Notes under the pieces: model-generated | Databases searched by the model: none | Seen by the model: the letters and a program-made list of their open reading frames with translations, nothing else | What the model was told of the DNA's origin: nothing | Shown: piece by piece, positions 1 to 64,000 of the stretch | Position numbering within the stretch: the stretch's first letter is position 1 | How the letters are laid out: each line of letters opens with the position of its first letter | Translations under genes and position numbers: made by a program | NCBI GenBank assembly: GCA_902556105.1 | Contig: CACDUZ010000004.1 | Coordinates: 17,727 to 81,726 of the forward strand | Source: an uncultured SAR86 cluster bacterium | Lineage (GTDB): Bacteria; Pseudomonadota; Gammaproteobacteria; Magnimaribacterales; D2472 | DNA: 64,000 bases | Direction: 5' to 3'

Positions 1-792
1 ACAATTTCTAAGTTTTTTGGAGTAGATTTAGCTAATGAGATATTAGTTAAATATGGTAATCCAGATTTAATATGTGTAAACAATGTTTATGCACACATTC
101 CAGATCAACAAGACTTTACTAAAGGTATGGAAATACTCTCAGGAGATACAACAACCATTACTATTGAAAATCCGTCATTTGATATATTACTAAACAATGC
201 CTTTTTTGACACAATTTATCATGAACATTATTCATACCTGACGGCACATTCAGTTGATATGGTATCTAAAAAGTGTGGTTTAAAATTGTTTCATGTTGAT
301 CGTCTTCCAACTCACGGTGGTTCTAATAGATATTGGTTAAGCAAATCTCAGATGCCGGACGATACAGTTAAAACTGTGTTAGATGAAGAAAAGGCATCCG
401 GTTTATTTGATGAGGATAAATGGAAAGATTTTGCAGCTCGATCTAATAATGCAATAAATGGCTTGCGAGAATGGCTTATTGAAAGAGAAAAATTAGGTCA
501 TGTGGTTGTTGGTTATGGGGCTGCCCATAAAGGTAATACTTTCTTGAATGCTGTTGGCGAGGCTTCAAAGACACTTAAATACGTTGTGGATGCTAGTCAT
601 GAAAAACAAGGAAAATTTTTGCCAGGTTCTCAAGTTCCAGTCTTGAGTCCAGATAAATTAAATTCTGCAAATCCTAAAGATGTATTAATTTTACCTTGGA
701 ATATTGCTGATGAACTTAGTTCAAATATTAAAAAATTAGCTCCAGATGCTAATATATGGGTGGCCCAACCCTCCATGAAAAAATTAAATTAA
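1..792 (+). CDS. NDP-hexose C-methyltransferase (TylCIII/NovU-like), 5' end cut by the window edge
   Basis: Frame 1 is open from nt 1 (..NNVYAHIPDQQDF..) into the listed ORF. FDTIYHEHYSYL and PTHGGSNRYW match the C-terminal domain of sugar C-methyltransferases as I know it. Confidence 0.7.
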   Translation, partial: TISKFFGVDLANEILVKYGNPDLICVNNVYAHIPDQQDFTKGMEILSGDTTTITIENPSFDILLNNAFFDTIYHEHYSYLTAHSVDMVSKKCGLKLFHVDRLPTHGGSNRYWLSKSQMPDDTVKTVLDEEKASGLFDEDKWKDFAARSNNAINGLREWLIEREKLGHVVVGYGAAHKGNTFLNAVGEASKTLKYVVDASHEKQGKFLPGSQVPVLSPDKLNSANPKDVLILPWNIADELSSNIKKLAPDANIWVAQPSMKKLN

Positions 793-804
793 TTTGGTGA
801 AAAC

Positions 805-1368
805 ATGAAACTTGAATCAACACCAATTTCAGATTTATATGTTCTTCAAAGGAAAATTATAAAAGACAACCGAGGGTCCTTTTCAAGATTGTTTGGTGAA
901 GATGATATTTTAAAAGCGGGTAGACCAACTAATATAGTTCATGTTAATACATCAACTTCAGTTGAGGCTGGAACATTAAGAGGAGTTCACTTTCAGTACC
1001 CGCCTTTTTCTGAAGCCAAAGTTGTCGCATGTACTTCAGGTTCGATATGGGATGTTGGAATTGATTTAAGACCAGATTCACCAACAAGATTCCAATGGTA
1101 TGGTGAGGTGCTTACTCCTGACAATGGCAAAAGTATGATTGTTCCCGAAGGGTTTGGCCATGCCTTTATAACATTGGAACCAAATTCTACAGCTGTTTAT
1201 GCTATTTCAGCTTATTACAATATTGAGTATGAATCTGGAGCACTTTTTAATGATCCTCTTTTAGCTATTGATTGGCCAATTGAACCAACTGTAGTTTCTG
1301 AAAAAGATCGTGATTGGGGCTTATTAGAAGAAAGAATAGAAGAGCTTGATAAAAATTTTACTTTATAA
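805..1368 (+). CDS. rmlC: NDP-4-keto-6-deoxyhexose 3,5-epimerase family (RmlC/NovW-like cupin)
   Basis: 187 aa. The LRGVHFQ, SIWDVGIDLR and VPEGFGHAF blocks are typical of RmlC cupins. It lies between the C-methyltransferase and a sugar reductase. Confidence 0.85.
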   Translation: MKLESTPISDLYVLQRKIIKDNRGSFSRLFGEDDILKAGRPTNIVHVNTSTSVEAGTLRGVHFQYPPFSEAKVVACTSGSIWDVGIDLRPDSPTRFQWYGEVLTPDNGKSMIVPEGFGHAFITLEPNSTAVYAISAYYNIEYESGALFNDPLLAIDWPIEPTVVSEKDRDWGLLEERIEELDKNFTL

Positions 1369-1395
1369 GAGCAGGCTAAATTACTTCATTTTTAT

Positions 1396-2241
1396 ATGAG
1401 AAAACGATTATTATTAACTGGAGGAACAGGATTTGTTGGAAATCAAATTTTGAAGCATCTTTCAAAATATGATGTTGATATTGTCTTGGTAATTAGGAAG
1501 GATTCTGAAAAGACATACGATAATTTAGAAAATATAGTTTCAATAGTTGAAACAGAAAATATTTTTAGTGAAACAAGCTCATGGTGGGGATCTAAATGCA
1601 AAGATGTAGATATTGTTATAAATGCAGCCTGGTATGCTGAGCCAGGATCATATTACACCTCTCTAAGCAACATGGATTGCTTAAGGGGTTCTCTAAATTT
1701 GGCAGAAGGGTGCATAGCCTCAGGTGTAAAAAAGTTCCTAGGTATCGGAACTTGTGCTGAATATGAAATTTCTAATGATCCAATTCCATTTAATGGTGTC
1801 TTGAAATCTCATACAATTTATTCAGCTGCAAAGTTAGCCACCTTTCATATGTTAGAGCAGCTTTTTAATAAAAATGATATTTCATTCGCATGGTGTCGGC
1901 TATTTTATTTATTTGGAGAAGGAGAAGATGATAGAAGGTTGGTACCATATATTAAAAATCAACTAATCAAAGGTGAATCCGCAGAACTTTCGTCTGGAAA
2001 TCAAGTTCGAGACTTCATGGATGTTTCTACTGCTGGCAAGATTATTGCTGACATTTCGTTATCTAACCAATCGGGAGCAATAAATGTATGTTCAGGTATT
2101 CCAAAAACTGTTCGTGAGCATGCAAAAGAAATTGCAAAAGATTATGGCAGGGAGGACTTACTAAATTTTGGTGCAAAAGAGGATAATCCATTAGAGCCAA
2201 TGCATGTTGTTGGAATTCCCAATTGGGAAAAAGACAATTAA
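1396..2241 (+). CDS. NAD(P)-dependent NDP-sugar reductase/epimerase (extended SDR)
   Basis: 281 aa with the Rossmann motif TGGTGFVGN and the catalytic YSAAK (YxxxK). Context suggests a 4-ketoreductase. Confidence 0.7.
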   Translation: MRKRLLLTGGTGFVGNQILKHLSKYDVDIVLVIRKDSEKTYDNLENIVSIVETENIFSETSSWWGSKCKDVDIVINAAWYAEPGSYYTSLSNMDCLRGSLNLAEGCIASGVKKFLGIGTCAEYEISNDPIPFNGVLKSHTIYSAAKLATFHMLEQLFNKNDISFAWCRLFYLFGEGEDDRRLVPYIKNQLIKGESAELSSGNQVRDFMDVSTAGKIIADISLSNQSGAINVCSGIPKTVREHAKEIAKDYGREDLLNFGAKEDNPLEPMHVVGIPNWEKDN

Positions 2242-2245
2242 TTTC

Positions 2246-3325
2246 ATGAGTAATAAAATTACAGCACTAATACCGACTTATAGACGTCCAGAGCTTCTTC
2301 AAAGAGCAATGCTAAGCGTTCTTGGTCAAAGCTATAAAAACATTCAACTTTCCATTTTTGATAATGCGTCTAATGACAATACAAAAGATGTTGTAAACAA
2401 AATGCGTAAAATTGACAACAGAATAAAATATCATTGCAATGAAAATAATATTGGTGCTCTTGCAAATTTTAGGCTTGCGTTTGAAAGTGTAAACACTCCG
2501 TACTTTTCAATTTTAAGTGATGACGATTGTTTAGCCGAAGATTTTTATAAAAATGCAATTGATGTATTGGATAACCATCCTGAAATAATGTTTGTTATTT
2601 TAAATACTTTTAAAATAGATGAAAATTCTAATTTAATCAATTATAAAGAATGCACTAATAAGCTTAGTTTTTACAAAGGAAAAATTGGTTTTGATGCTTT
2701 TCATTCTGGCAATATTCCTCAAATTTGGACTGGCATGGTTTTTAGGAAAGAAGTTGCAAAGATATATGACGAAATGGATACCGCCTATGATGATGCACAT
2801 GATATGAGATTTTTGCTTAGAGCTGTTTCAAGATATGATTTTGCATATCTTTCTAAAGTAGGCGCTTTTTTTACAGTGCATTCAGATTCAGCAAGCTCTG
2901 CATTAAAATCTGTGAATATAGTTCATCAGGGAGTTCAAATCTCACGATACGTAGAAATATTCCATGATGAAAATGTGCCGTCAGATATTAAAGATAGAAC
3001 AATTTTTTATATTAAAAGACTGCTATCAACAAAACCTAGTATTTTTGAGTCACTTTTAAAAATTTTTGTAAATTTTATTGTTCAAACAGATTTTAGCAAT
3101 AAAAAAATTGAAGAAAACATACAAGACTTCAAATATGCTGGCTACAAAAAGAGTTCAAATATTTTAAATCTTTTTCATAAAAGTAAAACTATGAAAATAC
3201 TTGTTCGTATAGTATTTGGCTCATTTTATAGGAGAAGACTTTCAAAAAGACAATCAACAATATTATCTTTACAGAATACTTTATACAAAAAACATTTTGA
3301 CTATATAAAAGATAGCCATACCTAA
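2246..3325 (+). CDS. Family 2 glycosyltransferase
   Basis: The N-terminus ALIPTYRRPELL..SIFDNASND..SILSDDD is the classic GT2 pattern. I moved the start from 2204 to the ATG at 2246, just past the upstream stop. Confidence 0.8.
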   Translation: MSNKITALIPTYRRPELLQRAMLSVLGQSYKNIQLSIFDNASNDNTKDVVNKMRKIDNRIKYHCNENNIGALANFRLAFESVNTPYFSILSDDDCLAEDFYKNAIDVLDNHPEIMFVILNTFKIDENSNLINYKECTNKLSFYKGKIGFDAFHSGNIPQIWTGMVFRKEVAKIYDEMDTAYDDAHDMRFLLRAVSRYDFAYLSKVGAFFTVHSDSASSALKSVNIVHQGVQISRYVEIFHDENVPSDIKDRTIFYIKRLLSTKPSIFESLLKIFVNFIVQTDFSNKKIEENIQDFKYAGYKKSSNILNLFHKSKTMKILVRIVFGSFYRRRLSKRQSTILSLQNTLYKKHFDYIKDSHT

Positions 3326-3416
3326 CTATAATAATGCTAATTTTTTACTAGAAATTAAATGATAGATTAATTAGCCGCACTCTTAATAACGCATATAAAC
3401 CTGTATAATTAGTAAG

Positions 3417-4328
3417 ATGGAAAATAATAATTCAAATATGCACAACAATTCTGTTGATGAAATAAATATAAGAGAGCTTTTTCAAACTATTTGGAAGGGC
3501 AAAATCACTATCTTTGGTATCACTTTGCTTTCATCAATATTAGCAGTTTTATTTAGTCTTAGCTTGCCTAATATATATCAATCAGAGGCTATCTTAAGTC
3601 CTGTTGGAGCTGAAGTTGGTTCCAAGAAAAATTCAAATATTGGAGGATTGGCTAGTCTAGCAGGTATCAATTTATCGTCGCAACCTGTAGGAAATTCAAT
3701 TAAGGCCATGGAAAAAGTTAGAACACTTAGTTTTTTTGAAGATTATATTCTACCCAATATATTTCTACCTAATCTCATGGCGGTAGACTCCTGGGATCCA
3801 GATACTAACAAAATCTCATATAATGAAAAAGACTATAATGAAAAGACAAAAACTTGGAATGAAATTCCAAGTGCTCAAGAAAGTTATGACGAATTTAAAG
3901 ATATAATGAGTTTTACTCAGGATTATGACACAGGTTTTGTGTCTGTTTCTGTAAGACATCAATCACCACATATAGCAAAAGATTGGGTAGATCTCATTGT
4001 AAACCAAATAAATTACTTCTTTAGAATGAATGATAAAAAAGAAGCAAATTTATCAATAGATTTCTTGAATATGCAAATATCACAAACAAGCTATACTGAA
4101 ATCAAGCAAGTTATTGCGCAACTACTTCAGAATAAAGTGCAACAGTTAACTTTGATAGAGGCAAATGAGTTTTATGTTTTTTCCTATCTAGATCCTCCTG
4201 CTGCTATGGAAGATCGTGAAGAACCTAATCGTGTATCAATTTGTTTTTTGGGTTTTATTTTTGGAGTGTTATTAGGCCTCTTAATTGTTATAACTCGTCA
4301 GTATATCTACACTAAAGAGAATTATTAG
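3417..4328 (+). CDS. wzz: Polysaccharide chain-length determinant (Wzz/PCP-1 type, no kinase domain)
   Basis: 303 aa. It has the N-terminal Wzz pattern (IDEINIRELFQTIWKGK plus a TM helix, then PNIYQSEAIL) and a second TM helix at the C-terminus. Confidence 0.75.
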   Translation: MENNNSNMHNNSVDEINIRELFQTIWKGKITIFGITLLSSILAVLFSLSLPNIYQSEAILSPVGAEVGSKKNSNIGGLASLAGINLSSQPVGNSIKAMEKVRTLSFFEDYILPNIFLPNLMAVDSWDPDTNKISYNEKDYNEKTKTWNEIPSAQESYDEFKDIMSFTQDYDTGFVSVSVRHQSPHIAKDWVDLIVNQINYFFRMNDKKEANLSIDFLNMQISQTSYTEIKQVIAQLLQNKVQQLTLIEANEFYVFSYLDPPAAMEDREEPNRVSICFLGFIFGVLLGLLIVITRQYIYTKENY

Positions 4329-4461
4329 CTATGAGTTTTAGTTTAATTGGAAGATATAAAAACAGTAAAATACAAACAATTCCTAATCAGCAACCATAAG
4401 AAATAATTTTTGAAAAATGAAAATTATAGCGCCAAAACTAAAATAATAATAAGAGTTTATT

Positions 4462-6264
4462 ATGTATAAACTTTTAAAAGAACTTTTTAGGCTTCTTACA
4501 CCAAGTCAGCGTAAACGTTTTTATGTTCTTCAAATTTTAGTCACATTAGTTGCTATCTTTGAGATATTTAGTGTCGCCTCTATTATTCCTTTCATGGCTT
4601 TGGTGGCAGATATGAATCAACTGCAAGAAGATGTATTTATAGCTCAAGTTTATCAATCAAGCGGCATAACCTCAGAAACACAATTCATGTTTCTCATGGG
4701 CCTATGTGTTCTAACCATTTTAATAATTTCATCTTTAATTTCTATTTTTACTATATGGAAATTATCTATGTTTGCATTTTCAGTTGGCTCAGAAATATCA
4801 GATAGACTTTACACTTATTACTTAAGGCAAGATTGGTTGTTTCATTCTGAAGGGAGTAGCGCTCAATTAACAAAAAAAATTGCTACAGAGACAGTAAGGG
4901 TAACAGGTGGTATTTTAGTCCCACTAATGCATCTAAACGCAAAAGTTGTACTTGCTTTACTAATGATTACCAGTATTTTTATATATGATGCAAAAGTTGC
5001 AATAGTAGGAGCTATTATTTTTACATTAACCTACTATACCCTAATCATAGCTGTTAAAAGTCGTCTAGAAAGTTATGGATCAGCTACAACAGAAGTCATG
5101 GAGCAGCGTTTTCGCTTAATGAATGAGGGCTTCGGTGGAATCAAGGACTTGCTTTTACTAGGTAGAGATTATGATTTTATCAAACGTTTTAACAAAACAG
5201 GTATCTTTCTTGCGTTTAGCCAAGGCACAGGCACTGCATTAATCCAGGCACCTCGTTATCTTATTGAGCTATTGGCTTTTGGGTCACTGATATTACTCAT
5301 TCTTTACTTACTTATTAGTTATGATGGCGATTTGAGTGTTATTTTACCAATACTTACTCTTTATGCGGTTGGAGCCATAAAATTATTACCTGCCTTTCAA
5401 CAAATTTACCAAAGTATTTCCGTAATAAATACTAATACTGCAGCTTTTGACGAAATAAGAGAGGACTTAAAAAATATTAAGTTAGCAGAACTTCAAACAT
5501 TAAAAGCAAAGGATAAACACAGTTACCTTTATCCAAAAAAACAATTAGCTCTCAAAGATATTTCTTTTACCTATCCAAACAAAGATAAAAAAGTACTTAA
5601 CCAAATAAATATATCAATACCTGCAAGAAGTATAATTGGAATAGTTGGTCCTTCTGGTGCAGGTAAATCAACAATCATCGATGTTCTTCTTGGTCTAATA
5701 AAGCCACAACAAGGATATTTAGCTGTTGATGATACAGTTATTGATGATCATAACCGGAGATCATGGCAAAATAGTATTGGATTTGTAGCTCAAAATATTT
5801 TTTTATCAGAAGGAACTATTGCTGAAAATGTAGCATTCGGTCTTCCTAATGAAGAGATTAATTTAGAGCAAGTGCAAAAAGCACTAAATTTAGCCAGCCT
5901 TGAAGAATTTTGTGAAACTCTCAGTGATGGCATCCATACTAAAGTTGGAGAGCGTGGGGTGCAACTATCAGGTGGTCAGCGTCAACGCATAGGTATCGCA
6001 AGAGCTTTATATCACAAAGTAGAAGTCATTGTATTTGATGAAGCAACTAGTTCTCTTGATGGCATTACTGAAAAACAAATTATGGAAGCTATTCATGGTT
6101 TAAGTGGACACAATACTATTATATTGATTGCACATCGGTTGAAAACTGTACAAAATTGCGACCAAATATACTTTATAGAAAATGGAAGGATTAATGATCA
6201 AGGAACATATGATGAACTCATAGAAAAAAATGAACGCTTTAAAAATATGGCATCACATGCATAA
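4462..6264 (+). CDS. Fused TMD-NBD ABC exporter (MsbA/PglK-like half transporter)
   Basis: 600 aa with a six-helix N-terminal half. Walker A is GPSGAGKST, the signature is LSGGQRQR and Walker B is IVFDEATS. Confidence 0.85.
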   Translation: MYKLLKELFRLLTPSQRKRFYVLQILVTLVAIFEIFSVASIIPFMALVADMNQLQEDVFIAQVYQSSGITSETQFMFLMGLCVLTILIISSLISIFTIWKLSMFAFSVGSEISDRLYTYYLRQDWLFHSEGSSAQLTKKIATETVRVTGGILVPLMHLNAKVVLALLMITSIFIYDAKVAIVGAIIFTLTYYTLIIAVKSRLESYGSATTEVMEQRFRLMNEGFGGIKDLLLLGRDYDFIKRFNKTGIFLAFSQGTGTALIQAPRYLIELLAFGSLILLILYLLISYDGDLSVILPILTLYAVGAIKLLPAFQQIYQSISVINTNTAAFDEIREDLKNIKLAELQTLKAKDKHSYLYPKKQLALKDISFTYPNKDKKVLNQINISIPARSIIGIVGPSGAGKSTIIDVLLGLIKPQQGYLAVDDTVIDDHNRRSWQNSIGFVAQNIFLSEGTIAENVAFGLPNEEINLEQVQKALNLASLEEFCETLSDGIHTKVGERGVQLSGGQRQRIGIARALYHKVEVIVFDEATSSLDGITEKQIMEAIHGLSGHNTIILIAHRLKTVQNCDQIYFIENGRINDQGTYDELIEKNERFKNMASHA

Positions 6265-6288
6265 TGTTTATAATAATTTAAAAACCTC

Positions 6289-7362
6289 GTGAATAAAAAA
6301 TTTTTAATATCTGGAGGTGCAGGCTTTATTGGGTCTGCAGTGATACGTTATATTATTAACAATACAAGTCATAGTGTGGTTAATGTTGATAACTTGACTT
6401 ATGCTGGAAATTTGGATTCTTTATTATCAGTCGAAAATGATCCCAGATATGAGTTTGAAAAAGTTGATATTTGTAATTCAAAAGATATCGGTCTTGTTCT
6501 TAATAAACATAAACCAGATATAATTATGCATTTAGCTGCTGAATCTCATGTTGACCGTTCTATAGATAGCCCTAGAAAATTTATTGAAACCAATATTTTA
6601 GGTACTTATGTCTTGCTGGAGCAGTCAAAAGAATATTGGTTGAGTTTAAATGATAAGAAAAAAAATAAATTTAAATTTCATCATGTTTCTACTGATGAAG
6701 TTTATGGTGACCTAGGTCAAAAAGACATTTTATTCACTGAGGAAACACCATATGCACCAAGCTCACCATATGCAGCATCAAAGGCAAGCTCCGATCATTT
6801 AGTTCGCGCATGGCATCGGACTTTTAACTTACCGACATTAATTACTAATTGTTCTAACAACTATGGGCCATATCAATTTCCTGAAAAGCTTATACCTCTT
6901 ATGATTCTTAATGCTATTGAAGGAAAACCATTACCAGTTTACGGGAATGGAAGACAGGTTCGCGATTGGTTATATGTTGATGATCATGCTAAGGCACTTC
7001 TTTTAGTTGCACTTGAGGGTGAAATTGGAAGTACATATAACATTGGTGGAAACAATCAACTCCAAAATATTGAAGTAGTACAAATCTTATGCGATATTTT
7101 AGATGACTTAGCACCAAGTAAAATTGATGACATAAGACATTACAAACAATTAGTTACCAATGTTGAGGATAGAGCAGGACATGATTTAAGATATGCAATT
7201 GATGCAACTAAGATTACTAAAGACTTAAATTGGAAACCTGATGAAACTTTTGCATCTGGCATCAAAAAGACAGTAAAGTGGTATTTAGAAAACATAAATT
7301 GGTGTGATCGTGTTAAAGATGGAAGCTATCAAGGAGAGAGACTAGGAACTAGTCAATCATGA
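6289..7362 (+). CDS. rfbB: dTDP-glucose 4,6-dehydratase
   Basis: GTG start. [29 protein letters not shown] and a full-length match to the RmlB pattern. Its stop overlaps the rfbA start (ATGA). Confidence 0.95.
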
Positions 7363-8225
7363 AAGGTATTATTTTAGCAGGAGGTTCTGGTACTAGGCTG
7401 TATCCCATCACTAAGGGCGTTTCAAAACAGTTACTTCCTGTTTATGACAAGCCAATGATTTACTATCCTTTATCAGTTTTAATGTTAGCGGGAATCCAAG
7501 ATATATTAATTATTACAACACCCTCAGATCAATCTAGTTTCAAAAGTATTCTGGGTGATGGTACTCGTTTTGGAATTAAATTAAGCTACGAAATTCAATC
7601 AAGTCCTGATGGGTTAGCACAAGCTTTTATTATTGGTGAGGATTTTATTGGTGATGATAGCGTATGTCTTGTGCTTGGAGATAATATTTTTTGGGGCCAT
7701 GGTTTTACTTCAATGCTAGAAAAATCAGCATCTAGACAAAAAGGTGCAACTATATTTGGTTATCAAGTGAATGATCCTGAAAGATTTGGTGTTGTCGAGT
7801 TTAATGAAGATAAGATTGCTATAAGTATTGAAGAAAAACCAGAAAAAGCAAAATCAAATTTTGCTGTTACAGGCTTGTATTTTTATGACAATAATGTGAT
7901 TGAAATGTCAAAGAAAGTTAAGCCGTCAGCTAGAGGTGAGCTAGAAATAACAGCTCTTAACCAAATGTATTTAGAGAAAGGGGAGCTGCATGTAGAGTTA
8001 CTTGGACGTGGCTTTGCTTGGCTTGATACAGGAACACATGAGTCTCTTTTGCAAGCATCTGTATTTGTAGAAATGATAGAAAGACGTCAAGGGTATAAAG
8101 TGGCCTGCCTTGAAGAAATAGCTTGGAAGAATGGATTGCTAACAAGGAATGATATAAAAAAAATTAGTGACGAAATGCCTATGAATATTTATAGGAAGTA
8201 CTTAAGAAGCTTGCTTACAGACTAA
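7359..8225 (+). CDS. rfbA: Glucose-1-phosphate thymidylyltransferase
   Basis: [18 protein letters not shown].. and the rest of the protein match RmlA closely. Confidence 0.95.
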
Positions 8226-8236
8226 GGTTAATTTTA

Positions 8237-8941
8237 ATGCCTAATACGATTATTGGAAAAGGTATGATAGCGCAAGCTTTTTTAAAAAGTGCTTCAAATA
8301 ACTGTATATTTTTTTGTTCTGGAGTTTCAAATTCAAAAGAAACTAGTAGAGCGGAATTTATTAGAGAAATTGAATTATTTAATAAAACTATCAAAAATAA
8401 AACGGTCATTTATTTTAGTAGTTATATTGCCGAATCTATTGCAACTCCTTATGCACTTCATAAAAAAAATATGGAAAATATAATAGAAAATACTTGCGAT
8501 AAGTATTTAATTATTAGACTTCCTAGTGTTGTAGGACTAACAAAAAATAATACATTAATTAGTTACTTTATTAAGATGATTTTAAATAATAAAGTTATAA
8601 AAATTGAAAAGGATGCAAGAAGACATTTGATTGATGTAGAAGATGTTGTAAGAATTACCGATTATTTAATTAGTAATAATTGCCACAACAAATCTATTTC
8701 AATTGGATCTAAATCTAATATTTCCCCTTTAGAGTTAATACGTTTAATCTCAAACGAATTAAATATCAATCAAATCAAGTATGAGCTTTGCGATGGAGGG
8801 ACTAATCAATATTCTAATATAAATTTTATAGAATCAATTCTACCCAAAAAAGATGCAATTATGCACAAGTCTTATAATGACAAACTAATTAAGAAATACT
8901 CTAAAGACATAAAGAGATTATTTTTAGGAGATCAGTTATAG
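8237..8941 (+). CDS. Short, divergent SDR-like sugar reductase (RmlD-like?)
   Basis: 234 aa. It has a degenerate glycine motif (IIGKGMIAQAF), a YALHK (YxxxK) motif and an RLPSVVG block. The gene is very AT-rich. Confidence 0.4.
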   Translation: MPNTIIGKGMIAQAFLKSASNNCIFFCSGVSNSKETSRAEFIREIELFNKTIKNKTVIYFSSYIAESIATPYALHKKNMENIIENTCDKYLIIRLPSVVGLTKNNTLISYFIKMILNNKVIKIEKDARRHLIDVEDVVRITDYLISNNCHNKSISIGSKSNISPLELIRLISNELNINQIKYELCDGGTNQYSNINFIESILPKKDAIMHKSYNDKLIKKYSKDIKRLFLGDQL

Positions 8942-8983
8942 AATGAAAAAAACAAGATACACAAGCAAACAATTTAAAAATTC

Positions 8984-10090
8984 ATGAAAGGTATATCAAA
9001 TAAGCACATATTTATGTGCATTGAGGGTGATAACTTTATACAATTATTTGTAGACGCATTGGTAAGTAAAACAAATTTGAATAAAGATGACTTTGCAATT
9101 GTTATTATTCCGTTAAAAACAAGACACCCTTTTAATAAAGTCATTGATGCAGAATTTATCGATTACAATGAGAGTCTTATTCCTGATTTAGTTAATGCAA
9201 AATCTTTGACTTTCATGTCATTAAACAATTGGAACTCAGTTGTTCTTAATAAATTAGTAGATCAGGACAATAAAATTGTAAACAATATATTCATTTTTAT
9301 TGGTGATGATGAGATTGATAGATGGAATAAAAACTTTAATATAAACACTTTTCTAAAAGAAGATGAAAGCCAACACATTTCCTCAGAAGTAATAAAAGCG
9401 CTTTCATATAGACTTAACTTTATAATGGCACATAAATATTTTTATGATGTTTTAAAAAAAATACTTAGTGTAGATAAAATTAATGTCATAGATGCCTCAA
9501 TTATTTTTGATATTTTATTAACAGATCAGTCCGAAAAATTATTTCATATCGTAAAGTCGAGCTTCAAAAAGGATGAAAAGATATTACTAGGCTCAAAAGC
9601 AGGTAGTTTTGGTTTCAGGGCAACAACTAAAATTTTTAATTCTTTTTATAAGCTGGAAACAATTGATAACTATAAATTTGTCTGTCTTAATCAAGGAATG
9701 CATAAAATCGCTTTGATGTTATACATTTTTTTCTTAAGATTATTTAAAAAAATCAATTTGCAGGTAGAATTTTTTCCAACAACAGATGCGCTTACATATA
9801 ATTCAATGGTGTCATCGATATCATATTTTATTTTGCAAAATAGAGGTGGCGCTAGCACAGCAAGAAATTTTGCAAAATGGGGATGTGGTGTTTTGTGTGT
9901 AATGCAAGACTCTCCTAATTCAGGTGTTTTTAAAGATGTTTTTAAAATTAATTTAATTGATTTTGAAAACTATGATGAGATTGCATATCAAATAAAAAAA
10001 AGCAAGCATATTGATGTTAAACAAAATAAAATAAAAATAATGCATGAAGAGTCAAGATCTATTGGTGTTCTTTCTAAGATATATGCTTAA
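8984..10090 (+). CDS. Hypothetical protein with weak resemblance to GT56 (WecF/RffT-type) transferases
   Basis: 368 aa. The C-terminal YFILQNRGGASTARNFAKWGCGVLCV resembles the WecF block [25 protein letters not shown] that I recall. There is no other recognisable motif. Confidence 0.3.
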   Translation: MKGISNKHIFMCIEGDNFIQLFVDALVSKTNLNKDDFAIVIIPLKTRHPFNKVIDAEFIDYNESLIPDLVNAKSLTFMSLNNWNSVVLNKLVDQDNKIVNNIFIFIGDDEIDRWNKNFNINTFLKEDESQHISSEVIKALSYRLNFIMAHKYFYDVLKKILSVDKINVIDASIIFDILLTDQSEKLFHIVKSSFKKDEKILLGSKAGSFGFRATTKIFNSFYKLETIDNYKFVCLNQGMHKIALMLYIFFLRLFKKINLQVEFFPTTDALTYNSMVSSISYFILQNRGGASTARNFAKWGCGVLCVMQDSPNSGVFKDVFKINLIDFENYDEIAYQIKKSKHIDVKQNKIKIMHEESRSIGVLSKIYA

Positions 10091-10100
10091 ATTAAATTAA

Positions 10101-10218
10101 ACTATTCAAAAATGTGACAAAATATTTTTTATTGATAAAGACAAAGTAGTTGATAATGGCACATACAAAGAATTAATTAAAAAATGAACATTTTAGAAAT
10201 ATGGCAAATCATGCTTGA
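10101..10218 (+). pseudogene. Fossil 3' end of a second MsbA/PglK-like ABC exporter gene (one frameshift)
   Basis: Translation gives TIQKCDKIFFIDKDKVVDNGTYKELIKK, then a +1 shift in an A-run, then NEHFRNMANHA*. This aligns residue for residue with the C-terminus of the intact exporter at 4462-6264 (TVQNCDQIYFIENGRINDQGTYDELIEKNERFKNMASHA*). No upstream part of the gene exists. Confidence 0.75.
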
Positions 10219-10233
10219 TGCACTGAGACTGGT

Positions 10234-11430
10234 ATGAATGAACAAAAAATATTAGATTTAATTGGTCGTAAACGTGAGCTTTTTGAAGACGATATAAAAA
10301 CTCACAATAAAGAACTAAAAAAAATAATTTCTGCATCCTCCTTTCTTGTGATTGGTGGTGCTGGAGCGATAGGGCAAGCAGTCGTGAAGGAAATCTTTAA
10401 ACGGAATCCAAAAAAAATTCATGTCATTGACCTTAATGAAAATAATTTAACTGAGCTGGTAAGAGACCTAAGAAGCTCATATGGTTATATTGATGGAGAG
10501 TTCAATACTTTTGCTTTAGATGCTGGCTCAATTGAATACGATGCATTCATTCAGTCTGATGGTAAATATGATTATGTATTAAACCTAGCTGCATTAAAAC
10601 ACGTTCGTAGTGAAGAAGATCCTTACACATTAATGAGAATGATAGATGTCAATATTTTTAATACCGACAAGACAATCAAGCAATCAATTAAAAATTCAAC
10701 AAAAAAATATTTTTGTGTAAGCACTGACAAGGCTGCGAATCCAGTCAATATGATGGGTGCAAGCAAAAGAATAATGGAGATGTTTTTAATGCGAAGATCA
10801 AAGGATATCAGTATCTCAACTGCAAGATTTGCAAATGTAGCTTTTAGTGATGGTTCCTTATTACATGGATTTAATCAACGAATTTATAAAAGGCAACCAA
10901 TTGCCGCACCAAATGACATTAAACGTTATTTTGTCACTCCAAAAGAAAGTGGGGAGCTTTGTCTAATGAGTTGTATTTTTGGAAAAAATAGAGATGTATT
11001 TTTCCCAAAATTAAGTGAATCACTGCATCTTATATCTTTTTCTGACATTGCTATAAAATATTTGAAGTATAAGGGCTATGATGCTCATATATGTGATTCT
11101 GAAGAAGAGGCAAGAGAATTAATTAAAACTTTGCCTGAGCTTGGAAAATGGCCTTGTTTGTTTGCTAAAAGTGATACAACTGGAGAAAAAGATTTTGAAG
11201 AGTTCTATACAGATAAAGAAAATCTTGATATGGATAAATTTAAAAGTATAGGTGTCATAAAGAATAAGCCTGAATATGACAATAATAAGTTAGAGAATTT
11301 TGAATTTTTTATTGAGCAACTTAAACTTAAAAAAAGTTGGAACAAGAAAGAAATTATAAGAGAGTTTTTTAAAATCCTGCCAGGTTTTAGATACCTTGAT
11401 AGAGGCAAGTATCTTGATGGAAAGATGTAA
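10234..11430 (+). CDS. legB: NDP-GlcNAc 4,6-dehydratase (CapD/PglF/LegB type)
   Basis: 398 aa with GGAGAIGQ, LNLAALKHV and STDKAANPVNMMGASKR (Polysacc_synt_2 pattern). It is the first gene of a translationally coupled leg operon. Confidence 0.8.
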   Translation: MNEQKILDLIGRKRELFEDDIKTHNKELKKIISASSFLVIGGAGAIGQAVVKEIFKRNPKKIHVIDLNENNLTELVRDLRSSYGYIDGEFNTFALDAGSIEYDAFIQSDGKYDYVLNLAALKHVRSEEDPYTLMRMIDVNIFNTDKTIKQSIKNSTKKYFCVSTDKAANPVNMMGASKRIMEMFLMRRSKDISISTARFANVAFSDGSLLHGFNQRIYKRQPIAAPNDIKRYFVTPKESGELCLMSCIFGKNRDVFFPKLSESLHLISFSDIAIKYLKYKGYDAHICDSEEEARELIKTLPELGKWPCLFAKSDTTGEKDFEEFYTDKENLDMDKFKSIGVIKNKPEYDNNKLENFEFFIEQLKLKKSWNKKEIIREFFKILPGFRYLDRGKYLDGKM

Positions 11431-12569
11431 TGTTTGAAAATACTATTGAGTTCATTCAAGAAATATATAAATCAAAGGAGTTTATTCCTTTGCATGAGCC
11501 AAGGTTCTCTGGCAATGAAAAAAAATATATTAACGAATGCATTGATTCAACTTTTGTTTCATCGATTGGTAAGTATGTAGATGAATTTGAAGAAAAAATT
11601 GCAAAATATACAGGTGCAAAATTTGCTGTTGCAACCAGCAATGGAACTTCCGCACTTCATGTATCACTCTTGCTTGCAAATGTGAATCAAAATGATGAAG
11701 TTATAACTCAACCTTTGACCTTCATCGCTACCTGTAATGCAATTAGTTATTGTGGCGCACAACCAATATTTATTGATGTTGACAAAGATACAATGGGTTT
11801 ATCACCGGCCGCACTGAAATACTTTCTTAAAGACAATACAACTGTTAAAAATAAACAATGCATAAATAATATAACTGGTAGAGTAATTAAAGCATGTGTT
11901 CCAATGCATACTTATGGACACCCATGCAAAATAGACGAAATTAAACAAATTTGCGATGAACATCATATATTTTTAATTGAAGATGCTGCTGAAAGTGTTG
12001 GTAGTAAATATAAAGATAAGCATACTGGGACTTTTGGTCAATTAGGAGTTATGAGTTTTAATGGTAATAAAATTATTACATCAGGGGGTGGTGGATGTGT
12101 TGTTACAAATGATAAGATTCTTGCAAAAAAGGCTAAACACTTGACCACAACTGCGAAAGTGCCACATAAATGGGATTTTAACCATGATATGGTGGGTTAT
12201 AATTATCGAATGCCAAATATAAACGCAGCTTTGCTTGTTGCACAGCTTGAAAATCTAAATTATTTTCTTGAAAACAAGCGAAGGCTTGCTAAAACTTATG
12301 AAGAATTCTTCAAAACTCAAGAATATACTTTTTTTAAAGAACCAAAACTTAGTAAATCTAATTATTGGTTAAATACACTTCTTCTTAAAGATAAAAAACA
12401 ACGAGACAAATTTTTAAAAGAAACCAATTCAAGCAACGTAATGACACGTCCAGTATGGATAATGATGCATAAGCTTTCAATGTTTGAAAATGCTCAATGT
12501 GGGGATTTAACTAATTCAGAATGGTTGAATGATCGTGTTGTCAATATACCAAGCAGCGTAGTTGTATGA
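11430..12569 (+). CDS. legC: DegT/DnrJ/EryC1-family PLP aminotransferase
   Basis: 379 aa. The MSFNGNKIITSGGGG lysine block is typical of sugar aminotransferases. The start overlaps the legB stop as TAATG. Confidence 0.85.
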   Translation: MFENTIEFIQEIYKSKEFIPLHEPRFSGNEKKYINECIDSTFVSSIGKYVDEFEEKIAKYTGAKFAVATSNGTSALHVSLLLANVNQNDEVITQPLTFIATCNAISYCGAQPIFIDVDKDTMGLSPAALKYFLKDNTTVKNKQCINNITGRVIKACVPMHTYGHPCKIDEIKQICDEHHIFLIEDAAESVGSKYKDKHTGTFGQLGVMSFNGNKIITSGGGGCVVTNDKILAKKAKHLTTTAKVPHKWDFNHDMVGYNYRMPNINAALLVAQLENLNYFLENKRRLAKTYEEFFKTQEYTFFKEPKLSKSNYWLNTLLLKDKKQRDKFLKETNSSNVMTRPVWIMMHKLSMFENAQCGDLTNSEWLNDRVVNIPSSVVV

Positions 12570-13144
12570 ATAATATTGTATTGATCGGTGGCGGTGGACA
12601 TTGCAAATCAGTAATAGACATTATTGAGGAAGAAGGTAGATTCAAGATCGCAGGAATACTAGATAAGCATGAACTATTAGGAACTAAAATCTTAGGCTAT
12701 TCGGTTTTTGGAATTGATGCAGATATGCCAAAATTAGCAAAAAAATATAAATATGCACTTATAACAGTAGGTCAAATAAAATCACCATCTCTTAGAATCA
12801 AATTATTTAACTTAGCTGTTAAATCAGGATTTATTTTACCCACGATCATTTCCCCAAATGCATACGTGTCAAAGCATTCATCCATTGGAAACGGTGTTGT
12901 TGTGATGCACAATGCAGTCGTTAATGCAAATACATCAATAGGGAATAATTGTATTCTAAATTCTAAGGCACTTATCGAACATGATTGTGAAATATCTGAG
13001 CATTGTCACATTTCCACAAACGCAACCATAAATGGCGGTACTAGAATAGAATCGGGGTGTTTTGTTGGCAGTAATGTAACCACTAAAGAGTTAATTGTTA
13101 TAAGAAAGAACAGTTTTATCAAGGCTGGTAGTTTAGTTAAATGA
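12566..13144 (+). CDS. legH: Hexapeptide-repeat N-acetyltransferase (PglD/NeuD family)
   Basis: 192 aa. The N-terminus is NIVLIGGGGHCKSVIDI and the C-terminus carries left-handed beta-helix repeats. ATGA overlaps occur at both ends. Confidence 0.8.
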   Translation: MNNIVLIGGGGHCKSVIDIIEEEGRFKIAGILDKHELLGTKILGYSVFGIDADMPKLAKKYKYALITVGQIKSPSLRIKLFNLAVKSGFILPTIISPNAYVSKHSSIGNGVVVMHNAVVNANTSIGNNCILNSKALIEHDCEISEHCHISTNATINGGTRIESGCFVGSNVTTKELIVIRKNSFIKAGSLVK

Positions 13145-14136
13145 GTGTATTTATTATTGCCGAAGCTGGTGTCAATCATAATGGCTCAATTGATATAGCA
13201 AAAAAGCTCATTGATGTTGCCTCTGATGCTGGCGCAGATGCAGTTAAGTTTCAAACCTTTAAGGCAAAAGATTTAGTAAGTAAAATTGCTCAGAAAGCAG
13301 AATATCAAAAAAAAACCACAGATAAGACTGAGTCTCAATTTGACATGATAAAAAAATTAGAGCTCGATGCTAGAACACATGAAGATCTAATATCTTATTG
13401 TAAGAGCAAATATATAATCTTTTTATCAAGCCCCTTTGATATAGATAGCATAAATTTTTTGAATGATTTAGGTTTAGAGGTATTTAAAATACCAAGTGGT
13501 GAAATCACAAACCTTCCTTATTTAAGAGAAATTGGAAAGCTAAATAAAAAAGTAATTTTATCAACTGGAATGGCAAATATTGATGAAATACAGGATGCTT
13601 TAGATGTCCTTATATCTGAAGGAACAAAAAAAGAAAATATTACAGTACTTCATGCAAATACCATGTACCCAACACCCATGAAAGATGTAAATCTAAAAGC
13701 TATGATCACCATTGGAAATAAATTTGATATAGCTTTTGGTTATAGTGATCATACCTTGGGAATTGAAGTAGATATTGCAGCTGTTGCAATGGGCGCTCAA
13801 TGTATAGAAAAGCATTTTACACTTGATAACACTTTTGAAGGACCTGACCATAGAGCTAGTCTAGAGCCTGATGAATTAAAATCTATGATTAAAGCTATAA
13901 GAAATATTGAAAAGGCTCTAGGAAATGGTATTAAAAAACCATCAAGCAGTGAAAGTCCAAATATTCAAGTAGCTAGAAAGTCAATAGTCGCAAAAACAAA
14001 GATTAAAAAAGGCGATATTCTTAATGAGAAAAATCTTACAATAAAAAGGCCAGGCAACGGAATTAGTCCGATGAGATGGGATAAAATAGTCGGTACAATC
14101 GCAAGTAAAAATTACAGTGAAGACGAATTAATATGA
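13141..14136 (+). CDS. legI: Legionaminic acid synthase (NeuB family)
   Basis: AEAGVNHNGS, VKFQTF, YSDHT and GPDHRAS motifs plus a C-terminal SAF domain. Confidence 0.85.
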   Translation: MSVFIIAEAGVNHNGSIDIAKKLIDVASDAGADAVKFQTFKAKDLVSKIAQKAEYQKKTTDKTESQFDMIKKLELDARTHEDLISYCKSKYIIFLSSPFDIDSINFLNDLGLEVFKIPSGEITNLPYLREIGKLNKKVILSTGMANIDEIQDALDVLISEGTKKENITVLHANTMYPTPMKDVNLKAMITIGNKFDIAFGYSDHTLGIEVDIAAVAMGAQCIEKHFTLDNTFEGPDHRASLEPDELKSMIKAIRNIEKALGNGIKKPSSSESPNIQVARKSIVAKTKIKKGDILNEKNLTIKRPGNGISPMRWDKIVGTIASKNYSEDELI

Positions 14137-15296
14137 CTAAAAGAAAAGTATGCGTAATCACAGGAACGCGTGCTGAATATGGCTTGCTTTATTGGCTCAT
14201 AAAAGAAATTGAATCTGATCAAGAGCTCGCTCTTCAATTAATAGTTACAGGCATGCATTTAAGCCCTCAATTTGGATTAACTTACAAAGAAATTGAGAAA
14301 GAATTCAAGATAAATAAAAAGATAGATATTCTGTCTTCCTCAGATACTGATAAAGATATTTCAAAATCTATGGGTTTAGCACAAATATCTTTTGCAGAAA
14401 CTTTTGAGGAACTAAGACCAGATATTATTGTGGTTCTTGGAGATAGGTATGAGATTTTTAGTGCAGTTGCTGCAGGCATGATTGCAAGAATTCCAATAGC
14501 ACATATTCATGGTGGAGAATCTTCTGAAGGCGCAATTGATGAGGCTATTCGTCACAGCATCACAAAGATGAGCCATTTACATTTTACAGCCTCAGAAGAA
14601 TACAAGAATAGAGTCATCCAATTAGGTGAGGATCCTGAAAGAGTTTTCAATGTTGGTGGTATGGGCATTGAAAATATCAATAGATTAGAACTGCTAAGTA
14701 AAGATGAATTAGAAAAATCCTTAAATTTCAAACTTAATAAAAAAAATATATTAATTACTTTTCATCCTGCAACCCTTGAAAATAAAACATCAAAAACGCA
14801 GTTTAAAGAATTACTTGATGCTGTAGATGAGTTAGATGACACCAACATCATTGTAACAAAATCAAATAGTGACTCTGGTGGAAAAATAATTAATAAAATG
14901 ATTGATGATTATGTCGTTCAAAATAATCATAAGTCTATTGGATTTGCCTCATTGGGGCAGTTAAGATATTTAAGCGCTATGCAATATATCGATGCAATTG
15001 TTGGAAATAGTTCAAGTGGGCTTATAGAGGCACCGAGTTTTAAAATAGGTACTATAAATATAGGTGACAGGCAAAAAGGTCGTATTAAGGCAGATAGCGT
15101 GATTGATTGTTTGCCAAATAAGGAATCTATTAGAAATGCATTCAATATTTTATATTCTAAAAAATTTCAATCAGGATTGAAAACTATTCAAAATCCTTAT
15201 GATCAAGGAGATTCTAGTAAAAATGTAATTAAAGCTTTAAAAACTGATCTGTTGGATAATATATTAAAAAAATCATTCTATAATCTAAATTTTTAA
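14133..15296 (+). CDS. legG: Hydrolysing NDP-sugar 2-epimerase (NeuC family)
   Basis: 387 aa with KVCVITGTRAEYGLL, VLGDRYE and HIHGGE blocks. Confidence 0.85.
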   Translation: MTKRKVCVITGTRAEYGLLYWLIKEIESDQELALQLIVTGMHLSPQFGLTYKEIEKEFKINKKIDILSSSDTDKDISKSMGLAQISFAETFEELRPDIIVVLGDRYEIFSAVAAGMIARIPIAHIHGGESSEGAIDEAIRHSITKMSHLHFTASEEYKNRVIQLGEDPERVFNVGGMGIENINRLELLSKDELEKSLNFKLNKKNILITFHPATLENKTSKTQFKELLDAVDELDDTNIIVTKSNSDSGGKIINKMIDDYVVQNNHKSIGFASLGQLRYLSAMQYIDAIVGNSSSGLIEAPSFKIGTINIGDRQKGRIKADSVIDCLPNKESIRNAFNILYSKKFQSGLKTIQNPYDQGDSSKNVIKALKTDLLDNILKKSFYNLNF

Positions 15297-15297
15297 T

Positions 15298-16344
15298 ATG
15301 AAAGACATTCAAAATATAAAACTATCCAAAAACGCTTCAATTGAAGAAGCATTAAAAGTTATTGGAGATGGAGCTATGCAGATTGCTCTCGTAGTTGATA
15401 AGTCAGACAGGCTTATTGGAACTTTGACTGATGGGGATATTAGAAGAGGACTTTTAAAAGGTCTTGATTTAAAAAGCTCTATTGAATCTATCACTTTCAA
15501 GACACCAACTATTGCAAAAGAAAGTGACACAAAAGAAATGATTTTAAAGCTTGCAATTTCAAAGAAACTTAATCATATACCAATAATTGACGAAAGCGGA
15601 AAAGTTATTGGCATTCAAGAAATAAGTCAGCTTGTAATGCCTAATGAAAAGAAAAATAAAGTAATTTTGATGGTTGGTGGTCTTGGCGAAAGACTCGGAT
15701 CTCTTACAAAAGATACCCCGAAGCCAATGTTAAAAGTTGGAAATAAATCGATACTTGAAACTATAGTTGAGAATTTTAAAGGTTATGGATATACAAATAT
15801 AGTAATGTGCTTAAATTATAAATCAGAGATCATACAAGATTATTTTGGCGATGGAAGTGAGTTTGGTGTAAATATAGAATATATCGTAGAAGAAAAAAGA
15901 ATGGGTACTGCAGGAGCATTAAGTCTTTTAAAAGACAATTCAAAAGAACCATTTTTTGTCATGAATGGCGATTTGCTTACAAATGTAAATTTTGAAAAGA
16001 TACATGAATGTTATCTTTTAAATAATGCGCAAGCATTAATGTGCGTAAGAGAATATGAATCTCAAGTACCATATGGAGTAATAAACATTGAGAATACCAA
16101 GATAGTTTCAGTTGAAGAAAAACCTACTCAAAAATTTTTTGTAAATGCTGGGATTTATATGCTAAATCCAGAAGTCTTGAAGTATATTCCAAAAAACGAA
16201 TTCTATAATATGACAACCCTTTTTGAAAAACTAATAGATAAAGATAAAAATATAATTTCATTTCCCATTGATGGGTATTGGTTGGATATTGGCCGTTTTG
16301 AAGAATATAAAAAAGCCAATGAAGAATACAACGAAGTGTTTTAA
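15298..16344 (+). CDS. ptmE: CBS-domain nucleotidyltransferase (PtmE-like sugar-1-phosphate guanylyltransferase)
   Basis: An N-terminal CBS pair is followed by MVGGLGERLGSLTKDTPKPML, the NTP-transferase motif. Confidence 0.8.
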   Translation: MKDIQNIKLSKNASIEEALKVIGDGAMQIALVVDKSDRLIGTLTDGDIRRGLLKGLDLKSSIESITFKTPTIAKESDTKEMILKLAISKKLNHIPIIDESGKVIGIQEISQLVMPNEKKNKVILMVGGLGERLGSLTKDTPKPMLKVGNKSILETIVENFKGYGYTNIVMCLNYKSEIIQDYFGDGSEFGVNIEYIVEEKRMGTAGALSLLKDNSKEPFFVMNGDLLTNVNFEKIHECYLLNNAQALMCVREYESQVPYGVINIENTKIVSVEEKPTQKFFVNAGIYMLNPEVLKYIPKNEFYNMTTLFEKLIDKDKNIISFPIDGYWLDIGRFEEYKKANEEYNEVF

Positions 16345-17033
16345 TGTTCAAAAATAAAACTTTTTTAGCCATTATTCCTGCTAGAGGTGGAAGTAAAAGA
16401 CTGCCAAGAAAAAATATTTTAAATTTATGTGGAAAGCCACTCATTTCATGGAGCATCGAGGCTGGATTAAAAAGTAAATATATAGATAAAGTAGTGGTAT
16501 CAAGCGATGATACCGAGATTTTAAATATTTCAAATGAACTCAAAGTGCAAGTTATAAAGAGACCAGATGAACTTGCTAGTGATACTTCAACTTCATTTGA
16601 TGCAGTTAAGCATGCAATTGATAACTTGGAAAGTTATGAATATATTTTACTCCTCCAACCAACAAGCCCGCTAAGAAATGAAAATCACATAGATAAAGCA
16701 ATAGAGATTTTAGAAGAAAAAAATGCTGATGCAGTAGTAAGCGTGTGCGAGATGAATCATAATCTGTTATTGTCTAATACCTTAGATGATTCATTAAGTA
16801 TGGAAGGGTTTATAAGCGATAATTTATTAAATAATAGAAGTCAAGATCTTAAAAAACATTATAGATTAAATGGAGCAATATACCTTTGTAAAACTGATAA
16901 GCTTTTAAAAGAGAAAAGTTTTTTCTTAAAAAAGAATATTTTTGCATATGTTATGAATTCAAATAACTCTATAGACATAGATAGAAAGGAAGATTTTGAA
17001 TTAGCTAGTTTATACTTGTCTCAAAAACCATAA
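16344..17033 (+). CDS. legF: CMP-legionaminic acid synthetase (NeuA/CMP-NeuAc synthetase family)
   Basis: 229 aa with the AIIPARGGSKRLPRKN motif. The start overlaps the ptmE stop as TAATG. Confidence 0.85.
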   Translation: MFKNKTFLAIIPARGGSKRLPRKNILNLCGKPLISWSIEAGLKSKYIDKVVVSSDDTEILNISNELKVQVIKRPDELASDTSTSFDAVKHAIDNLESYEYILLLQPTSPLRNENHIDKAIEILEEKNADAVVSVCEMNHNLLLSNTLDDSLSMEGFISDNLLNNRSQDLKKHYRLNGAIYLCKTDKLLKEKSFFLKKNIFAYVMNSNNSIDIDRKEDFELASLYLSQKP

Positions 17034-17051
17034 TATAACACGGAGCCATAA

Positions 17052-18332
17052 ATGATCATAAAAGATTTAAAAAGTCTATTTGCTTCAATGCGTTATTTTT
17101 TAAAACTCATTTTTATTTCAAAAGAATATGATGTAGTTTTTGTAGGATCAGCATATTTTAACAGAGGAGAGAAGGGTGAGAACCTATTGTTTAAACCAAT
17201 GATCGAAAATTGTAAAAAAAATAATCTAAGTTATTTAGTGCTTGAGGATACTGATCTAAAAGGTGAATATGTGAAGTTTCCTAGATTTAAAGAATCAACC
17301 CCATTTGATTTCATATCACTTGTTCAGGTCATATTGAGAAAAATTTATAACTTAATTTATAAAAAACCAATAACTGAAGAGGAACTCTATATAAGAGAGT
17401 TCAAGACATCAAAGATTATAAAAAGATTATTTTTTACTAAATTTCGTTCAAAAATATATATAACTCTTTTATGGAATAATGTTACGTTATGGAGAAGAAT
17501 CAATCATGATGCTTGCGTGGTAGATTATCAACACGGCATTATCTGTGATGGCCATCCTAGATACATCAAAAATGGTCAACCTCCAAAAGTAAAATCATCT
17601 AATGATGTTTTTACATTAGTATATGGGGATGTGTTTAAAAGTATATTAATTAACAGCGATAAATCTAATTTTTATAATGAAGAGAATGTGATGAAGGTTG
17701 GCTTCAATAAAACTCTTAATAAACAAAAAAAACCAATTACAGGTAAAAAGAAAATAGTTTTTACTCTCCAAATAGTTCCTGATTATAATGAAGAAGACAA
17801 TAATTTATATATTAAAATTGTTCAAAAACTTATAAGTACAAATGCTAGTTTTTTATCTAAAAATAATTATGAAATTATTTTTAAACATCACCCAAGGCAC
17901 AACACAACAAATTGTCGAGATATACATATGAATCATGACTTTATAAGCTTTGATAATGAAACACCATTATCAGACTTATTGAGTAAAGCTTATATACACA
18001 TGACATTTCATTCCACTTCTGCTTTCGATGCAGCAATGATGAATATTCCTACAGTATTTATTGATATGCATGAAAAATTTTCACCAAATGAAAGTTTTAT
18101 CAAGCAATTTGAATATCCATATAAAGATTTAGTAGTAAAAGACTATAAAGATTTTGAACACATATTATCAAAATTAAATGCCAGCCATATTTATGAAAAA
18201 TTTTGTGATGATACTTACAAATGGGTCCAAGAACTCTATAGTGATTTTGATGAAACAGCATTTGAAAATTTTTTATTAGATCAAATTAGTACTGATAAAA
18301 ATGATGTTGGGAGTAGAACTTATCAGCAGTAG
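17052..18332 (+). CDS. Hypothetical protein, candidate GT-B transferase (possible legionaminyltransferase)
   Basis: 426 aa and soluble. KHHPRH (nt 17883-17900) is followed about 40 aa later by HSTSAFDAAMMNIP. This recalls the HP / S-S-x-F-D pattern of TagF-like enzymes and bacterial sialyltransferases. It sits directly after legF. Confidence 0.3.
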   Translation: MIIKDLKSLFASMRYFLKLIFISKEYDVVFVGSAYFNRGEKGENLLFKPMIENCKKNNLSYLVLEDTDLKGEYVKFPRFKESTPFDFISLVQVILRKIYNLIYKKPITEEELYIREFKTSKIIKRLFFTKFRSKIYITLLWNNVTLWRRINHDACVVDYQHGIICDGHPRYIKNGQPPKVKSSNDVFTLVYGDVFKSILINSDKSNFYNEENVMKVGFNKTLNKQKKPITGKKKIVFTLQIVPDYNEEDNNLYIKIVQKLISTNASFLSKNNYEIIFKHHPRHNTTNCRDIHMNHDFISFDNETPLSDLLSKAYIHMTFHSTSAFDAAMMNIPTVFIDMHEKFSPNESFIKQFEYPYKDLVVKDYKDFEHILSKLNASHIYEKFCDDTYKWVQELYSDFDETAFENFLLDQISTDKNDVGSRTYQQ

Positions 18333-19227
18333 CAAAACAAGCGTTATTATTACAACATTTAACGATGCCAAATTTTTAGAAAGATCAATACCCTCTGTAA
18401 TTAAGCAAAGTTTAAAACCTAAAGAAATAATCATCATTGATGATGGATCTTACAATGATAATGCAGAAAAAATTGTTAATTCATTTCGCAGTCATACAAG
18501 AATCCCTATAGTTTTTAATAAGAAAAAAAACGGAGGTCCATCAAGCGCAAGAAATGTTGGTATTAAATTAGCGAAAGGAGAATTTATTCTTTTTATTGAT
18601 GCTGACGATGAGTTATTAAAAGATTCTATCGAGTGGCGTCAAGAAATATTAAGTTCGTTAGACAAAAATTATGCATGTATTTACTGCAGTAAAATAAGGA
18701 TCACAGAGAATAATAAAAAAATTAAAGAAAAAGTTTTTGAAACTGATGGAAAGATAAACGTTTGTTTAGTTGGGCGTGATAAAGCTATTCCTGGCCAAAT
18801 AACTCATTATTTATTTCGAAGAGACATTCTTGTGAAAACAAAAGGATACAATGAATCATTAAAATTTAATGAAGATTTTGAATTGATTCTTTGCATTGCA
18901 AAAAAGTGGTTCTTCAAAGGAGTTAATAAAGTCGGTTTTATTCAATACATTCGAGAAGATTCATGGAGTAGGTTAGATCCATATATTTCATATTACGGAG
19001 TAGGTAAATTTCTTGAGGTAGCCGCAAGTAAAAAATTACTACCTTTAATTGAGATTAAACAACGAAAAAAAGAAAATAAACTTTCATTAGTTAAAAAGCT
19101 TTTATCTCAAAGAAATAAATGGAATGAAGCTATTCCATTTATAGATGAAGCATTTAATATAGCTAAACCGCAAAACATAAAAGAGTTGATGTTACTTTTT
19201 TTTAATAAAATTTTAAAAAAGCTGTAA
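18301..19227 (+). CDS. Family 2 glycosyltransferase
   Basis: VIITTFNDAKFLERSIPSVIKQS..IIIIDDGS..FIDADDE is the GT2 pattern. The exact start is uncertain because it overlaps the upstream gene by 32 nt. Confidence 0.8.
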   Translation: MMLGVELISSSKTSVIITTFNDAKFLERSIPSVIKQSLKPKEIIIIDDGSYNDNAEKIVNSFRSHTRIPIVFNKKKNGGPSSARNVGIKLAKGEFILFIDADDELLKDSIEWRQEILSSLDKNYACIYCSKIRITENNKKIKEKVFETDGKINVCLVGRDKAIPGQITHYLFRRDILVKTKGYNESLKFNEDFELILCIAKKWFFKGVNKVGFIQYIREDSWSRLDPYISYYGVGKFLEVAASKKLLPLIEIKQRKKENKLSLVKKLLSQRNKWNEAIPFIDEAFNIAKPQNIKELMLLFFNKILKKL

Positions 19228-19305
19228 TATCTTAAATGATTTAATGCAATCGATATGTATGATTTATCAAAAATATAGATTCTTTACTATCCAATAGGAA
19301 CATAG

Positions 19306-20433
19306 ATGAAAGTTTTACATATAATTACAGGTTTAAATAAAGGTGGTGCTGAAACTATATTATGTAATTTATGCCATTTTGATAATGAGCATAAACATAC
19401 AATTATTTCTTTATCTGATTTTCAAGAATCGGATCCAGTTCTCAGTCAGCTTGATGTTTCGGTATACTCTTTAAATTTTCCTAATGGAAAGATAAAAATA
19501 TCTGGTTTATATAGGCTATATAAGCTTATTAAAAAAATAAAACCAGATATTATTCAAACGTGGATGATTCATGCTGATTTAATTGGCGGACTAGTTGCTA
19601 GATTGGCTGGGATTAAGAATATTTTTTGGGGAGTTCATCATACTATTCTGCTTCGAGGAAAGGTTAAATTATCAACAATTTTTATTTTAAAATTTAATGC
19701 TTTTTTATCTGGCTTCATTCCAAAAAAAATTATCTACTGTGCTGAAAAATCGAGGTTAATTCAAGAATCAATTGGTTTTAAAAAATCTAAAGGCATAGTT
19801 ATACACAATGGTTATGATATTAAGAATTTTTTTTTAAGTAGCTCTCAGAGGGCAGGCTTCCGAGATGAGTTAAACATATCTGATGATGTATTTGTCATTG
19901 GGCATGTTGGAAGTTATGATCCTTTAAAAGACCAAAGGAGCTTAATTGAAGCTCTTGGATTATTGAAACAAAGATGTTGCGATTTTACTGCTGTACTTGT
20001 TGGAAAGAATCTTGATAATACTAATTATGATTTGGTGAACAAGATAGAGGAGAATGGGTTGAGTGATCATGTGCATTTACTTGGTGTAAGAAATGACATT
20101 CCTGCTGTCATGAATGGAATGGATTTATTTATGTTGACATCTTTATCTGAAGCCTTTCCAAATGTTCTTAATGAGGCAATGGCATGTGGAACTCCCTGTA
20201 TAACTACTAATGTTGGAGATGCTTCATTAATTGTTGATGACACTGGATGGGTTGTAACGCCAAAAGATCCTTTGGCTTTAGCTGAAGCTGTTATTGAAGC
20301 TTCAGATGAAAAACAATTCAATAATATTGATTGGCTTCAAAGAAAAGATGATTGCCACAAAAGAATTGCTAAAAACTTTGCTCTTGAAAAAATGGTTAAT
20401 AAATATAAAGAAGTTTGGAGTATTAATGATTAA
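19306..20433 (+). CDS. Family 4 (GT-B) glycosyltransferase
   Basis: The C-terminal block is SLSEAFPNVLNEAMACGTPCITTNVGD (EX7E type). Confidence 0.85.
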   Translation: MKVLHIITGLNKGGAETILCNLCHFDNEHKHTIISLSDFQESDPVLSQLDVSVYSLNFPNGKIKISGLYRLYKLIKKIKPDIIQTWMIHADLIGGLVARLAGIKNIFWGVHHTILLRGKVKLSTIFILKFNAFLSGFIPKKIIYCAEKSRLIQESIGFKKSKGIVIHNGYDIKNFFLSSSQRAGFRDELNISDDVFVIGHVGSYDPLKDQRSLIEALGLLKQRCCDFTAVLVGKNLDNTNYDLVNKIEENGLSDHVHLLGVRNDIPAVMNGMDLFMLTSLSEAFPNVLNEAMACGTPCITTNVGDASLIVDDTGWVVTPKDPLALAEAVIEASDEKQFNNIDWLQRKDDCHKRIAKNFALEKMVNKYKEVWSIND

Positions 20434-20476
20434 TGGCTTTAATTTAAATATCTTGTTATCAACAAGTATTCTATAA

Positions 20477-21580
20477 ATGTTCTTTTACGACTTTCCAAAT
20501 TTATTAGCAATATTAATTGTAATAGTAGTGTCTTTTAGAATTGGCTTGATACCATTATGGCTATCTTTTTCTATGGGACTTCTTGCATTCACACCTTTTT
20601 TTCTAAACAACGTTCTTTTTTCTCCAAGTTATATGCCAGATCAATGGCAGTACTTTAATGTTACTCAAGGTATTCGTTCATTTGCCTTAGAAAGTTTTAA
20701 TGAAAGCGCACCAGTTGAGGCCGCAAGCTGGATGTTAGCCATGATTCCCATGCCTTATATAGAAACAATTCAAAGTTTAGGTTTTTTTAATAGACTTATG
20801 GCCACTATTTTAATTATTTGGCTCTATTCATCCAAGAATTTGCGTGGTTGGCCCCTTTTATTTATGGTTTTTTATCCAAGTTTATTGTTATATAGCTCAT
20901 TAGCTCTTCGAGATACATTGGTTTTAATGTTTATGATTCTATCTGTAATTTTTTTCTTAGAAAATCGAAGGTTGCTCGCATTATTAGTCTCTTTACCATT
21001 ATTATTGATAAAGTTTCAAAACTTCTTATTAATAATAGTTTTTTTTATAGCTCACCTTTATTTTTCAAAGGATTCGGTTATTTACAGATATAGATATATA
21101 TTTGTAATTTTTATTATTGCTTCATTAGCTCCTTTTATTATGTCAATAATTGAGATTCTGGATATAAGCAGGCTTAATATGTTTATAGATGATGGAGGAC
21201 GAAGAAGTACATATGTTCATATGAGAACTATTGAAGATTTTGTTATCGTAGCCCTTAAATCAGCTCCTTATTTTTTAATGAAGCCTCTTCCTTGGGAAGC
21301 AGATAGTTTTTTGACATTTCTGCAAAGTTTTGAAAATATATTAATATTAGCGTTCTTAGGTTTTATGTTTATCAAAACATCAAGATTGGATAAACAAATT
21401 GCTTTTAAGTGGTTGGTATACTTATTTGCTGCATTGGCTATCTATGGTTTGGTTGTTTATAATTTTGGAACAGCTGTCAGATATAAATTCCCTTTTATCG
21501 TAATTGTTATTGTCGGCATGGCTTATGAATTATATTTAAAGCATGGTAAGTTAATTTTGAATAAAAGTGGTAGAGCTTGA
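20477..21580 (+). CDS. Polytopic membrane protein, candidate O-unit polymerase (Wzy/EpsG-like)
   Basis: 367 aa with about ten hydrophobic helices and no other motif. Its position and size fit Wzy. Confidence 0.5.
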   Translation: MFFYDFPNLLAILIVIVVSFRIGLIPLWLSFSMGLLAFTPFFLNNVLFSPSYMPDQWQYFNVTQGIRSFALESFNESAPVEAASWMLAMIPMPYIETIQSLGFFNRLMATILIIWLYSSKNLRGWPLLFMVFYPSLLLYSSLALRDTLVLMFMILSVIFFLENRRLLALLVSLPLLLIKFQNFLLIIVFFIAHLYFSKDSVIYRYRYIFVIFIIASLAPFIMSIIEILDISRLNMFIDDGGRRSTYVHMRTIEDFVIVALKSAPYFLMKPLPWEADSFLTFLQSFENILILAFLGFMFIKTSRLDKQIAFKWLVYLFAALAIYGLVVYNFGTAVRYKFPFIVIVIVGMAYELYLKHGKLILNKSGRA

Positions 21581-21684
21581 AATTTGGAGACATATTTGCA
21601 ATATTCTGAGTCAAATTTTCTAATGACTAAAAAGCATCAAAACACTATCCATTTACCTGAATTTTATAAAGGAAAATATTATAA

Positions 21685-23604
21685 ATGTGTGGAATAGCTG
21701 GCTATGTAGGAGTTTCTGAAAATCCATCAGATTGCTTAACTGAGATGGCCAAAGCGATTCATCATCGCGGTCCTGACAATATGGGTATATGGTCAGATGA
21801 GAAAACAGCCATTGGCCTTGCTCATGCTAGGTTATCAATACTTGATTTAAGCGCAGCTGGTAATCAGCCTATGCATTCGGCATCAAATAATTATGTATTG
21901 GTATTTAATGGCGAGATTTATAATCATAAGAAACTTCGATTAGAATTAGAATCGATTAGTCGTATGGATTGGTCGGGTCATTCTGATACAGAAACTCTTT
22001 TAGCCGCTATCGAAGAGTGGGGCTTGGAAGAAACATTAGTTAAATCTAAGGGTATGTTTGCATTAGCATTATGGGATAAAAATTCTAAAAATCTATATTT
22101 AGCATGCGACAGAATTGGAGAAAAGCCTCTTTATTATGGATGGGTGAATAAACAATTTGTCTTTGCATCAGAATTAAAATCGATTAAAAAGTTTCCAAGA
22201 TTCAATAATCAGATTGATCGTAGTTCATTAGCTTTGTTTTTAAGATTCAATTCAATTCCAGCCCCACATTCAATATATAAAGATATATATAAATTAGAGC
22301 CTGGACAAATTATTAAATTTTATGCAGATTCAAAAAAAACTGAGAAGCATGACTTTTGGTCAATTGAAAAAGTTTATAAAGAAGCCAGAAAGGCCAAATC
22401 TTCACTTACTCCATCTGAAGCAGTTAATAAACTTGAATCTGTTTTATCAAATGCCGTCTCTTCTCAAATGCAATCAGATGTTCCTTTGGGCGCCTTTTTA
22501 TCTGGTGGCATTGATTCAAGTACAATTGTTTCTTTAATGCAATTCCATTCCAATGTTAATGTGAACACATTTTCTATTGGGTTTAACTCTAAAGACTTTG
22601 ATGAAGCGCAACATGCTGGAATGGTTGCCAAGCATTTAGGCACAAATCATTTTGAAAAGTATGTTTCTGATCGCGATGCTTTAGATGTCATACCTTACTT
22701 GCCTAACATTTATGACGAACCTTTTGCAGATTCATCACAAATACCGACTTTTCTAGTTTCACAGTTTGCTAAGCAAGAAGTTACTGTTGCTCTTTCTGGA
22801 GATGCAGGCGATGAACTTTTTGGTGGATATAATCGTTATGTTTTTAGTGAGAAAATCTTTAGTAAGATTGCTAAAGCACCAAATTTAGTAAGGAAATTGA
22901 TATCCAAGACTATTTTTAGCATGTCGGAGGAAAAGTGGGACAGTATATTGGGTGGATTGACGAGCAAACGTTTTGCTAACATTGGACATAAACTTCATAA
23001 AGCTGCAAACGTACTTCCCGCAGAATCAATTCGTGATTTACATTTTAAATTGATATCACAAATTCATAATCCATCAGATTGGCTTATAAATGCAAATGAG
23101 CACAAATCAATATTAAATGATGGTATTGAGAGATTTGCTGAATTGAATTATGTTGAGCAGATGATGGCCTATGATTTAATAACATATTTGCCCACAGATA
23201 TATTAACTAAAGTTGATAGAGCGGCTATGGCAGTTTCTTTAGAAACTAGAGTCCCATTTTTAGATCCAGAGGTGATTGAATTGTCTGCACTACTCCCTAT
23301 GGAATTCAAAATTCGTAATGGCGTTACTAAATGGGCACTTCGAGAGATTCTTTACAAACATGTACCTAAAGATTTAATTGAAAGACCAAAAATGGGCTTT
23401 GCAGTTCCTTTAGCTGAGTGGTTAAGAGGGCCGCTTAAAGACTGGGCTGAATCCTTATTAGATGAGAAACGATTACATCAAGAAGGTTTTTTTAATGTAG
23501 AATTTGTCCGCAGAAAATGGATAGAGCATTTAAGTGGAAATCGAAACTGGCATCATCAATTATGGAATGTTTTAATGTTCCAAGCTTGGCTTGAAAAGAA
23601 TTAA
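21685..23604 (+). CDS. Glutamine-hydrolysing asparagine synthase family amidotransferase (WbpS-like)
   Basis: MCGIAG provides the N-terminal Cys nucleophile and FLSGGIDSS is the PP-loop. 639 aa. Confidence 0.85.
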
Positions 23605-23624
23605 TTAATTTATGAGGATGGCAT

Positions 23625-24899
23625 ATGCAATATAGTGAAGCATCAATAGCAATAGTTGGTCTGGGATATGTTGGCTTGCCATTAGCAGTTGAGTTTGGCA
23701 CTAAGCGAAAAGTTATTGGTTTTGATACAAATGAGGCTAGGATTAAAGACCTGAAGAAAGGCCTGGATAATACTTTGGAAACAACTAATCAAGAATTAAA
23801 AGATGCAATTTATTTAAGCTATACAAATAGTCTTAAAGATATAAAAGACTGTAAAATTTTTATCATTACTGTGCCAACGCCAATTGACAAAAATAAACAA
23901 CCTAATTTATCGCCCTTAAAAGATGCTAGCGAAGCAATAGGGTCTATTCTAAAGAAAGGAGATTTGGTTATCTATGAATCAACTGTTTATCCAGGAGCAA
24001 CAGAAGAGGTATGTGTTCCAATTCTTGAAACCATATCTGGTTTATTCTTTAATAAGGATTTTTATTGTGGTTATTCCCCGGAACGAATTAACCCTGGAGA
24101 CAAGGAACACCGAATAACAACTATTAAAAAAGTAACCTCAGGATCAACTCCTGAGATTGCAACTATAGTCGATGAATTGTACCAAGAGATTATTACTGAG
24201 GGCACACACATGGCTAGCAGTATAAAAGTTGCCGAGGCTGCTAAGGTAATTGAAAATACTCAAAGGGATGTCAATATAGCTCTTATCAATGAACTTTCAC
24301 TTATTTTTAATAAATTAAATATCGATACTGAATCAGTTTTAGAAGCAGCTGGTACAAAATGGAACTTTCTACCATTTAGACCTGGTCTCGTAGGAGGGCA
24401 TTGTATAGGTGTCGATCCTTACTATCTTACCCACAAAGCATTAGAGGTTGGCTACAATCCTGAGATGATTCTTGCAGGTAGAAGAATAAACGATAACATG
24501 GGTTTTTTTGTTGCAGATCAAGTATCAAAGTTGATGACTAAAAAAGACATCCATGTTGAAGGTTCAAATATATTGATAATGGGCTTAGCTTTTAAAGAAA
24601 ATTGTCCTGATATAAGAAATACAAGGGTAGTAGATCTTATAGAGCAGTTTGATTGTTTTAATTGCTCAACAGAGGTATATGATCCGTGGGTTGATAGAGA
24701 TATTGCTATGGACGAATATAAGATCAAGTTAATTGAAGAACCTACGGAAGGTAAGTATGATGCAATAATTTTAGCAGTTGCACATGATGTTTTTAAAAAT
24801 TTATCATCAGAGCAAATAAAGACTTTTGGAAAAGAAAATCATGTAATTTATGATATTAAATATTTATTAGACAATGAAGAGGTTGACGGCAGACTATAA
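23625..24899 (+). CDS. wbpO: UDP-N-acetylhexosamine 6-dehydrogenase (WbpO/TviB family)
   Basis: [17 protein letters not shown], the [11 protein letters not shown] catalytic Cys block, and a length of 424 aa. Confidence 0.8.
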
Positions 24900-25940
24900 A
24901 TGACTAAATTTGAACAATTACAAGAATATTTAAATGATAATCAAAAGACATGGTTGGTGACTGGAGTAGCTGGATTTATTGGGTCTAACTTACTTGAAAA
25001 ATTATTAATATTAAATCAAAAAGTAGTTGGGCTAGATAGTTTTGATACTGGCTATCAACATAACATTGATGAAGCACTTCAAGATGTTCAAAACACTACC
25101 GGTAAAGACTTAAGCAATAACTTTAATTTTATTAATGGAGATATACGAAATTCAAGTCATTGCAACCAAGCGTGTAGTGGTGTTGATTATGTTTTACATC
25201 AAGCTGCACTTGGCTCCGTTCCAAGGTCAATCGAAGACCCTCTTGGCACTAATGAAGCAAATATTGATGGCTTTATAAATATGTTAGTGGCGAGTAGAGA
25301 CGCAAAAGTTAAAAGATTTGTCTATGCTGCATCTAGTTCATCATATGGTGATAATACTGATCTTCCAAAAATAGAGCATATGATTGGCAATCCTTTAAGC
25401 CCTTATGCTGTAACAAAACTTGTAAATGAGCTTTATGCAAGTGTTTTTGCAAAAAATTATGATTTCAAAACTATTGGACTTAGATACTTTAATATATTTG
25501 GTAAAAGACAAGATCCAAATGGCGCTTATGCAGCAGTGATCCCAAAGTGGGTAGCCTCAGTTTTAAATAATGAAGATGTTTATATAAATGGTGATGGAGA
25601 AACTAGTAGAGATTTTTGTTACATCGATAATGCAGTACAGAGTAATATTTTAGCTGCAATGACTGAAAATAATGCAGCTGTTGACCAAGTTTATAATGTT
25701 GCTCTAAATGATAGGACAAGTCTAAATGAGCTTCACAGAATGATTGAAGATAAAATATTACAAAGAGTTCATGGCCTAGAGAAGAAAGAACCAATTTATA
25801 GAGACTTTAGGCCTGGAGATGTTAGACACTCACAAGCAAGTGTTGATAAGGCTAATAATCTTTTAGAGTATCGACCTAAATATAAAATATCTGAAGGTTT
25901 GGATGAGGCAATAGACTGGTATATTAATTCTGTTAAATAG
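24900..25940 (+). CDS. wbpP: UDP-N-acetylhexosamine(uronate) 4-epimerase (WbpP/TviC family)
   Basis: [16 protein letters not shown] and YAVTK (YxxxK). It starts one base after wbpO ends. Confidence 0.8.
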
Positions 25941-26012
25941 ATAAGATGCTATTATGTTTTCTTAAATAATTAAATTACACAATAAAAATATGGTACTCCA
26001 AATATTTTTGAA

Positions 26013-26855
26013 ATGAAGAATCAAGATAAAAATACAGTAGATGGTTTTGGTGACGAATGGTCTAGATTTGATCAATCAGCCTTACCTTCAGCAGAGCAAC
26101 AGTTGTTATTTGATGAATATTTTTCTGTATTTCCTTGGAAAAATATCTCTAAAGAATCAACTGGATTCGATTTGGGTTGTGGAACTGGAAGATGGGCAAG
26201 GTCAGTCGCACCAAAAGTTAAAAAACTAATTTGTATTGATCCAAGTAGCGCTTTAGATATCGCAAAAAAAAATTTATCAAATTTTGATAATTGTGTATTT
26301 GATAGCTCAACAGTTGACGAAATGCCTATGCAGGATAATAGTATGGATTTTGGATATTCTCTTGGAGTGCTTCATCATGTTCCCGACACAGCCTTAGGTA
26401 TAAAACAATGTGTTAAGAAATTAAAAATTGGAGCACCGTTATTATTATATTTGTACTATCGTTTTGATAATCGTCCATGGTGGTTTCGGTTAATTTGGTC
26501 TGTAACGGATTTATTGCGAAGAGTAGTATCTAAAATGCCATACAAACTTAGATATGTTTCCAGTCAGATAATTTCAATAATTGTTTATTTTCCGTTAGCT
26601 AGATTTGCCTTATTTTTAGAAAAACTTAATTTTAATGTTAGTAATTTTCCATTGAGTTCATATAGGAATCTGAGTTTTTATACAATGAGGACAGACGCCT
26701 TAGATCGTTTCGGCACAAGATTGGAACAACGTTTTACTAGAAAAGAAATAAAAAATATGATGCGTAACGCGGGACTAGAAAATATTGAATTTTCAAATTC
26801 AAAACCATTTTGGGTTGCAGTAGGATATAAATCTAGCAAAATAAAAGATTTCTAA
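26013..26855 (+). CDS. Class I SAM-dependent methyltransferase
   Basis: The GFDLGCGTGRWA motif I follows an FGDEWSRF N-terminal block. Confidence 0.75.
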   Translation: MKNQDKNTVDGFGDEWSRFDQSALPSAEQQLLFDEYFSVFPWKNISKESTGFDLGCGTGRWARSVAPKVKKLICIDPSSALDIAKKNLSNFDNCVFDSSTVDEMPMQDNSMDFGYSLGVLHHVPDTALGIKQCVKKLKIGAPLLLYLYYRFDNRPWWFRLIWSVTDLLRRVVSKMPYKLRYVSSQIISIIVYFPLARFALFLEKLNFNVSNFPLSSYRNLSFYTMRTDALDRFGTRLEQRFTRKEIKNMMRNAGLENIEFSNSKPFWVAVGYKSSKIKDF

Positions 26856-26917
26856 TTTAACTTATAAAATAAAGCTGGTTTTCAAAAAATTCCTGATACT
26901 AAATAAGGTATAAAAAG

Positions 26918-28018
26918 ATGAAAATATTAATTCTTGGAACTGTACCAAATGATTTATTAAATTTTAGAGCTGATTTAATTAAAGATTTTATAAAAAAAAA
27001 TCATGAAGTAATAACTTCGTCTTCATCACTTGATCCTAACTCAGTTATTCACATGAATAATTTGGGTGTGACATATGAACCAATTTATTTAAACAGGCAT
27101 AGTTTAAATTTAGCCGGGGATTTAAGAACCCTCTTCAATTTATTAAAATTATTAAAAAAACAAAAGCCACATTTAGTTCTAGCACATGGCATTAAATTAG
27201 TAATATGGGGCGGCATTTCAGCGAGTATTAGAAATATCCCCTTTTATGCCTTAATCACAGGGCTTGGTTTTGCTTTTCAAGGTAAGTCACTTAAAAGAAG
27301 AATATTAACTAAGTTAGTTTCTTTTCTTTACAGAATTGCACTAAGTAAATCAAAAGCTGTTATTTTTCAAAATAAAGACAATAGAGATCTTTTTATTAAT
27401 AAAGGTATTGTTCCTCAATCTAAAACCTATATTGTAAATGGATCGGGTGTAGATATAAAAAAATATAGTTATACAAAACAACCTGATACTGATGTAAGTT
27501 TTTTGTTAGTTTCTCGTTTGCTTGGTGAAAAGGGTTTACGAGAATATGCTGCAGCTGCAAAAATTGTAAAGGATCAATTTCCTCAAATTAAATTTGACTT
27601 AGTAGGGGCAGAGGATGAATCAATGGATGCAATTTCACTAAAGGAAGTTTATAGCTGGGCAAATTATGTAAATTATAATGGTTCGACTGATGATGTTAGG
27701 CCTTTTATTGAAAAATGTAATGTTTATGTATTACCTTCATACCACGAAGGATTGCCGAGAAGTACTTTAGAAGCTATGTCTATGGGTCGTCCAATACTTA
27801 CAACTGATGCGGCAGGGTGCAAAGAAACAGTTGATGAAGGCGTAAATGGCTTTATGGTTCCAGTAGGATCTTCAAAAAAATTAGCAGAGAAAATGATTTG
27901 GTTTATTGAGAATAAAGACAAAATTGCAATTATGGGAAAAAAAAGCAGAAATATAGTTGAAACTAGATTTGATGTTCGTAAAGTTAATGAAGAAATGTTA
28001 AGAATTCTTGGAATTTAG
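26918..28018 (+). CDS. Family 4 (GT-B) glycosyltransferase
   Basis: SYHEGLPRSTLEAMSMGRPILTTDAAGCKETV is the EX7E block. Confidence 0.85.
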   Translation: MKILILGTVPNDLLNFRADLIKDFIKKNHEVITSSSSLDPNSVIHMNNLGVTYEPIYLNRHSLNLAGDLRTLFNLLKLLKKQKPHLVLAHGIKLVIWGGISASIRNIPFYALITGLGFAFQGKSLKRRILTKLVSFLYRIALSKSKAVIFQNKDNRDLFINKGIVPQSKTYIVNGSGVDIKKYSYTKQPDTDVSFLLVSRLLGEKGLREYAAAAKIVKDQFPQIKFDLVGAEDESMDAISLKEVYSWANYVNYNGSTDDVRPFIEKCNVYVLPSYHEGLPRSTLEAMSMGRPILTTDAAGCKETVDEGVNGFMVPVGSSKKLAEKMIWFIENKDKIAIMGKKSRNIVETRFDVRKVNEEMLRILGI

Positions 28019-28129
28019 TAAAAACCTAATTATAAAAATAAAATAATCATTCATTTATTTATAATGCGTTGAAGTGTTTTATTGACAAGTTTATTATATA
28101 AAGATCAAAATAATTTTTGGAACTAAAAA

Positions 28130-28837
28130 ATGAATATTAAAGAATACTGGCAAGACATAGATTCTAACTTAGAGAATTTGCTGAAGCATGGATTTGTGAA
28201 GTTACCGTCTTTGAAAATGTTTGAGCTTGATTCGTTAGCAGACGATATCTCAGATGAAATGGGACCATTAACATTTAAAGAATTGGGATCTCGTCATAAA
28301 AGATTTCTAGATAAACTTGAAGTTAATAAGTATTTAACTCCAAAATTGCATGGCATTGCTAGAGATTGTTTTAATTATAAAGGCGATTCGTCAAATCAAT
28401 ATCACGTTGCAAGAAAAGTTGAGCCTGGAAATTCAAAAGAGATGTTTAGAGCTCATTTTGATTCACACCTTTTCACAATGGTTTTACCTATTAAGATACC
28501 CGATGTGAATCAAGATGGTTCTGCAGGAGAGTTAATGTATTACCCAAATGCTAGAAAAGCTCCTAAAAATGAGATTAGTAATTTTATTGGAAAGGCTTTT
28601 TACAAGAAGTATGCATCAAAGGAAGGTTTGGAAAAACTTTCTTTGAGTTCAACTCAGGAAGTAGATAACTTTAGAGATTATCAACCTTTGCTTTTTATTG
28701 GTAATACAACTCTGCATACCAACTATCCTGTATCTTCAAGTTGTGCGAGCTATAGACTTACTTTGCTAGCTCATTTCTTTGATCCCTCACCTAAATATGG
28801 TGTTGGAGGGTTTTTGAGATTATTAAGGAATAGATAA
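28130..28837 (+). CDS. Hypothetical protein, possible Fe(II)/2-oxoglutarate oxygenase fold
   Basis: 235 aa. The only hint is an HxD...H arrangement: RAHFDSH, then a late His in TTLHTNYP. Confidence 0.25.
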   Translation: MNIKEYWQDIDSNLENLLKHGFVKLPSLKMFELDSLADDISDEMGPLTFKELGSRHKRFLDKLEVNKYLTPKLHGIARDCFNYKGDSSNQYHVARKVEPGNSKEMFRAHFDSHLFTMVLPIKIPDVNQDGSAGELMYYPNARKAPKNEISNFIGKAFYKKYASKEGLEKLSLSSTQEVDNFRDYQPLLFIGNTTLHTNYPVSSSCASYRLTLLAHFFDPSPKYGVGGFLRLLRNR

Positions 28838-28851
28838 TTTGATTAAATCTA

Positions 28852-29448
28852 ATGATTAAATTTGATAACCCATGTCTAGATCGACCATATCTAGTTTTTA
28901 AAGAAAAATATAATGAGTCTTTAATAGCTAAACAAGATAACATTGAAGCTATATGTATTTCATCATATTCACCAAAAGATGATGAGGTTAATGCAAGATA
29001 TGTGAACTTGAAATTTATTAATGATAATCAATTTATATTTTTTTCAAATTATAACTCACCCAAATCAATAGAATTCAATCAACACGAACAGATTACAGCA
29101 TCAATATACTGGAGTAGAACTAATGTCCAAATCAGGATGAAAGCATACATAAAAAAAACGAGCAAAGAATTTAATCAGAATTATTTTGCTGAAAGAGATG
29201 AGAAAAAAAATGCCTTAGCAATTTCCTCATATCAATCTAGCCCAATTGATTCTTATGAGATGCTCAAAAAGAATTATGAAATTTGTCTTAAAAAAAACAA
29301 CTTAAACGAATGCCCTGATTATTGGGGTGGCTATTCATTTACCCCATATTACTTTGAATTTTGGGAAGGCCATAAGTCGAGACTTAATAAAAGAGAGGCA
29401 TACAAATTTCAAAATGATGAGTGGATTCATAGCTTTTTGCAGGCATAA
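28852..29448 (+). CDS. pdxH: Pyridoxamine 5'-phosphate oxidase
   Basis: FFSNYNSPKS and the C-terminal WGGYSFTPYYFEFWEGHKSRLNKR block match PdxH. Confidence 0.85.
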   Translation: MIKFDNPCLDRPYLVFKEKYNESLIAKQDNIEAICISSYSPKDDEVNARYVNLKFINDNQFIFFSNYNSPKSIEFNQHEQITASIYWSRTNVQIRMKAYIKKTSKEFNQNYFAERDEKKNALAISSYQSSPIDSYEMLKKNYEICLKKNNLNECPDYWGGYSFTPYYFEFWEGHKSRLNKREAYKFQNDEWIHSFLQA

Positions 29449-29586
29449 AATATTTGCGAAATTCATTAATTAGTATAAAATCCATTTGAATTATGAATTA
29501 TTTAATTTCTTCTATTTAATATCATCTTGATCTTAAGCAATTACTAAATGTTTTTTCATACAACTTACTTTTAAAAGGTATTTCTC

Positions 29587-30120
29587 ATAGCTATAACAAG
29601 AAAACAATCAACTCCAATTAATCAGAAAATCAAGGCTAGCGAAGTTATGCTTATTGATAATAAAGGAGAAAAAAAAGGTGTTGTATCAATAGCCGATGCC
29701 TTGCAAGCTGCAAGCAATGAGTCTTTAGACTTAGTCCAAGTATCTCCATCAGATTCAAATCCTGTTGTATGCAAACTATTAGACTATGGTAAGCATCTTT
29801 TTGATAAGAAAAAAAGTTCTACATCTTCAAAAGTAAAAACTAAAAGAAATACAACAAAAGAGATTAAATTTAGACCTTCAACAGACGTAGGTGACTATAA
29901 TATTAAATTAAAAAAGATTAAAAGCTTTATTCTTGACGGAGATAAGACTAAAATAAGCGTCCGATTTAGGGGAAGAGAAATACTAAACAGTGATATGGGC
30001 CTTGCTCTTTTAAATAAATTAAGAGATGAGCTAGAGGAAATATCCCAGGTAGATCAAGAGCCTTCATTAGAAGGAAGGCAATTACTGATGGTTTTATCTC
30101 CTTTAAAAAAGAATAAATAA
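29587..30120 (+). CDS. infC: Translation initiation factor IF-3, non-AUG start likely
   Basis: The listed ATG at 29647 cuts off conserved N-terminal residues. The frame is open from 29575, and INQKIKASEVMLID aligns with E. coli INGEIRAQEVRLTG. Candidate starts are ATA 29587 (AAGG 9 nt upstream) or ATT 29617. Confidence 0.9.
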   Translation: MAITRKQSTPINQKIKASEVMLIDNKGEKKGVVSIADALQAASNESLDLVQVSPSDSNPVVCKLLDYGKHLFDKKKSSTSSKVKTKRNTTKEIKFRPSTDVGDYNIKLKKIKSFILDGDKTKISVRFRGREILNSDMGLALLNKLRDELEEISQVDQEPSLEGRQLLMVLSPLKKNK

Positions 30121-30132
30121 CATAATAAAGAT

Positions 30133-30327
30133 ATGGGTTATAAATTAAAAACACATTCTGGAGCCGCCAAGCGTTTCAAGAAAACTGGTTCATCTGTTAA
30201 AAGTAAAAGTGCTAATAGAAATCATATCCTTACTAAACAGTCTACAAAAAGAAAAAGACACAACAGAGGCCTTAACAAACTTACAGGAACTGTACTTAAA
30301 ATGGCTTCAAAATTAATAAGAACTTAA
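30133..30327 (+). CDS. rpmI: 50S ribosomal protein L35
   Basis: 64 aa with the [14 protein letters not shown] pattern. Confidence 0.95.
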
Positions 30328-30331
30328 AAAC

Positions 30332-30679
30332 ATGCCAAGAACCACGAAATCAGTAACAGCTAAAGCGAAACATAAGAAAGTACTTAGTTCTACTAAAGGA
30401 CATTATGGTGCTAGAAGTAGATTATATAAAACTGCAAAGCAATCAAATATTAAATCTTTACAATATGCTTTTAGAGATAGAAAAAATAAAAAAAGATCTT
30501 TTAGGGCTCTCTGGATAGCAAGAATAAATGCTGGAGCAAGAGATTTAGGTGTTTCGTATTCAGCTCTTATAAACTCAATGTCTAAAAAAGATATTGCATT
30601 AGATAGGAAAATATTATCTGATATCGCTATTTCAGATAGCACAACATTTAAAAAAATTGTAAAAATAGCTACTAGCTAG
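30332..30679 (+). CDS. rplT: 50S ribosomal protein L20
   Basis: 115 aa matching the MPRTTKSV..KGHYGARSRLYKTAKQ..AFRDRKNKKRSFRALWIARINA pattern. Confidence 0.95.
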   Translation: MPRTTKSVTAKAKHKKVLSSTKGHYGARSRLYKTAKQSNIKSLQYAFRDRKNKKRSFRALWIARINAGARDLGVSYSALINSMSKKDIALDRKILSDIAISDSTTFKKIVKIATS

Positions 30680-30694
30680 ATATGCGCCCTCCAA

Positions 30695-31420
30695 ATGTCA
30701 TCCAATAAAGACATTTTCTCCCCAGAGCTTATAAAGGATAAAGGCTCTATTCATCCAATAAATCATATGAAAGACTCAATCATGGGTCTGCTAGTTTCAT
30801 TTGGGTTTGAAATTATTGATGGCCCTGAGATTGAAACTGAAGAGTTCAATTTTGATATGCTAAATATAAAAAAAACGCATCCAGCTAGACAGATGCATGA
30901 CACCTTTTATGTTGAAGGCAAATCAAATTTGTTAAGGACCCATACCTCACCAGTTCAAATAAGAGGAATGCTTGAGAAAAGACCTCCACTAGCCTTCATT
31001 TCTGGTGGTAAAGTTTATAGAAAAGATGATGATGCAACTCATTTACCTATGTTTCATCAAATTGAGGGGATTTTAGTAGATAAAAATATAAGCTTCGCAC
31101 ATTTGAAAGATTTGATTTACAAAATTGTTCATTCATTGTTTGGTAAAGACATTGAATTAAGATTTAGACCTTCATATTTTCCATTCACAGAACCATCAGC
31201 TGAAGTTGATATTTTATCAAGTGAAGGAAAGTGGTTAGAAATTCTTGGATGTGGATTAGTAAATCCTAAAGTACTTGAGAATTGTAATATTGATTCGAAT
31301 TCCTACTCTGGTTTAGCATTTGGTTTGGGTATAGAAAGGATAGCTATGCTGAAACATGGAGTGAAAGACATAAGAGAGTTTTATAAATCTAACTTAGATT
31401 TTTTATGTCAATTTAAATGA
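30695..31420 (+). CDS. pheS: Phenylalanine-tRNA ligase alpha subunit, lacking the N-terminal coiled-coil arm
   Basis: 241 aa. It aligns with E. coli PheS from about residue 90 to the end (HPARQMHDTF, FRPSYFPFTEPSAEVD, GLGIERIAML). The gene starts 15 nt after rplT, so no upstream coding space exists. Confidence 0.95.
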   Translation: MSSNKDIFSPELIKDKGSIHPINHMKDSIMGLLVSFGFEIIDGPEIETEEFNFDMLNIKKTHPARQMHDTFYVEGKSNLLRTHTSPVQIRGMLEKRPPLAFISGGKVYRKDDDATHLPMFHQIEGILVDKNISFAHLKDLIYKIVHSLFGKDIELRFRPSYFPFTEPSAEVDILSSEGKWLEILGCGLVNPKVLENCNIDSNSYSGLAFGLGIERIAMLKHGVKDIREFYKSNLDFLCQFK

Positions 31421-33327
31421 AAATAGCATACAAGCATTTAGTAAAAAACATTATTGCAAATCCTTCAATAGACGAGATTTCTGATCGCTTATTTCAACTA
31501 GGACATGAGCATGAGATTGAAAATGATATCTTTAATATGGAATTTACCCCAAATAGAGGTGACTGCCTATCATTAAATGGTCTTTTAAGAGATTTATCAG
31601 TTTTTTATGACGTTAACGCAAGCCAAGAAATTTATAATGAAAAATTAAATATTTTAGATATTGATTTTGAAAATTTTTCACAAGATATTTGTCCTCAAAT
31701 TTCATTTCTTAAATTAGAAATAGAGAGCATTCCTGTTAAATATAAAGACTATTTAAATGATTATTTTATAGATTTAAATCTGAATAAGAATAATTTTTTT
31801 ACTGATATTTCTAATTATATTTCTTATGAAAATGGACAACCAACTCACTGTTACGATGCTGATAAGATCAATGGTAAATTAGTATTCCAAGAACTAGATA
31901 TTGATCAAGAATTTGAAACGTTACTTGGAAAAAAAATTAATCTAACAAATAAAAATCCAGTGTTCCTTTTAAAGGATAAAGTAATAAATCTAGCTGGAGT
32001 TATTGGAGGAATAGAAACATCGTGTACTTCAGATACAAAGACAGCTCTTGTTGAATGCGCTTTTTTCAAACCAGAATCAATAATTGGTAAATCTGTTAAA
32101 TATGATATTCAATCTGAGGCATCTTATAAGTTTGAGAGATTTGTTGACCCAGAATGTCAAGATAGAACAATTAGAAGATTTATTAAAATAGTTGATGAAC
32201 ATACAAACATAAAAGACATGTCTGTTATTTCATATAAGTTTAAACAAAATAAAGTTACAAAAATTCCTATTAAGACTAATGAAATCAATCAAATTATTGG
32301 CATTAATATAAGCCAAGATTCATATTTGAATTATTTATCTAAATTAGGCTTTATTATAAATGATGAATATATAGAAGCTCCTTCATATAGAAGTGATATC
32401 GAAACACAAAATGACCTAGCTGAGGAGATTGCAAGAGTCATTGGTTATGACAATATCACAAGGAATGAAATAACTATTCCCAAAGGAAAAAAATCCAACA
32501 TCCATGATTTAGAAAATAATCTAAGATATTTTTTATTAGATGAAGGTTTTTATGAGATTATTAATTTTCCTTTTGTTGGAAGTGATTCAAGTAATTCTAT
32601 TTCGGTAGATAACCCACTAGATTCTAATAAAAAATATCTTAGATCTAATTTAACTGAATCCTTATTAGAAAATCTTCTTTACAATGAAAGAAGACAGAAA
32701 GATTCAATTAAATTATTTGAAATATCAGATATTTACACCGTCAAAAACAATAAGATAAATGTAAAAAGAAAACTTGGAATCATTGCAAGCGGAAGAGCAG
32801 GGCATAACTATAAAGATTTTTCAAAAAAAATTAGTAAGAAGTATCTCACCTCAGTTTTTAAAGAGACCTTACCTAATGAAAATTTTGAATTTAAAGTATT
32901 AAATAGAGAGTTATTAAATACAAAAGTGAAGAATGAGATTATTTGTTGTGAAGTAGATATAGCGAATTTCTCATCTGATGTTTTATCCTATAAAAAGATA
33001 TCTAAACCCCCTGAAAGTTTTACAGAATATTCCCCTATATCTGACTTACCTTACTCTATTAGAGACTTATCTTTTTCAATAAAAGATTTCACAGAACTAG
33101 ATAAATTTATAGAGTACATTTTAGAATTCAAACACAAGCTATTAAAAGAAATATATATATTTGATTATTTTAATAATGAAAAGAATGCCGAAATTAAAAT
33201 CGGCTTTAGATTTATTTTCCAATCAGCAGACTCTACAATAACAGAAGCGCAGGTAAACGATATAATAAGTGTTATAATAGATCATACTGAGGAGATAGAA
33301 GGTATTACTATACCTGGTTTAATATAG
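31417..33327 (+). CDS. pheT: Phenylalanine-tRNA ligase beta subunit, shortened (OB-fold B2 domain absent)
   Basis: 636 aa. N-terminal B1 residues run straight into FTPNRGDCLSLNGLLRDLS, skipping the tRNA_bind OB domain. The B3/4, B5 and C-terminal FDX-ACB-like parts are present. ATGA overlap with pheS. Confidence 0.9.
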   Translation: MKIAYKHLVKNIIANPSIDEISDRLFQLGHEHEIENDIFNMEFTPNRGDCLSLNGLLRDLSVFYDVNASQEIYNEKLNILDIDFENFSQDICPQISFLKLEIESIPVKYKDYLNDYFIDLNLNKNNFFTDISNYISYENGQPTHCYDADKINGKLVFQELDIDQEFETLLGKKINLTNKNPVFLLKDKVINLAGVIGGIETSCTSDTKTALVECAFFKPESIIGKSVKYDIQSEASYKFERFVDPECQDRTIRRFIKIVDEHTNIKDMSVISYKFKQNKVTKIPIKTNEINQIIGINISQDSYLNYLSKLGFIINDEYIEAPSYRSDIETQNDLAEEIARVIGYDNITRNEITIPKGKKSNIHDLENNLRYFLLDEGFYEIINFPFVGSDSSNSISVDNPLDSNKKYLRSNLTESLLENLLYNERRQKDSIKLFEISDIYTVKNNKINVKRKLGIIASGRAGHNYKDFSKKISKKYLTSVFKETLPNENFEFKVLNRELLNTKVKNEIICCEVDIANFSSDVLSYKKISKPPESFTEYSPISDLPYSIRDLSFSIKDFTELDKFIEYILEFKHKLLKEIYIFDYFNNEKNAEIKIGFRFIFQSADSTITEAQVNDIISVIIDHTEEIEGITIPGLI

Positions 33328-33374
33328 GTCTTGCTTGCAAGCGGGTCAAACATTTGGGTGAAAAATAAAAGATT

Positions 33375-35192
33375 ATGAAAATTATTAAGTTAGTATTATT
33401 AATGTTAGTCACAGTATCTATTAATGCACAAGAATTAGATGAAGAGTTTCTTGCAAGTCTACCAGATGATGTCAGGAAGGACATTCAAGAAAGGAATCAG
33501 CAAAAAGCTGATGGCACCGCTGAAACATATAGACCCTATGTCTACTCTTCAAAATTAAAAAAAGTTGAATCTTTTCTGAAATTAAAAGATAGGTTGGAAG
33601 CAGACCTATTAGAGCTTGAGAGAAGAATATCTTCTGACGAAAAAATTGCTCGTAGTGAAGATTTAAAGGTTTATGGCTCAGATTTTTTTAATACCTTTCA
33701 AACATCATTTATGCCAATTAATGAACCTAATCCTGATTCTGGGTATATGCTAGATGTTGGAGATGTTGTGCAAGTTCAATTAGTTGGCCCAAATGCATCA
33801 TTAGAAGAGCTTTTAATAAACCCCGATGGTTCAGTTAGTCTGCCAGATATAGGAAAGATATCTATAGCAGGCTTGTCATTAAATGATGCTTCACAGTTAA
33901 TAAAATCTAAGGTTAATGCTGCATTAATAGGAAATGAAGCGTTCATTAATCTTACTGAAATAAGAGATGTAAATATTTTAGTAACTGGTAACGCAGAAAA
34001 TCCTGGTATTTATACCTTAACTGGAAATTCAAATATATTACATGCATTGTCAGCTGCAGGAGGTATAAGTGAGTTTGGGTCTCTAAGGGAAATAAATCTT
34101 GTTAGAGATAATATTACTATTGAAACATTAGATATTTATGATTTGCTAATTGAAGGACAATATAATCTCAAAAAACGACTCAGATCTGGGGATGTTGTTT
34201 TTGTCAAGCCAAGAAAAAATATTGTTACCATCGACGGTGCAATAAACAGACCTTCAAAGTATGAAGCTGCAGATGATCAAAAACTTATAAGTATTATTAA
34301 TTATGCTAATGGTATTAACCGAAATGCTGACCTTAAAAATATTTCTCTTGAAAGACTTGTTGATGGATCATTAAAAACTATACCAGTCCCAAATGATAGT
34401 TATCTTGAAGCAATTAATGTTGAAGATGGTGATTCAATTTACGTTAGAGAATATCCATACAGGCAAGCTAAAATTTCGGGTGCTGTTCTCAAACCAGGAT
34501 CATATACAATGTCTGCAGGTGAAACAATTAGTGATTTAATTAAAAGAGCAGGTGGCTTTACAGAGAATGCTTATCAGTTTGGTGCAATTTATTTAAATGA
34601 GGATGCAAAAAAAGTAAATGAGTTATCAAAAGAAATTCTATATCGAGAATTTCTAGATAATATTATTGCTGCAAGCCAACAAAATATAGGTGGAAATTTT
34701 GATTTGACTCCCATAGTAAAATTGACTGAAAAACTAAACAATACCGATTCAAATGGAAGAGTTGTTATAAATCTACTAAATGAACCTACTATTGATCTTT
34801 ATAGCGTCAAAGAGGGCGATGAGTTATTTGTTCCTGAAAGAAATAATGTTGTTTATGTATACGGAGAAACTTCTACTGAGGGAGCGGTTATGTTCACTGA
34901 AAATCAAGGTGTAGAGTATTTTGTTGATAAATCGGGAGGCTTTAAAAAGTTTGCTGATAATGAATCAATCTATATTCTTCATCCAAACGGAGAGTCACAA
35001 CTATATAGATCAAAAAGAAATATTTTTGAGAGTCGTCCTAAGAGTGAAATAAAAATTTATCCTGGCTCAATAATTTTTGTACCAAGAGCATTAGATGAAT
35101 CTGCCCCAAGAAGATTAGCAACTCAGGCTTATGTCTCAATCCTTGGTAATCTAGGAATTGCTTTGGCATCTTTATCAGCTATAAACGATTAA
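33375..35192 (+). CDS. Outer-membrane polysaccharide export protein (Wza/OPX family, multi-SLBB, long form)
   Basis: 605 aa. It has a type I signal peptide, a Poly_export block (GYMLDVGDVVQVQLVG..NPDGSVSLPDIGKISIAGLSLNDA), several SLBB-like repeats (GDVVFVKPR, GDSIYVRE, GDELFVPER) and a hydrophobic C-terminal helix. Confidence 0.8.
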   Translation: MKIIKLVLLMLVTVSINAQELDEEFLASLPDDVRKDIQERNQQKADGTAETYRPYVYSSKLKKVESFLKLKDRLEADLLELERRISSDEKIARSEDLKVYGSDFFNTFQTSFMPINEPNPDSGYMLDVGDVVQVQLVGPNASLEELLINPDGSVSLPDIGKISIAGLSLNDASQLIKSKVNAALIGNEAFINLTEIRDVNILVTGNAENPGIYTLTGNSNILHALSAAGGISEFGSLREINLVRDNITIETLDIYDLLIEGQYNLKKRLRSGDVVFVKPRKNIVTIDGAINRPSKYEAADDQKLISIINYANGINRNADLKNISLERLVDGSLKTIPVPNDSYLEAINVEDGDSIYVREYPYRQAKISGAVLKPGSYTMSAGETISDLIKRAGGFTENAYQFGAIYLNEDAKKVNELSKEILYREFLDNIIAASQQNIGGNFDLTPIVKLTEKLNNTDSNGRVVINLLNEPTIDLYSVKEGDELFVPERNNVVYVYGETSTEGAVMFTENQGVEYFVDKSGGFKKFADNESIYILHPNGESQLYRSKRNIFESRPKSEIKIYPGSIIFVPRALDESAPRRLATQAYVSILGNLGIALASLSAIND

Positions 35193-35222
35193 TTAGATAA
35201 AGAAACGATTAATTAGATAAAG
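35183..35222. repeat. Perfect 20-bp tandem duplication (AAACGATTAATTAGATAAAG x2)
   Basis: Read directly from the sequence: 35183-35202 is identical to 35203-35222. Copy 1 contains the last codons and the stop of the export gene. Confidence 0.95.
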
Positions 35223-35226
35223 ATGA

Positions 35227-37200
35227 ATGAAAAAAAGCGTTAAAAGTTATGTACATAATTTTCTAGTATTAGCCACATTAATTTTTACTTATCAAGTTTA
35301 TGGTGACAGTTTCGAACATAATTTGTATAACAATTATGGAGTCGTAGGGTTAATAAGTACTCCAACTGCAAGAACCTATAATGAAGGTGTGCATGGGGTA
35401 ACAGTATATAATGGAACGCCTAATCAAACTGTTACTCTCTCCGCTAATCCTTTTGATTGGTTTGAGGCATCTTTCTTTTATACAAATGTTCAAGATAGAC
35501 CATACTGCTATGAGACTTATGACTTAGTCTGCCAACAAGATTTTAAAGATAAAGGTTTCAATGTAAAATTAAGGCTGAAAGAACAGGGTAAATTACCTGC
35601 CATTGCAATTGGGTTGAATGACTTTGCAGGTACTGGTATATATAGCTCAGAATATATAGTTGGTAGTTACGGAATAAATAGAACTGATTTCCATTTTGGA
35701 TTAGGTTTTGGACTATTGAATGGCTCTGACCTAAGTTTCAAGAACCCGCTAAGTTATATTTCTGACAAATTTAACGATAGACCAACTAATACAGAAGGCT
35801 TAGGAGGAAGTTTTCAACCGTCAAGATATTTTTCTGGAGAGACCGCTTCACCTTTTTTTGGTGTATCCCATGCTTTAAGCAATAAGTTGCTGCTCAAGGC
35901 AGAGTACGATTCCACGGTTAGGCCAGGTTTAGTTCCTTATAGAACTCCTGAGAATGATTTTTCGTTTGGTGTAGATTATTTGATTACTGATAACTTTAGT
36001 ATTGGCGTCTCTTATGAGAGAGGAGATTATGCTTCTTTTAAATTTGTTTATAAAAATGATCCCGTTAAGACATTTGAGAAAGCTCAATATGCAAGAGGAG
36101 ATCGTCGAAGAGGTGATAATAAGTACACTCAGTTAATAAACAATCTTGAAGAGAATGGTATTGGTGTAAAAAAACTTACTAGAAACGCAAATTCAATAGG
36201 CCTTCAACTCACCCAAGTTATCCATCCTAGTCTAAGTGTCGTAGAAGATATTATTAGTCAGTCAGCAAGAGATGCTGGAATAACTGAAGATATTGTAAAA
36301 GACATTGAAATTGCAAATTTATTAGCTGTTTCAGAGATTGACGATTCTTATAGAGCAACTTCTCAAACAATATACGAAAGAAGTACTGCAAAAAGGTTTA
36401 GTACAAACACTCGAGCAAACTTTAGACCATTTCTTGCATCGAGGGAAGAATTTTTTAAAGGTGCTTTTTTGGTTGAAAATGATACTGAATTCATATTAAG
36501 AGAAAATCTATTTTTTAATACCAACCTAAAATATAGCCTAGCCGACAATTTAGATGATTTATTTTTACCACCAGTTGATGTTTTCCCTGCTCAAGTAAGA
36601 TCAGATGTTAAACAGTATTTAAAAAATATTAAAGATGGAGGTCTTTTGATAGGAAGGGCCCAACTGGATTACCATTTAACCCCATACAAGAATCATCATA
36701 TTATGATGTCTGCTGGAATCTTTGAAGATATGTTTTCTGGAGTAGGAGGGGAATATTTATATTTCACACCAAATACCAATTATTCATTTGGAGTAGATGT
36801 TTTTAAAGTTTTTAAGAGAGATTATGAATGGAGGTTTGGTCTCTTAGATTATAAAAATACGATGGCAACAGTAAATTTTAATTATAGAAATTATGGAACA
36901 ATACCCTTTGATATGAAGATTTCTGCAGGAGAATATCTTGCTGGTGACGTTGGGTACACCATTGAATTTTCTAGATCTTTTTATAATGGCGTGTATTTTG
37001 GAGCTTTTGCTACCTTCACTGACGTTACTACAGCGCAATTTGGTGAAGGAAGCTTTGACAAGGGCATCTTTTTTAACATACCTATATACGGTAACTTAAT
37101 AAATTATACTTGGAGACCTTTGACAAAAGATCCAGGAGCAAAGCTCAATAGAAGACATACTTTGCATGGTTTATTGGTCAAACTTCAGCCAATTAACTAA
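35227..37200 (+). CDS. YjbH/GfcD-family outer-membrane exopolysaccharide protein
   Basis: 657 aa. YGVVGLISTPTAR, FKDKGFNVKLRLKE, GLNDFAGTGIYSSEYIV, and the C-terminal YLAGDVGYTIEFSRSF..FGEGSFDKGIFFNIP..WRPLTKDPGAKL parallel E. coli YjbH as I recall it. Confidence 0.85.
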   Translation: MKKSVKSYVHNFLVLATLIFTYQVYGDSFEHNLYNNYGVVGLISTPTARTYNEGVHGVTVYNGTPNQTVTLSANPFDWFEASFFYTNVQDRPYCYETYDLVCQQDFKDKGFNVKLRLKEQGKLPAIAIGLNDFAGTGIYSSEYIVGSYGINRTDFHFGLGFGLLNGSDLSFKNPLSYISDKFNDRPTNTEGLGGSFQPSRYFSGETASPFFGVSHALSNKLLLKAEYDSTVRPGLVPYRTPENDFSFGVDYLITDNFSIGVSYERGDYASFKFVYKNDPVKTFEKAQYARGDRRRGDNKYTQLINNLEENGIGVKKLTRNANSIGLQLTQVIHPSLSVVEDIISQSARDAGITEDIVKDIEIANLLAVSEIDDSYRATSQTIYERSTAKRFSTNTRANFRPFLASREEFFKGAFLVENDTEFILRENLFFNTNLKYSLADNLDDLFLPPVDVFPAQVRSDVKQYLKNIKDGGLLIGRAQLDYHLTPYKNHHIMMSAGIFEDMFSGVGGEYLYFTPNTNYSFGVDVFKVFKRDYEWRFGLLDYKNTMATVNFNYRNYGTIPFDMKISAGEYLAGDVGYTIEFSRSFYNGVYFGAFATFTDVTTAQFGEGSFDKGIFFNIPIYGNLINYTWRPLTKDPGAKLNRRHTLHGLLVKLQPIN

Positions 37201-37379
37201 ATTATTTGATTAAAAATCTGTACATAGAAAGAATTAACATATTTAAATGTTTAAATTTAGGACATAATTTTGTGTCTTTTTTAAAAATACTTTGTTAACA
37301 TGTCTTTCCTGAGTTGTATTACTGTTTAAATTATGTGAATATAGCTCTAATGAAATAGCAAAATTTAGAGGAAATAGCT

Positions 37380-39281
37380 ATGAAGAAATTTTATTTAGTT
37401 TGTTTAACCATATTATCTTTTGGACTTAATGCAGAGGTTAGTCCTGAAAGAATGTCACAAATAGACTCAAGCGTCGATGCTATGTCTATGAATGAGCTCA
37501 GAGACAGAAGGTCATACCTTATTAAAGAGCAGTCTATGTTACTAGAGACTCAATCAAGTACACAAAACCCTTCAACTGTTAAAAGCTCTTCTAGTAGGTT
37601 GGCTGAAATACGTGCAGAGTTAAGTGCTATACAGAAAGCATTAATAGGGATTGTTGGTATAGCTGCTATTAGCTCTCTTAGTGATGATGGATATAACGAT
37701 AACGTACCACCAGTAATAACAGTTAATGGCTCTAATCCTGCAACAGTAGAATTAGGCGCAACATATTCAGATGCTGGCGCAACTGCTTTTGATGAATATC
37801 ATGGAAGTACTTCAGTATCATCATCAAGTAATGTTGATACTTCAGCTGTGGGTTCATATACAGTAACCTATACTGCAACCGATTTAGATGGCAATTCTGC
37901 AACTGCTTCAAGAACTGTTAATGTTGTTGATACAACAGCACCGGTAGTGACTTTAACAGGTGATAATCCTGTAACAGTAGAATTAGGCGCTACTTATACT
38001 GATGCTGGCGCAACTGCAACCGATGCATCTGGTACAGTTGAAGTAGTTACTACTGGAACTGTCGATACAGATACAGTAGGCGAATATACATTAACATACA
38101 CATCCACAGATGCTTCAGGAAATGTCTCAGAATCAGTCACAAGAACTGTTAATGTTACTGATACAGTAAGTCCAGTATTTACATCCTCATCAACATTTAC
38201 AGTTGACGAAAATATAACAGATATTGGAAATGTTACTGTAACTGAACTTGATACTGTAACCTTTACTATTGGGGCGACAACTAGCCCTGCATTGCAAGCA
38301 GGAACTAAATCAGTGCTACAAATAACAAGTAGTGGTGCATTATCCTTTAGCACAGCTCCTGATTATGATTTACAAGTAACTGATGTTCAGTTATATACAG
38401 ATGGAGAAACTGAGGCGTCTGGCTTTGGACCTGATGCTTTCGGTACTGTAACTAAACGAACAAGAACATTATCAGGCTATAACTCTGGTGCAACTATGGA
38501 CTTTACTGCAACAGTTACAGCTACTGATGCTTCTGGTAACGCTGCAACTCAAGACATTACCGTTCAGGTAAGAGATGTTGGTGGTGTTGATGACGACGCA
38601 TCTACAGGTACAGGTACAGGTACAGGTACAGGTACAGGAACAAGTACAGGGACAAGCTCTCTTCAAACTCCTGAAAACTTTTTAATTACTGCTCCTGTAT
38701 TTACATCTTCAGACACATTTGTAGTTGACGAGAATGTAGAATACATTGGAGTTGTTACTGCAACTGTTGATGCTGGTGCTGGTGTTACAGAGATCACCTA
38801 TAAAGTAGGTCCAACAACTGGTCCTGCAACTTTAGAAGGTGAACCAGGTAGAGTTACTTCAATTATTCAAATAACTGCTGGTGGCACATTAGCCTTTAAC
38901 ATGGCTCCAGACTATGATTTACAATTACCTGATGCTTATGAAGTTCAAAGAACAGGTACGAATGATTTTGTTAATCAATCAACCTTAAACTGTAATACTT
39001 ATTTAGATAATTTCACTTGTGAAAGAACTAAATTTGAAACATTGGGTGGCTATGAAAATGGCGCAACAATGGACTTCACTACAACAGTTACAGCTACGAC
39101 CACTCAAGGTGTCGCTTCCACACAAGACATTACCGTTCAGGTAAGAGATGTTGGTGGTGTTGATGATGATGCATCTACAGGTACAGGTACAGGAACAGGT
39201 ACAGGTACAGGAACTGGTACTGCTACTAACACAGCAGGTGGCGATACAGGACCATTTGGTGGTACTGTAATTAATGACTAA
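37380..39281 (+). CDS. Secreted or surface repeat protein: 2 Ig-like (DUF5011-type) domains plus 2 cadherin-like modules, each ending in a (Thr-Gly)n tract
   Basis: It has a signal peptide (..FGLNA-EV), a coiled region and a hydrophobic stretch ALIGIVGIAAISSL. Two NPxTVELGATYxDAGATA..YTxTYTxTDxxGN repeats follow. Two modules then end in ATMDFTxTVTAT..TQDITVQVRDVGGVDDDASTGTGTGTGTG. Confidence 0.75.
   Translation: MKKFYLVCLTILSFGLNAEVSPERMSQIDSSVDAMSMNELRDRRSYLIKEQSMLLETQSSTQNPSTVKSSSSRLAEIRAELSAIQKALIGIVGIAAISSLSDDGYNDNVPPVITVNGSNPATVELGATYSDAGATAFDEYHGSTSVSSSSNVDTSAVGSYTVTYTATDLDGNSATASRTVNVVDTTAPVVTLTGDNPVTVELGATYTDAGATATDASGTVEVVTTGTVDTDTVGEYTLTYTSTDASGNVSESVTRTVNVTDTVSPVFTSSSTFTVDENITDIGNVTVTELDTVTFTIGATTSPALQAGTKSVLQITSSGALSFSTAPDYDLQVTDVQLYTDGETEASGFGPDAFGTVTKRTRTLSGYNSGATMDFTATVTATDASGNAATQDITVQVRDVGGVDDDASTGTGTGTGTGTGTSTGTSSLQTPENFLITAPVFTSSDTFVVDENVEYIGVVTATVDAGAGVTEITYKVGPTTGPATLEGEPGRVTSIIQITAGGTLAFNMAPDYDLQLPDAYEVQRTGTNDFVNQSTLNCNTYLDNFTCERTKFETLGGYENGATMDFTTTVTATTTQGVASTQDITVQVRDVGGVDDDASTGTGTGTGTGTGTGTATNTAGGDTGPFGGTVIND
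38550..38657 (+). repeat. Copy 1 of the intragenic repeat plus an (ACAGGT)n hexanucleotide tract
   Basis: 38550-38620 matches 39123-39193 at 69 of 71 positions by my count. (ACAGGT)5 at 38604-38633 is followed by degenerate units up to 38657. Confidence 0.9.
39123..39221 (+). repeat. Copy 2 of the intragenic repeat plus an (ACAGGT/ACAGGA)n tract
   Basis: Partner of 38550-38620. Thr-Gly codon units run from 39177 to 39221. Confidence 0.9.
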
Positions 39282-39305
39282 GTCATACTGTTAGACTGCT
39301 CTAAT

Positions 39306-39578
39306 ATGGGCTTTGGAAAAAAAGATATTATAAAAAATATCTCTTCCAAAGCCCTTTTTACATCTAATACGAGTAACTTATTTTTGAATGCCTTTCTAGA
39401 CTTAATCAAAGAAAACAAAAGAAAGAAAATCAAGATATCTAAATTCGGAACTTATTATTTACATAAAAGTCCAGCTAGAATAGGCAGAAATCCAAAAACA
39501 AAAGAAGAATTTAAAATTCCAGCTTCAGAGAAGCTTGCATTTAAAGCCTCAAATAAAGTTAAATCTATATTAAATTAA
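39306..39578 (+). CDS. ihfA: IHF/HU-family DNA-binding protein (IHF alpha by synteny)
   Basis: 90 aa. The KISKFGTYYLHKSPARIGRNPKTKEEFKIPASEKLAFKAS arm motif (GRNPKT) is present, and ihfA follows pheT in many Gammaproteobacteria. Confidence 0.7.
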   Translation: MGFGKKDIIKNISSKALFTSNTSNLFLNAFLDLIKENKRKKIKISKFGTYYLHKSPARIGRNPKTKEEFKIPASEKLAFKASNKVKSILN

Positions 39579-39582
39579 TAAA

Positions 39583-39659
39583 TGGTCGGGATGGCCGGAT
39601 TTGAACCGACGACCACTACACCCCCAGTGTAGTGCGCTACCAGACTGCGCTACATCCCG
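39583..39659 (-). tRNA. tRNA-Pro (anticodon GGG), CCA encoded
   Basis: The reverse complement is CGGGATGTAGCGCAGTCTGGTAGCGCACTACACTGGGGGTGTAGTGGTCGTCGGTTCAAATCCGGCCATCCCGACCA. It folds into a full cloverleaf: 7-bp acceptor stem, GCGC D stem, CTACA/TGTAG anticodon stem with loop CTGGGGG, and GTCGG/CCGGC T stem. Confidence 0.95.
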
Positions 39660-39712
39660 AATTTATATATAATATATAACTATATTTTAATACATCTATT
39701 TTCTAGTTAAAT

Positions 39713-41509
39713 ATGAAAAAGCTCTTTTTGCCAATTTTTATAATATTTTTTGTCTCTGCATATGCAGATGATTTCAGGATTGTCACCTCATCAGGAATAA
39801 CCCAAGGCTTTATTAAGAAGGGTGTAGTTAATTGGAAGGATATTCCTTATGCCAAGCCTCCAATTGACGATTTGAGATGGAAGGCACCAAGAAAGATCAA
39901 ACAGAATTCTAATTTAATAAAACGTAAGGTTAATAATTTCTGTTTGCAAAGAACATCAAATTTAGGTGGCTCCTCTCAATTTTCTAACGAATCAATCTCA
40001 GGAAGTGAAGACTGTTTATATCTTGATATTTACGCTCCATCAAAATCGTCTGAAGAATTACTTCCAGTAATGTTTTGGATTCATGGAGGAGGTAATACAT
40101 CTGGCTTAAAAGATCTATACGACTTTACTAAGTTAGTTAAAAAACATAACGTTATAGTTGTAACAATTAATTATAGACTTGGGCCATTGGGTTGGTTTAC
40201 TCATCCTGCAATTCAGAGCTTGCAAGATGGCATAGACAGGACTTCTAATTTTGGTACGTTGGATATTATCTCTGCACTTGAATGGGTAAATGAAAATATT
40301 AGTTCGTTTGGAGGAAACTCAAACAATATTACAATTTTTGGAGAGTCTGCCGGCGGGCACAATGTTTTATCTCTAATAGTTTCTAAAAAAGCAAAAGGGT
40401 TATTTCATAAAGCAATATCAATGTCAGGATACACAGAATCAATTTCTCTTGAAAACGCATATAAACAGAAAAATCAATCTCCAACCTCAAATTATTCTAC
40501 TTGGGAAGTTGTTAATAAGGTTGTTGAAGATCAATTTAATAAAAATCAACAAGACAAATATAGCAATAAAGAATTAAGAGATCTTTTATTTAGCCTTTCA
40601 GGTAAAGAATTTTATCAATATTATGCTGAAAGAAAGACCTTTGAAGAATTACCCTTATTAACAAATGACGGACTGGTCATACCAAAGATTGGTTTAAAAG
40701 AGGCACTATCAAAAAAAGAACATGTAAATAGTGTTCCAACTATAGCTGGCTCAACTCGTGATGAAGTTAAAATATGGCTAGCTTTTTCAGAATATTTTGT
40801 TGCTCTTGATTATTCTGCAACAGGCTCTTTATTCAATCTTCCAAGGGTTATTTTTAAAAATGAAGAGGCTTTTGAAGCATTCAATTATTACAGAAGTTCG
40901 GCATGGAAGATAAGAGGAGTTAATGAGCCACTTAATTCATTAGCTAAAGCTGGTAACTCGGAATTATATTCTTATAGGTTTGATTGGGATGATCGTAGAC
41001 GGTTTATTGTTGCTGACTTTAAAAAACTTTTTGGAGCAGGGCATGCCCTAGAAATACCTTTATTAACTGGAAATACAAAGTTAGTAGGCGGTCCACCCGT
41101 TTCAAATTTTATGTACCCTAAAGGCATCTCACATTTCTATACATCCAGAAATATGATGAGATTTTGGAGTAATTTTGCTAAATATGGTGAACCAGGAGCC
41201 TCTACTAATAATGTGAATTGGGAGCCTTATATTTTTGATAATAACAGTTATTCGAAATATATTGTGATAGATAAAAAAAAGAATCTTAAGATGTCATCAG
41301 ATAACACAACTCTTAAAAGTTTATCTGAAAAGATCTACATCGATGAAAGACTTAGCGAATTAGAAAAATGTGTAGTCCTTTACCAAATGTTCACGTACGT
41401 AGGGAATGATATGTATGATGAAAATATAAAAAACTATCCTGGTAAGTGTGATAGAAAAGCCTCAGAAAATTTTATTATTAATAATGCAGGCGTTGTTGAA
41501 TATGATTAG
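39713..41509 (+). CDS. Secreted type-B carboxylesterase/lipase
   Basis: Signal peptide, EDCLYLDIYAP, WIHGGG oxyanion motif, and FGESAGG nucleophile elbow. Confidence 0.85.
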   Translation: MKKLFLPIFIIFFVSAYADDFRIVTSSGITQGFIKKGVVNWKDIPYAKPPIDDLRWKAPRKIKQNSNLIKRKVNNFCLQRTSNLGGSSQFSNESISGSEDCLYLDIYAPSKSSEELLPVMFWIHGGGNTSGLKDLYDFTKLVKKHNVIVVTINYRLGPLGWFTHPAIQSLQDGIDRTSNFGTLDIISALEWVNENISSFGGNSNNITIFGESAGGHNVLSLIVSKKAKGLFHKAISMSGYTESISLENAYKQKNQSPTSNYSTWEVVNKVVEDQFNKNQQDKYSNKELRDLLFSLSGKEFYQYYAERKTFEELPLLTNDGLVIPKIGLKEALSKKEHVNSVPTIAGSTRDEVKIWLAFSEYFVALDYSATGSLFNLPRVIFKNEEAFEAFNYYRSSAWKIRGVNEPLNSLAKAGNSELYSYRFDWDDRRRFIVADFKKLFGAGHALEIPLLTGNTKLVGGPPVSNFMYPKGISHFYTSRNMMRFWSNFAKYGEPGASTNNVNWEPYIFDNNSYSKYIVIDKKKNLKMSSDNTTLKSLSEKIYIDERLSELEKCVVLYQMFTYVGNDMYDENIKNYPGKCDRKASENFIINNAGVVEYD

Positions 41510-41943
41510 CTGTTCTTTTTTGATATGTCTTTTAACTTTAAGACTTCAATATCCTTAATTTTAATTAAGTCGGCGACCCTTCTTACCAAGCGTTCTTCAT
41601 CGACGTCCAACCTTCCATCTGCATAAGCTGTTTTCCACATAAATCTTAACAGTGACAATTTCTTATCTTTCTCATAATTTTTATTTATATCTTCTATAAA
41701 TTCGAAGAAAGAAGTACTGTCTTTGCTGTAATTCTCTACTATTTTTAATATTTCAGACTTTTCTTTACCAACCTTTATAGCTATTTTTTCAATTTCTTCC
41801 ATTAACACTGATAGCTCATCATCAGTTATATCTCCATCTGATCTTGCAATTTCATATGCCAAGACAGTAGCTGTCAGTTCTACTTCAAAACCTACTTCTT
41901 CTTTATCAACTTCCTTCTTATCTTTTTTAAAAAAACTAAACAT
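41506..41943 (-). CDS. TerB-domain protein
   Basis: 145 aa from the ATG at 41943. It has two SDGxIxxxE / ADGRLDVDEE helices typical of the TerB fold. The listed longer ORF (to 42009) would lie inside the upstream gene. Confidence 0.6.
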   Translation of the reverse strand: MFSFFKKDKKEVDKEEVGFEVELTATVLAYEIARSDGDITDDELSVLMEEIEKIAIKVGKEKSEILKIVENYSKDSTSFFEFIEDINKNYEKDKKLSLLRFMWKTAYADGRLDVDEERLVRRVADLIKIKDIEVLKLKDISKKNS

Positions 41944-43003
41944 TATTTTTAATATCCTCCTCCTTTTTATCTTCATCATAGCCCGCAAAAACAAAGTATA
42001 TAAAACCATAAGTTAAAAATAGAAGCAAAGAAGTTGAAGGCGTAGTTCTGTTTTCAATATATATACCAAACAAACCAGTGATTAATGTAATTAAAAGAAT
42101 AAGAAGAAGCGTGCTTTGCGGAGAAAAATTTCTCATAAGCTTATGGTGAATATGATCTCTTCCAGGAGAACTCCAACTAATACCTCTTTTAATCCTAGAA
42201 AAAATTAAACCAATACAATCAAGAAAAGGAATCGCGACAAACCAGAGCATAGTAACGGGCTCTATATCATAAAGTTGATTCTGTGAAGCATATACAGCAC
42301 ACCATGCAACCCAAAAACCAATCAGATTTGAACCACTATCGCCTAAAAATACACCGCGTTTTTTTCCAAAAGCTCCTAAATTAAATAATACAAAACCTAT
42401 CATTGAGCCAATGATTAATACCAGCATAGAGTCATAAATTAATCCAGAATAGAATCCTATTAATAACAAGGCCAACATAGCACAACCAGAACACAAACCA
42501 TTAATGCCATCAATCATATTAAAAGCATTCATAATCCCAACTACGCAAAAAATAGTAAAAGGTATACTAAATATCCCAAGATTGATATTACCAAAACCAA
42601 ACAAATCACCCAAAGATTCTATATAGACATTTGTACTAAAGATCATATAAACAGTTAATAAGCACTGTATTAAAATTCTATAACTTGGCTTAGAACCTTT
42701 TATGTCATCAATTAAAAATAATCCAAGTAAGGGAATAGAAATAAGCATTAAATGAAAAGTGAATTCAGGAAGGTATCCTGTAAGGTCATTTAGGTCTATA
42801 TACAGTTTTCCTGATACCAAAAGAGCAATGAATATTCCTATTCCACCAGTTAGAGGAGTGGGTCTTTTATGAAATTTCCTATTTCTATCAGGAAGATCTA
42901 CAAGAAAATTATTTTGTTTAGCTAAATTTCGTAAAATAGAATTTATAGCCATAGATGCAATTATGCTTATAATTATGTAATCTAATATTATTGTTAATTC
43001 CAT
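41936..43003 (-). CDS. Polyprenyl-phosphate HexNAc-1-phosphate transferase (WecA/MraY family, initiating transferase)
   Basis: 355 aa and polytopic, with FHKRPTPLTGGIGIF, NAFNMIDGINGL and LGDSGSNLIG motifs. Confidence 0.85.
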   Translation of the reverse strand: MELTIILDYIIISIIASMAINSILRNLAKQNNFLVDLPDRNRKFHKRPTPLTGGIGIFIALLVSGKLYIDLNDLTGYLPEFTFHLMLISIPLLGLFLIDDIKGSKPSYRILIQCLLTVYMIFSTNVYIESLGDLFGFGNINLGIFSIPFTIFCVVGIMNAFNMIDGINGLCSGCAMLALLLIGFYSGLIYDSMLVLIIGSMIGFVLFNLGAFGKKRGVFLGDSGSNLIGFWVAWCAVYASQNQLYDIEPVTMLWFVAIPFLDCIGLIFSRIKRGISWSSPGRDHIHHKLMRNFSPQSTLLLILLITLITGLFGIYIENRTTPSTSLLLFLTYGFIYFVFAGYDEDKKEEDIKNNV

Positions 43004-43116
43004 TTTATTTTTTATATTAAAAAACTATGCAAAGATTATATTCAGGGCCATATAAATTAAAACCTTCCCTAATTATATATTTAATACATTGTTTTGCATT
43101 CTATTGTTTAGCATAA

Positions 43117-43872
43117 ATGGATATTACTGAATTTAACATTAATCTAGATATAGCAAAGGAAGCTGCTAAAGATTCAGGAAAATTATTATTAAAAAATAAG
43201 AAAGAGTTAAACAAGAGTCTGAAATCAAATAACAAAGATACAAAACTTATAGCAGATTTAAAGGCTGAAAATTTAATAAAAGAAATTATTGTAAAAAAAT
43301 CTAAATATCCAATTTTAGCCGAGGAGAGTGGAAAATCTGTTGAAGATTTAGGTGACACTTTTTGGGTAATTGATCCTCTAGACGGTACTGCAAATTATAG
43401 TAGAGGGATACCAATGTGCTGCGTTTCAATAGGCTTAGTTAAAAATATGAAGCCACTACTAGGAGTCGTATATGACTTCAATAACAAGGATATGTATGTT
43501 GGAAATAGCCTCACAAAAATTTCTACTCTTAATAATAATAAAATTATTGTTTCAGATTTTAAAAAAAAGAGCGATGGGGTTTTGGTAACAGGATTGCCTG
43601 TTAATAGTGACTACTCAAATACGTCCTTAGAAAAAATTATATATGATATGCAATCATGGAAAAAAATAAGGATGATTGGATCAGCGGCAATGGCCTCTTG
43701 CTATATTGCAAGTGGAAAAGCTGAAATGTATAAAGAAAAAGGAGTATATCTTTGGGATATTCTAGCAGGTGCTGCAATAGTAGAGTCAGCAGGTGGCATC
43801 GCTGATATTTCAAATATTAGAGAAAACTTTCAGGTTGATGTTGTTTTTTCAAATTCACATATAAAGGATTAG
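43117..43872 (+). CDS. Inositol monophosphatase family protein (SuhB/CysQ-like)
   Basis: ILAEESG, WVIDPLDGTANY and WDILAGAAIVESAGG motifs. Confidence 0.85.
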   Translation: MDITEFNINLDIAKEAAKDSGKLLLKNKKELNKSLKSNNKDTKLIADLKAENLIKEIIVKKSKYPILAEESGKSVEDLGDTFWVIDPLDGTANYSRGIPMCCVSIGLVKNMKPLLGVVYDFNNKDMYVGNSLTKISTLNNNKIIVSDFKKKSDGVLVTGLPVNSDYSNTSLEKIIYDMQSWKKIRMIGSAAMASCYIASGKAEMYKEKGVYLWDILAGAAIVESAGGIADISNIRENFQVDVVFSNSHIKD

Positions 43873-43875
43873 AAA

Positions 43876-45291
43876 ATGAAAGGTTTAATCTGGTTCAGGA
43901 ATGATCTGCGAATGGATGATAATCCAGCATTAAGAAATGCATGTATTGAATGTGAAGAAGTACAGGCAATTTATATTTTTTCTTCAAGGCAAAACAATTT
44001 ACACAATGAGGCTAATTGTAAAATTGAATTTTTAATAGAGAATCTTAAAATTCTAGACCAAGATTTATCTAAGATTAATATTCCTCTAACAATTATTGAT
44101 TCAACTGGATTTAAGGATAATAAAGATATTATTCTCAATCTTATAAAAGATAGATCTATAAATAAGGTTTTTTGGAATAATCAATTTGGAAATGATGAAC
44201 AAAATAGAGATGATAACGTAACAAGATCTTTAAAAAAGAATGATATTGAGTTCTCTTCTTACCATGAAAAAGTTATTTTTTCTCCAGGTTCTATTAGAAC
44301 AGCGGAAGATAAACCATATTCTGTTTTCACTCCTTTTAAAAAAAAATGGATTGAAAATTTTAATCTTGATTTATTAGATATTGAATTTAATTATCTATCA
44401 AAGAAAAAAACTCTAATAGAATCTAATATATTTGATTTTAAATTTAAATATAAACAAAATCACTCAGTTGATATGTCGATGTGGCCTCCAGGAGAGGCTC
44501 ATGCAAAAGATAGGTTGAAGTTATATCTCAGTAATAAAATTTTGAGATATTCTCAGGATCGCAATGATCCAATTGTTGATGGAACGAGCAGAATATCTCC
44601 ATATTTGGCTAATGGAATTATTTCACCCAAACGCTGCATCCTAGAAGCATTAAAGATAAATAATTTTGAACTAGATACAGGTGAAAAAGGGATTACCAAA
44701 TGGATTGATGAAATTATTTGGCGAGAATTCTATAAGAATATTATGTTTTGTTTTCCAAAGGTAAGTCAAAATAAACCCTTTCAAGATTATACAAACAATA
44801 TTGAGTGGCGTTATGAAGAGTCTGAGCTAGATGCTTGGAAGAATGGAAATACTGGATTTCCAATAATTGATTCAGCAATGAAACAATTAAAGTCAGAAGG
44901 ATGGATGCATAACAGATTAAGAATGGTTGTAGCTATGTTTTTTACAAAGAATATGTTGCATGATTGGAGACTTGGAGAAGAATTTTTTATGCAGAACCTT
45001 ATAGATGGTGATTTTTCTTCTAACAATGGTGGATGGCAATGGAGTAGTTCCACAGGCACTGATGCAGCACCATATTTCAGGATATTTAATCCACTTACTC
45101 AGTCAAAAAACTTTGATACAGAAGGCTTGTTTATAAAAAAACATCTAAAAAAACTTAAAGATGTTGATAAAAAAGAAATTCATGATCCATTAATGGAAAC
45201 TAGGAGTAACTGCAATTATCCATATCAAATTTTAGATCTTAAAGAATCAAGATTAAGGGCTATAGAAGCATTTAATAAGGCAAAAAATTAG
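43876..45291 (+). CDS. phrB: Deoxyribodipyrimidine photolyase (class I CPD type)
   Basis: LIWFRNDLRMDDNPAL N-terminus, TSRISPYLANG, and the C-terminal DGDFSSNNGGWQW..TGTDAAPYFRIFNP block. Confidence 0.9.
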   Translation: MKGLIWFRNDLRMDDNPALRNACIECEEVQAIYIFSSRQNNLHNEANCKIEFLIENLKILDQDLSKINIPLTIIDSTGFKDNKDIILNLIKDRSINKVFWNNQFGNDEQNRDDNVTRSLKKNDIEFSSYHEKVIFSPGSIRTAEDKPYSVFTPFKKKWIENFNLDLLDIEFNYLSKKKTLIESNIFDFKFKYKQNHSVDMSMWPPGEAHAKDRLKLYLSNKILRYSQDRNDPIVDGTSRISPYLANGIISPKRCILEALKINNFELDTGEKGITKWIDEIIWREFYKNIMFCFPKVSQNKPFQDYTNNIEWRYEESELDAWKNGNTGFPIIDSAMKQLKSEGWMHNRLRMVVAMFFTKNMLHDWRLGEEFFMQNLIDGDFSSNNGGWQWSSSTGTDAAPYFRIFNPLTQSKNFDTEGLFIKKHLKKLKDVDKKEIHDPLMETRSNCNYPYQILDLKESRLRAIEAFNKAKN

Positions 45292-45365
45292 CTGTTTTTT
45301 TTCTAGTTAAGAATATATCTCTTATGTATACTAAACGTAAAATTTAGGGGAATCGGAGAATTAAA

Positions 45366-47042
45366 ATGACGTATCCAAGTGACTTAGAGATTGCAAATGC
45401 TGCTAATAAAAAATCAATTGATGAAATAGCAAATTCATTGGATATAAATAGTGAAAATTTAATAAGGTTTGGTGATGATAAAGCTAAACTCTCTTCTAAC
45501 TTAATAAATTCATTATCTAAAAAAGATGACGGTAAATTAATATTAGTGACTGCAATTTCACCTACTCCAGCTGGCGAGGGAAAAACAACTACTAGTGTTG
45601 GTTTGGTTGATGGGCTCTGTAAAATAGGAAAAAAAGCAATGATTTGTCTTCGTGAGCCTAGCTTAGGACCATGTTTTGGTATGAAGGGTGGTGCTGCTGG
45701 CGGTGGTTATGCTCAAGTTATTCCTATGACTGACATTAATCTTCATTTCACTGGAGACTTTCATGCAATTGGGGCAGCTCATAATCTATTGTCTGCATTA
45801 ATAGACAATCATATACATTGGGAAAATAAACTTAATATTGACCCAAGGCGCATAACTTGGAAAAGAGTAGTTGATATGAATGATAGATCGTTAAGAGATA
45901 TTACATGTGGTTTGGGTGGAACTGGAAATGGAATTCCTCGTCAAAGCGGATACGATATTACAGTTGCATCAGAAATAATGGCAATATTTTGTTTAGCTTC
46001 AGATATAGATGATCTTCAAAAAAGGATTGGCAACATTGTTATTGGATATACTAGAAGTAATGAACCCGTAAGAGCAAAAGAGCTTAATGCTGATGGCGCA
46101 ATTACAGCATTACTTAAAGATGCTTTTCAGCCTAATTTGGTTCAAACATTAGAGAATAATCCAGCCTTTATGCATGGAGGACCATTTGCAAATATTGCAC
46201 ATGGCTGCAACTCAGTTGTATCTACAAAGACAGCATTAAAGCTTGCTGATTATGTAGTTACTGAGGCTGGTTTTGGTGCAGATTTGGGAGCAGAGAAGTT
46301 TTTCGACATAAAGTGTAGAAAATCTGGCCTCAAGCCAGATGCTGTTGTTTTAGTTGCTACCACTAAAGCACTAAAAATGCATGGAGGTGTTAAAAAAGAT
46401 GAATTAGGTTCAGAAGATGTTGATGCTGTTTTAAAAGGTTGTGAAAATTTAGGTAAACATATAGAAAATATAGGAAAGTTTGGAGTTCCAGTTGTTGTTG
46501 CAATCAATGACTATGTTTCAGATACTCAAAATGAACACGAACAAATAATTAATTTTTGTAAAAACTTAGGCGTGCAATGCAAAATATCTTCCCACTGGGA
46601 AAAAGGAGGAGAGGGGGCTACTGACCTTGCAGAGGAAGTGGCAAGAATAGCCGATTCTAATTCTTCTGACTTTAAGACTTTGTATGAGAACGAAATGTCT
46701 CTTTGGGATAAGACAGAATATATTGCAAAAAATGTTTATGGTGCATCAGAAATTATTGCAGATAAAAAAGTTAGAAATCAATTCAAAAAGCTTGAAGATG
46801 ACGGATTTGGAAGTTATCCAATATGTATGGCAAAGACACAATATAGTTTTTCAACAGATCCATTATTAATGGGTGCTCCTTCAGGACATGATGTTCCGAT
46901 AAAAGAAGTTAGATTATCTGCAGGAGCAGAATTTATTGTCGTAGTTTGTGGAGAAATTATGACGATGCCTGGGCTGCCACGAGTTCCAGCTGCAGAGGCT
47001 ATTGGATTAGACGAACATAAAGAAATTAAAGGACTTTTCTAA
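45366..47042 (+). CDS. fhs: Formate-tetrahydrofolate ligase
   Basis: 558 aa. [37 protein letters not shown] and a full-length match to the Fhs pattern. Confidence 0.95.
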
Positions 47043-47097
47043 TTTTATAACCTAGTTGATTTTTAAGTATTTAGTTATAATTTTATAAATAAATTTG

Positions 47098-48534
47098 ATG
47101 GAGAATAGCATGAGCAATGATTTAAAATTTTATATAAATGGTGAGTGGGTTAATTCCGATTCAAGCGAACTTATTGATGTAATAAATCCTGCTAATGAAG
47201 AGACTATTGGTCAAATTACAGCAGGTACTAAGGAAGATATTAATTCTGCGGTCGATGCAGCCTCTGAAGCTTTTATATCATTTTCAAAATCATCAAAAGA
47301 AGAAAGGATCGATCTTCTAAAAAATATTATTAAAGAATACGAAAATAGATATGAAGATCTTGCTAAAGTAATTACTAAAGAAATGGGTGCCCCACAATGG
47401 TTATCAGATAAAGCACAAGCAAACACAGGATTAATAAATTTTAAAGAAACTCTAGAAGCTCTTGTGGAGTTCGAGTTTGAAAAAGAAGATGGTGGATATA
47501 CCATAAGAAAAGAAGCTATTGGAGTTATAGGAATGATAACACCATGGAATTGGCCTATGAACCAGATAACAACGAAGGTATCTGCAGCAATAGCCTGCGG
47601 ATGTACCATGGTTCTTAAGCCAAGTGAAATATCTCCATACTGTTCTATGTTACTTGCAGAAATTATGCATGATGCAGGTGTACCAAAAGGCGTATTTAAT
47701 TTGGTCAATGGATATGGGCCCATAGTTGGTGCTGCATTATCAGAGCATAAAAAAGTCGATATGATGTCATTTACAGGATCAACTAGGGCTGGAATAGCAG
47801 TTGCTCAAGCATCAGCTGAAACTGTAAAACGAGTCCAACAAGAACTTGGTGGAAAATCGGCAAATATCATATTGGACGATGTTACTGATCTAGAAAAATC
47901 TGTTAAGGGCGGTGCAGGACATTGCTTTTTAAACTCAGGTCAGTCATGCAATGCACCTACAAGGATGCTAGTTTCATCCAATAATTATGAAAAAGCAGTT
48001 GAAATTGCTGCTGCTACTGCTAATAACACAACAGTCGGCGATCCAAATGGTGAATTTAGAATGGGCCCAATATCTAATAAGACTCAATACGAAAAAGTAG
48101 TTAAAATGATCGAAATTGGCATTGAAGAGGGAGCAAGGTTGGTAGCAGGTGGAGTAGAGAAACCTGATGGTTGTGAAAAAGGATATTATGTTAAACCTAC
48201 AGTTTTTGCTGATGTGACTAATGAAATGACAATTGCTAAAGAAGAAATATTTGGCCCAGTTCTATGTCTTTTAAAATATGAAAGTGAAGAGGAGGCAATT
48301 GAAATAGCAAATGATACTGAGTTTGGCCTTGCAGGATATGTCCAAGGTGAGCTGTCTCATGCCATAGAAGTTGGAAATCAAATTAGAGCAGGCCAGATTA
48401 CTATTAATGGAGGAGCTAGAGGAAACGGCGCTCCATTTGGCGGTTACAAGTCTTCAGGAAATGGAAGAGAGCATGGTAAACATGGTCTGGAAGAGTGTCT
48501 TGAAACTAAAGCAATAATAGCACCAGCTAGCTAG
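47098..48534 (+). CDS. NAD(P)-dependent aldehyde dehydrogenase
   Basis: FTGSTRAG, ELGGKSANII and NSGQSCNAPTR (catalytic Cys) motifs. I prefer the ATG at 47098 to the TTG at 47095. Confidence 0.9.
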   Translation: MENSMSNDLKFYINGEWVNSDSSELIDVINPANEETIGQITAGTKEDINSAVDAASEAFISFSKSSKEERIDLLKNIIKEYENRYEDLAKVITKEMGAPQWLSDKAQANTGLINFKETLEALVEFEFEKEDGGYTIRKEAIGVIGMITPWNWPMNQITTKVSAAIACGCTMVLKPSEISPYCSMLLAEIMHDAGVPKGVFNLVNGYGPIVGAALSEHKKVDMMSFTGSTRAGIAVAQASAETVKRVQQELGGKSANIILDDVTDLEKSVKGGAGHCFLNSGQSCNAPTRMLVSSNNYEKAVEIAAATANNTTVGDPNGEFRMGPISNKTQYEKVVKMIEIGIEEGARLVAGGVEKPDGCEKGYYVKPTVFADVTNEMTIAKEEIFGPVLCLLKYESEEEAIEIANDTEFGLAGYVQGELSHAIEVGNQIRAGQITINGGARGNGAPFGGYKSSGNGREHGKHGLEECLETKAIIAPAS

Positions 48535-49340
48535 TCTAAAAGGTCCGGCTGCATCTTAATAATTTTATCAAATGCTGGCTGATAACTAGCCCATGCTGCA
48601 ATATCATTAGCTATAAATTCTCTTGTTTTAATAGCAGTATCATGAGGAATAATTACTGGTTTACCAGCAGCTTCAGCCATCAATTGTGCCTGACAGCATC
48701 TTTCCATTGACATATAAAACCATAGTGCAATATCTACAGATGGGCCTGTTGTCAAAATTCCATGATTCTGCATTATTGCAACTTTCTTATCCCCTAATGC
48801 TTTCGCAATTTCGTCCCCTTCATCAACTTCTTCAACAACACCTGAAAAATCTTTATAGATACCCTGATTTTCATAAAATGCACAAGCATCCTGAGAAATT
48901 GGATCCAAAAGTTTTCCAAGTGTAGAAAATGTTCTTCCATAAATTGAGTGAGAATGTGCTGCAGCATTTACATCAGGTCTTGCTTTATGTAGTCTTGAAT
49001 GGATTGCAAAAGCTGCAATATTTATATCTTTATCACCTTGAACAACTTTACCATCATGATTGACTAGTAATAGATCAGATACAGAGATTTGTGAGAAGTG
49101 AACTCCTAATGGATTTACCCAAAAATGATCAGAAAATTCTGGATCTCTATATGTGATATGACCAGCAACTCCTTCATTAAAACCAAAGTAATCAAATAAT
49201 CTAAAACCAGCTGCTAACTTTTCTAATTGATTCCTTCTTTCCTCAGCAGGACTAGCAAACTCTTGAAATACTAAACCTTTATCTTTTATAGGCAGTCTGC
49301 CATCAGTTATATCAATTTTAATTGGCGAAACATTTGACAT
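48531..49340 (-). CDS. Class II aldolase/adducin-domain protein
   Basis: 269 aa. The AAHSHS metal-binding histidines and the overall Aldolase_II pattern are present. It converges on the aldehyde dehydrogenase with a 4-nt overlap. Confidence 0.8.
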   Translation of the reverse strand: MSNVSPIKIDITDGRLPIKDKGLVFQEFASPAEERRNQLEKLAAGFRLFDYFGFNEGVAGHITYRDPEFSDHFWVNPLGVHFSQISVSDLLLVNHDGKVVQGDKDINIAAFAIHSRLHKARPDVNAAAHSHSIYGRTFSTLGKLLDPISQDACAFYENQGIYKDFSGVVEEVDEGDEIAKALGDKKVAIMQNHGILTTGPSVDIALWFYMSMERCCQAQLMAEAAGKPVIIPHDTAIKTREFIANDIAAWASYQPAFDKIIKMQPDLLD

Positions 49341-49397
49341 AGTTTTTTCTCCGAAGCTCTTTAATGTTAAAATAGCTTATCAAATAAACAATCAAAT

Positions 49398-50789
49398 ATG
49401 AAATATAGAATTGAAAAAGATAGCCTAGGTGATGTAAAAGTTCCCTCAAAGGCATTATGGGGAGCTCAAACACAAAGAGCAGTCAACAACTTTCCAATTA
49501 GCGGCATAAAAATGGATTTCCCTTTTACAAAATCTTTTGTTTCCTCATTAGGGTTAATAAAAGATGCTGCATCTAAAGCCAATTTAAAATTAAATTTAAT
49601 TTCTTCAAAAAAATCAAAAGCAATTTCCAAAGCTTCAAAAGAAGTTTGGCAAGAAAAACATCATCATGAATTTCCTATAGATGTTTTTCAAACAGGATCA
49701 GGAACAAGCTCAAATATGAATGCCAATGAGGTCATTTCTAATTTAGCAACCAAATATGCAAAAGTTAAGATTAGCGCAAATGACGATGTAAATATGAGCC
49801 AAAGCAGCAATGATGTTATTCCAACCGCGATTAAAGTTAGTGCACACATGGATTTAACAGAAAAATTATTTCCAGCCTTAGATCGATTAATTAAATCAAT
49901 TGATGATAAGGCTGATTCTTTAAAGGGAATAGTTAAAACAGGCAGAACTCATTTAATGGATGCAATGCCAATTGATTTTTCAGAAGAGCTTAAGGCTTGG
50001 TCTAGCCAGTTAAAATCTTCTAAAGAAATGTTTTGTGTCTTAGAAAAGAAATTTCTTGAACTACCTCAAGGTGGGACTGCTGTTGGCAGTGGTATTAATG
50101 CTCACAAACAATTTGCTAAACAATTTACTCAACAAATGACAAAGTTAACTGGTAATAAATATAGATATTCTCCAGCAAAGAACTTCTATCATGAACTTAG
50201 TGCGCAGGATTGCTCTGTTCAATTATCTGGAGAATTAAAGAATCTTGCTGTTATGCTTATGAAAATCTCAAATGATTTAAGATGGATGAATAGTGGGCCT
50301 TTGGCAGGTATTTCAGACATTGAGCTAAAAGCTCTTCAGCCTGGCAGCAGCATAATGCCTGGAAAAGTAAACCCTGTGATTCCTGAGGCAGTTGCTATGG
50401 CTTCTGCAGATGTAATAGGTAATGATGTTTCAATTACTGTTGCTGCTCAATCTGGCAACTTTCAGTTAAATGTAATGTTGCCTGTTATCGCTTATAACCT
50501 TCTGAAGAGCATCAACCTGCTTAGTGGTTCAATGAATGCACTATCAAAGAAAGCTATTAAAAGTTTAAAGGTAAACCATAAAAATCTAGAAGTTTCTTTA
50601 TCTAAAAATCCAATATTAGTTACTGCATTAAATTCTATAATTGGTTACGAAAAAGCAGCATTAATAGCTAAAAAAGCTTACAAAGAAAATAGGCCAATAA
50701 TTGAAGTTGCAGCTGAAGAGACTGATTTAACAAAAGCAAAACTTAAAAATTTGCTTGATCCATCAAAACTTTCTAAAGGCGGTATCTAA
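49398..50789 (+). CDS. fumC: Class II fumarate hydratase
   Basis: EKDSLGDVKVPSKALWGAQTQR N-terminus (FumC rather than AspA), TGSGTSSNMNANEV, and the GSSIMPGKVNP signature. Confidence 0.9.
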   Translation: MKYRIEKDSLGDVKVPSKALWGAQTQRAVNNFPISGIKMDFPFTKSFVSSLGLIKDAASKANLKLNLISSKKSKAISKASKEVWQEKHHHEFPIDVFQTGSGTSSNMNANEVISNLATKYAKVKISANDDVNMSQSSNDVIPTAIKVSAHMDLTEKLFPALDRLIKSIDDKADSLKGIVKTGRTHLMDAMPIDFSEELKAWSSQLKSSKEMFCVLEKKFLELPQGGTAVGSGINAHKQFAKQFTQQMTKLTGNKYRYSPAKNFYHELSAQDCSVQLSGELKNLAVMLMKISNDLRWMNSGPLAGISDIELKALQPGSSIMPGKVNPVIPEAVAMASADVIGNDVSITVAAQSGNFQLNVMLPVIAYNLLKSINLLSGSMNALSKKAIKSLKVNHKNLEVSLSKNPILVTALNSIIGYEKAALIAKKAYKENRPIIEVAAEETDLTKAKLKNLLDPSKLSKGGI

Positions 50790-50790
50790 A

Positions 50791-51141
50791 TTGCCTAACG
50801 AATTATCTCAAAGTACATGTGAAGCTTGCAGAGCTGATGCAAATGATCTTCACGAAGAAGAAATACAAGAATTACTTCCCCAGATACCATCATGGACAGT
50901 TTGTGAAGAGGAGAATATCAAAAGGTTAGTATGCTCTTTTGCTTTTCTAACCTATGAGGATTCTCTTAAATTTACAAATGAAGTTGCAAAACTAGCTGAG
51001 AAAGAAGATCATCATCCTGAAATTTTTTTAGAATGGGGAAAGGTAACTGTAACTTGGTGGTCGCATAAAATTAAAGGACTTCATAATAATGATTTTATAT
51101 GCGCATCTAAGACAGATGATTTATTTAAAGAATTTGAATAA
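50791..51141 (+). CDS. phhB: Pterin-4-alpha-carbinolamine dehydratase
   Basis: CEACRADA..HHPEIFLEWGKVTVTWWSHKIKGLHNNDFICASKTD matches PCD. There is no in-frame ATG, so I chose the TTG at 50791, one base after the fumC stop, over the overlapping TTG at 50755. Confidence 0.85.
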   Translation: MPNELSQSTCEACRADANDLHEEEIQELLPQIPSWTVCEEENIKRLVCSFAFLTYEDSLKFTNEVAKLAEKEDHHPEIFLEWGKVTVTWWSHKIKGLHNNDFICASKTDDLFKEFE

Positions 51142-51144
51142 ATT

Positions 51145-51372
51145 ATGAAACAAAACGAAAAGCCCTTCCAATCATTAGCCTGGCTTGCAACTGGCATACT
51201 TATTATTGCAGCCGCATTGGCTAGTTTTGTTCCAGAACTAGAATATCATCATTGGGCTTTTATATCGGCTAACACTTTATGGGTATATGTGGGATGGTTA
51301 TGGAAAGAGCAATCTTTGATAGTTCTTAATGCAGGATTAACCTTTATTTATATATTAGGTTTAATATTTTAA
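51145..51372 (+). CDS. Small hypothetical membrane protein
   Basis: 75 aa with two or three hydrophobic helices and no recognisable motif. It is tightly packed between phhB and guaB. Confidence 0.4.
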   Translation: MKQNEKPFQSLAWLATGILIIAAALASFVPELEYHHWAFISANTLWVYVGWLWKEQSLIVLNAGLTFIYILGLIF

Positions 51373-51412
51373 GAATTATTTTTTTTTAACTTTAGTTTTG
51401 CTATAATCCAAC

Positions 51413-52876
51413 ATGGAAAAAGTAAAACAAAAAGCATTAACATTTGACGATGTTCTTCTTCTCCCCCGTTATAGCGACTTTGTACCGAGTGAAGCATCAA
51501 TTCATACAAAACTTACCAAAAATATAAATATCAAGGTTCCTTTGATATCAGCAGCCATGGATACTGTCACAGAATCACGGATGGCCATAGCGCTAGCTGA
51601 AGTTGGTGGAATTGGTATTATTCATAAAAATAATTCAATTGAAGATCAGATAGCGCAAGTTAAAATTGTAAAAAAATATGAAAGTGGAGTTGTGAGAGAT
51701 CCAATAACGATTGAGTCAAATAAATCTATTGGCGAATTAATTCAATTAACTACCGAATTAAATATTTCTGGAATGCCAGTTGTGGATACTGGAAAGCTAA
51801 AAGGAATTGTTACAAGCAGGGACTTTAGGTACGCAGATAATTTGGATGCTTCACTATCATCAATCATGACGCCATTTGATCAATTAATAACTGTAGAGGA
51901 GGGTACTTCTCAAGAAATAGTAAAAAAACTGATGCACGAGAACAGAATTGAAAAAGTATTAGTTATTGATCAATCAGGAAAATTAAGCGGATTAGTGACT
52001 ATGAAAGATATAGAAAAATCTGCTGAATATCCAGAAGCAACAAAAGATGATTCAGGAAGTTTAATGGTTGGTGCTGCTTTGGGAACCGGACCTAACACTC
52101 TTAAAAGAGCAAAGGCCTTATGTGAAGCCGGAGTTGATGTATTTGTTATTGACAGTGCTCATGGACATTCAAAGAATGTCGTTGATACTGTAAAAATGAT
52201 TAAAAAAGAATTTCCCTCTATCGATTTAATAGCAGGTAATGTAGCAACTTCTGATGGGGCTATGGAGTTAGTAAAAGCTGGGGCTGATGCAATTAAAGTT
52301 GGCATGGGTCCTGGTTCTATTTGTACAACACGAATTATTGCTGGAATTGGTGTGCCACAAATATCAGCCATTCTTGACATCAAAGAAGCTCTAAAAGATC
52401 TGGATATAGGCATGATAGCTGATGGTGGTATTAGATTTTCAGGAGACATAGCTAAAGCTATTGCTGCTGGGGCTGACTCGGTGATGCTAGGAGGTTTATT
52501 TGCCGGAACCGAAGAGGCTCCAGGAAAAGTAGAGCTTTTCCAAGGAAGAAGTTTTAAAACATATCGTGGTATGGGATCAATTGGAGCGATGACAGAAAGG
52601 GATGATGCAAATAGGTACATGCAGGAAGACGTAAGCTCTGAGAAATTTGTACCTGAAGGCATTGAAGGAAGAGTTCCCTATAAAGGTCTTGTTGTGAATG
52701 TTATTAATCAATTGATTGGTGGATTGAGGCAATCAATGGGTTACATAGGTTGTAAAACTGTCAACGAAGTTCATCAGAATAGTGAATTTGTTGAAATTAC
52801 AAATGCAGGCATGACTGAAAGCCATGTTCATGATGTAATGATTACCAAGGAAGCACCTAATTACCAAAGAAGTTAA
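51413..52876 (+). CDS. guaB: IMP dehydrogenase
   Basis: [10 protein letters not shown], a CBS pair, and GPGSICTTR (catalytic Cys loop). 487 aa. Confidence 0.95.
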
Positions 52877-52885
52877 TAATCTATT

Positions 52886-54454
52886 ATGACTGTTAATTTA
52901 TCATCTATATCGAAGCAAATAGATACTATCTTGGTTCTAGATTTTGGCTCACAATACACACAACTTATTGCAAGAAGAGTTCGCGAGAGTAATGTTTACT
53001 CAGAAATACTTCCTTGGGACATTGATGAAGAAAAAATAAAATCTATGAATCCTAAAGGTATTATCTTATCAGGCGGTCCAGATTCTGTTACTAATAGTTA
53101 TACCCCAAGAATTCCTCAAATAGTGTTCGAATTAAATATTCCTATCTTGGGTATATGCTATGGAATGCAGACACTTGCTGAGCAGCTTGGAGGACAGGTT
53201 ATATCATCTGAACAAAAAGAATTTGGATATTCAGAGCTTACTGTAACAGCAGACTGCATATTATTTTCTGGCTTAGGCAAAACGTTAAATGTATGGATGA
53301 GTCACGGGGATCAGGTACAAGACCTTCCTGATAATTTTGAGCTAGTGGCTGAGACTGCCACCGCTCCAATAGCTGTAATGCAGCACGTAACAAAGCCTAT
53401 ATATGCGCTGCAATTTCATCCTGAGGTTACCCATACAGAAGATGGTAAAACCGTATTAGATAATTATATTTTTAGCGTATGTAAAGCAAATGCAGACTGG
53501 AAGATGGGCAATCTAATAGAACAAAGAATTCAAGAAATTAAAAATCAAGTTCAAGATAATAAAGTTTTACTTGGTCTTTCTGGTGGTGTTGATTCTTCAG
53601 TAACAGCAGCACTTTTACATGAAGCAATAGGTAAAAAACTTGTGTGTGTATTTGTTGATAACGGCCTTCTTAGAAAAGGTGAAGCTGAAGAGGTTATGAA
53701 TACATTTAAAGAAAACATGAATCTAAATGTTATTAGGTCTGATAGCGAAGAAGTTTTTTTAAGACATTTAAAGGGTGTTGCAGATCCTGAGCAAAAAAGA
53801 AAAATTATTGGAAGAACTTTTATTGATGTTTTTGATGCTGAAGCAACTAAATTAAAGGGTATTCATTTTTTAGCTCAAGGAACTATTTATCCAGATGTAA
53901 TTGAATCCTCTGGTTCAGAGTCTAAAGAAGCTAGAGTAATTAAATCTCATCATAATGTTGGCGGGCTTCCTGAGGAAATGAAAATGGAATTAGTAGAGCC
54001 ATTAAGAGACTTGTTTAAAGATGAGGTAAGAAGAATGGGCGTTGAATTAGGTCTTTCATCAGAAATGCTTAATAGACATCCATTTCCTGGTCCTGGACTT
54101 GGAGTAAGAATCCTTGGTGATATTACAAAAGAGAAAACATCTGTTTTAAAAGAAGCTGATCATATTTTTATTGAAGAACTAATACAAGCAGACCTATATA
54201 AAACAGTTAGTCAGGCTTTTGCAGTCTATTTACCAATAAAATCAGTTGGCGTAGTGGGAGATGAAAGAAGGTATGCTGAAGTTATTGGTTTAAGAGCAGT
54301 AGAGACAGTTGATTTTATGACAGCAAGATGGGCACATTTACCTTATGATTTTTTAGAGCATGTTTCCAATCGCATAGTAAATGAGATAGAGGAAGTCAGT
54401 AGGGTAGTTTATGATATTTCAAGCAAACCTCCAGCAACTATTGAGTGGGAGTGA
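52886..54454 (+). CDS. guaA: GMP synthase (glutamine-hydrolysing)
   Basis: GICYGMQ amidotransferase Cys, the [12 protein letters not shown]-loop, and the C-terminal PPATIEWE. Confidence 0.95.
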
Positions 54455-54458
54455 AATT

Positions 54459-54530
54459 ATGAGCGATAAGTTAGATTTAAAAAAACATATTAGAGATGTC
54501 TATGACTTCCTAATACCAGGAATCAATTGA
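54459..54530 (+). pseudogene. apt: Probable 5' remnant (23 codons) of adenine phosphoribosyltransferase
   Basis: MSDKLDLKKHIRDVYDFLIPGIN* follows the Apt N-terminal pattern LKxxIRxVxDFPxPGIxFxDIT up to PGI, then stops. The accessory cluster begins 10 nt later. Confidence 0.5.
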
Positions 54531-54539
54531 GGCCTGGGT

Positions 54540-55910
54540 GTGTTTAATAAAAATCATAAAACTTTTCAAGCAATTTATAATAATAAGGCTTATTCAGTAG
54601 ATGAAATTTGGCATATTGCATCTTCGTTTAAGCAATTTTTAAACGACAATCAATTAACAATATTATGTGCAGATAATGATATTTTTTCATTATCTATATA
54701 TCTTGGAGCATTAAAATTCAATTCTCCAATCATGTTATTGAACCATGATACCGATATAGTTGAGCTAACAAAAATTATAAAAAAATTTAAACCATCTTTT
54801 CTAATCAGCAAAAACATACCCTCTATAAACTGCAAACATGATCATAATGAAAAGATTCATGATTACAATATTTTTTCATTTTCTTGGGCTAACGAAAATT
54901 CAAAATTAATAAATGAAGACCTATCATTACTTTTACCTACTTCTGGCAGCACAGGCTCAGCAAAGTTCGTTAAAATCTCAAGAAAAAATATCGTAGCCAA
55001 TACAAAATCAATTATTGATTATTTAAAAATTACAAAAAATGATAAAACAATTACCACAATGCCAATGAGTTATAGTTTTGGCCTATCAATAATTAACACA
55101 TATTTTAATGCTGGAGCAAAGATAATTTTGTGCCAACATAGTCTTGTTTCAAGAGAGTTTTGGAAAATATTAGATGTAAGCAATATTACTTCATTGTCTG
55201 GTGTGCCATATATTTTTGAATTGCTTTTTAAATTTAATTTTTTTAAAAAATCTTATTCCTCTCTTAAAACTATTACACAAGCAGGCGGTAGATTAAAGTC
55301 TGAATTAAAAAAGGAAATCTTAAATTACTCTAATAAAAATGGAATTAATTTTTTTATAATGTATGGGCAAACTGAAGCAACTGCAAGAATCTCATATGTA
55401 CCTCCAGATATGTTATCAAAAAAGATTGATAGCATAGGCATACCAATACCCAGCACTGAATTACATGTAGAAAAAAATGATTCTCAAGAGGGCGAGCTTA
55501 TCTTTGAAGGAGATAATGTATCAATGGGATATGCGAATGATTACAAAGATTTATATTTAGGAGATTCTAGAAATGGAATTTTAAAAACAGGAGATATAGG
55601 CTTTAAAGATTCTGATGGATACTTTTATATAACTGGAAGAAAAAAAAGATTTATTAAAATTAACGGCATTAGGTTATCTTTAGATGATGCTGAAAAATTA
55701 ATAGAGAACGAATTTTGTAGCACAGGCATAGATGTTAGATGTATTGGAGAGGATGATAATTTAATTTTGGAATATACCTGTGTTAACAATATTGACAATG
55801 ACCTTAAGAATTATCTCTGTAAAAAAATAAAGATACACCATAAATATTTAACAATAGCCAGAGTTAAAAATATAATGAGGAACTCTTCCGGGAAAAAGAT
55901 TTACACATAA
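54540..55910 (+). CDS. Adenylate-forming enzyme (DltA-like acid:carrier-protein ligase)
   Basis: GTG start, 456 aa. Motifs are LLPTSGSTGSAKFV (A3), MYGQTEA (A5), TGDIGFKDSDGYFYITGRKKRFIKINGIRL (A7/A8). Confidence 0.85.
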   Translation: MFNKNHKTFQAIYNNKAYSVDEIWHIASSFKQFLNDNQLTILCADNDIFSLSIYLGALKFNSPIMLLNHDTDIVELTKIIKKFKPSFLISKNIPSINCKHDHNEKIHDYNIFSFSWANENSKLINEDLSLLLPTSGSTGSAKFVKISRKNIVANTKSIIDYLKITKNDKTITTMPMSYSFGLSIINTYFNAGAKIILCQHSLVSREFWKILDVSNITSLSGVPYIFELLFKFNFFKKSYSSLKTITQAGGRLKSELKKEILNYSNKNGINFFIMYGQTEATARISYVPPDMLSKKIDSIGIPIPSTELHVEKNDSQEGELIFEGDNVSMGYANDYKDLYLGDSRNGILKTGDIGFKDSDGYFYITGRKKRFIKINGIRLSLDDAEKLIENEFCSTGIDVRCIGEDDNLILEYTCVNNIDNDLKNYLCKKIKIHHKYLTIARVKNIMRNSSGKKIYT

Positions 55911-55980
55911 ATCTAATTATGTATTAAATTTAAACTAAATTATTATTATTGATAGGAAAATAAATATTAAATGTAATACA

Positions 55981-56226
55981 ATGACACGCATGAGTGCTAT
56001 TGATAAATATAGAACAATTTTCAAAGAATGTTTTCAGTATGATGGTGATGTTGACTCTCTCGAATATCAATCAATTGAAGAGTGGGATAGTGTTGCCCAT
56101 ATGCAACTTATGACTGAATTAGAAGAAGAATTTAAAATAGAGCTTGATATTGACGACATCATTGATTTTTCAAGCTTTAAAGTAGGTATAGAAATACTTA
56201 GAAAATATAATGTTGAAGTAAATTAG
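55981..56226 (+). CDS. Acyl/peptidyl carrier protein
   Basis: 81 aa and acidic. EEWDSVAHMQLM contains the phosphopantetheine-attachment serine context. Confidence 0.8.
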   Translation: MTRMSAIDKYRTIFKECFQYDGDVDSLEYQSIEEWDSVAHMQLMTELEEEFKIELDIDDIIDFSSFKVGIEILRKYNVEVN

Positions 56227-56227
56227 C

Positions 56228-56680
56228 ATGGAGCTTGATGTAACTCAAATATTAAAAATTCAGGAAAATAGGCACCCTATACTTTTTATTGATAAGATTA
56301 CAAGTATTAATCCTGGAGATTCAGCTGTAGCAATAAAAAATTATTCCTATAATGAATGGTTTTTTCCTTCACATTTCGAGGATGACCCAAATGTGCCCGG
56401 GTTTATACAAATTGAGTCTTTAGTTCAAACCTTCATTATGACATTTTTATCAATTGAGGGAGTCCAGGGAAATAAAACAAACTTCTTAAAAATAAATAAT
56501 GCTGTCTTTAAAAAGAAAATTGTTCCTGGCGACGTAACAACAATTTATGCGCATTTAGAAAGCTTCAAAAGGGGTCTGGCTAAAGGTAAAGCTCATAGTG
56601 AAGTTGATGGAGAAATGGCATGTAGTGCTGAATTTCTTGTTTCTGTACCAGCTATATTAGATAAGTTTAAACCAAAATAA
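56228..56680 (+). CDS. FabZ/FabA-type hotdog dehydratase
   Basis: 150 aa. RHPILFIDKI, then WFFPSHFEDDPNVPGFIQIESLVQ, parallels the FabZ FFxGHFPxxPxxPGVLxxEAxAQ block. The catalytic His and Glu are present. Confidence 0.75.
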   Translation: MELDVTQILKIQENRHPILFIDKITSINPGDSAVAIKNYSYNEWFFPSHFEDDPNVPGFIQIESLVQTFIMTFLSIEGVQGNKTNFLKINNAVFKKKIVPGDVTTIYAHLESFKRGLAKGKAHSEVDGEMACSAEFLVSVPAILDKFKPK

Positions 56681-56685
56681 TTTTC

Positions 56686-58476
56686 ATGAGAGTTTCAGAC
56701 TATATCTTTAAAAGATTAGAGTCTTACGGGATAAAAAAAGCTTATATTGTTACAGGAAGAGGGGCATTATTCCTAACAGATGGTTTGGCTAAAAATGGTT
56801 CATTTGATGTAATTTGTACTCATCATGAACAGTCTGCAGGTTATGCAGCTGTTGCTGAAGCTCAGTTAACTGAATCACCTAGTCTGTGTGTTGTATCGAC
56901 AGGTTGCGCTTCTACAAACTGCTTGACCCCTGTGTTGAATGCTTGGCAGGACAATAATCCTGTGATTTTTATTTCAGGACAAAATGTTCTTAATGAAACA
57001 ACGCATTATAAAAAAACAAAATTAAGAACTTATGGACAACAAGAAGCCAACATAATAGAAATGGTTAGGCCTATAACAAAGTTTTCATCCATGATCACTT
57101 GTGCTCAGGATGTACCAAATCATCTTGAAGAAGCAATATTAAAAGCTAACACTGGAAGAAAAGGTCCGGTTTGGTTGGATATTCCACTAGATATTCAAAG
57201 TTCAAGAATTAAACCTGAAAACATTAATCCAAAGTTGAGACCATTCAAAGAATCATCAGTTACAAAAAAAACAACTCGAAATGTTCAAGAGATATGCAAT
57301 GCTCTTAGAAAATCAAAAAGGCCTGTAATACTAATTGGAAGTGGGATAAGATCATCAGAAACCGAAAGTCAGCTCAAAAAATTTGTTGAATTAAATCAGA
57401 TACCGCTTGTTTACTCAGCAAGTGCTGTTGACGTTTATCCAATAGGAAAAAAATTATCAATCGGGAGTATTGGTTCAATGGGATGCTCTAGACAAGGGGC
57501 TTTTACTATTCAAAACGCTGATTTTATTCTGGTATTAGGAAATCGTTTATCTTCAATATTAACCGGTAATGATTTTTGTAAATTTGGCAGGGATGCATCA
57601 ATTCATGTTGTTGATATTGATAAACATGAACATGAAAAAGATGGCGTTAAAATTGATAACTTAGTGAATATTAATTTAACAAAATTTTTTAAATTATTAC
57701 CAGCTCAAAGATTAACTAAGAATATCGAAATCTGGAACACCAAAACTCAGTATTGGAAAAGATTATTTAAAAAAATGGATAATTTCAATAATAGTAATCT
57801 TGTTGACCTTTATGAGCTTTCTAATGTTTTATCAAAAAAAATTAAAAAAGATAGCATTGTTATAACAGATTCTGGATTTATAGAAGTTATTCTACCGACT
57901 AATATGAATTTCTTTCCTAAAAGAAGAGCAATTCATCCAGTTTCTCAGGGTTCTATGGGATTTGCGTTACCAGCTGTACTGGGTTCTTATGATTTTAGTC
58001 AGCCTAAAAAAGAGATTATTGTTGTTGTTGGAGATGGCTCAATTATGATGAATATCCAAGAGTTGCAAACCATAAAACATCATAAAATAAATGCGAAAAT
58101 TATTGTTATCAATAATAATATATATTCCATTATTAGAAGAAGACAAAATGAGTTATTTAGAAAAAGAACAATTGGTACTGGTATTGAAGATGGTGTTAGC
58201 ACTCCAGATTTTGATCAATTATCAAAAACCTTTGGTTTTAAATATATTTGCTCAAAAACATCAAGAAGTCTTAACTCCTCATTAGATAAACTTCTCTCAT
58301 CAAAAAGCCCAACAATTCTTGAAATATATGGCAGGCATGATCAAGCATATTTAGAAATATCAAGTACAAAAAACTCAGAAGGAAAAATTGTAAGGAGACC
58401 TTTAGAAGATCAATGGCCTTTTTTGGATAGGGATCTCTTTAAAAATGAGATGCTCATAGAACCGATAGATATGTGA
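56686..58476 (+). CDS. Thiamine-diphosphate enzyme of the acetolactate synthase/YerE type
   Basis: 596 aa. THHEQSAGYAA carries the catalytic Glu, and GDGSIMMNIQELQTIKHHKINAKIIVINNN is the GDG-x(24-27)-NN ThDP motif. Confidence 0.85.
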   Translation: MRVSDYIFKRLESYGIKKAYIVTGRGALFLTDGLAKNGSFDVICTHHEQSAGYAAVAEAQLTESPSLCVVSTGCASTNCLTPVLNAWQDNNPVIFISGQNVLNETTHYKKTKLRTYGQQEANIIEMVRPITKFSSMITCAQDVPNHLEEAILKANTGRKGPVWLDIPLDIQSSRIKPENINPKLRPFKESSVTKKTTRNVQEICNALRKSKRPVILIGSGIRSSETESQLKKFVELNQIPLVYSASAVDVYPIGKKLSIGSIGSMGCSRQGAFTIQNADFILVLGNRLSSILTGNDFCKFGRDASIHVVDIDKHEHEKDGVKIDNLVNINLTKFFKLLPAQRLTKNIEIWNTKTQYWKRLFKKMDNFNNSNLVDLYELSNVLSKKIKKDSIVITDSGFIEVILPTNMNFFPKRRAIHPVSQGSMGFALPAVLGSYDFSQPKKEIIVVVGDGSIMMNIQELQTIKHHKINAKIIVINNNIYSIIRRRQNELFRKRTIGTGIEDGVSTPDFDQLSKTFGFKYICSKTSRSLNSSLDKLLSSKSPTILEIYGRHDQAYLEISSTKNSEGKIVRRPLEDQWPFLDRDLFKNEMLIEPIDM

Positions 58477-58483
58477 TATACAA

Positions 58484-59518
58484 ATGAATAAAAATTTTAT
58501 CTTAAATAATAAAAAAGTTTTGAAAGAAAATAGTTTTCCTTACTTTGTTGCTGAATTGAATTCAAGTCATTTTGGCAATTTGGATTATGCAAAAGATATG
58601 ATAACAGAAGCAAAAAATGCTGGTGCTGACTGTGTTAAATTTCAATCGTGGTCTGCCTCATCCCTATACTCTAAAACTTATTATGATGAAAATCCCATTG
58701 CCAAGAGATTTGTTAAGAAATTTTCACTATGCGAAGATGAACTTCTAGAGTTGTGTTCTTTTTGTAACCAAATAGGTATAGATTTTGCATCAACCCCATA
58801 TTCTAATGAAGAGGTTGAATATTTGTTAGAAAAATGCTCCGTGCCTTTTATTAAAATTGCTTCAATGGAAATAAATAACCATGAATTTCTTAGATTTATT
58901 GCTTCACAAAATACTTCGATAATTTTATCTACTGGAATGTCAACATATGATGAAATCATTGATGCTGTTGAGGTTATTAAATCTGCAGGTAATGAAAATC
59001 TTGCGGTCCTTCATTGCGTTTCCATTTACCCATTAGATCCAAATCAGGCCAACTTGAATAATATTATCAAGCTGAGAGAATTATTAAAAGATATTCCAAT
59101 TGGTTATTCTGATCATACAGTTGGCGCTGAAGCAGCAATTGCAGCAACTGTAATTGGAAGCCCTATCATTGAAAAGCATTTCACATTAGATTCTGCAAAA
59201 ATAGGTATGGACAATCAAATGGCTACTATGCCAGAGGACTTTAAATCAATGGTCGAGGGTTGCAAATTAATAAATTCTATTATGGGTACCGACTTAAGAG
59301 AAATTGCTCAAGAAGAATATGAGCAAAGAATTATGATGAGAAGAAGTGTGGTATCTCGAGTTGCCATACCAAAAGATAAAATCATAACAACTGAAGATAT
59401 TTCTTTTAAAAGACCAGGCAATGGAATACCTCCAACAGAAGCTAGTATTATAATTGGAAAGAAGGCAGTTCGTAATATTGAAGCTGATGAGTTGTTAAAT
59501 AAAAGTGATTTCATTTAG
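58484..59518 (+). CDS. NeuB-family (nonulosonic acid synthase-like) protein, atypical active-site motifs
   Basis: VKFQSW, YSDHT and a C-terminal SAF domain are present. However, AELNSSHFGN replaces AExGxNHNG, and GMDNQMA replaces GPDHxxS. Confidence 0.8.
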   Translation: MNKNFILNNKKVLKENSFPYFVAELNSSHFGNLDYAKDMITEAKNAGADCVKFQSWSASSLYSKTYYDENPIAKRFVKKFSLCEDELLELCSFCNQIGIDFASTPYSNEEVEYLLEKCSVPFIKIASMEINNHEFLRFIASQNTSIILSTGMSTYDEIIDAVEVIKSAGNENLAVLHCVSIYPLDPNQANLNNIIKLRELLKDIPIGYSDHTVGAEAAIAATVIGSPIIEKHFTLDSAKIGMDNQMATMPEDFKSMVEGCKLINSIMGTDLREIAQEEYEQRIMMRRSVVSRVAIPKDKIITTEDISFKRPGNGIPPTEASIIIGKKAVRNIEADELLNKSDFI

Positions 59519-60077
59519 ACAATTTAATAAAAGTAAAAAAAATTCTGTTCTTTTAATACATGGACTATTTTCTAGTAGTGGATTTTGGTTGGAGTATCTT
59601 CAATATTTTAAAGATTTGAGAGTAGTTTTGTGCGATATAGATTATGACGAATTTTTTGATAATCCCAAATATTTTTATAAGATAATTTCAGACCACATAC
59701 ATGCAAATCATATTAATAAAACTATAGCTCATTCATTTGGCTCCTCTATTAATTTAAGTATTTCAAATGACATAATGAAAATTAACATTTGCCCAACTCA
59801 CTTTAAAAGCAGAGCTAACAAAACAAACTTTATTGATGATATTTATTTAAAGACAAAATTAGATAAAGAAAAAATAAATAAATTGCTAATTAAAGCTGAT
59901 AAATTTTATAAAAAAAATCAAATCCTTTATAAAAAAAATAAATCCTATACAACAAATTTTATACCAACTAATGATAGCTTTTTCACATATAATGATAATT
60001 CAAACTTCGCTGGCGATCATTTTAATATTGACAATGCAGTTAAAAAAATTTTGAAATTAAATGAGTTTATTAAATAA
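59505..60077 (+). CDS. Minimal alpha/beta-hydrolase (thioesterase/acyltransferase-like)
   Basis: GTG start, 190 aa. VLLIHGLFSS, the nucleophile elbow AHSFGS, a late Asp (PTNDSFF) and a late His (AGDHF) suggest a Ser-Asp-His triad. Confidence 0.5.
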   Translation: MISFRQFNKSKKNSVLLIHGLFSSSGFWLEYLQYFKDLRVVLCDIDYDEFFDNPKYFYKIISDHIHANHINKTIAHSFGSSINLSISNDIMKINICPTHFKSRANKTNFIDDIYLKTKLDKEKINKLLIKADKFYKKNQILYKKNKSYTTNFIPTNDSFFTYNDNSNFAGDHFNIDNAVKKILKLNEFIK

Positions 60078-61137
60078 TATTTTAGAGCAAAATACTCCAT
60101 ATGAGCTTGAAGCCAGTGAAAAAGAAAAAAAACTCTTAAAAGATATAAAGAAATCATTAAGTTTTCATTCTAAAAACTCAGATACATTTAACAATCTAAT
60201 CTTAAATACAAATGTACTAATTGATACTAATAAAATTAATCAGCTTCCTTATGTTCCTGCGAGGCTTTTTAAATTGATGGATCTTAAGAGTATTCCAGAT
60301 GAGAATATTTTCAAAATAATGACATCAAGTGGAACTTCAGGCCAAGCAGTTTCAAAAATATTTCTTGATAAAGAGTCATCAATAATGCAAACAAGGGTAC
60401 TCAATCACATTGTTGGTTCATATATAGGAAAAAAAAGAAGAAAAATGCTTATTATTGACTCTGAATCAATAATTAAAGATAGAAAGAAATTTAATGCAAG
60501 AGCTGCTGGTATATTAGGCTTTTCTTCATTTGGAAAAAATCATACTTATTTGCTTGATAGTGATTTAAACCTTGATGTTAAAAAATTAAATGATACTTTA
60601 GAAGATAATGGAAATAATCCTATATTAATATTTGGATTTACCTTTCTAGTTTGGCAAAAATTTTATCAGTCAATCAAAAAGCTTGGAAAAAATTTAAACT
60701 TTCCAAAGGATACTCTATTAATACATGGTGGTGGTTGGAAGCGAATGCATGAAAGTAGTGTTGATAACACTCAATTTAAAGCGGCACTTCATGAAATTGG
60801 AGTTAGTAATGTGCATGATTATTACGGAATGATTGAACAAACAGGCTCAATTTTTGTTGAATGTGAAAAAGGACATTTACATTGCTCAGATTATTCGGAT
60901 GTCATTATAAGAGATCAAATGACACATAAACCCCTCGACTTTAATAAAGAGGGGTTGCTTCAAGTTATTAGCTTACTACCTTCAAGTTATCCTGGAAATT
61001 CAATTTTAACTGAAGATATAGGTGTAATTTTAGGAGAAGATGATTGTGACTGTGGAAGAAAAGGGAAATATTTCACTATTAGTGGAAGAATGAAGCAATC
61101 AGAAGTTCGAGGTTGCAGTGATACCAGAGCCTTATGA
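60061..61137 (+). CDS. LuxE-family acyl-protein synthetase-like enzyme
   Basis: 358 aa. It has the MTSSGTSGQ nucleotide loop, IHGGGWKR, and a C-terminal RGCSD cysteine (nt 61114-61116), near where LuxE is acylated. It overlaps both neighbours. Confidence 0.7.
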   Translation: MSLLNNILEQNTPYELEASEKEKKLLKDIKKSLSFHSKNSDTFNNLILNTNVLIDTNKINQLPYVPARLFKLMDLKSIPDENIFKIMTSSGTSGQAVSKIFLDKESSIMQTRVLNHIVGSYIGKKRRKMLIIDSESIIKDRKKFNARAAGILGFSSFGKNHTYLLDSDLNLDVKKLNDTLEDNGNNPILIFGFTFLVWQKFYQSIKKLGKNLNFPKDTLLIHGGGWKRMHESSVDNTQFKAALHEIGVSNVHDYYGMIEQTGSIFVECEKGHLHCSDYSDVIIRDQMTHKPLDFNKEGLLQVISLLPSSYPGNSILTEDIGVILGEDDCDCGRKGKYFTISGRMKQSEVRGCSDTRAL

Positions 61138-62363
61138 AAAATAAGATTTCCTTTATTACAGAGCACAGCGTTATTAAGTCTGATAATGATTTCTTTGAGC
61201 ACATCTCAAAAATTAAATTTAATGATAAATCTTTTCCAAACTCAGACGCAATAGAATTTGTGAATCAATTTTCAAAATCTATTTTATTAGATAAGAATGC
61301 AAGAGCTTTCCCAGAGTTGATAGTGCTAGCTAACTTCTTTAAAAGAAAGAATTTATTCAGAAATATTCAAAGTGAATTAGATAAAAACAAAGAATTTATT
61401 CAGGTGCCTCTTGGTAAAATCTTTCATATTGCACCATCAAATGTTGATACAATTTTTTTGTACTCTAGCTTGATTGCATTGCTTTGTGGAAACATATGTT
61501 TTATCAGAATATCTTCTAATCAAACAACTCAGCTTGATTTTGTAATTGAAAAGTTAAAATCTACATTGGCTTCATATAAATCGATGAAAGATAAAATTTT
61601 TGTATTTACTTATAATCATGATTATGAAATTACAAAAAAAATCTCAGAAGCAGTACAAAGTAGAGTTGTATGGGGCGGGGACGAAACAATTAAGGAAATT
61701 AGATCAATTCCATTAAATCCATTAGCAAGAGAAATTGTTTTTCCAAATAGATTTTCATTTTCTATTATTAAAAGTAAGGCAGTCTATGAAAATGAATCTA
61801 ATTTGAATTCAATTATTAAAGGTTTTTATAATGATACATCTTATTTTAATCAGCAAGCTTGCTCTTCACCTAAATTAATTATTTGGTTTGGTTCCCATGA
61901 TGATAATTTGAAGGCAAGAAATATCTTTTGGAATCACTACAATGATTATGTCATGGCAAATAATATAAATGACGATGCTGGGATGGTAATGGACAGATTT
62001 GTAGCTTCATCTTTTTATGCAGCTAATAATTTGGCATCTAAAAGTAATGATGTTGATTATCCTACAAAACTAAATATTACAGACTTGTCTTCAAAACTTA
62101 TTAGAGAGGCACATCCTGGAAATGGTTTATTTTTAGAACTTGAAAAAAATAATATTAAAGATGTTGCAGATGAGATAAGAGAAATCGATCAAACTATGAG
62201 CTACATTGGATTTACAAAAAAAGAAATTGTCAACTTTGCAATGCATCTTACGAATAGAGGTATTGATAGAATTGTACCTATTGGGCATTCGCTTGATTTT
62301 AATGCCATATGGGACGGATATGATTTAGTTGAGCAGTTCTCAAGAAAAGTTACTATCGATTAG
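61134..62363 (+). CDS. LuxC-family acyl-CoA/acyl-protein reductase-like enzyme
   Basis: 409 aa with HIAPSNVDTIFLYSSLIALLCGNICFIRISS and the YFNQQACSSPKLI catalytic Cys block. ATGA overlap with the LuxE-like gene. Confidence 0.7.
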   Translation: MKNKISFITEHSVIKSDNDFFEHISKIKFNDKSFPNSDAIEFVNQFSKSILLDKNARAFPELIVLANFFKRKNLFRNIQSELDKNKEFIQVPLGKIFHIAPSNVDTIFLYSSLIALLCGNICFIRISSNQTTQLDFVIEKLKSTLASYKSMKDKIFVFTYNHDYEITKKISEAVQSRVVWGGDETIKEIRSIPLNPLAREIVFPNRFSFSIIKSKAVYENESNLNSIIKGFYNDTSYFNQQACSSPKLIIWFGSHDDNLKARNIFWNHYNDYVMANNINDDAGMVMDRFVASSFYAANNLASKSNDVDYPTKLNITDLSSKLIREAHPGNGLFLELEKNNIKDVADEIREIDQTMSYIGFTKKEIVNFAMHLTNRGIDRIVPIGHSLDFNAIWDGYDLVEQFSRKVTID

Positions 62364-63385
62364 TTTAGTTTGTTAGGCCTATCTCCATCAGCATCACCCT
62401 TGAATAGAACGATTTTATCATTTGATTTCTCATAATGAATATCAATGTTTTCTTTTACAAATGGTTCAAAATATGTCGGAATTACTATCTCTTGATTATG
62501 TTTTTTTTCATAAAAGCCACTTCTGTATAGAATTTTTTTATCTAGTCCAGCAGTTAATATATCAATATACTCATATTTTGAATTAGAAAGCATTGATGCT
62601 GCCCAGTTCCTTAAGTAACCTAAAAATTCTAGCTCGCCAACAAAATCAATAATTCTTATTATTTTTCTTTCATTGCATATTATTTGTCTAGTTACTAGAA
62701 GCGATAAATTTTTATTCTTTTTAAGTAGGTAGCAGTTGTATTTATATTTGGGATGATTAAAGTATCTCTTAATAATATAGTTCAAATTTTTTACTGGTAA
62801 TTTATTACTAACCTTTATTAAGGAAAAATTTTTATTTAATTGCCTTTCGTTAATTAGTTTATGCTCAATAATTTCAGTAGTTTTTTTTTGATTTTGAATT
62901 ATTTTTTTATAGTTATCTGGTATGTAAGCAATTTTAAATTCTGATATCTCAGGATTTAAAATAAAAAACTGGTCCATTACACCAGTGCTTCTTTTAAAAA
63001 ATCTCTTTACAAGAGGTAACATTGTTTTTGGATTAGTGCCTATACCACAATAGGTTTTTGGTGAAGTGTGCTCGAGCATTTTTTTCATTAATTCAACTCC
63101 CAGCAATGGAATTTTAGAATTTGGATGTACTCTTGAAATTACACCACAAATATGAGAATTGGGATCTGAGCCGTATGGAATAAAACCTTGAATAGCTAAT
63201 ATTTCACTTGATTTAATATCTTTTGCTAAAAAAAAATTTATGTTATCACCATTTAAGTGCTCGTAATTAAAGAAATCTTTATCCTTTGCCAATATGTGAT
63301 TAGGTCTCCAAAACTTATCAATAAATTGCATTATATTTTCTCGATCTTCTATTTTTGCTTGAGAAATTTTGTATGTTTTAGACAT
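62360..63385 (-). CDS. Hypothetical protein, N-terminal GNAT-like region (possible acyltransferase)
   Basis: 341 aa and very AT-rich. The only hint is the start, KIEDRENIMQFIDKFW. It converges on the LuxC-like gene with a 4-nt overlap. Confidence 0.3.
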   Translation of the reverse strand: MSKTYKISQAKIEDRENIMQFIDKFWRPNHILAKDKDFFNYEHLNGDNINFFLAKDIKSSEILAIQGFIPYGSDPNSHICGVISRVHPNSKIPLLGVELMKKMLEHTSPKTYCGIGTNPKTMLPLVKRFFKRSTGVMDQFFILNPEISEFKIAYIPDNYKKIIQNQKKTTEIIEHKLINERQLNKNFSLIKVSNKLPVKNLNYIIKRYFNHPKYKYNCYLLKKNKNLSLLVTRQIICNERKIIRIIDFVGELEFLGYLRNWAASMLSNSKYEYIDILTAGLDKKILYRSGFYEKKHNQEIVIPTYFEPFVKENIDIHYEKSNDKIVLFKGDADGDRPNKLN

Positions 63386-63674
63386 AGATTTTCAATTTTT
63401 ATTAGTAATAAACATATCAGTATGACTGTTCAATTAGCATCAACAATTGTATTAAATTTTTTATACAATACTACGCTGTTCCCCTTGTTGTAAAGACGCA
63501 TCCTTTTGTCTTTGTTGTAAACATTATTGTAAAGCTCTGCAACTATCACACTTCATAAGTAACAATACATTTAATTTAAGGTTAGAATTTACACATGAAA
63601 TATTGAGCAAGAATGCTAAACTGCTGAAATTACAGTTGAATATTTTTGTATACATGCTTAAGGCTAAATAGTTT

Positions 63675-64000
63675 ATGGATTTAAAAAATTTTTCTAATAA
63701 AGAATACGAATTGAGGGAAGATATTCCTAGATTTGTGCCAAGTGAAAGTTTTGCATCTTCATTTGGCTTGCAATGGAATGCCTTTAGAAAAGTTCAATTA
63801 GATTCTTATACTAATACTAATATGTCTGAGAACAGAGTTAAGACAGCCATACCAATGCCATTGGAATCGATCAAAGGATTGAGAATATTGGAAGTAGGTT
63901 CAGGCGCAGGTAGATTTACAGAAATACTCTTAAAGTATGGAGCAATAGTCTATTCTTTCGATTTAAGTGATGCTGTTTTAGCTAATTATGCAAATAATAT
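63675..64000 (+). CDS. Class I SAM-dependent methyltransferase, 3' end beyond the window
   Basis: From the ATG at 63675 the frame stays open to the window end. FGLQWNAF is followed by ILEVGSGAGRFTE (motif I). The N-terminal architecture resembles the methyltransferase at 26013. Confidence 0.65.
   Translation, partial: MDLKNFSNKEYELREDIPRFVPSESFASSFGLQWNAFRKVQLDSYTNTNMSENRVKTAIPMPLESIKGLRILEVGSGAGRFTEILLKYGAIVYSFDLSDAVLANYANN

What the first reader, a model, noticed from the sequence alone, without database searches (positions are those of the whole stretch)
33375..39281. A 5.9-kb export and surface module interrupts the conserved pheT-ihfA junction
In E. coli and many Gammaproteobacteria, ihfA follows pheT directly (thrS-infC-rpmI-rplT-pheST-ihfA). 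Here three genes lie between them: a 605-aa multi-SLBB Wza/OPX protein, a YjbH/GfcD-family outer-membrane protein, and a secreted Thr-Gly-rich repeat protein. The combination recalls the enterobacterial gfc/yjb operons, which pair a Thr-rich secreted protein with GfcD/YjbH and Wza/GfcE. The differences are the gene order, the absence of GfcB/C (YjbF/G) equivalents, and a 633-aa Ig/cadherin protein in the place of the roughly 100-aa GfcA/YjbE. The role of YjbH-family proteins remains poorly understood. This reduced two-component version next to a candidate cargo or partner protein could be an informative natural variant.
Basis: partly seen in the sequence, partly recalled or inferred. Interest (0 to 1): 0.65.

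Follow-up and report, generated by a model that had tools for sequence, protein, structure and literature searches.

The report
SAR86 Gfc/Yjb-type capsule export module
Between pheT and an ihfA-like gene, this uncultured marine SAR86 bacterium carries a lineage-conserved three-gene outer-membrane export module related to the E. coli group 4 capsule genes, in which the small threonine-rich partner protein has become a large, highly transcribed Ig-domain surface protein, which gives a natural handle on what that unexplained partner does.

Summary
The three genes are real and sit at the stated coordinates. They are a 605-aa OPX/Wza-type exporter, a full-length YjbH/GfcD protein (PF06082, E 7e-119), and a 633-aa secreted Ig/cadherin protein with two (Thr-Gly)n tracts.

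The window is from SAR86 (about 31% GC). The module is not a recent insertion. pheT-OPX-yjbH-X-ihfA occurs in at least 11 related SAR86 species (pheT identity 52-96%), plus two contigs that end inside the module. A sister clade has pheT-ihfA-OPX-yjbH-x, and a distant SAR86 clade has neither.

The claim that GfcC is absent is wrong. The C-terminal half of the exporter is a GfcC/YjbG module (hhalign 97%, Foldseek hit to 3P42), which makes it a published "Class 2" OPX. No GfcB/YjbF was found in the DNA I held.

The third gene has the layout of GfcA/YjbE: signal peptide, short Ala/Gly/Ile hydrophobic segment, Asp-Gly motif and Thr-rich tail. Versions of 161-192 aa without Ig domains in the sister clade bridge the size gap.

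The third gene stays next to yjbH through rearrangements and is absent together with it in one genome. It is the only Thr-rich ORF among 712. Its contig depth in eight metatranscriptomes is roughly 10-fold above that of the exporter genes.

Verdict: a new variant of a known, poorly understood system, of moderate interest.

The parts
31417..33327 (+). pheT, a short 636-aa form. Upstream flank of the module.
   Evidence: Pfam B3_4, B5, tRNA_synthFbeta and FDX-ACB. Used as the anchor for synteny in 34 SAR86 loci.
33375..35192 (+). Class 2 OPX exporter. It has a Sec signal peptide without a lipobox Cys, an N-terminal helical region, Poly_export, three SLBB beta-grasp domains, a GfcC-like module and a C-terminal hydrophobic helix.
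   Evidence: Pfam. PDB sequence hits to Wza 2J58. AF2 model with mean pLDDT 73.7, about 85-90 over residues 120-530. Foldseek hits Wza at E 1.7e-17 and GfcC 3P42 at E 5.5e-10.
34572..35084 (+). GfcC/YjbG-like module inside the exporter (residues about 400-570). It comprises a helical hairpin plus a beta-grasp domain.
   Evidence: hhalign of the SAR86 OPX C-half profile against GfcC+YjbG gives probability 97.3%, E 2.8e-11, 159 columns. tblastn with YjbG hits the C-halves of SAR86 OPX genes at E 2e-9. Pfam Caps_syn_GfcC_C scores 16.3 bits here, below the cutoff of 20, but 28.3 bits in the L023 orthologue.
35103..35174 (+). C-terminal hydrophobic helix of the exporter (residues 577-600). It is a candidate Wza_C-type outer-membrane helix.
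   Evidence: AF2 predicts a helix at 577-600, at low pLDDT as a monomer. The hydrophobic pattern is conserved in all 19 SAR86 orthologues. No Pfam Wza_C hit was found.
35183..35222 (+). Perfect 20-bp tandem duplication spanning the exporter's stop codon.
   Evidence: TRF reports period 20, 2.0 copies, 100% identity. Five relatives have a single copy.
35227..37200 (+). YjbH/GfcD-family two-barrel outer-membrane protein. N-terminal barrel: residues 55-276 (35389-36054). Middle alpha/beta domain: residues 299-384 (36121-36378). C-terminal barrel: residues 391-629 (36397-37113).
   Evidence: PF06082 at E 6.8e-119. About 28% identity to E. coli GfcD and YjbH over their whole length in SAR86 orthologues. 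The AF2 model (pLDDT 71, pTM 0.60) has 12 strands, an alpha/beta domain and 13 strands. This is the topology published for GfcD (PMC11494523, PMC8592465).
37201..37379 (+). Spacer of 179 bp that probably holds the third gene's own promoter. 5' ends of RNA-derived contigs fall at 37355-37375.
   Evidence: Metatranscriptome contigs begin at 37355, 37358, 37367, 37370 and 37375. One of them abuts a sequencing adapter. Contig depth rises about 10-fold across this spacer. The promoter itself is inferred.
37380..39281 (+). Secreted GfcA/YjbE-like surface protein, in order: signal peptide (residues 1-18); coiled region (19-86); hydrophobic segment with Asp-Gly motif ALIGIVGIAAISSLSDDG (87-104, nt 37638-37691); two Bact_surface_Ig-like domains (nt 37716-38165); cadherin-like domain 1 (38166-38579); (TG)n tract (38603-38654); cadherin-like domain 2 (38700-39173); (TG)n tail (39176-39220).
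   Evidence: Pfam, translation, TRF and internal DNA repeats. Layout compared with E. coli GfcA and YjbE and with the 161-192-aa sister-clade forms. High transcript contig depth.
39306..39578 (+). IHF-alpha-like HU/IHF-family gene. Downstream flank of the module.
   Evidence: Pfam Bac_DNA_binding. The best NCBIfam hit is IHF alpha at 58 bits, below the cutoff of 111.
39583..39659 (-). tRNA-Pro (GGG), directly after the ihfA-like gene.
   Evidence: ARAGORN.

Best explanation
This is the SAR86 version of the Gfc/Yjb-type outer-membrane polysaccharide export system. It is vertically inherited at this locus and compressed into three genes.

(1) The first gene is a Class 2 OPX protein. It joins a Wza-like channel part (Poly_export plus SLBB domains) to a GfcC/YjbG-like module and a C-terminal hydrophobic helix.

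(2) The second gene is a YjbH/GfcD two-barrel outer-membrane protein.

(3) The third gene is a secreted protein with the GfcA/YjbE layout. Ig and cadherin-like domains have been inserted between the hydrophobic/Asp-Gly motif and the Thr-rich tail.

Inferred mechanism:
- The OPX multimer conducts the strain-specific glycan made by the variable biosynthesis island upstream (window 1-28 kb; PglK-like ABC flippase and a Wzz-type protein).
- The built-in GfcC module docks the OPX to YjbH, as free GfcB-GfcC does to GfcD in E. coli.
- YjbH handles the abundant Thr-rich protein. That protein ends up at the cell surface, held near its N-terminal hydrophobic module. Its variable distal domain and Thr-Gly tracts (likely glycosylation or spacer regions) project outward.

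Shown: gene identities, domain architecture, conservation, linkage, and relative transcript contig depth.

Inferred: the docking, the export route of the third protein, its surface location, any glycosylation, and which glycan is exported.
For: Identities:
- Pfam and NCBIfam.
- The YjbH AF2 model has 12 strands, an alpha/beta domain and 13 strands, matching published GfcD models (PMC11494523, PMC8592465).
- The OPX model hits both Wza and GfcC structures. hhalign of the OPX C-half against GfcC/YjbG gives 97.3% probability, E 2.8e-11.

Conservation:
- 11 SAR86 species keep pheT-OPX-yjbH-X-ihfA at 52-96% pheT identity. L003 and L014 (49%) keep pheT-OPX-yjbH up to their contig ends.
- Five genomes (L008, L011, L016, L027, L033) have pheT-ihfA-OPX-yjbH. 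L015 has pheT-ihfA-OPX only.
- Identities of the module genes track those of the flanking housekeeping genes.

Linkage of the third gene to yjbH:
- It is present directly after yjbH wherever the DNA after an intact yjbH is held, on either strand.
- In L023 the OPX gene has moved upstream of pdxH, but yjbH and the third gene stay together.
- In L015 yjbH and the third gene are both absent while the OPX gene remains.
- Of 712 ORFs of at least 100 aa in 722 kb of SAR86 DNA, the only 14 with a 30-aa window of at least 40% Thr are this gene.

GfcA-like layout: signal peptide, A/G/V/I hydrophobic segment, D/G motif and Thr-rich tail occur in E. coli GfcA and YjbE, in the 161-192-aa sister-clade proteins and in the window protein.

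Expression: in 8 marine metatranscriptome runs, contigs on the third gene have depths of about 18-50 or more in non-repeat parts. The exporter genes and ihfA show 0-5.

Polarity: identity to orthologues falls from 77-84% in the N-terminal modules to 48% in the last cadherin-like domain. This fits a cell-proximal N-terminus and an exposed tip.

Literature:
- The GfcB-GfcC heterodimer binds GfcD, and GfcA has been proposed as a possible glycosylated export substrate (PMC8592465).
- Class 2 OPX proteins carrying GfcC have been found next to GfcD/YjbH genes and were proposed to dock to them (PMC9603273).
Against: - No profile match of the third protein to the Pfam YjbE family, or to any GfcA model, even at E up to 10. 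The GfcA link rests on position, composition and a short low-complexity motif.
- The third gene has its own transcript level and probably its own promoter. In the sister clade it lies on the opposite strand, so it is not strictly an operon member.
- Contig depth is a poor measure of expression. Repeats and related strains inflate it, although non-repeat pieces at 97% likeness or more show the same contrast.
- The window protein's GfcC Pfam score is below the curated cutoff.
- The OPX C-terminal helix has low model confidence and no Wza_C profile hit.
- No PCP-2a/Wzc or KpsE partner lies next to the module.
- No experiment exists for any SAR86 protein.
Confidence: 0.65

Rival explanations
1. 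The module is a horizontally acquired surface island that recently inserted into a conserved pheT-ihfA operon junction. This is the literal sense of the first reader's title.
For: In E. coli ihfA follows pheT directly (established knowledge). The third gene has a higher GC content (38-41%) than its surroundings (about 31%). A tRNA-Pro lies just beyond ihfA.
Against: The same arrangement occurs in SAR86 species down to about 50% pheT identity, and module-gene identities parallel those of the flanks. A sister clade has the module immediately after ihfA. A third clade lacks both ihfA and the module after pheT. No integrase or bounding direct repeats were found. The exporter and yjbH have the local GC content. 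The GC rise in the third gene is explained by its Thr, Gly, Ala, Val and Asp codons.
Confidence: 0.05
2. The exporter and YjbH form a polysaccharide-only export pair. The Ig/Thr-Gly protein is an unrelated abundant adhesin or coat protein, secreted by another route, that merely neighbours them.
For: The third gene has a separate and much higher transcript level and likely its own promoter. It lies on the opposite strand in the sister clade. It gives no YjbE profile hit. Ig and cadherin domains are common in adhesins secreted by other systems.
Against: The third gene stays adjacent to yjbH through at least three different rearrangements, is absent together with yjbH in L015, and remains with yjbH when the OPX gene moves away in L023. 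It is the only Thr-rich ORF in 722 kb. It shares the hydrophobic segment, Asp-Gly motif and Thr-rich tail with GfcA and YjbE, which occupy the same operon in E. coli. It has no recognisable T1SS, T5SS or sorting signal: it shows no RTX, autotransporter or other secretion-domain match.
Confidence: 0.2
3. The third protein is a periplasmic or inner-membrane regulator or scaffold of export, as the database name 'threonine-rich inner membrane protein GfcA' implies. It would be neither surface cargo nor anchor.
For: E. coli GfcA is annotated this way. The hydrophobic segment could be a membrane helix.
Against: The hydrophobic segment is only about 14-16 residues long and follows a cleavable signal peptide. 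An inner-membrane helix would therefore place four Ig/cadherin domains in the cytoplasm. The distal domain is the fastest-evolving part of the locus, at 48% identity. The transcript is very abundant. Both features suit an exposed structural protein better than a regulator.
Confidence: 0.1

Closest known systems
E. coli group 4 capsule operon gfcABCDE-etp-etk and its paralogue yjbEFGH
   Same: Both have a YjbH/GfcD two-barrel outer-membrane protein: about 28% identity over the full length in SAR86 orthologues and the same 12 + domain + 13 topology in the window protein's model. Both have a GfcC/YjbG-type beta-grasp module, a Wza-type OPX and a signal-peptide protein with a hydrophobic A/G/V segment, a D/G motif and a Thr-rich tail.
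   Different: The gene order is OPX(+GfcC)-D-A instead of A-B-C-D-E. GfcC is fused to the OPX. No GfcB/YjbF was found in the window or in 34 related loci. No Etk/Etp (Wzc/Wzb) lies nearby. The A-like protein is 633 aa with four Ig/cadherin domains, against 80-101 aa in E. coli. It is transcribed far above the other two genes.
Class 2 OPX proteins (Poly_export-SLBBn-GfcC with or without Wza_C; the KpsD type) of Saidi et al. 2022, PMC9603273
   Same: The domain order is the same. The length of 605 aa equals the reported Class 2A median. It has a Sec/SPI signal peptide rather than a lipoprotein signal. That paper already counted GfcD/YjbH homologues beside Class 2A/2B OPX genes and proposed that the integrated GfcC module docks to the barrel.
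   Different: That survey did not describe SAR86, the third Thr-rich gene or its expansion. Whether this protein is 2A or 2B is unsettled: a C-terminal helix is predicted, but there is no Wza_C profile hit.
Vibrio wbfBCD/orf1 and OtnG of Burkholderia (a GfcC-GfcD fusion), cited in PMC8592465
   Same: These are further natural rearrangements and fusions of the same components. They argue that GfcC, GfcD and the OPX act together.
   Different: There GfcC is free or fused to the barrel, whereas here it is fused to the OPX. I did not examine those loci myself.

Membership tests
YjbH/GfcD family (Pfam PF06082) | Full-length profile match above the curated threshold | tested here: met
   399 bits against a cutoff of 24, E 6.8e-119. 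E. coli GfcD and YjbH align over about 650-700 residues to SAR86 orthologues at about 28% identity.
YjbH/GfcD family (Pfam PF06082) | Two barrels in one chain: a 12-strand N-terminal barrel, a middle alpha/beta domain and a 13-strand C-terminal barrel | tested here: met
   The AF2 model (pLDDT 71, pTM 0.60) has 12 strands (residues 55-276), an alpha/beta domain (299-384) and 13 strands (391-629). Foldseek against the PDB finds only generic barrels, as expected for a family with no solved structure.
YjbH/GfcD family (Pfam PF06082) | Role in exopolysaccharide or capsule production | not testable with these tools
   Only the context supports it: an adjacent OPX gene and a 28-kb glycan biosynthesis island upstream.
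OPX Class 2 (Saidi et al. 2022) | Poly_export domain followed by SLBB domains | tested here: met
   Poly_export 50 bits, SLBB 108 bits, SLBB_2 88 bits. Wza structures are hit by sequence and by fold.
OPX Class 2 (Saidi et al. 2022) | A non-overlapping region homologous to GfcC (PDB 3P42) after the SLBB domains | tested here: met
   hhalign gives 97.3% probability, E 2.8e-11. Foldseek hits 3P42 at E 5.5e-10, TM-score about 0.55 to the target. The Pfam GfcC_C score of the window protein alone is below the cutoff (16.3 against 20). An orthologue scores 28.3.
OPX Class 2 (Saidi et al. 2022) | C-terminal Wza_C outer-membrane helix, which separates subclass 2B from 2A | tested here: inconclusive
   A helix is predicted at 577-600 with a conserved hydrophobic pattern. 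Model confidence is low and there is no Wza_C Pfam hit.
GfcA/YjbE family | Sequence-profile match (Pfam YjbE family) | tested here: not met
   No such hit for the window protein (E up to 0.01), nor for five further Ig-bearing orthologues or three sister-clade short forms (E up to 10).
GfcA/YjbE family | Signal peptide, A/G/V-rich hydrophobic segment, Asp/Gly motif and Thr-rich tail, encoded in the same locus as a GfcD/YjbH gene | tested here: met
   Side-by-side comparison with E. coli GfcA and YjbE. The gene is always next to yjbH. It is the only Thr-rich ORF among 712. The motif is low-complexity, so this shows resemblance, not proof of homology.
GfcA/YjbE family | Small size (about 80-100 aa) with no folded domains | tested here: not met
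   The window protein is 633 aa with four Ig/cadherin domains. Sister-clade forms are 161-192 aa with none.
Complete gfc/yjb operon | GfcB/YjbF lipoprotein | tested here: inconclusive
   tblastn with E. coli GfcB and YjbF gave no hit below E about 6 in the window or the 34 SAR86 loci. No window ORF matched a YjbF model in the Pfam and NCBIfam scans I ran.
Complete gfc/yjb operon | Wzc/Etk-type tyrosine kinase co-polymerase and Wzb/Etp phosphatase | tested here: not met
   None was found among the ORFs scanned, which cover about 0-48.5 kb of the window. The only PCP-like protein is a 303-aa Wzz-domain protein at 3417-4328.
Mobile genomic island | Integrase, bounding direct repeats, patchy presence among close relatives, and foreign composition | tested here: not met
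   No integrase was found among the ORFs. No bounding repeats were found. The module is present in all close relatives. The exporter and yjbH have the local GC content.

The most novel reading that the evidence does not exclude
The Thr-rich protein is the true client of the YjbH double barrel. Its unfolded chain would pass through one barrel. Its short Ala/Gly/Ile hydrophobic segment with the Asp-Gly motif would be released sideways or retained as an outer-membrane anchor. The Ig stalk and the (Thr-Gly)n tracts, possibly carrying the locus-encoded glycan, would be displayed outside the cell. GfcA/YjbE-GfcD/YjbH would then be a previously unrecognised protein (or proteoglycan) display pathway. 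E. coli would retain only the minimal anchor peptide, and SAR86 would show the full cargo.
Probability: 0.25. Interest if true: 0.75.

Novelty: new variant of a known kind. Interest (0 to 1): 0.5.

Why it matters
GfcD/YjbH proteins are one of the most widespread outer-membrane families. Yet the roles of GfcA, GfcB, GfcC and GfcD in capsule formation are still unknown (PMC8592465, PMC11494523).

SAR86 offers a natural minimal version of the system:
- GfcC is welded to the exporter.
- GfcB is apparently dispensable, or at least not encoded nearby.
- The enigmatic A protein is enlarged into a folded, taggable, highly transcribed surface protein.
- A sister clade keeps short forms without Ig domains.

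This series identifies which part of the A protein is conserved: the hydrophobic segment, the Asp-Gly motif and the Thr-rich tail. It also gives a concrete, testable prediction that the barrel handles the A protein.

The module also matters for marine ecology. The most variable part of this abundant bacterium's locus is the exposed tip of a major transcript, which makes it a plausible target of phages and grazers.

Tried and rejected
I could not look for YjbF/GfcB, Wzc or KpsE elsewhere in the genome.
- The search for homologous proteins with YjbH returned only SAR86 relatives of at least 79% identity. It gave no view of other lineages, so I did not repeat it or use the representatives search.
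- Pfam at E up to 10 gave no YjbE/GfcA hit for the third-gene products.
- A sequence search of YjbH against the PDB found nothing meaningful. Its Foldseek search gave only generic barrels at TM about 0.15.
- The promoter and terminator scan was no better than shuffled sequence.
- Relaxed Pfam on four unannotated island ORFs found no Wzy, WaaL or PglL-type ligase. Whether a glycan could be attached to protein therefore remains open.
- I considered and rejected a recent-insertion origin, and a HGT reading of the GC rise in the third gene (codon composition explains it).
- I also considered the shared '...IND' C-termini of the exporter and the third protein. The latter occurs only in the window and its closest relative, so I treat it as chance.

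Full report
**Observation**

The window is low in GC (about 31%). On the plus strand it carries infC, rplT, a short pheS (241 aa) and a short pheT (636 aa). Three ORFs follow at exactly the reported coordinates: 33375-35192, 35227-37200 and 37380-39281. After them comes a 90-aa HU/IHF-family gene at 39306-39578 and a tRNA-Pro on the minus strand.

Pfam results for the three ORFs:
- The first has Poly_export plus several SLBB domains.
- The second is a full-length YjbH (PF06082, 399 bits, E 6.8e-119).
- The third has two Bact_surface_Ig-like domains.

Translation of the third ORF shows a signal peptide, a coiled region and two Ig-like domains. Two cadherin-like modules follow, each ending in ...VQVRDVGGVDDDASTGTGTGTG.... 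The Thr-Gly tracts are hexanucleotide arrays.

The 'ihfA' is IHF-alpha-like only by best hit: 58 bits against a cutoff of 111.

**Origin and synteny**

A pheT-anchored scan of one genome per species returned 34 loci. Nearly all are titled SAR86. tblastn with the window's proteins and ORF listing show four patterns:
- pheT-OPX-yjbH-X-ihfA-esterase-terB/wecA occurs in L001, L002, L004-L007, L009, L012, L013, L031 and L034 (pheT identity 52-96%). L003 and L014 (49%) show pheT-OPX-yjbH up to their contig ends.
- pheT-ihfA-OPX-yjbH-(small gene)-esterase occurs in L008, L011, L016, L027 and L033. L015 has pheT-ihfA-OPX followed directly by the esterase.
- In L023 the OPX gene lies upstream of pdxH, with pheT-yjbH-X-ihfA downstream.
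- The TMED112-type SAR86 clade (11 loci, pheT about 41%) has neither ihfA nor the module within 10 kb.

Module-gene identities track those of the flanking genes. No integrase or bounding repeats are present. The module is therefore an old, vertically inherited feature of a large SAR86 group.

The region upstream of pdxH holds glycan biosynthesis genes in the window. These include rml genes, a Wzz-domain protein, a PglK-like ABC flippase, a NeuB-type nonulosonic-acid set and several glycosyltransferases. This region varies between relatives. That is the usual pattern of a conserved export module beside a variable biosynthesis island.

**The exporter**

The exporter has a Sec signal peptide with no lipobox cysteine.

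E. coli YjbG and GfcC, fetched from K-12, hit the C-terminal halves of SAR86 OPX genes by tblastn at E 2e-9. GfcE hits the N-terminal halves.

Pfam GfcC_N and GfcC_C models match weakly. The window protein scores 16.3 bits, below the cutoff of 20. The L023 orthologue scores 28.3 bits.

A profile of the C-terminal 246 residues from 19 SAR86 orthologues (alignment A1) aligns to GfcC+YjbG. The probability is 97.3% and E is 2.8e-11 over 159 columns, including the helical insertion.

The AF2 model has pLDDT of about 85-90 over residues 120-530. In order, it shows a Poly_export domain, three beta-grasp domains, a helical hairpin, a further beta-grasp domain and a terminal helix at 577-600. Foldseek finds both Wza (E 1.7e-17) and GfcC 3P42 (E 5.5e-10).

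This is the 'Class 2' OPX architecture of Saidi et al. 2022 (PMC9603273). Their Class 2A median length is 605 aa. They already recorded GfcD/YjbH homologues next to Class 2A and 2B genes, and they suggested that the built-in GfcC module docks to the barrel.

**YjbH**

The AF2 model built on 22 sequences (A2) has pLDDT 71 and pTM 0.60. It gives 12 strands (residues 55-276), an alpha/beta domain (299-384) and 13 strands (391-629).

This matches the two-barrel topology described for GfcD (PMC11494523; PMC8592465). No solved relative exists.

**The third gene**

In every locus that holds DNA after an intact yjbH, the next gene encodes a secreted protein with a common plan:
- a signal peptide;
- an acidic or coiled stretch;
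- a 14-16-residue Ala/Gly/Ile/Val segment followed by Asp-Gly (window: ALIGIVGIAAISSLSDDG; sister clade: PGAIAAAVAAAAALIASDDGDGG);
- then zero to four Ig/cadherin domains;
- and a Thr-rich repeat tail of (TG)n, (ST)n, (PT)n or (STGE)n.

The sister-clade forms are 161-192 aa, have no folded domain, and lie on the opposite strand.

E. coli GfcA (...VGVATLAVVAANDSGDGGSHNTSTTTSTTR) and YjbE (...[28 protein letters not shown]) have the same plan. No profile match supports homology, so I file this as 'works like / stands in the place of GfcA', not as a proven family member.

Evidence of linkage to yjbH:
- The gene stays with yjbH when the OPX gene is elsewhere (L023).
- It is absent together with yjbH in L015.
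- Of 712 ORFs of at least 100 aa in 722 kb of SAR86 DNA, the only 14 with a Thr-rich window are this gene.

**Expression and polarity**

In eight marine metatranscriptome runs from several studies, contigs on the third gene have depths of about 18-50 in non-repeat parts, and hundreds in the repeats. The OPX gene, yjbH and ihfA show about 0-5, and this holds at 97% likeness or more.

Contigs start at 37355-37375 in the 179-bp spacer, and one of them abuts an adapter. This suggests the gene has its own promoter. Contig depth is a rough measure, but the contrast is consistent across runs.

Among the eight long orthologues, identity to the window protein falls from 77-84% in the N-terminal modules and Ig domains to 48% in the last cadherin-like domain. 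This fits a protein anchored near its N-terminus with an exposed, fast-evolving tip.

**Mechanism**

Shown: the architecture, the conservation, the linkage and the relative transcript contig depth.

Inferred:
- The OPX multimer conducts the locus-encoded glycan.
- Its GfcC module docks to YjbH, by analogy with GfcB-GfcC binding to GfcD (PMC8592465).
- YjbH handles the abundant Thr-rich protein, which becomes a surface stalk that may carry glycan on its Thr-Gly tracts.

Larson et al. had speculated that GfcA might be glycosylated and exported through GfcD. Saidi et al. speculated on protein secretion through the FapF-like N-terminal barrel. Fruet et al. proposed instead a lateral gate for lipid-anchored glycan.

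The SAR86 data favour a protein client but cannot decide between these proposals. Rival readings are scored separately: recent island (0.05), unrelated neighbouring adhesin (0.2) and inner-membrane regulator (0.1).

**Limits**

- GfcB/YjbF was not found in the window or in the 34 loci.
- No Wzc/Etk or KpsE partner lies near the module.
- No glycan ligase was identified.

**Earlier notes of this scan**

I consulted these notes only after recording my own reading. Other agents reached similar readings in other SAR86 genomes. Those are unchecked AI notes and do not count as support. I tested the overlapping claims independently here.

**Verdict**

This is a lineage-conserved, compressed variant of the Gfc/Yjb system with an expanded, highly transcribed A-type protein. 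It is a new variant of a known kind and of moderate interest.

Noticed in passing
window 35183-35222: A perfect 20-bp tandem duplication (AAACGATTAATTAGATAAAG, two copies) spans the exporter's stop codon and lengthens the spacer before yjbH. Five close relatives have a single copy, so it is strain-specific or an assembly feature.
   Followed up: yes
window 30695-33327; loci L001-L034: PheS (241 aa) and PheT (636 aa) are much shorter than the E. coli proteins. NCBIfam aligns them only from positions about 59 and 155 of the models. The short forms are conserved across all SAR86 loci fetched.
   Followed up: partly
L015:12171-14100: This SAR86 genome keeps the OPX gene after ihfA but has neither yjbH nor the Thr-rich gene before the esterase. 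This looks like a joint loss of the pair.
   Followed up: partly
L033:13079-14933: yjbH is broken into four short ORFs in this MAG, while the small Pro/Thr-repeat gene persists on the minus strand. This could be pseudogenisation or MAG assembly error.
   Followed up: no
L023:5660-7468 and 11877-14841: The OPX gene lies upstream of pdxH, on the other side of the infC-pheT block, while yjbH and the Thr-rich gene remain between pheT and ihfA. The housekeeping translation genes are embedded within a surface-glycan super-locus.
   Followed up: partly
window 39306-39659: The 'ihfA' gene scores below the curated IHF-alpha thresholds (58 against 111 bits). It is followed at once by a minus-strand tRNA-Pro (GGG).
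   Followed up: partly
window 33220-33541: Metatranscriptome contig depth in run X1 jumps at the pheT/OPX boundary, from 0-1 to about 128. A promoter-like match (ATAACA-17-TATAAT, 33238-33266) lies in the 3' end of pheT. This hints that the exporter is not simply read through from pheT.
   Followed up: no
window 1-28018: A large surface-glycan biosynthesis island. It holds rml genes, a Wzz-domain protein (3417-4328), a PglK-like ABC flippase (4462-6264), a NeuB/CMP-nonulosonate set, an AsnB-like amidotransferase and several glycosyltransferases. Its content differs between SAR86 relatives, whereas the export module does not.
   Followed up: partly
window 35178-35189 and 39267-39278: The exporter and the third protein both end in ...IND (AIND and VIND). 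For the third protein this holds only in the window and its closest relative, so it is probably chance.
   Followed up: partly
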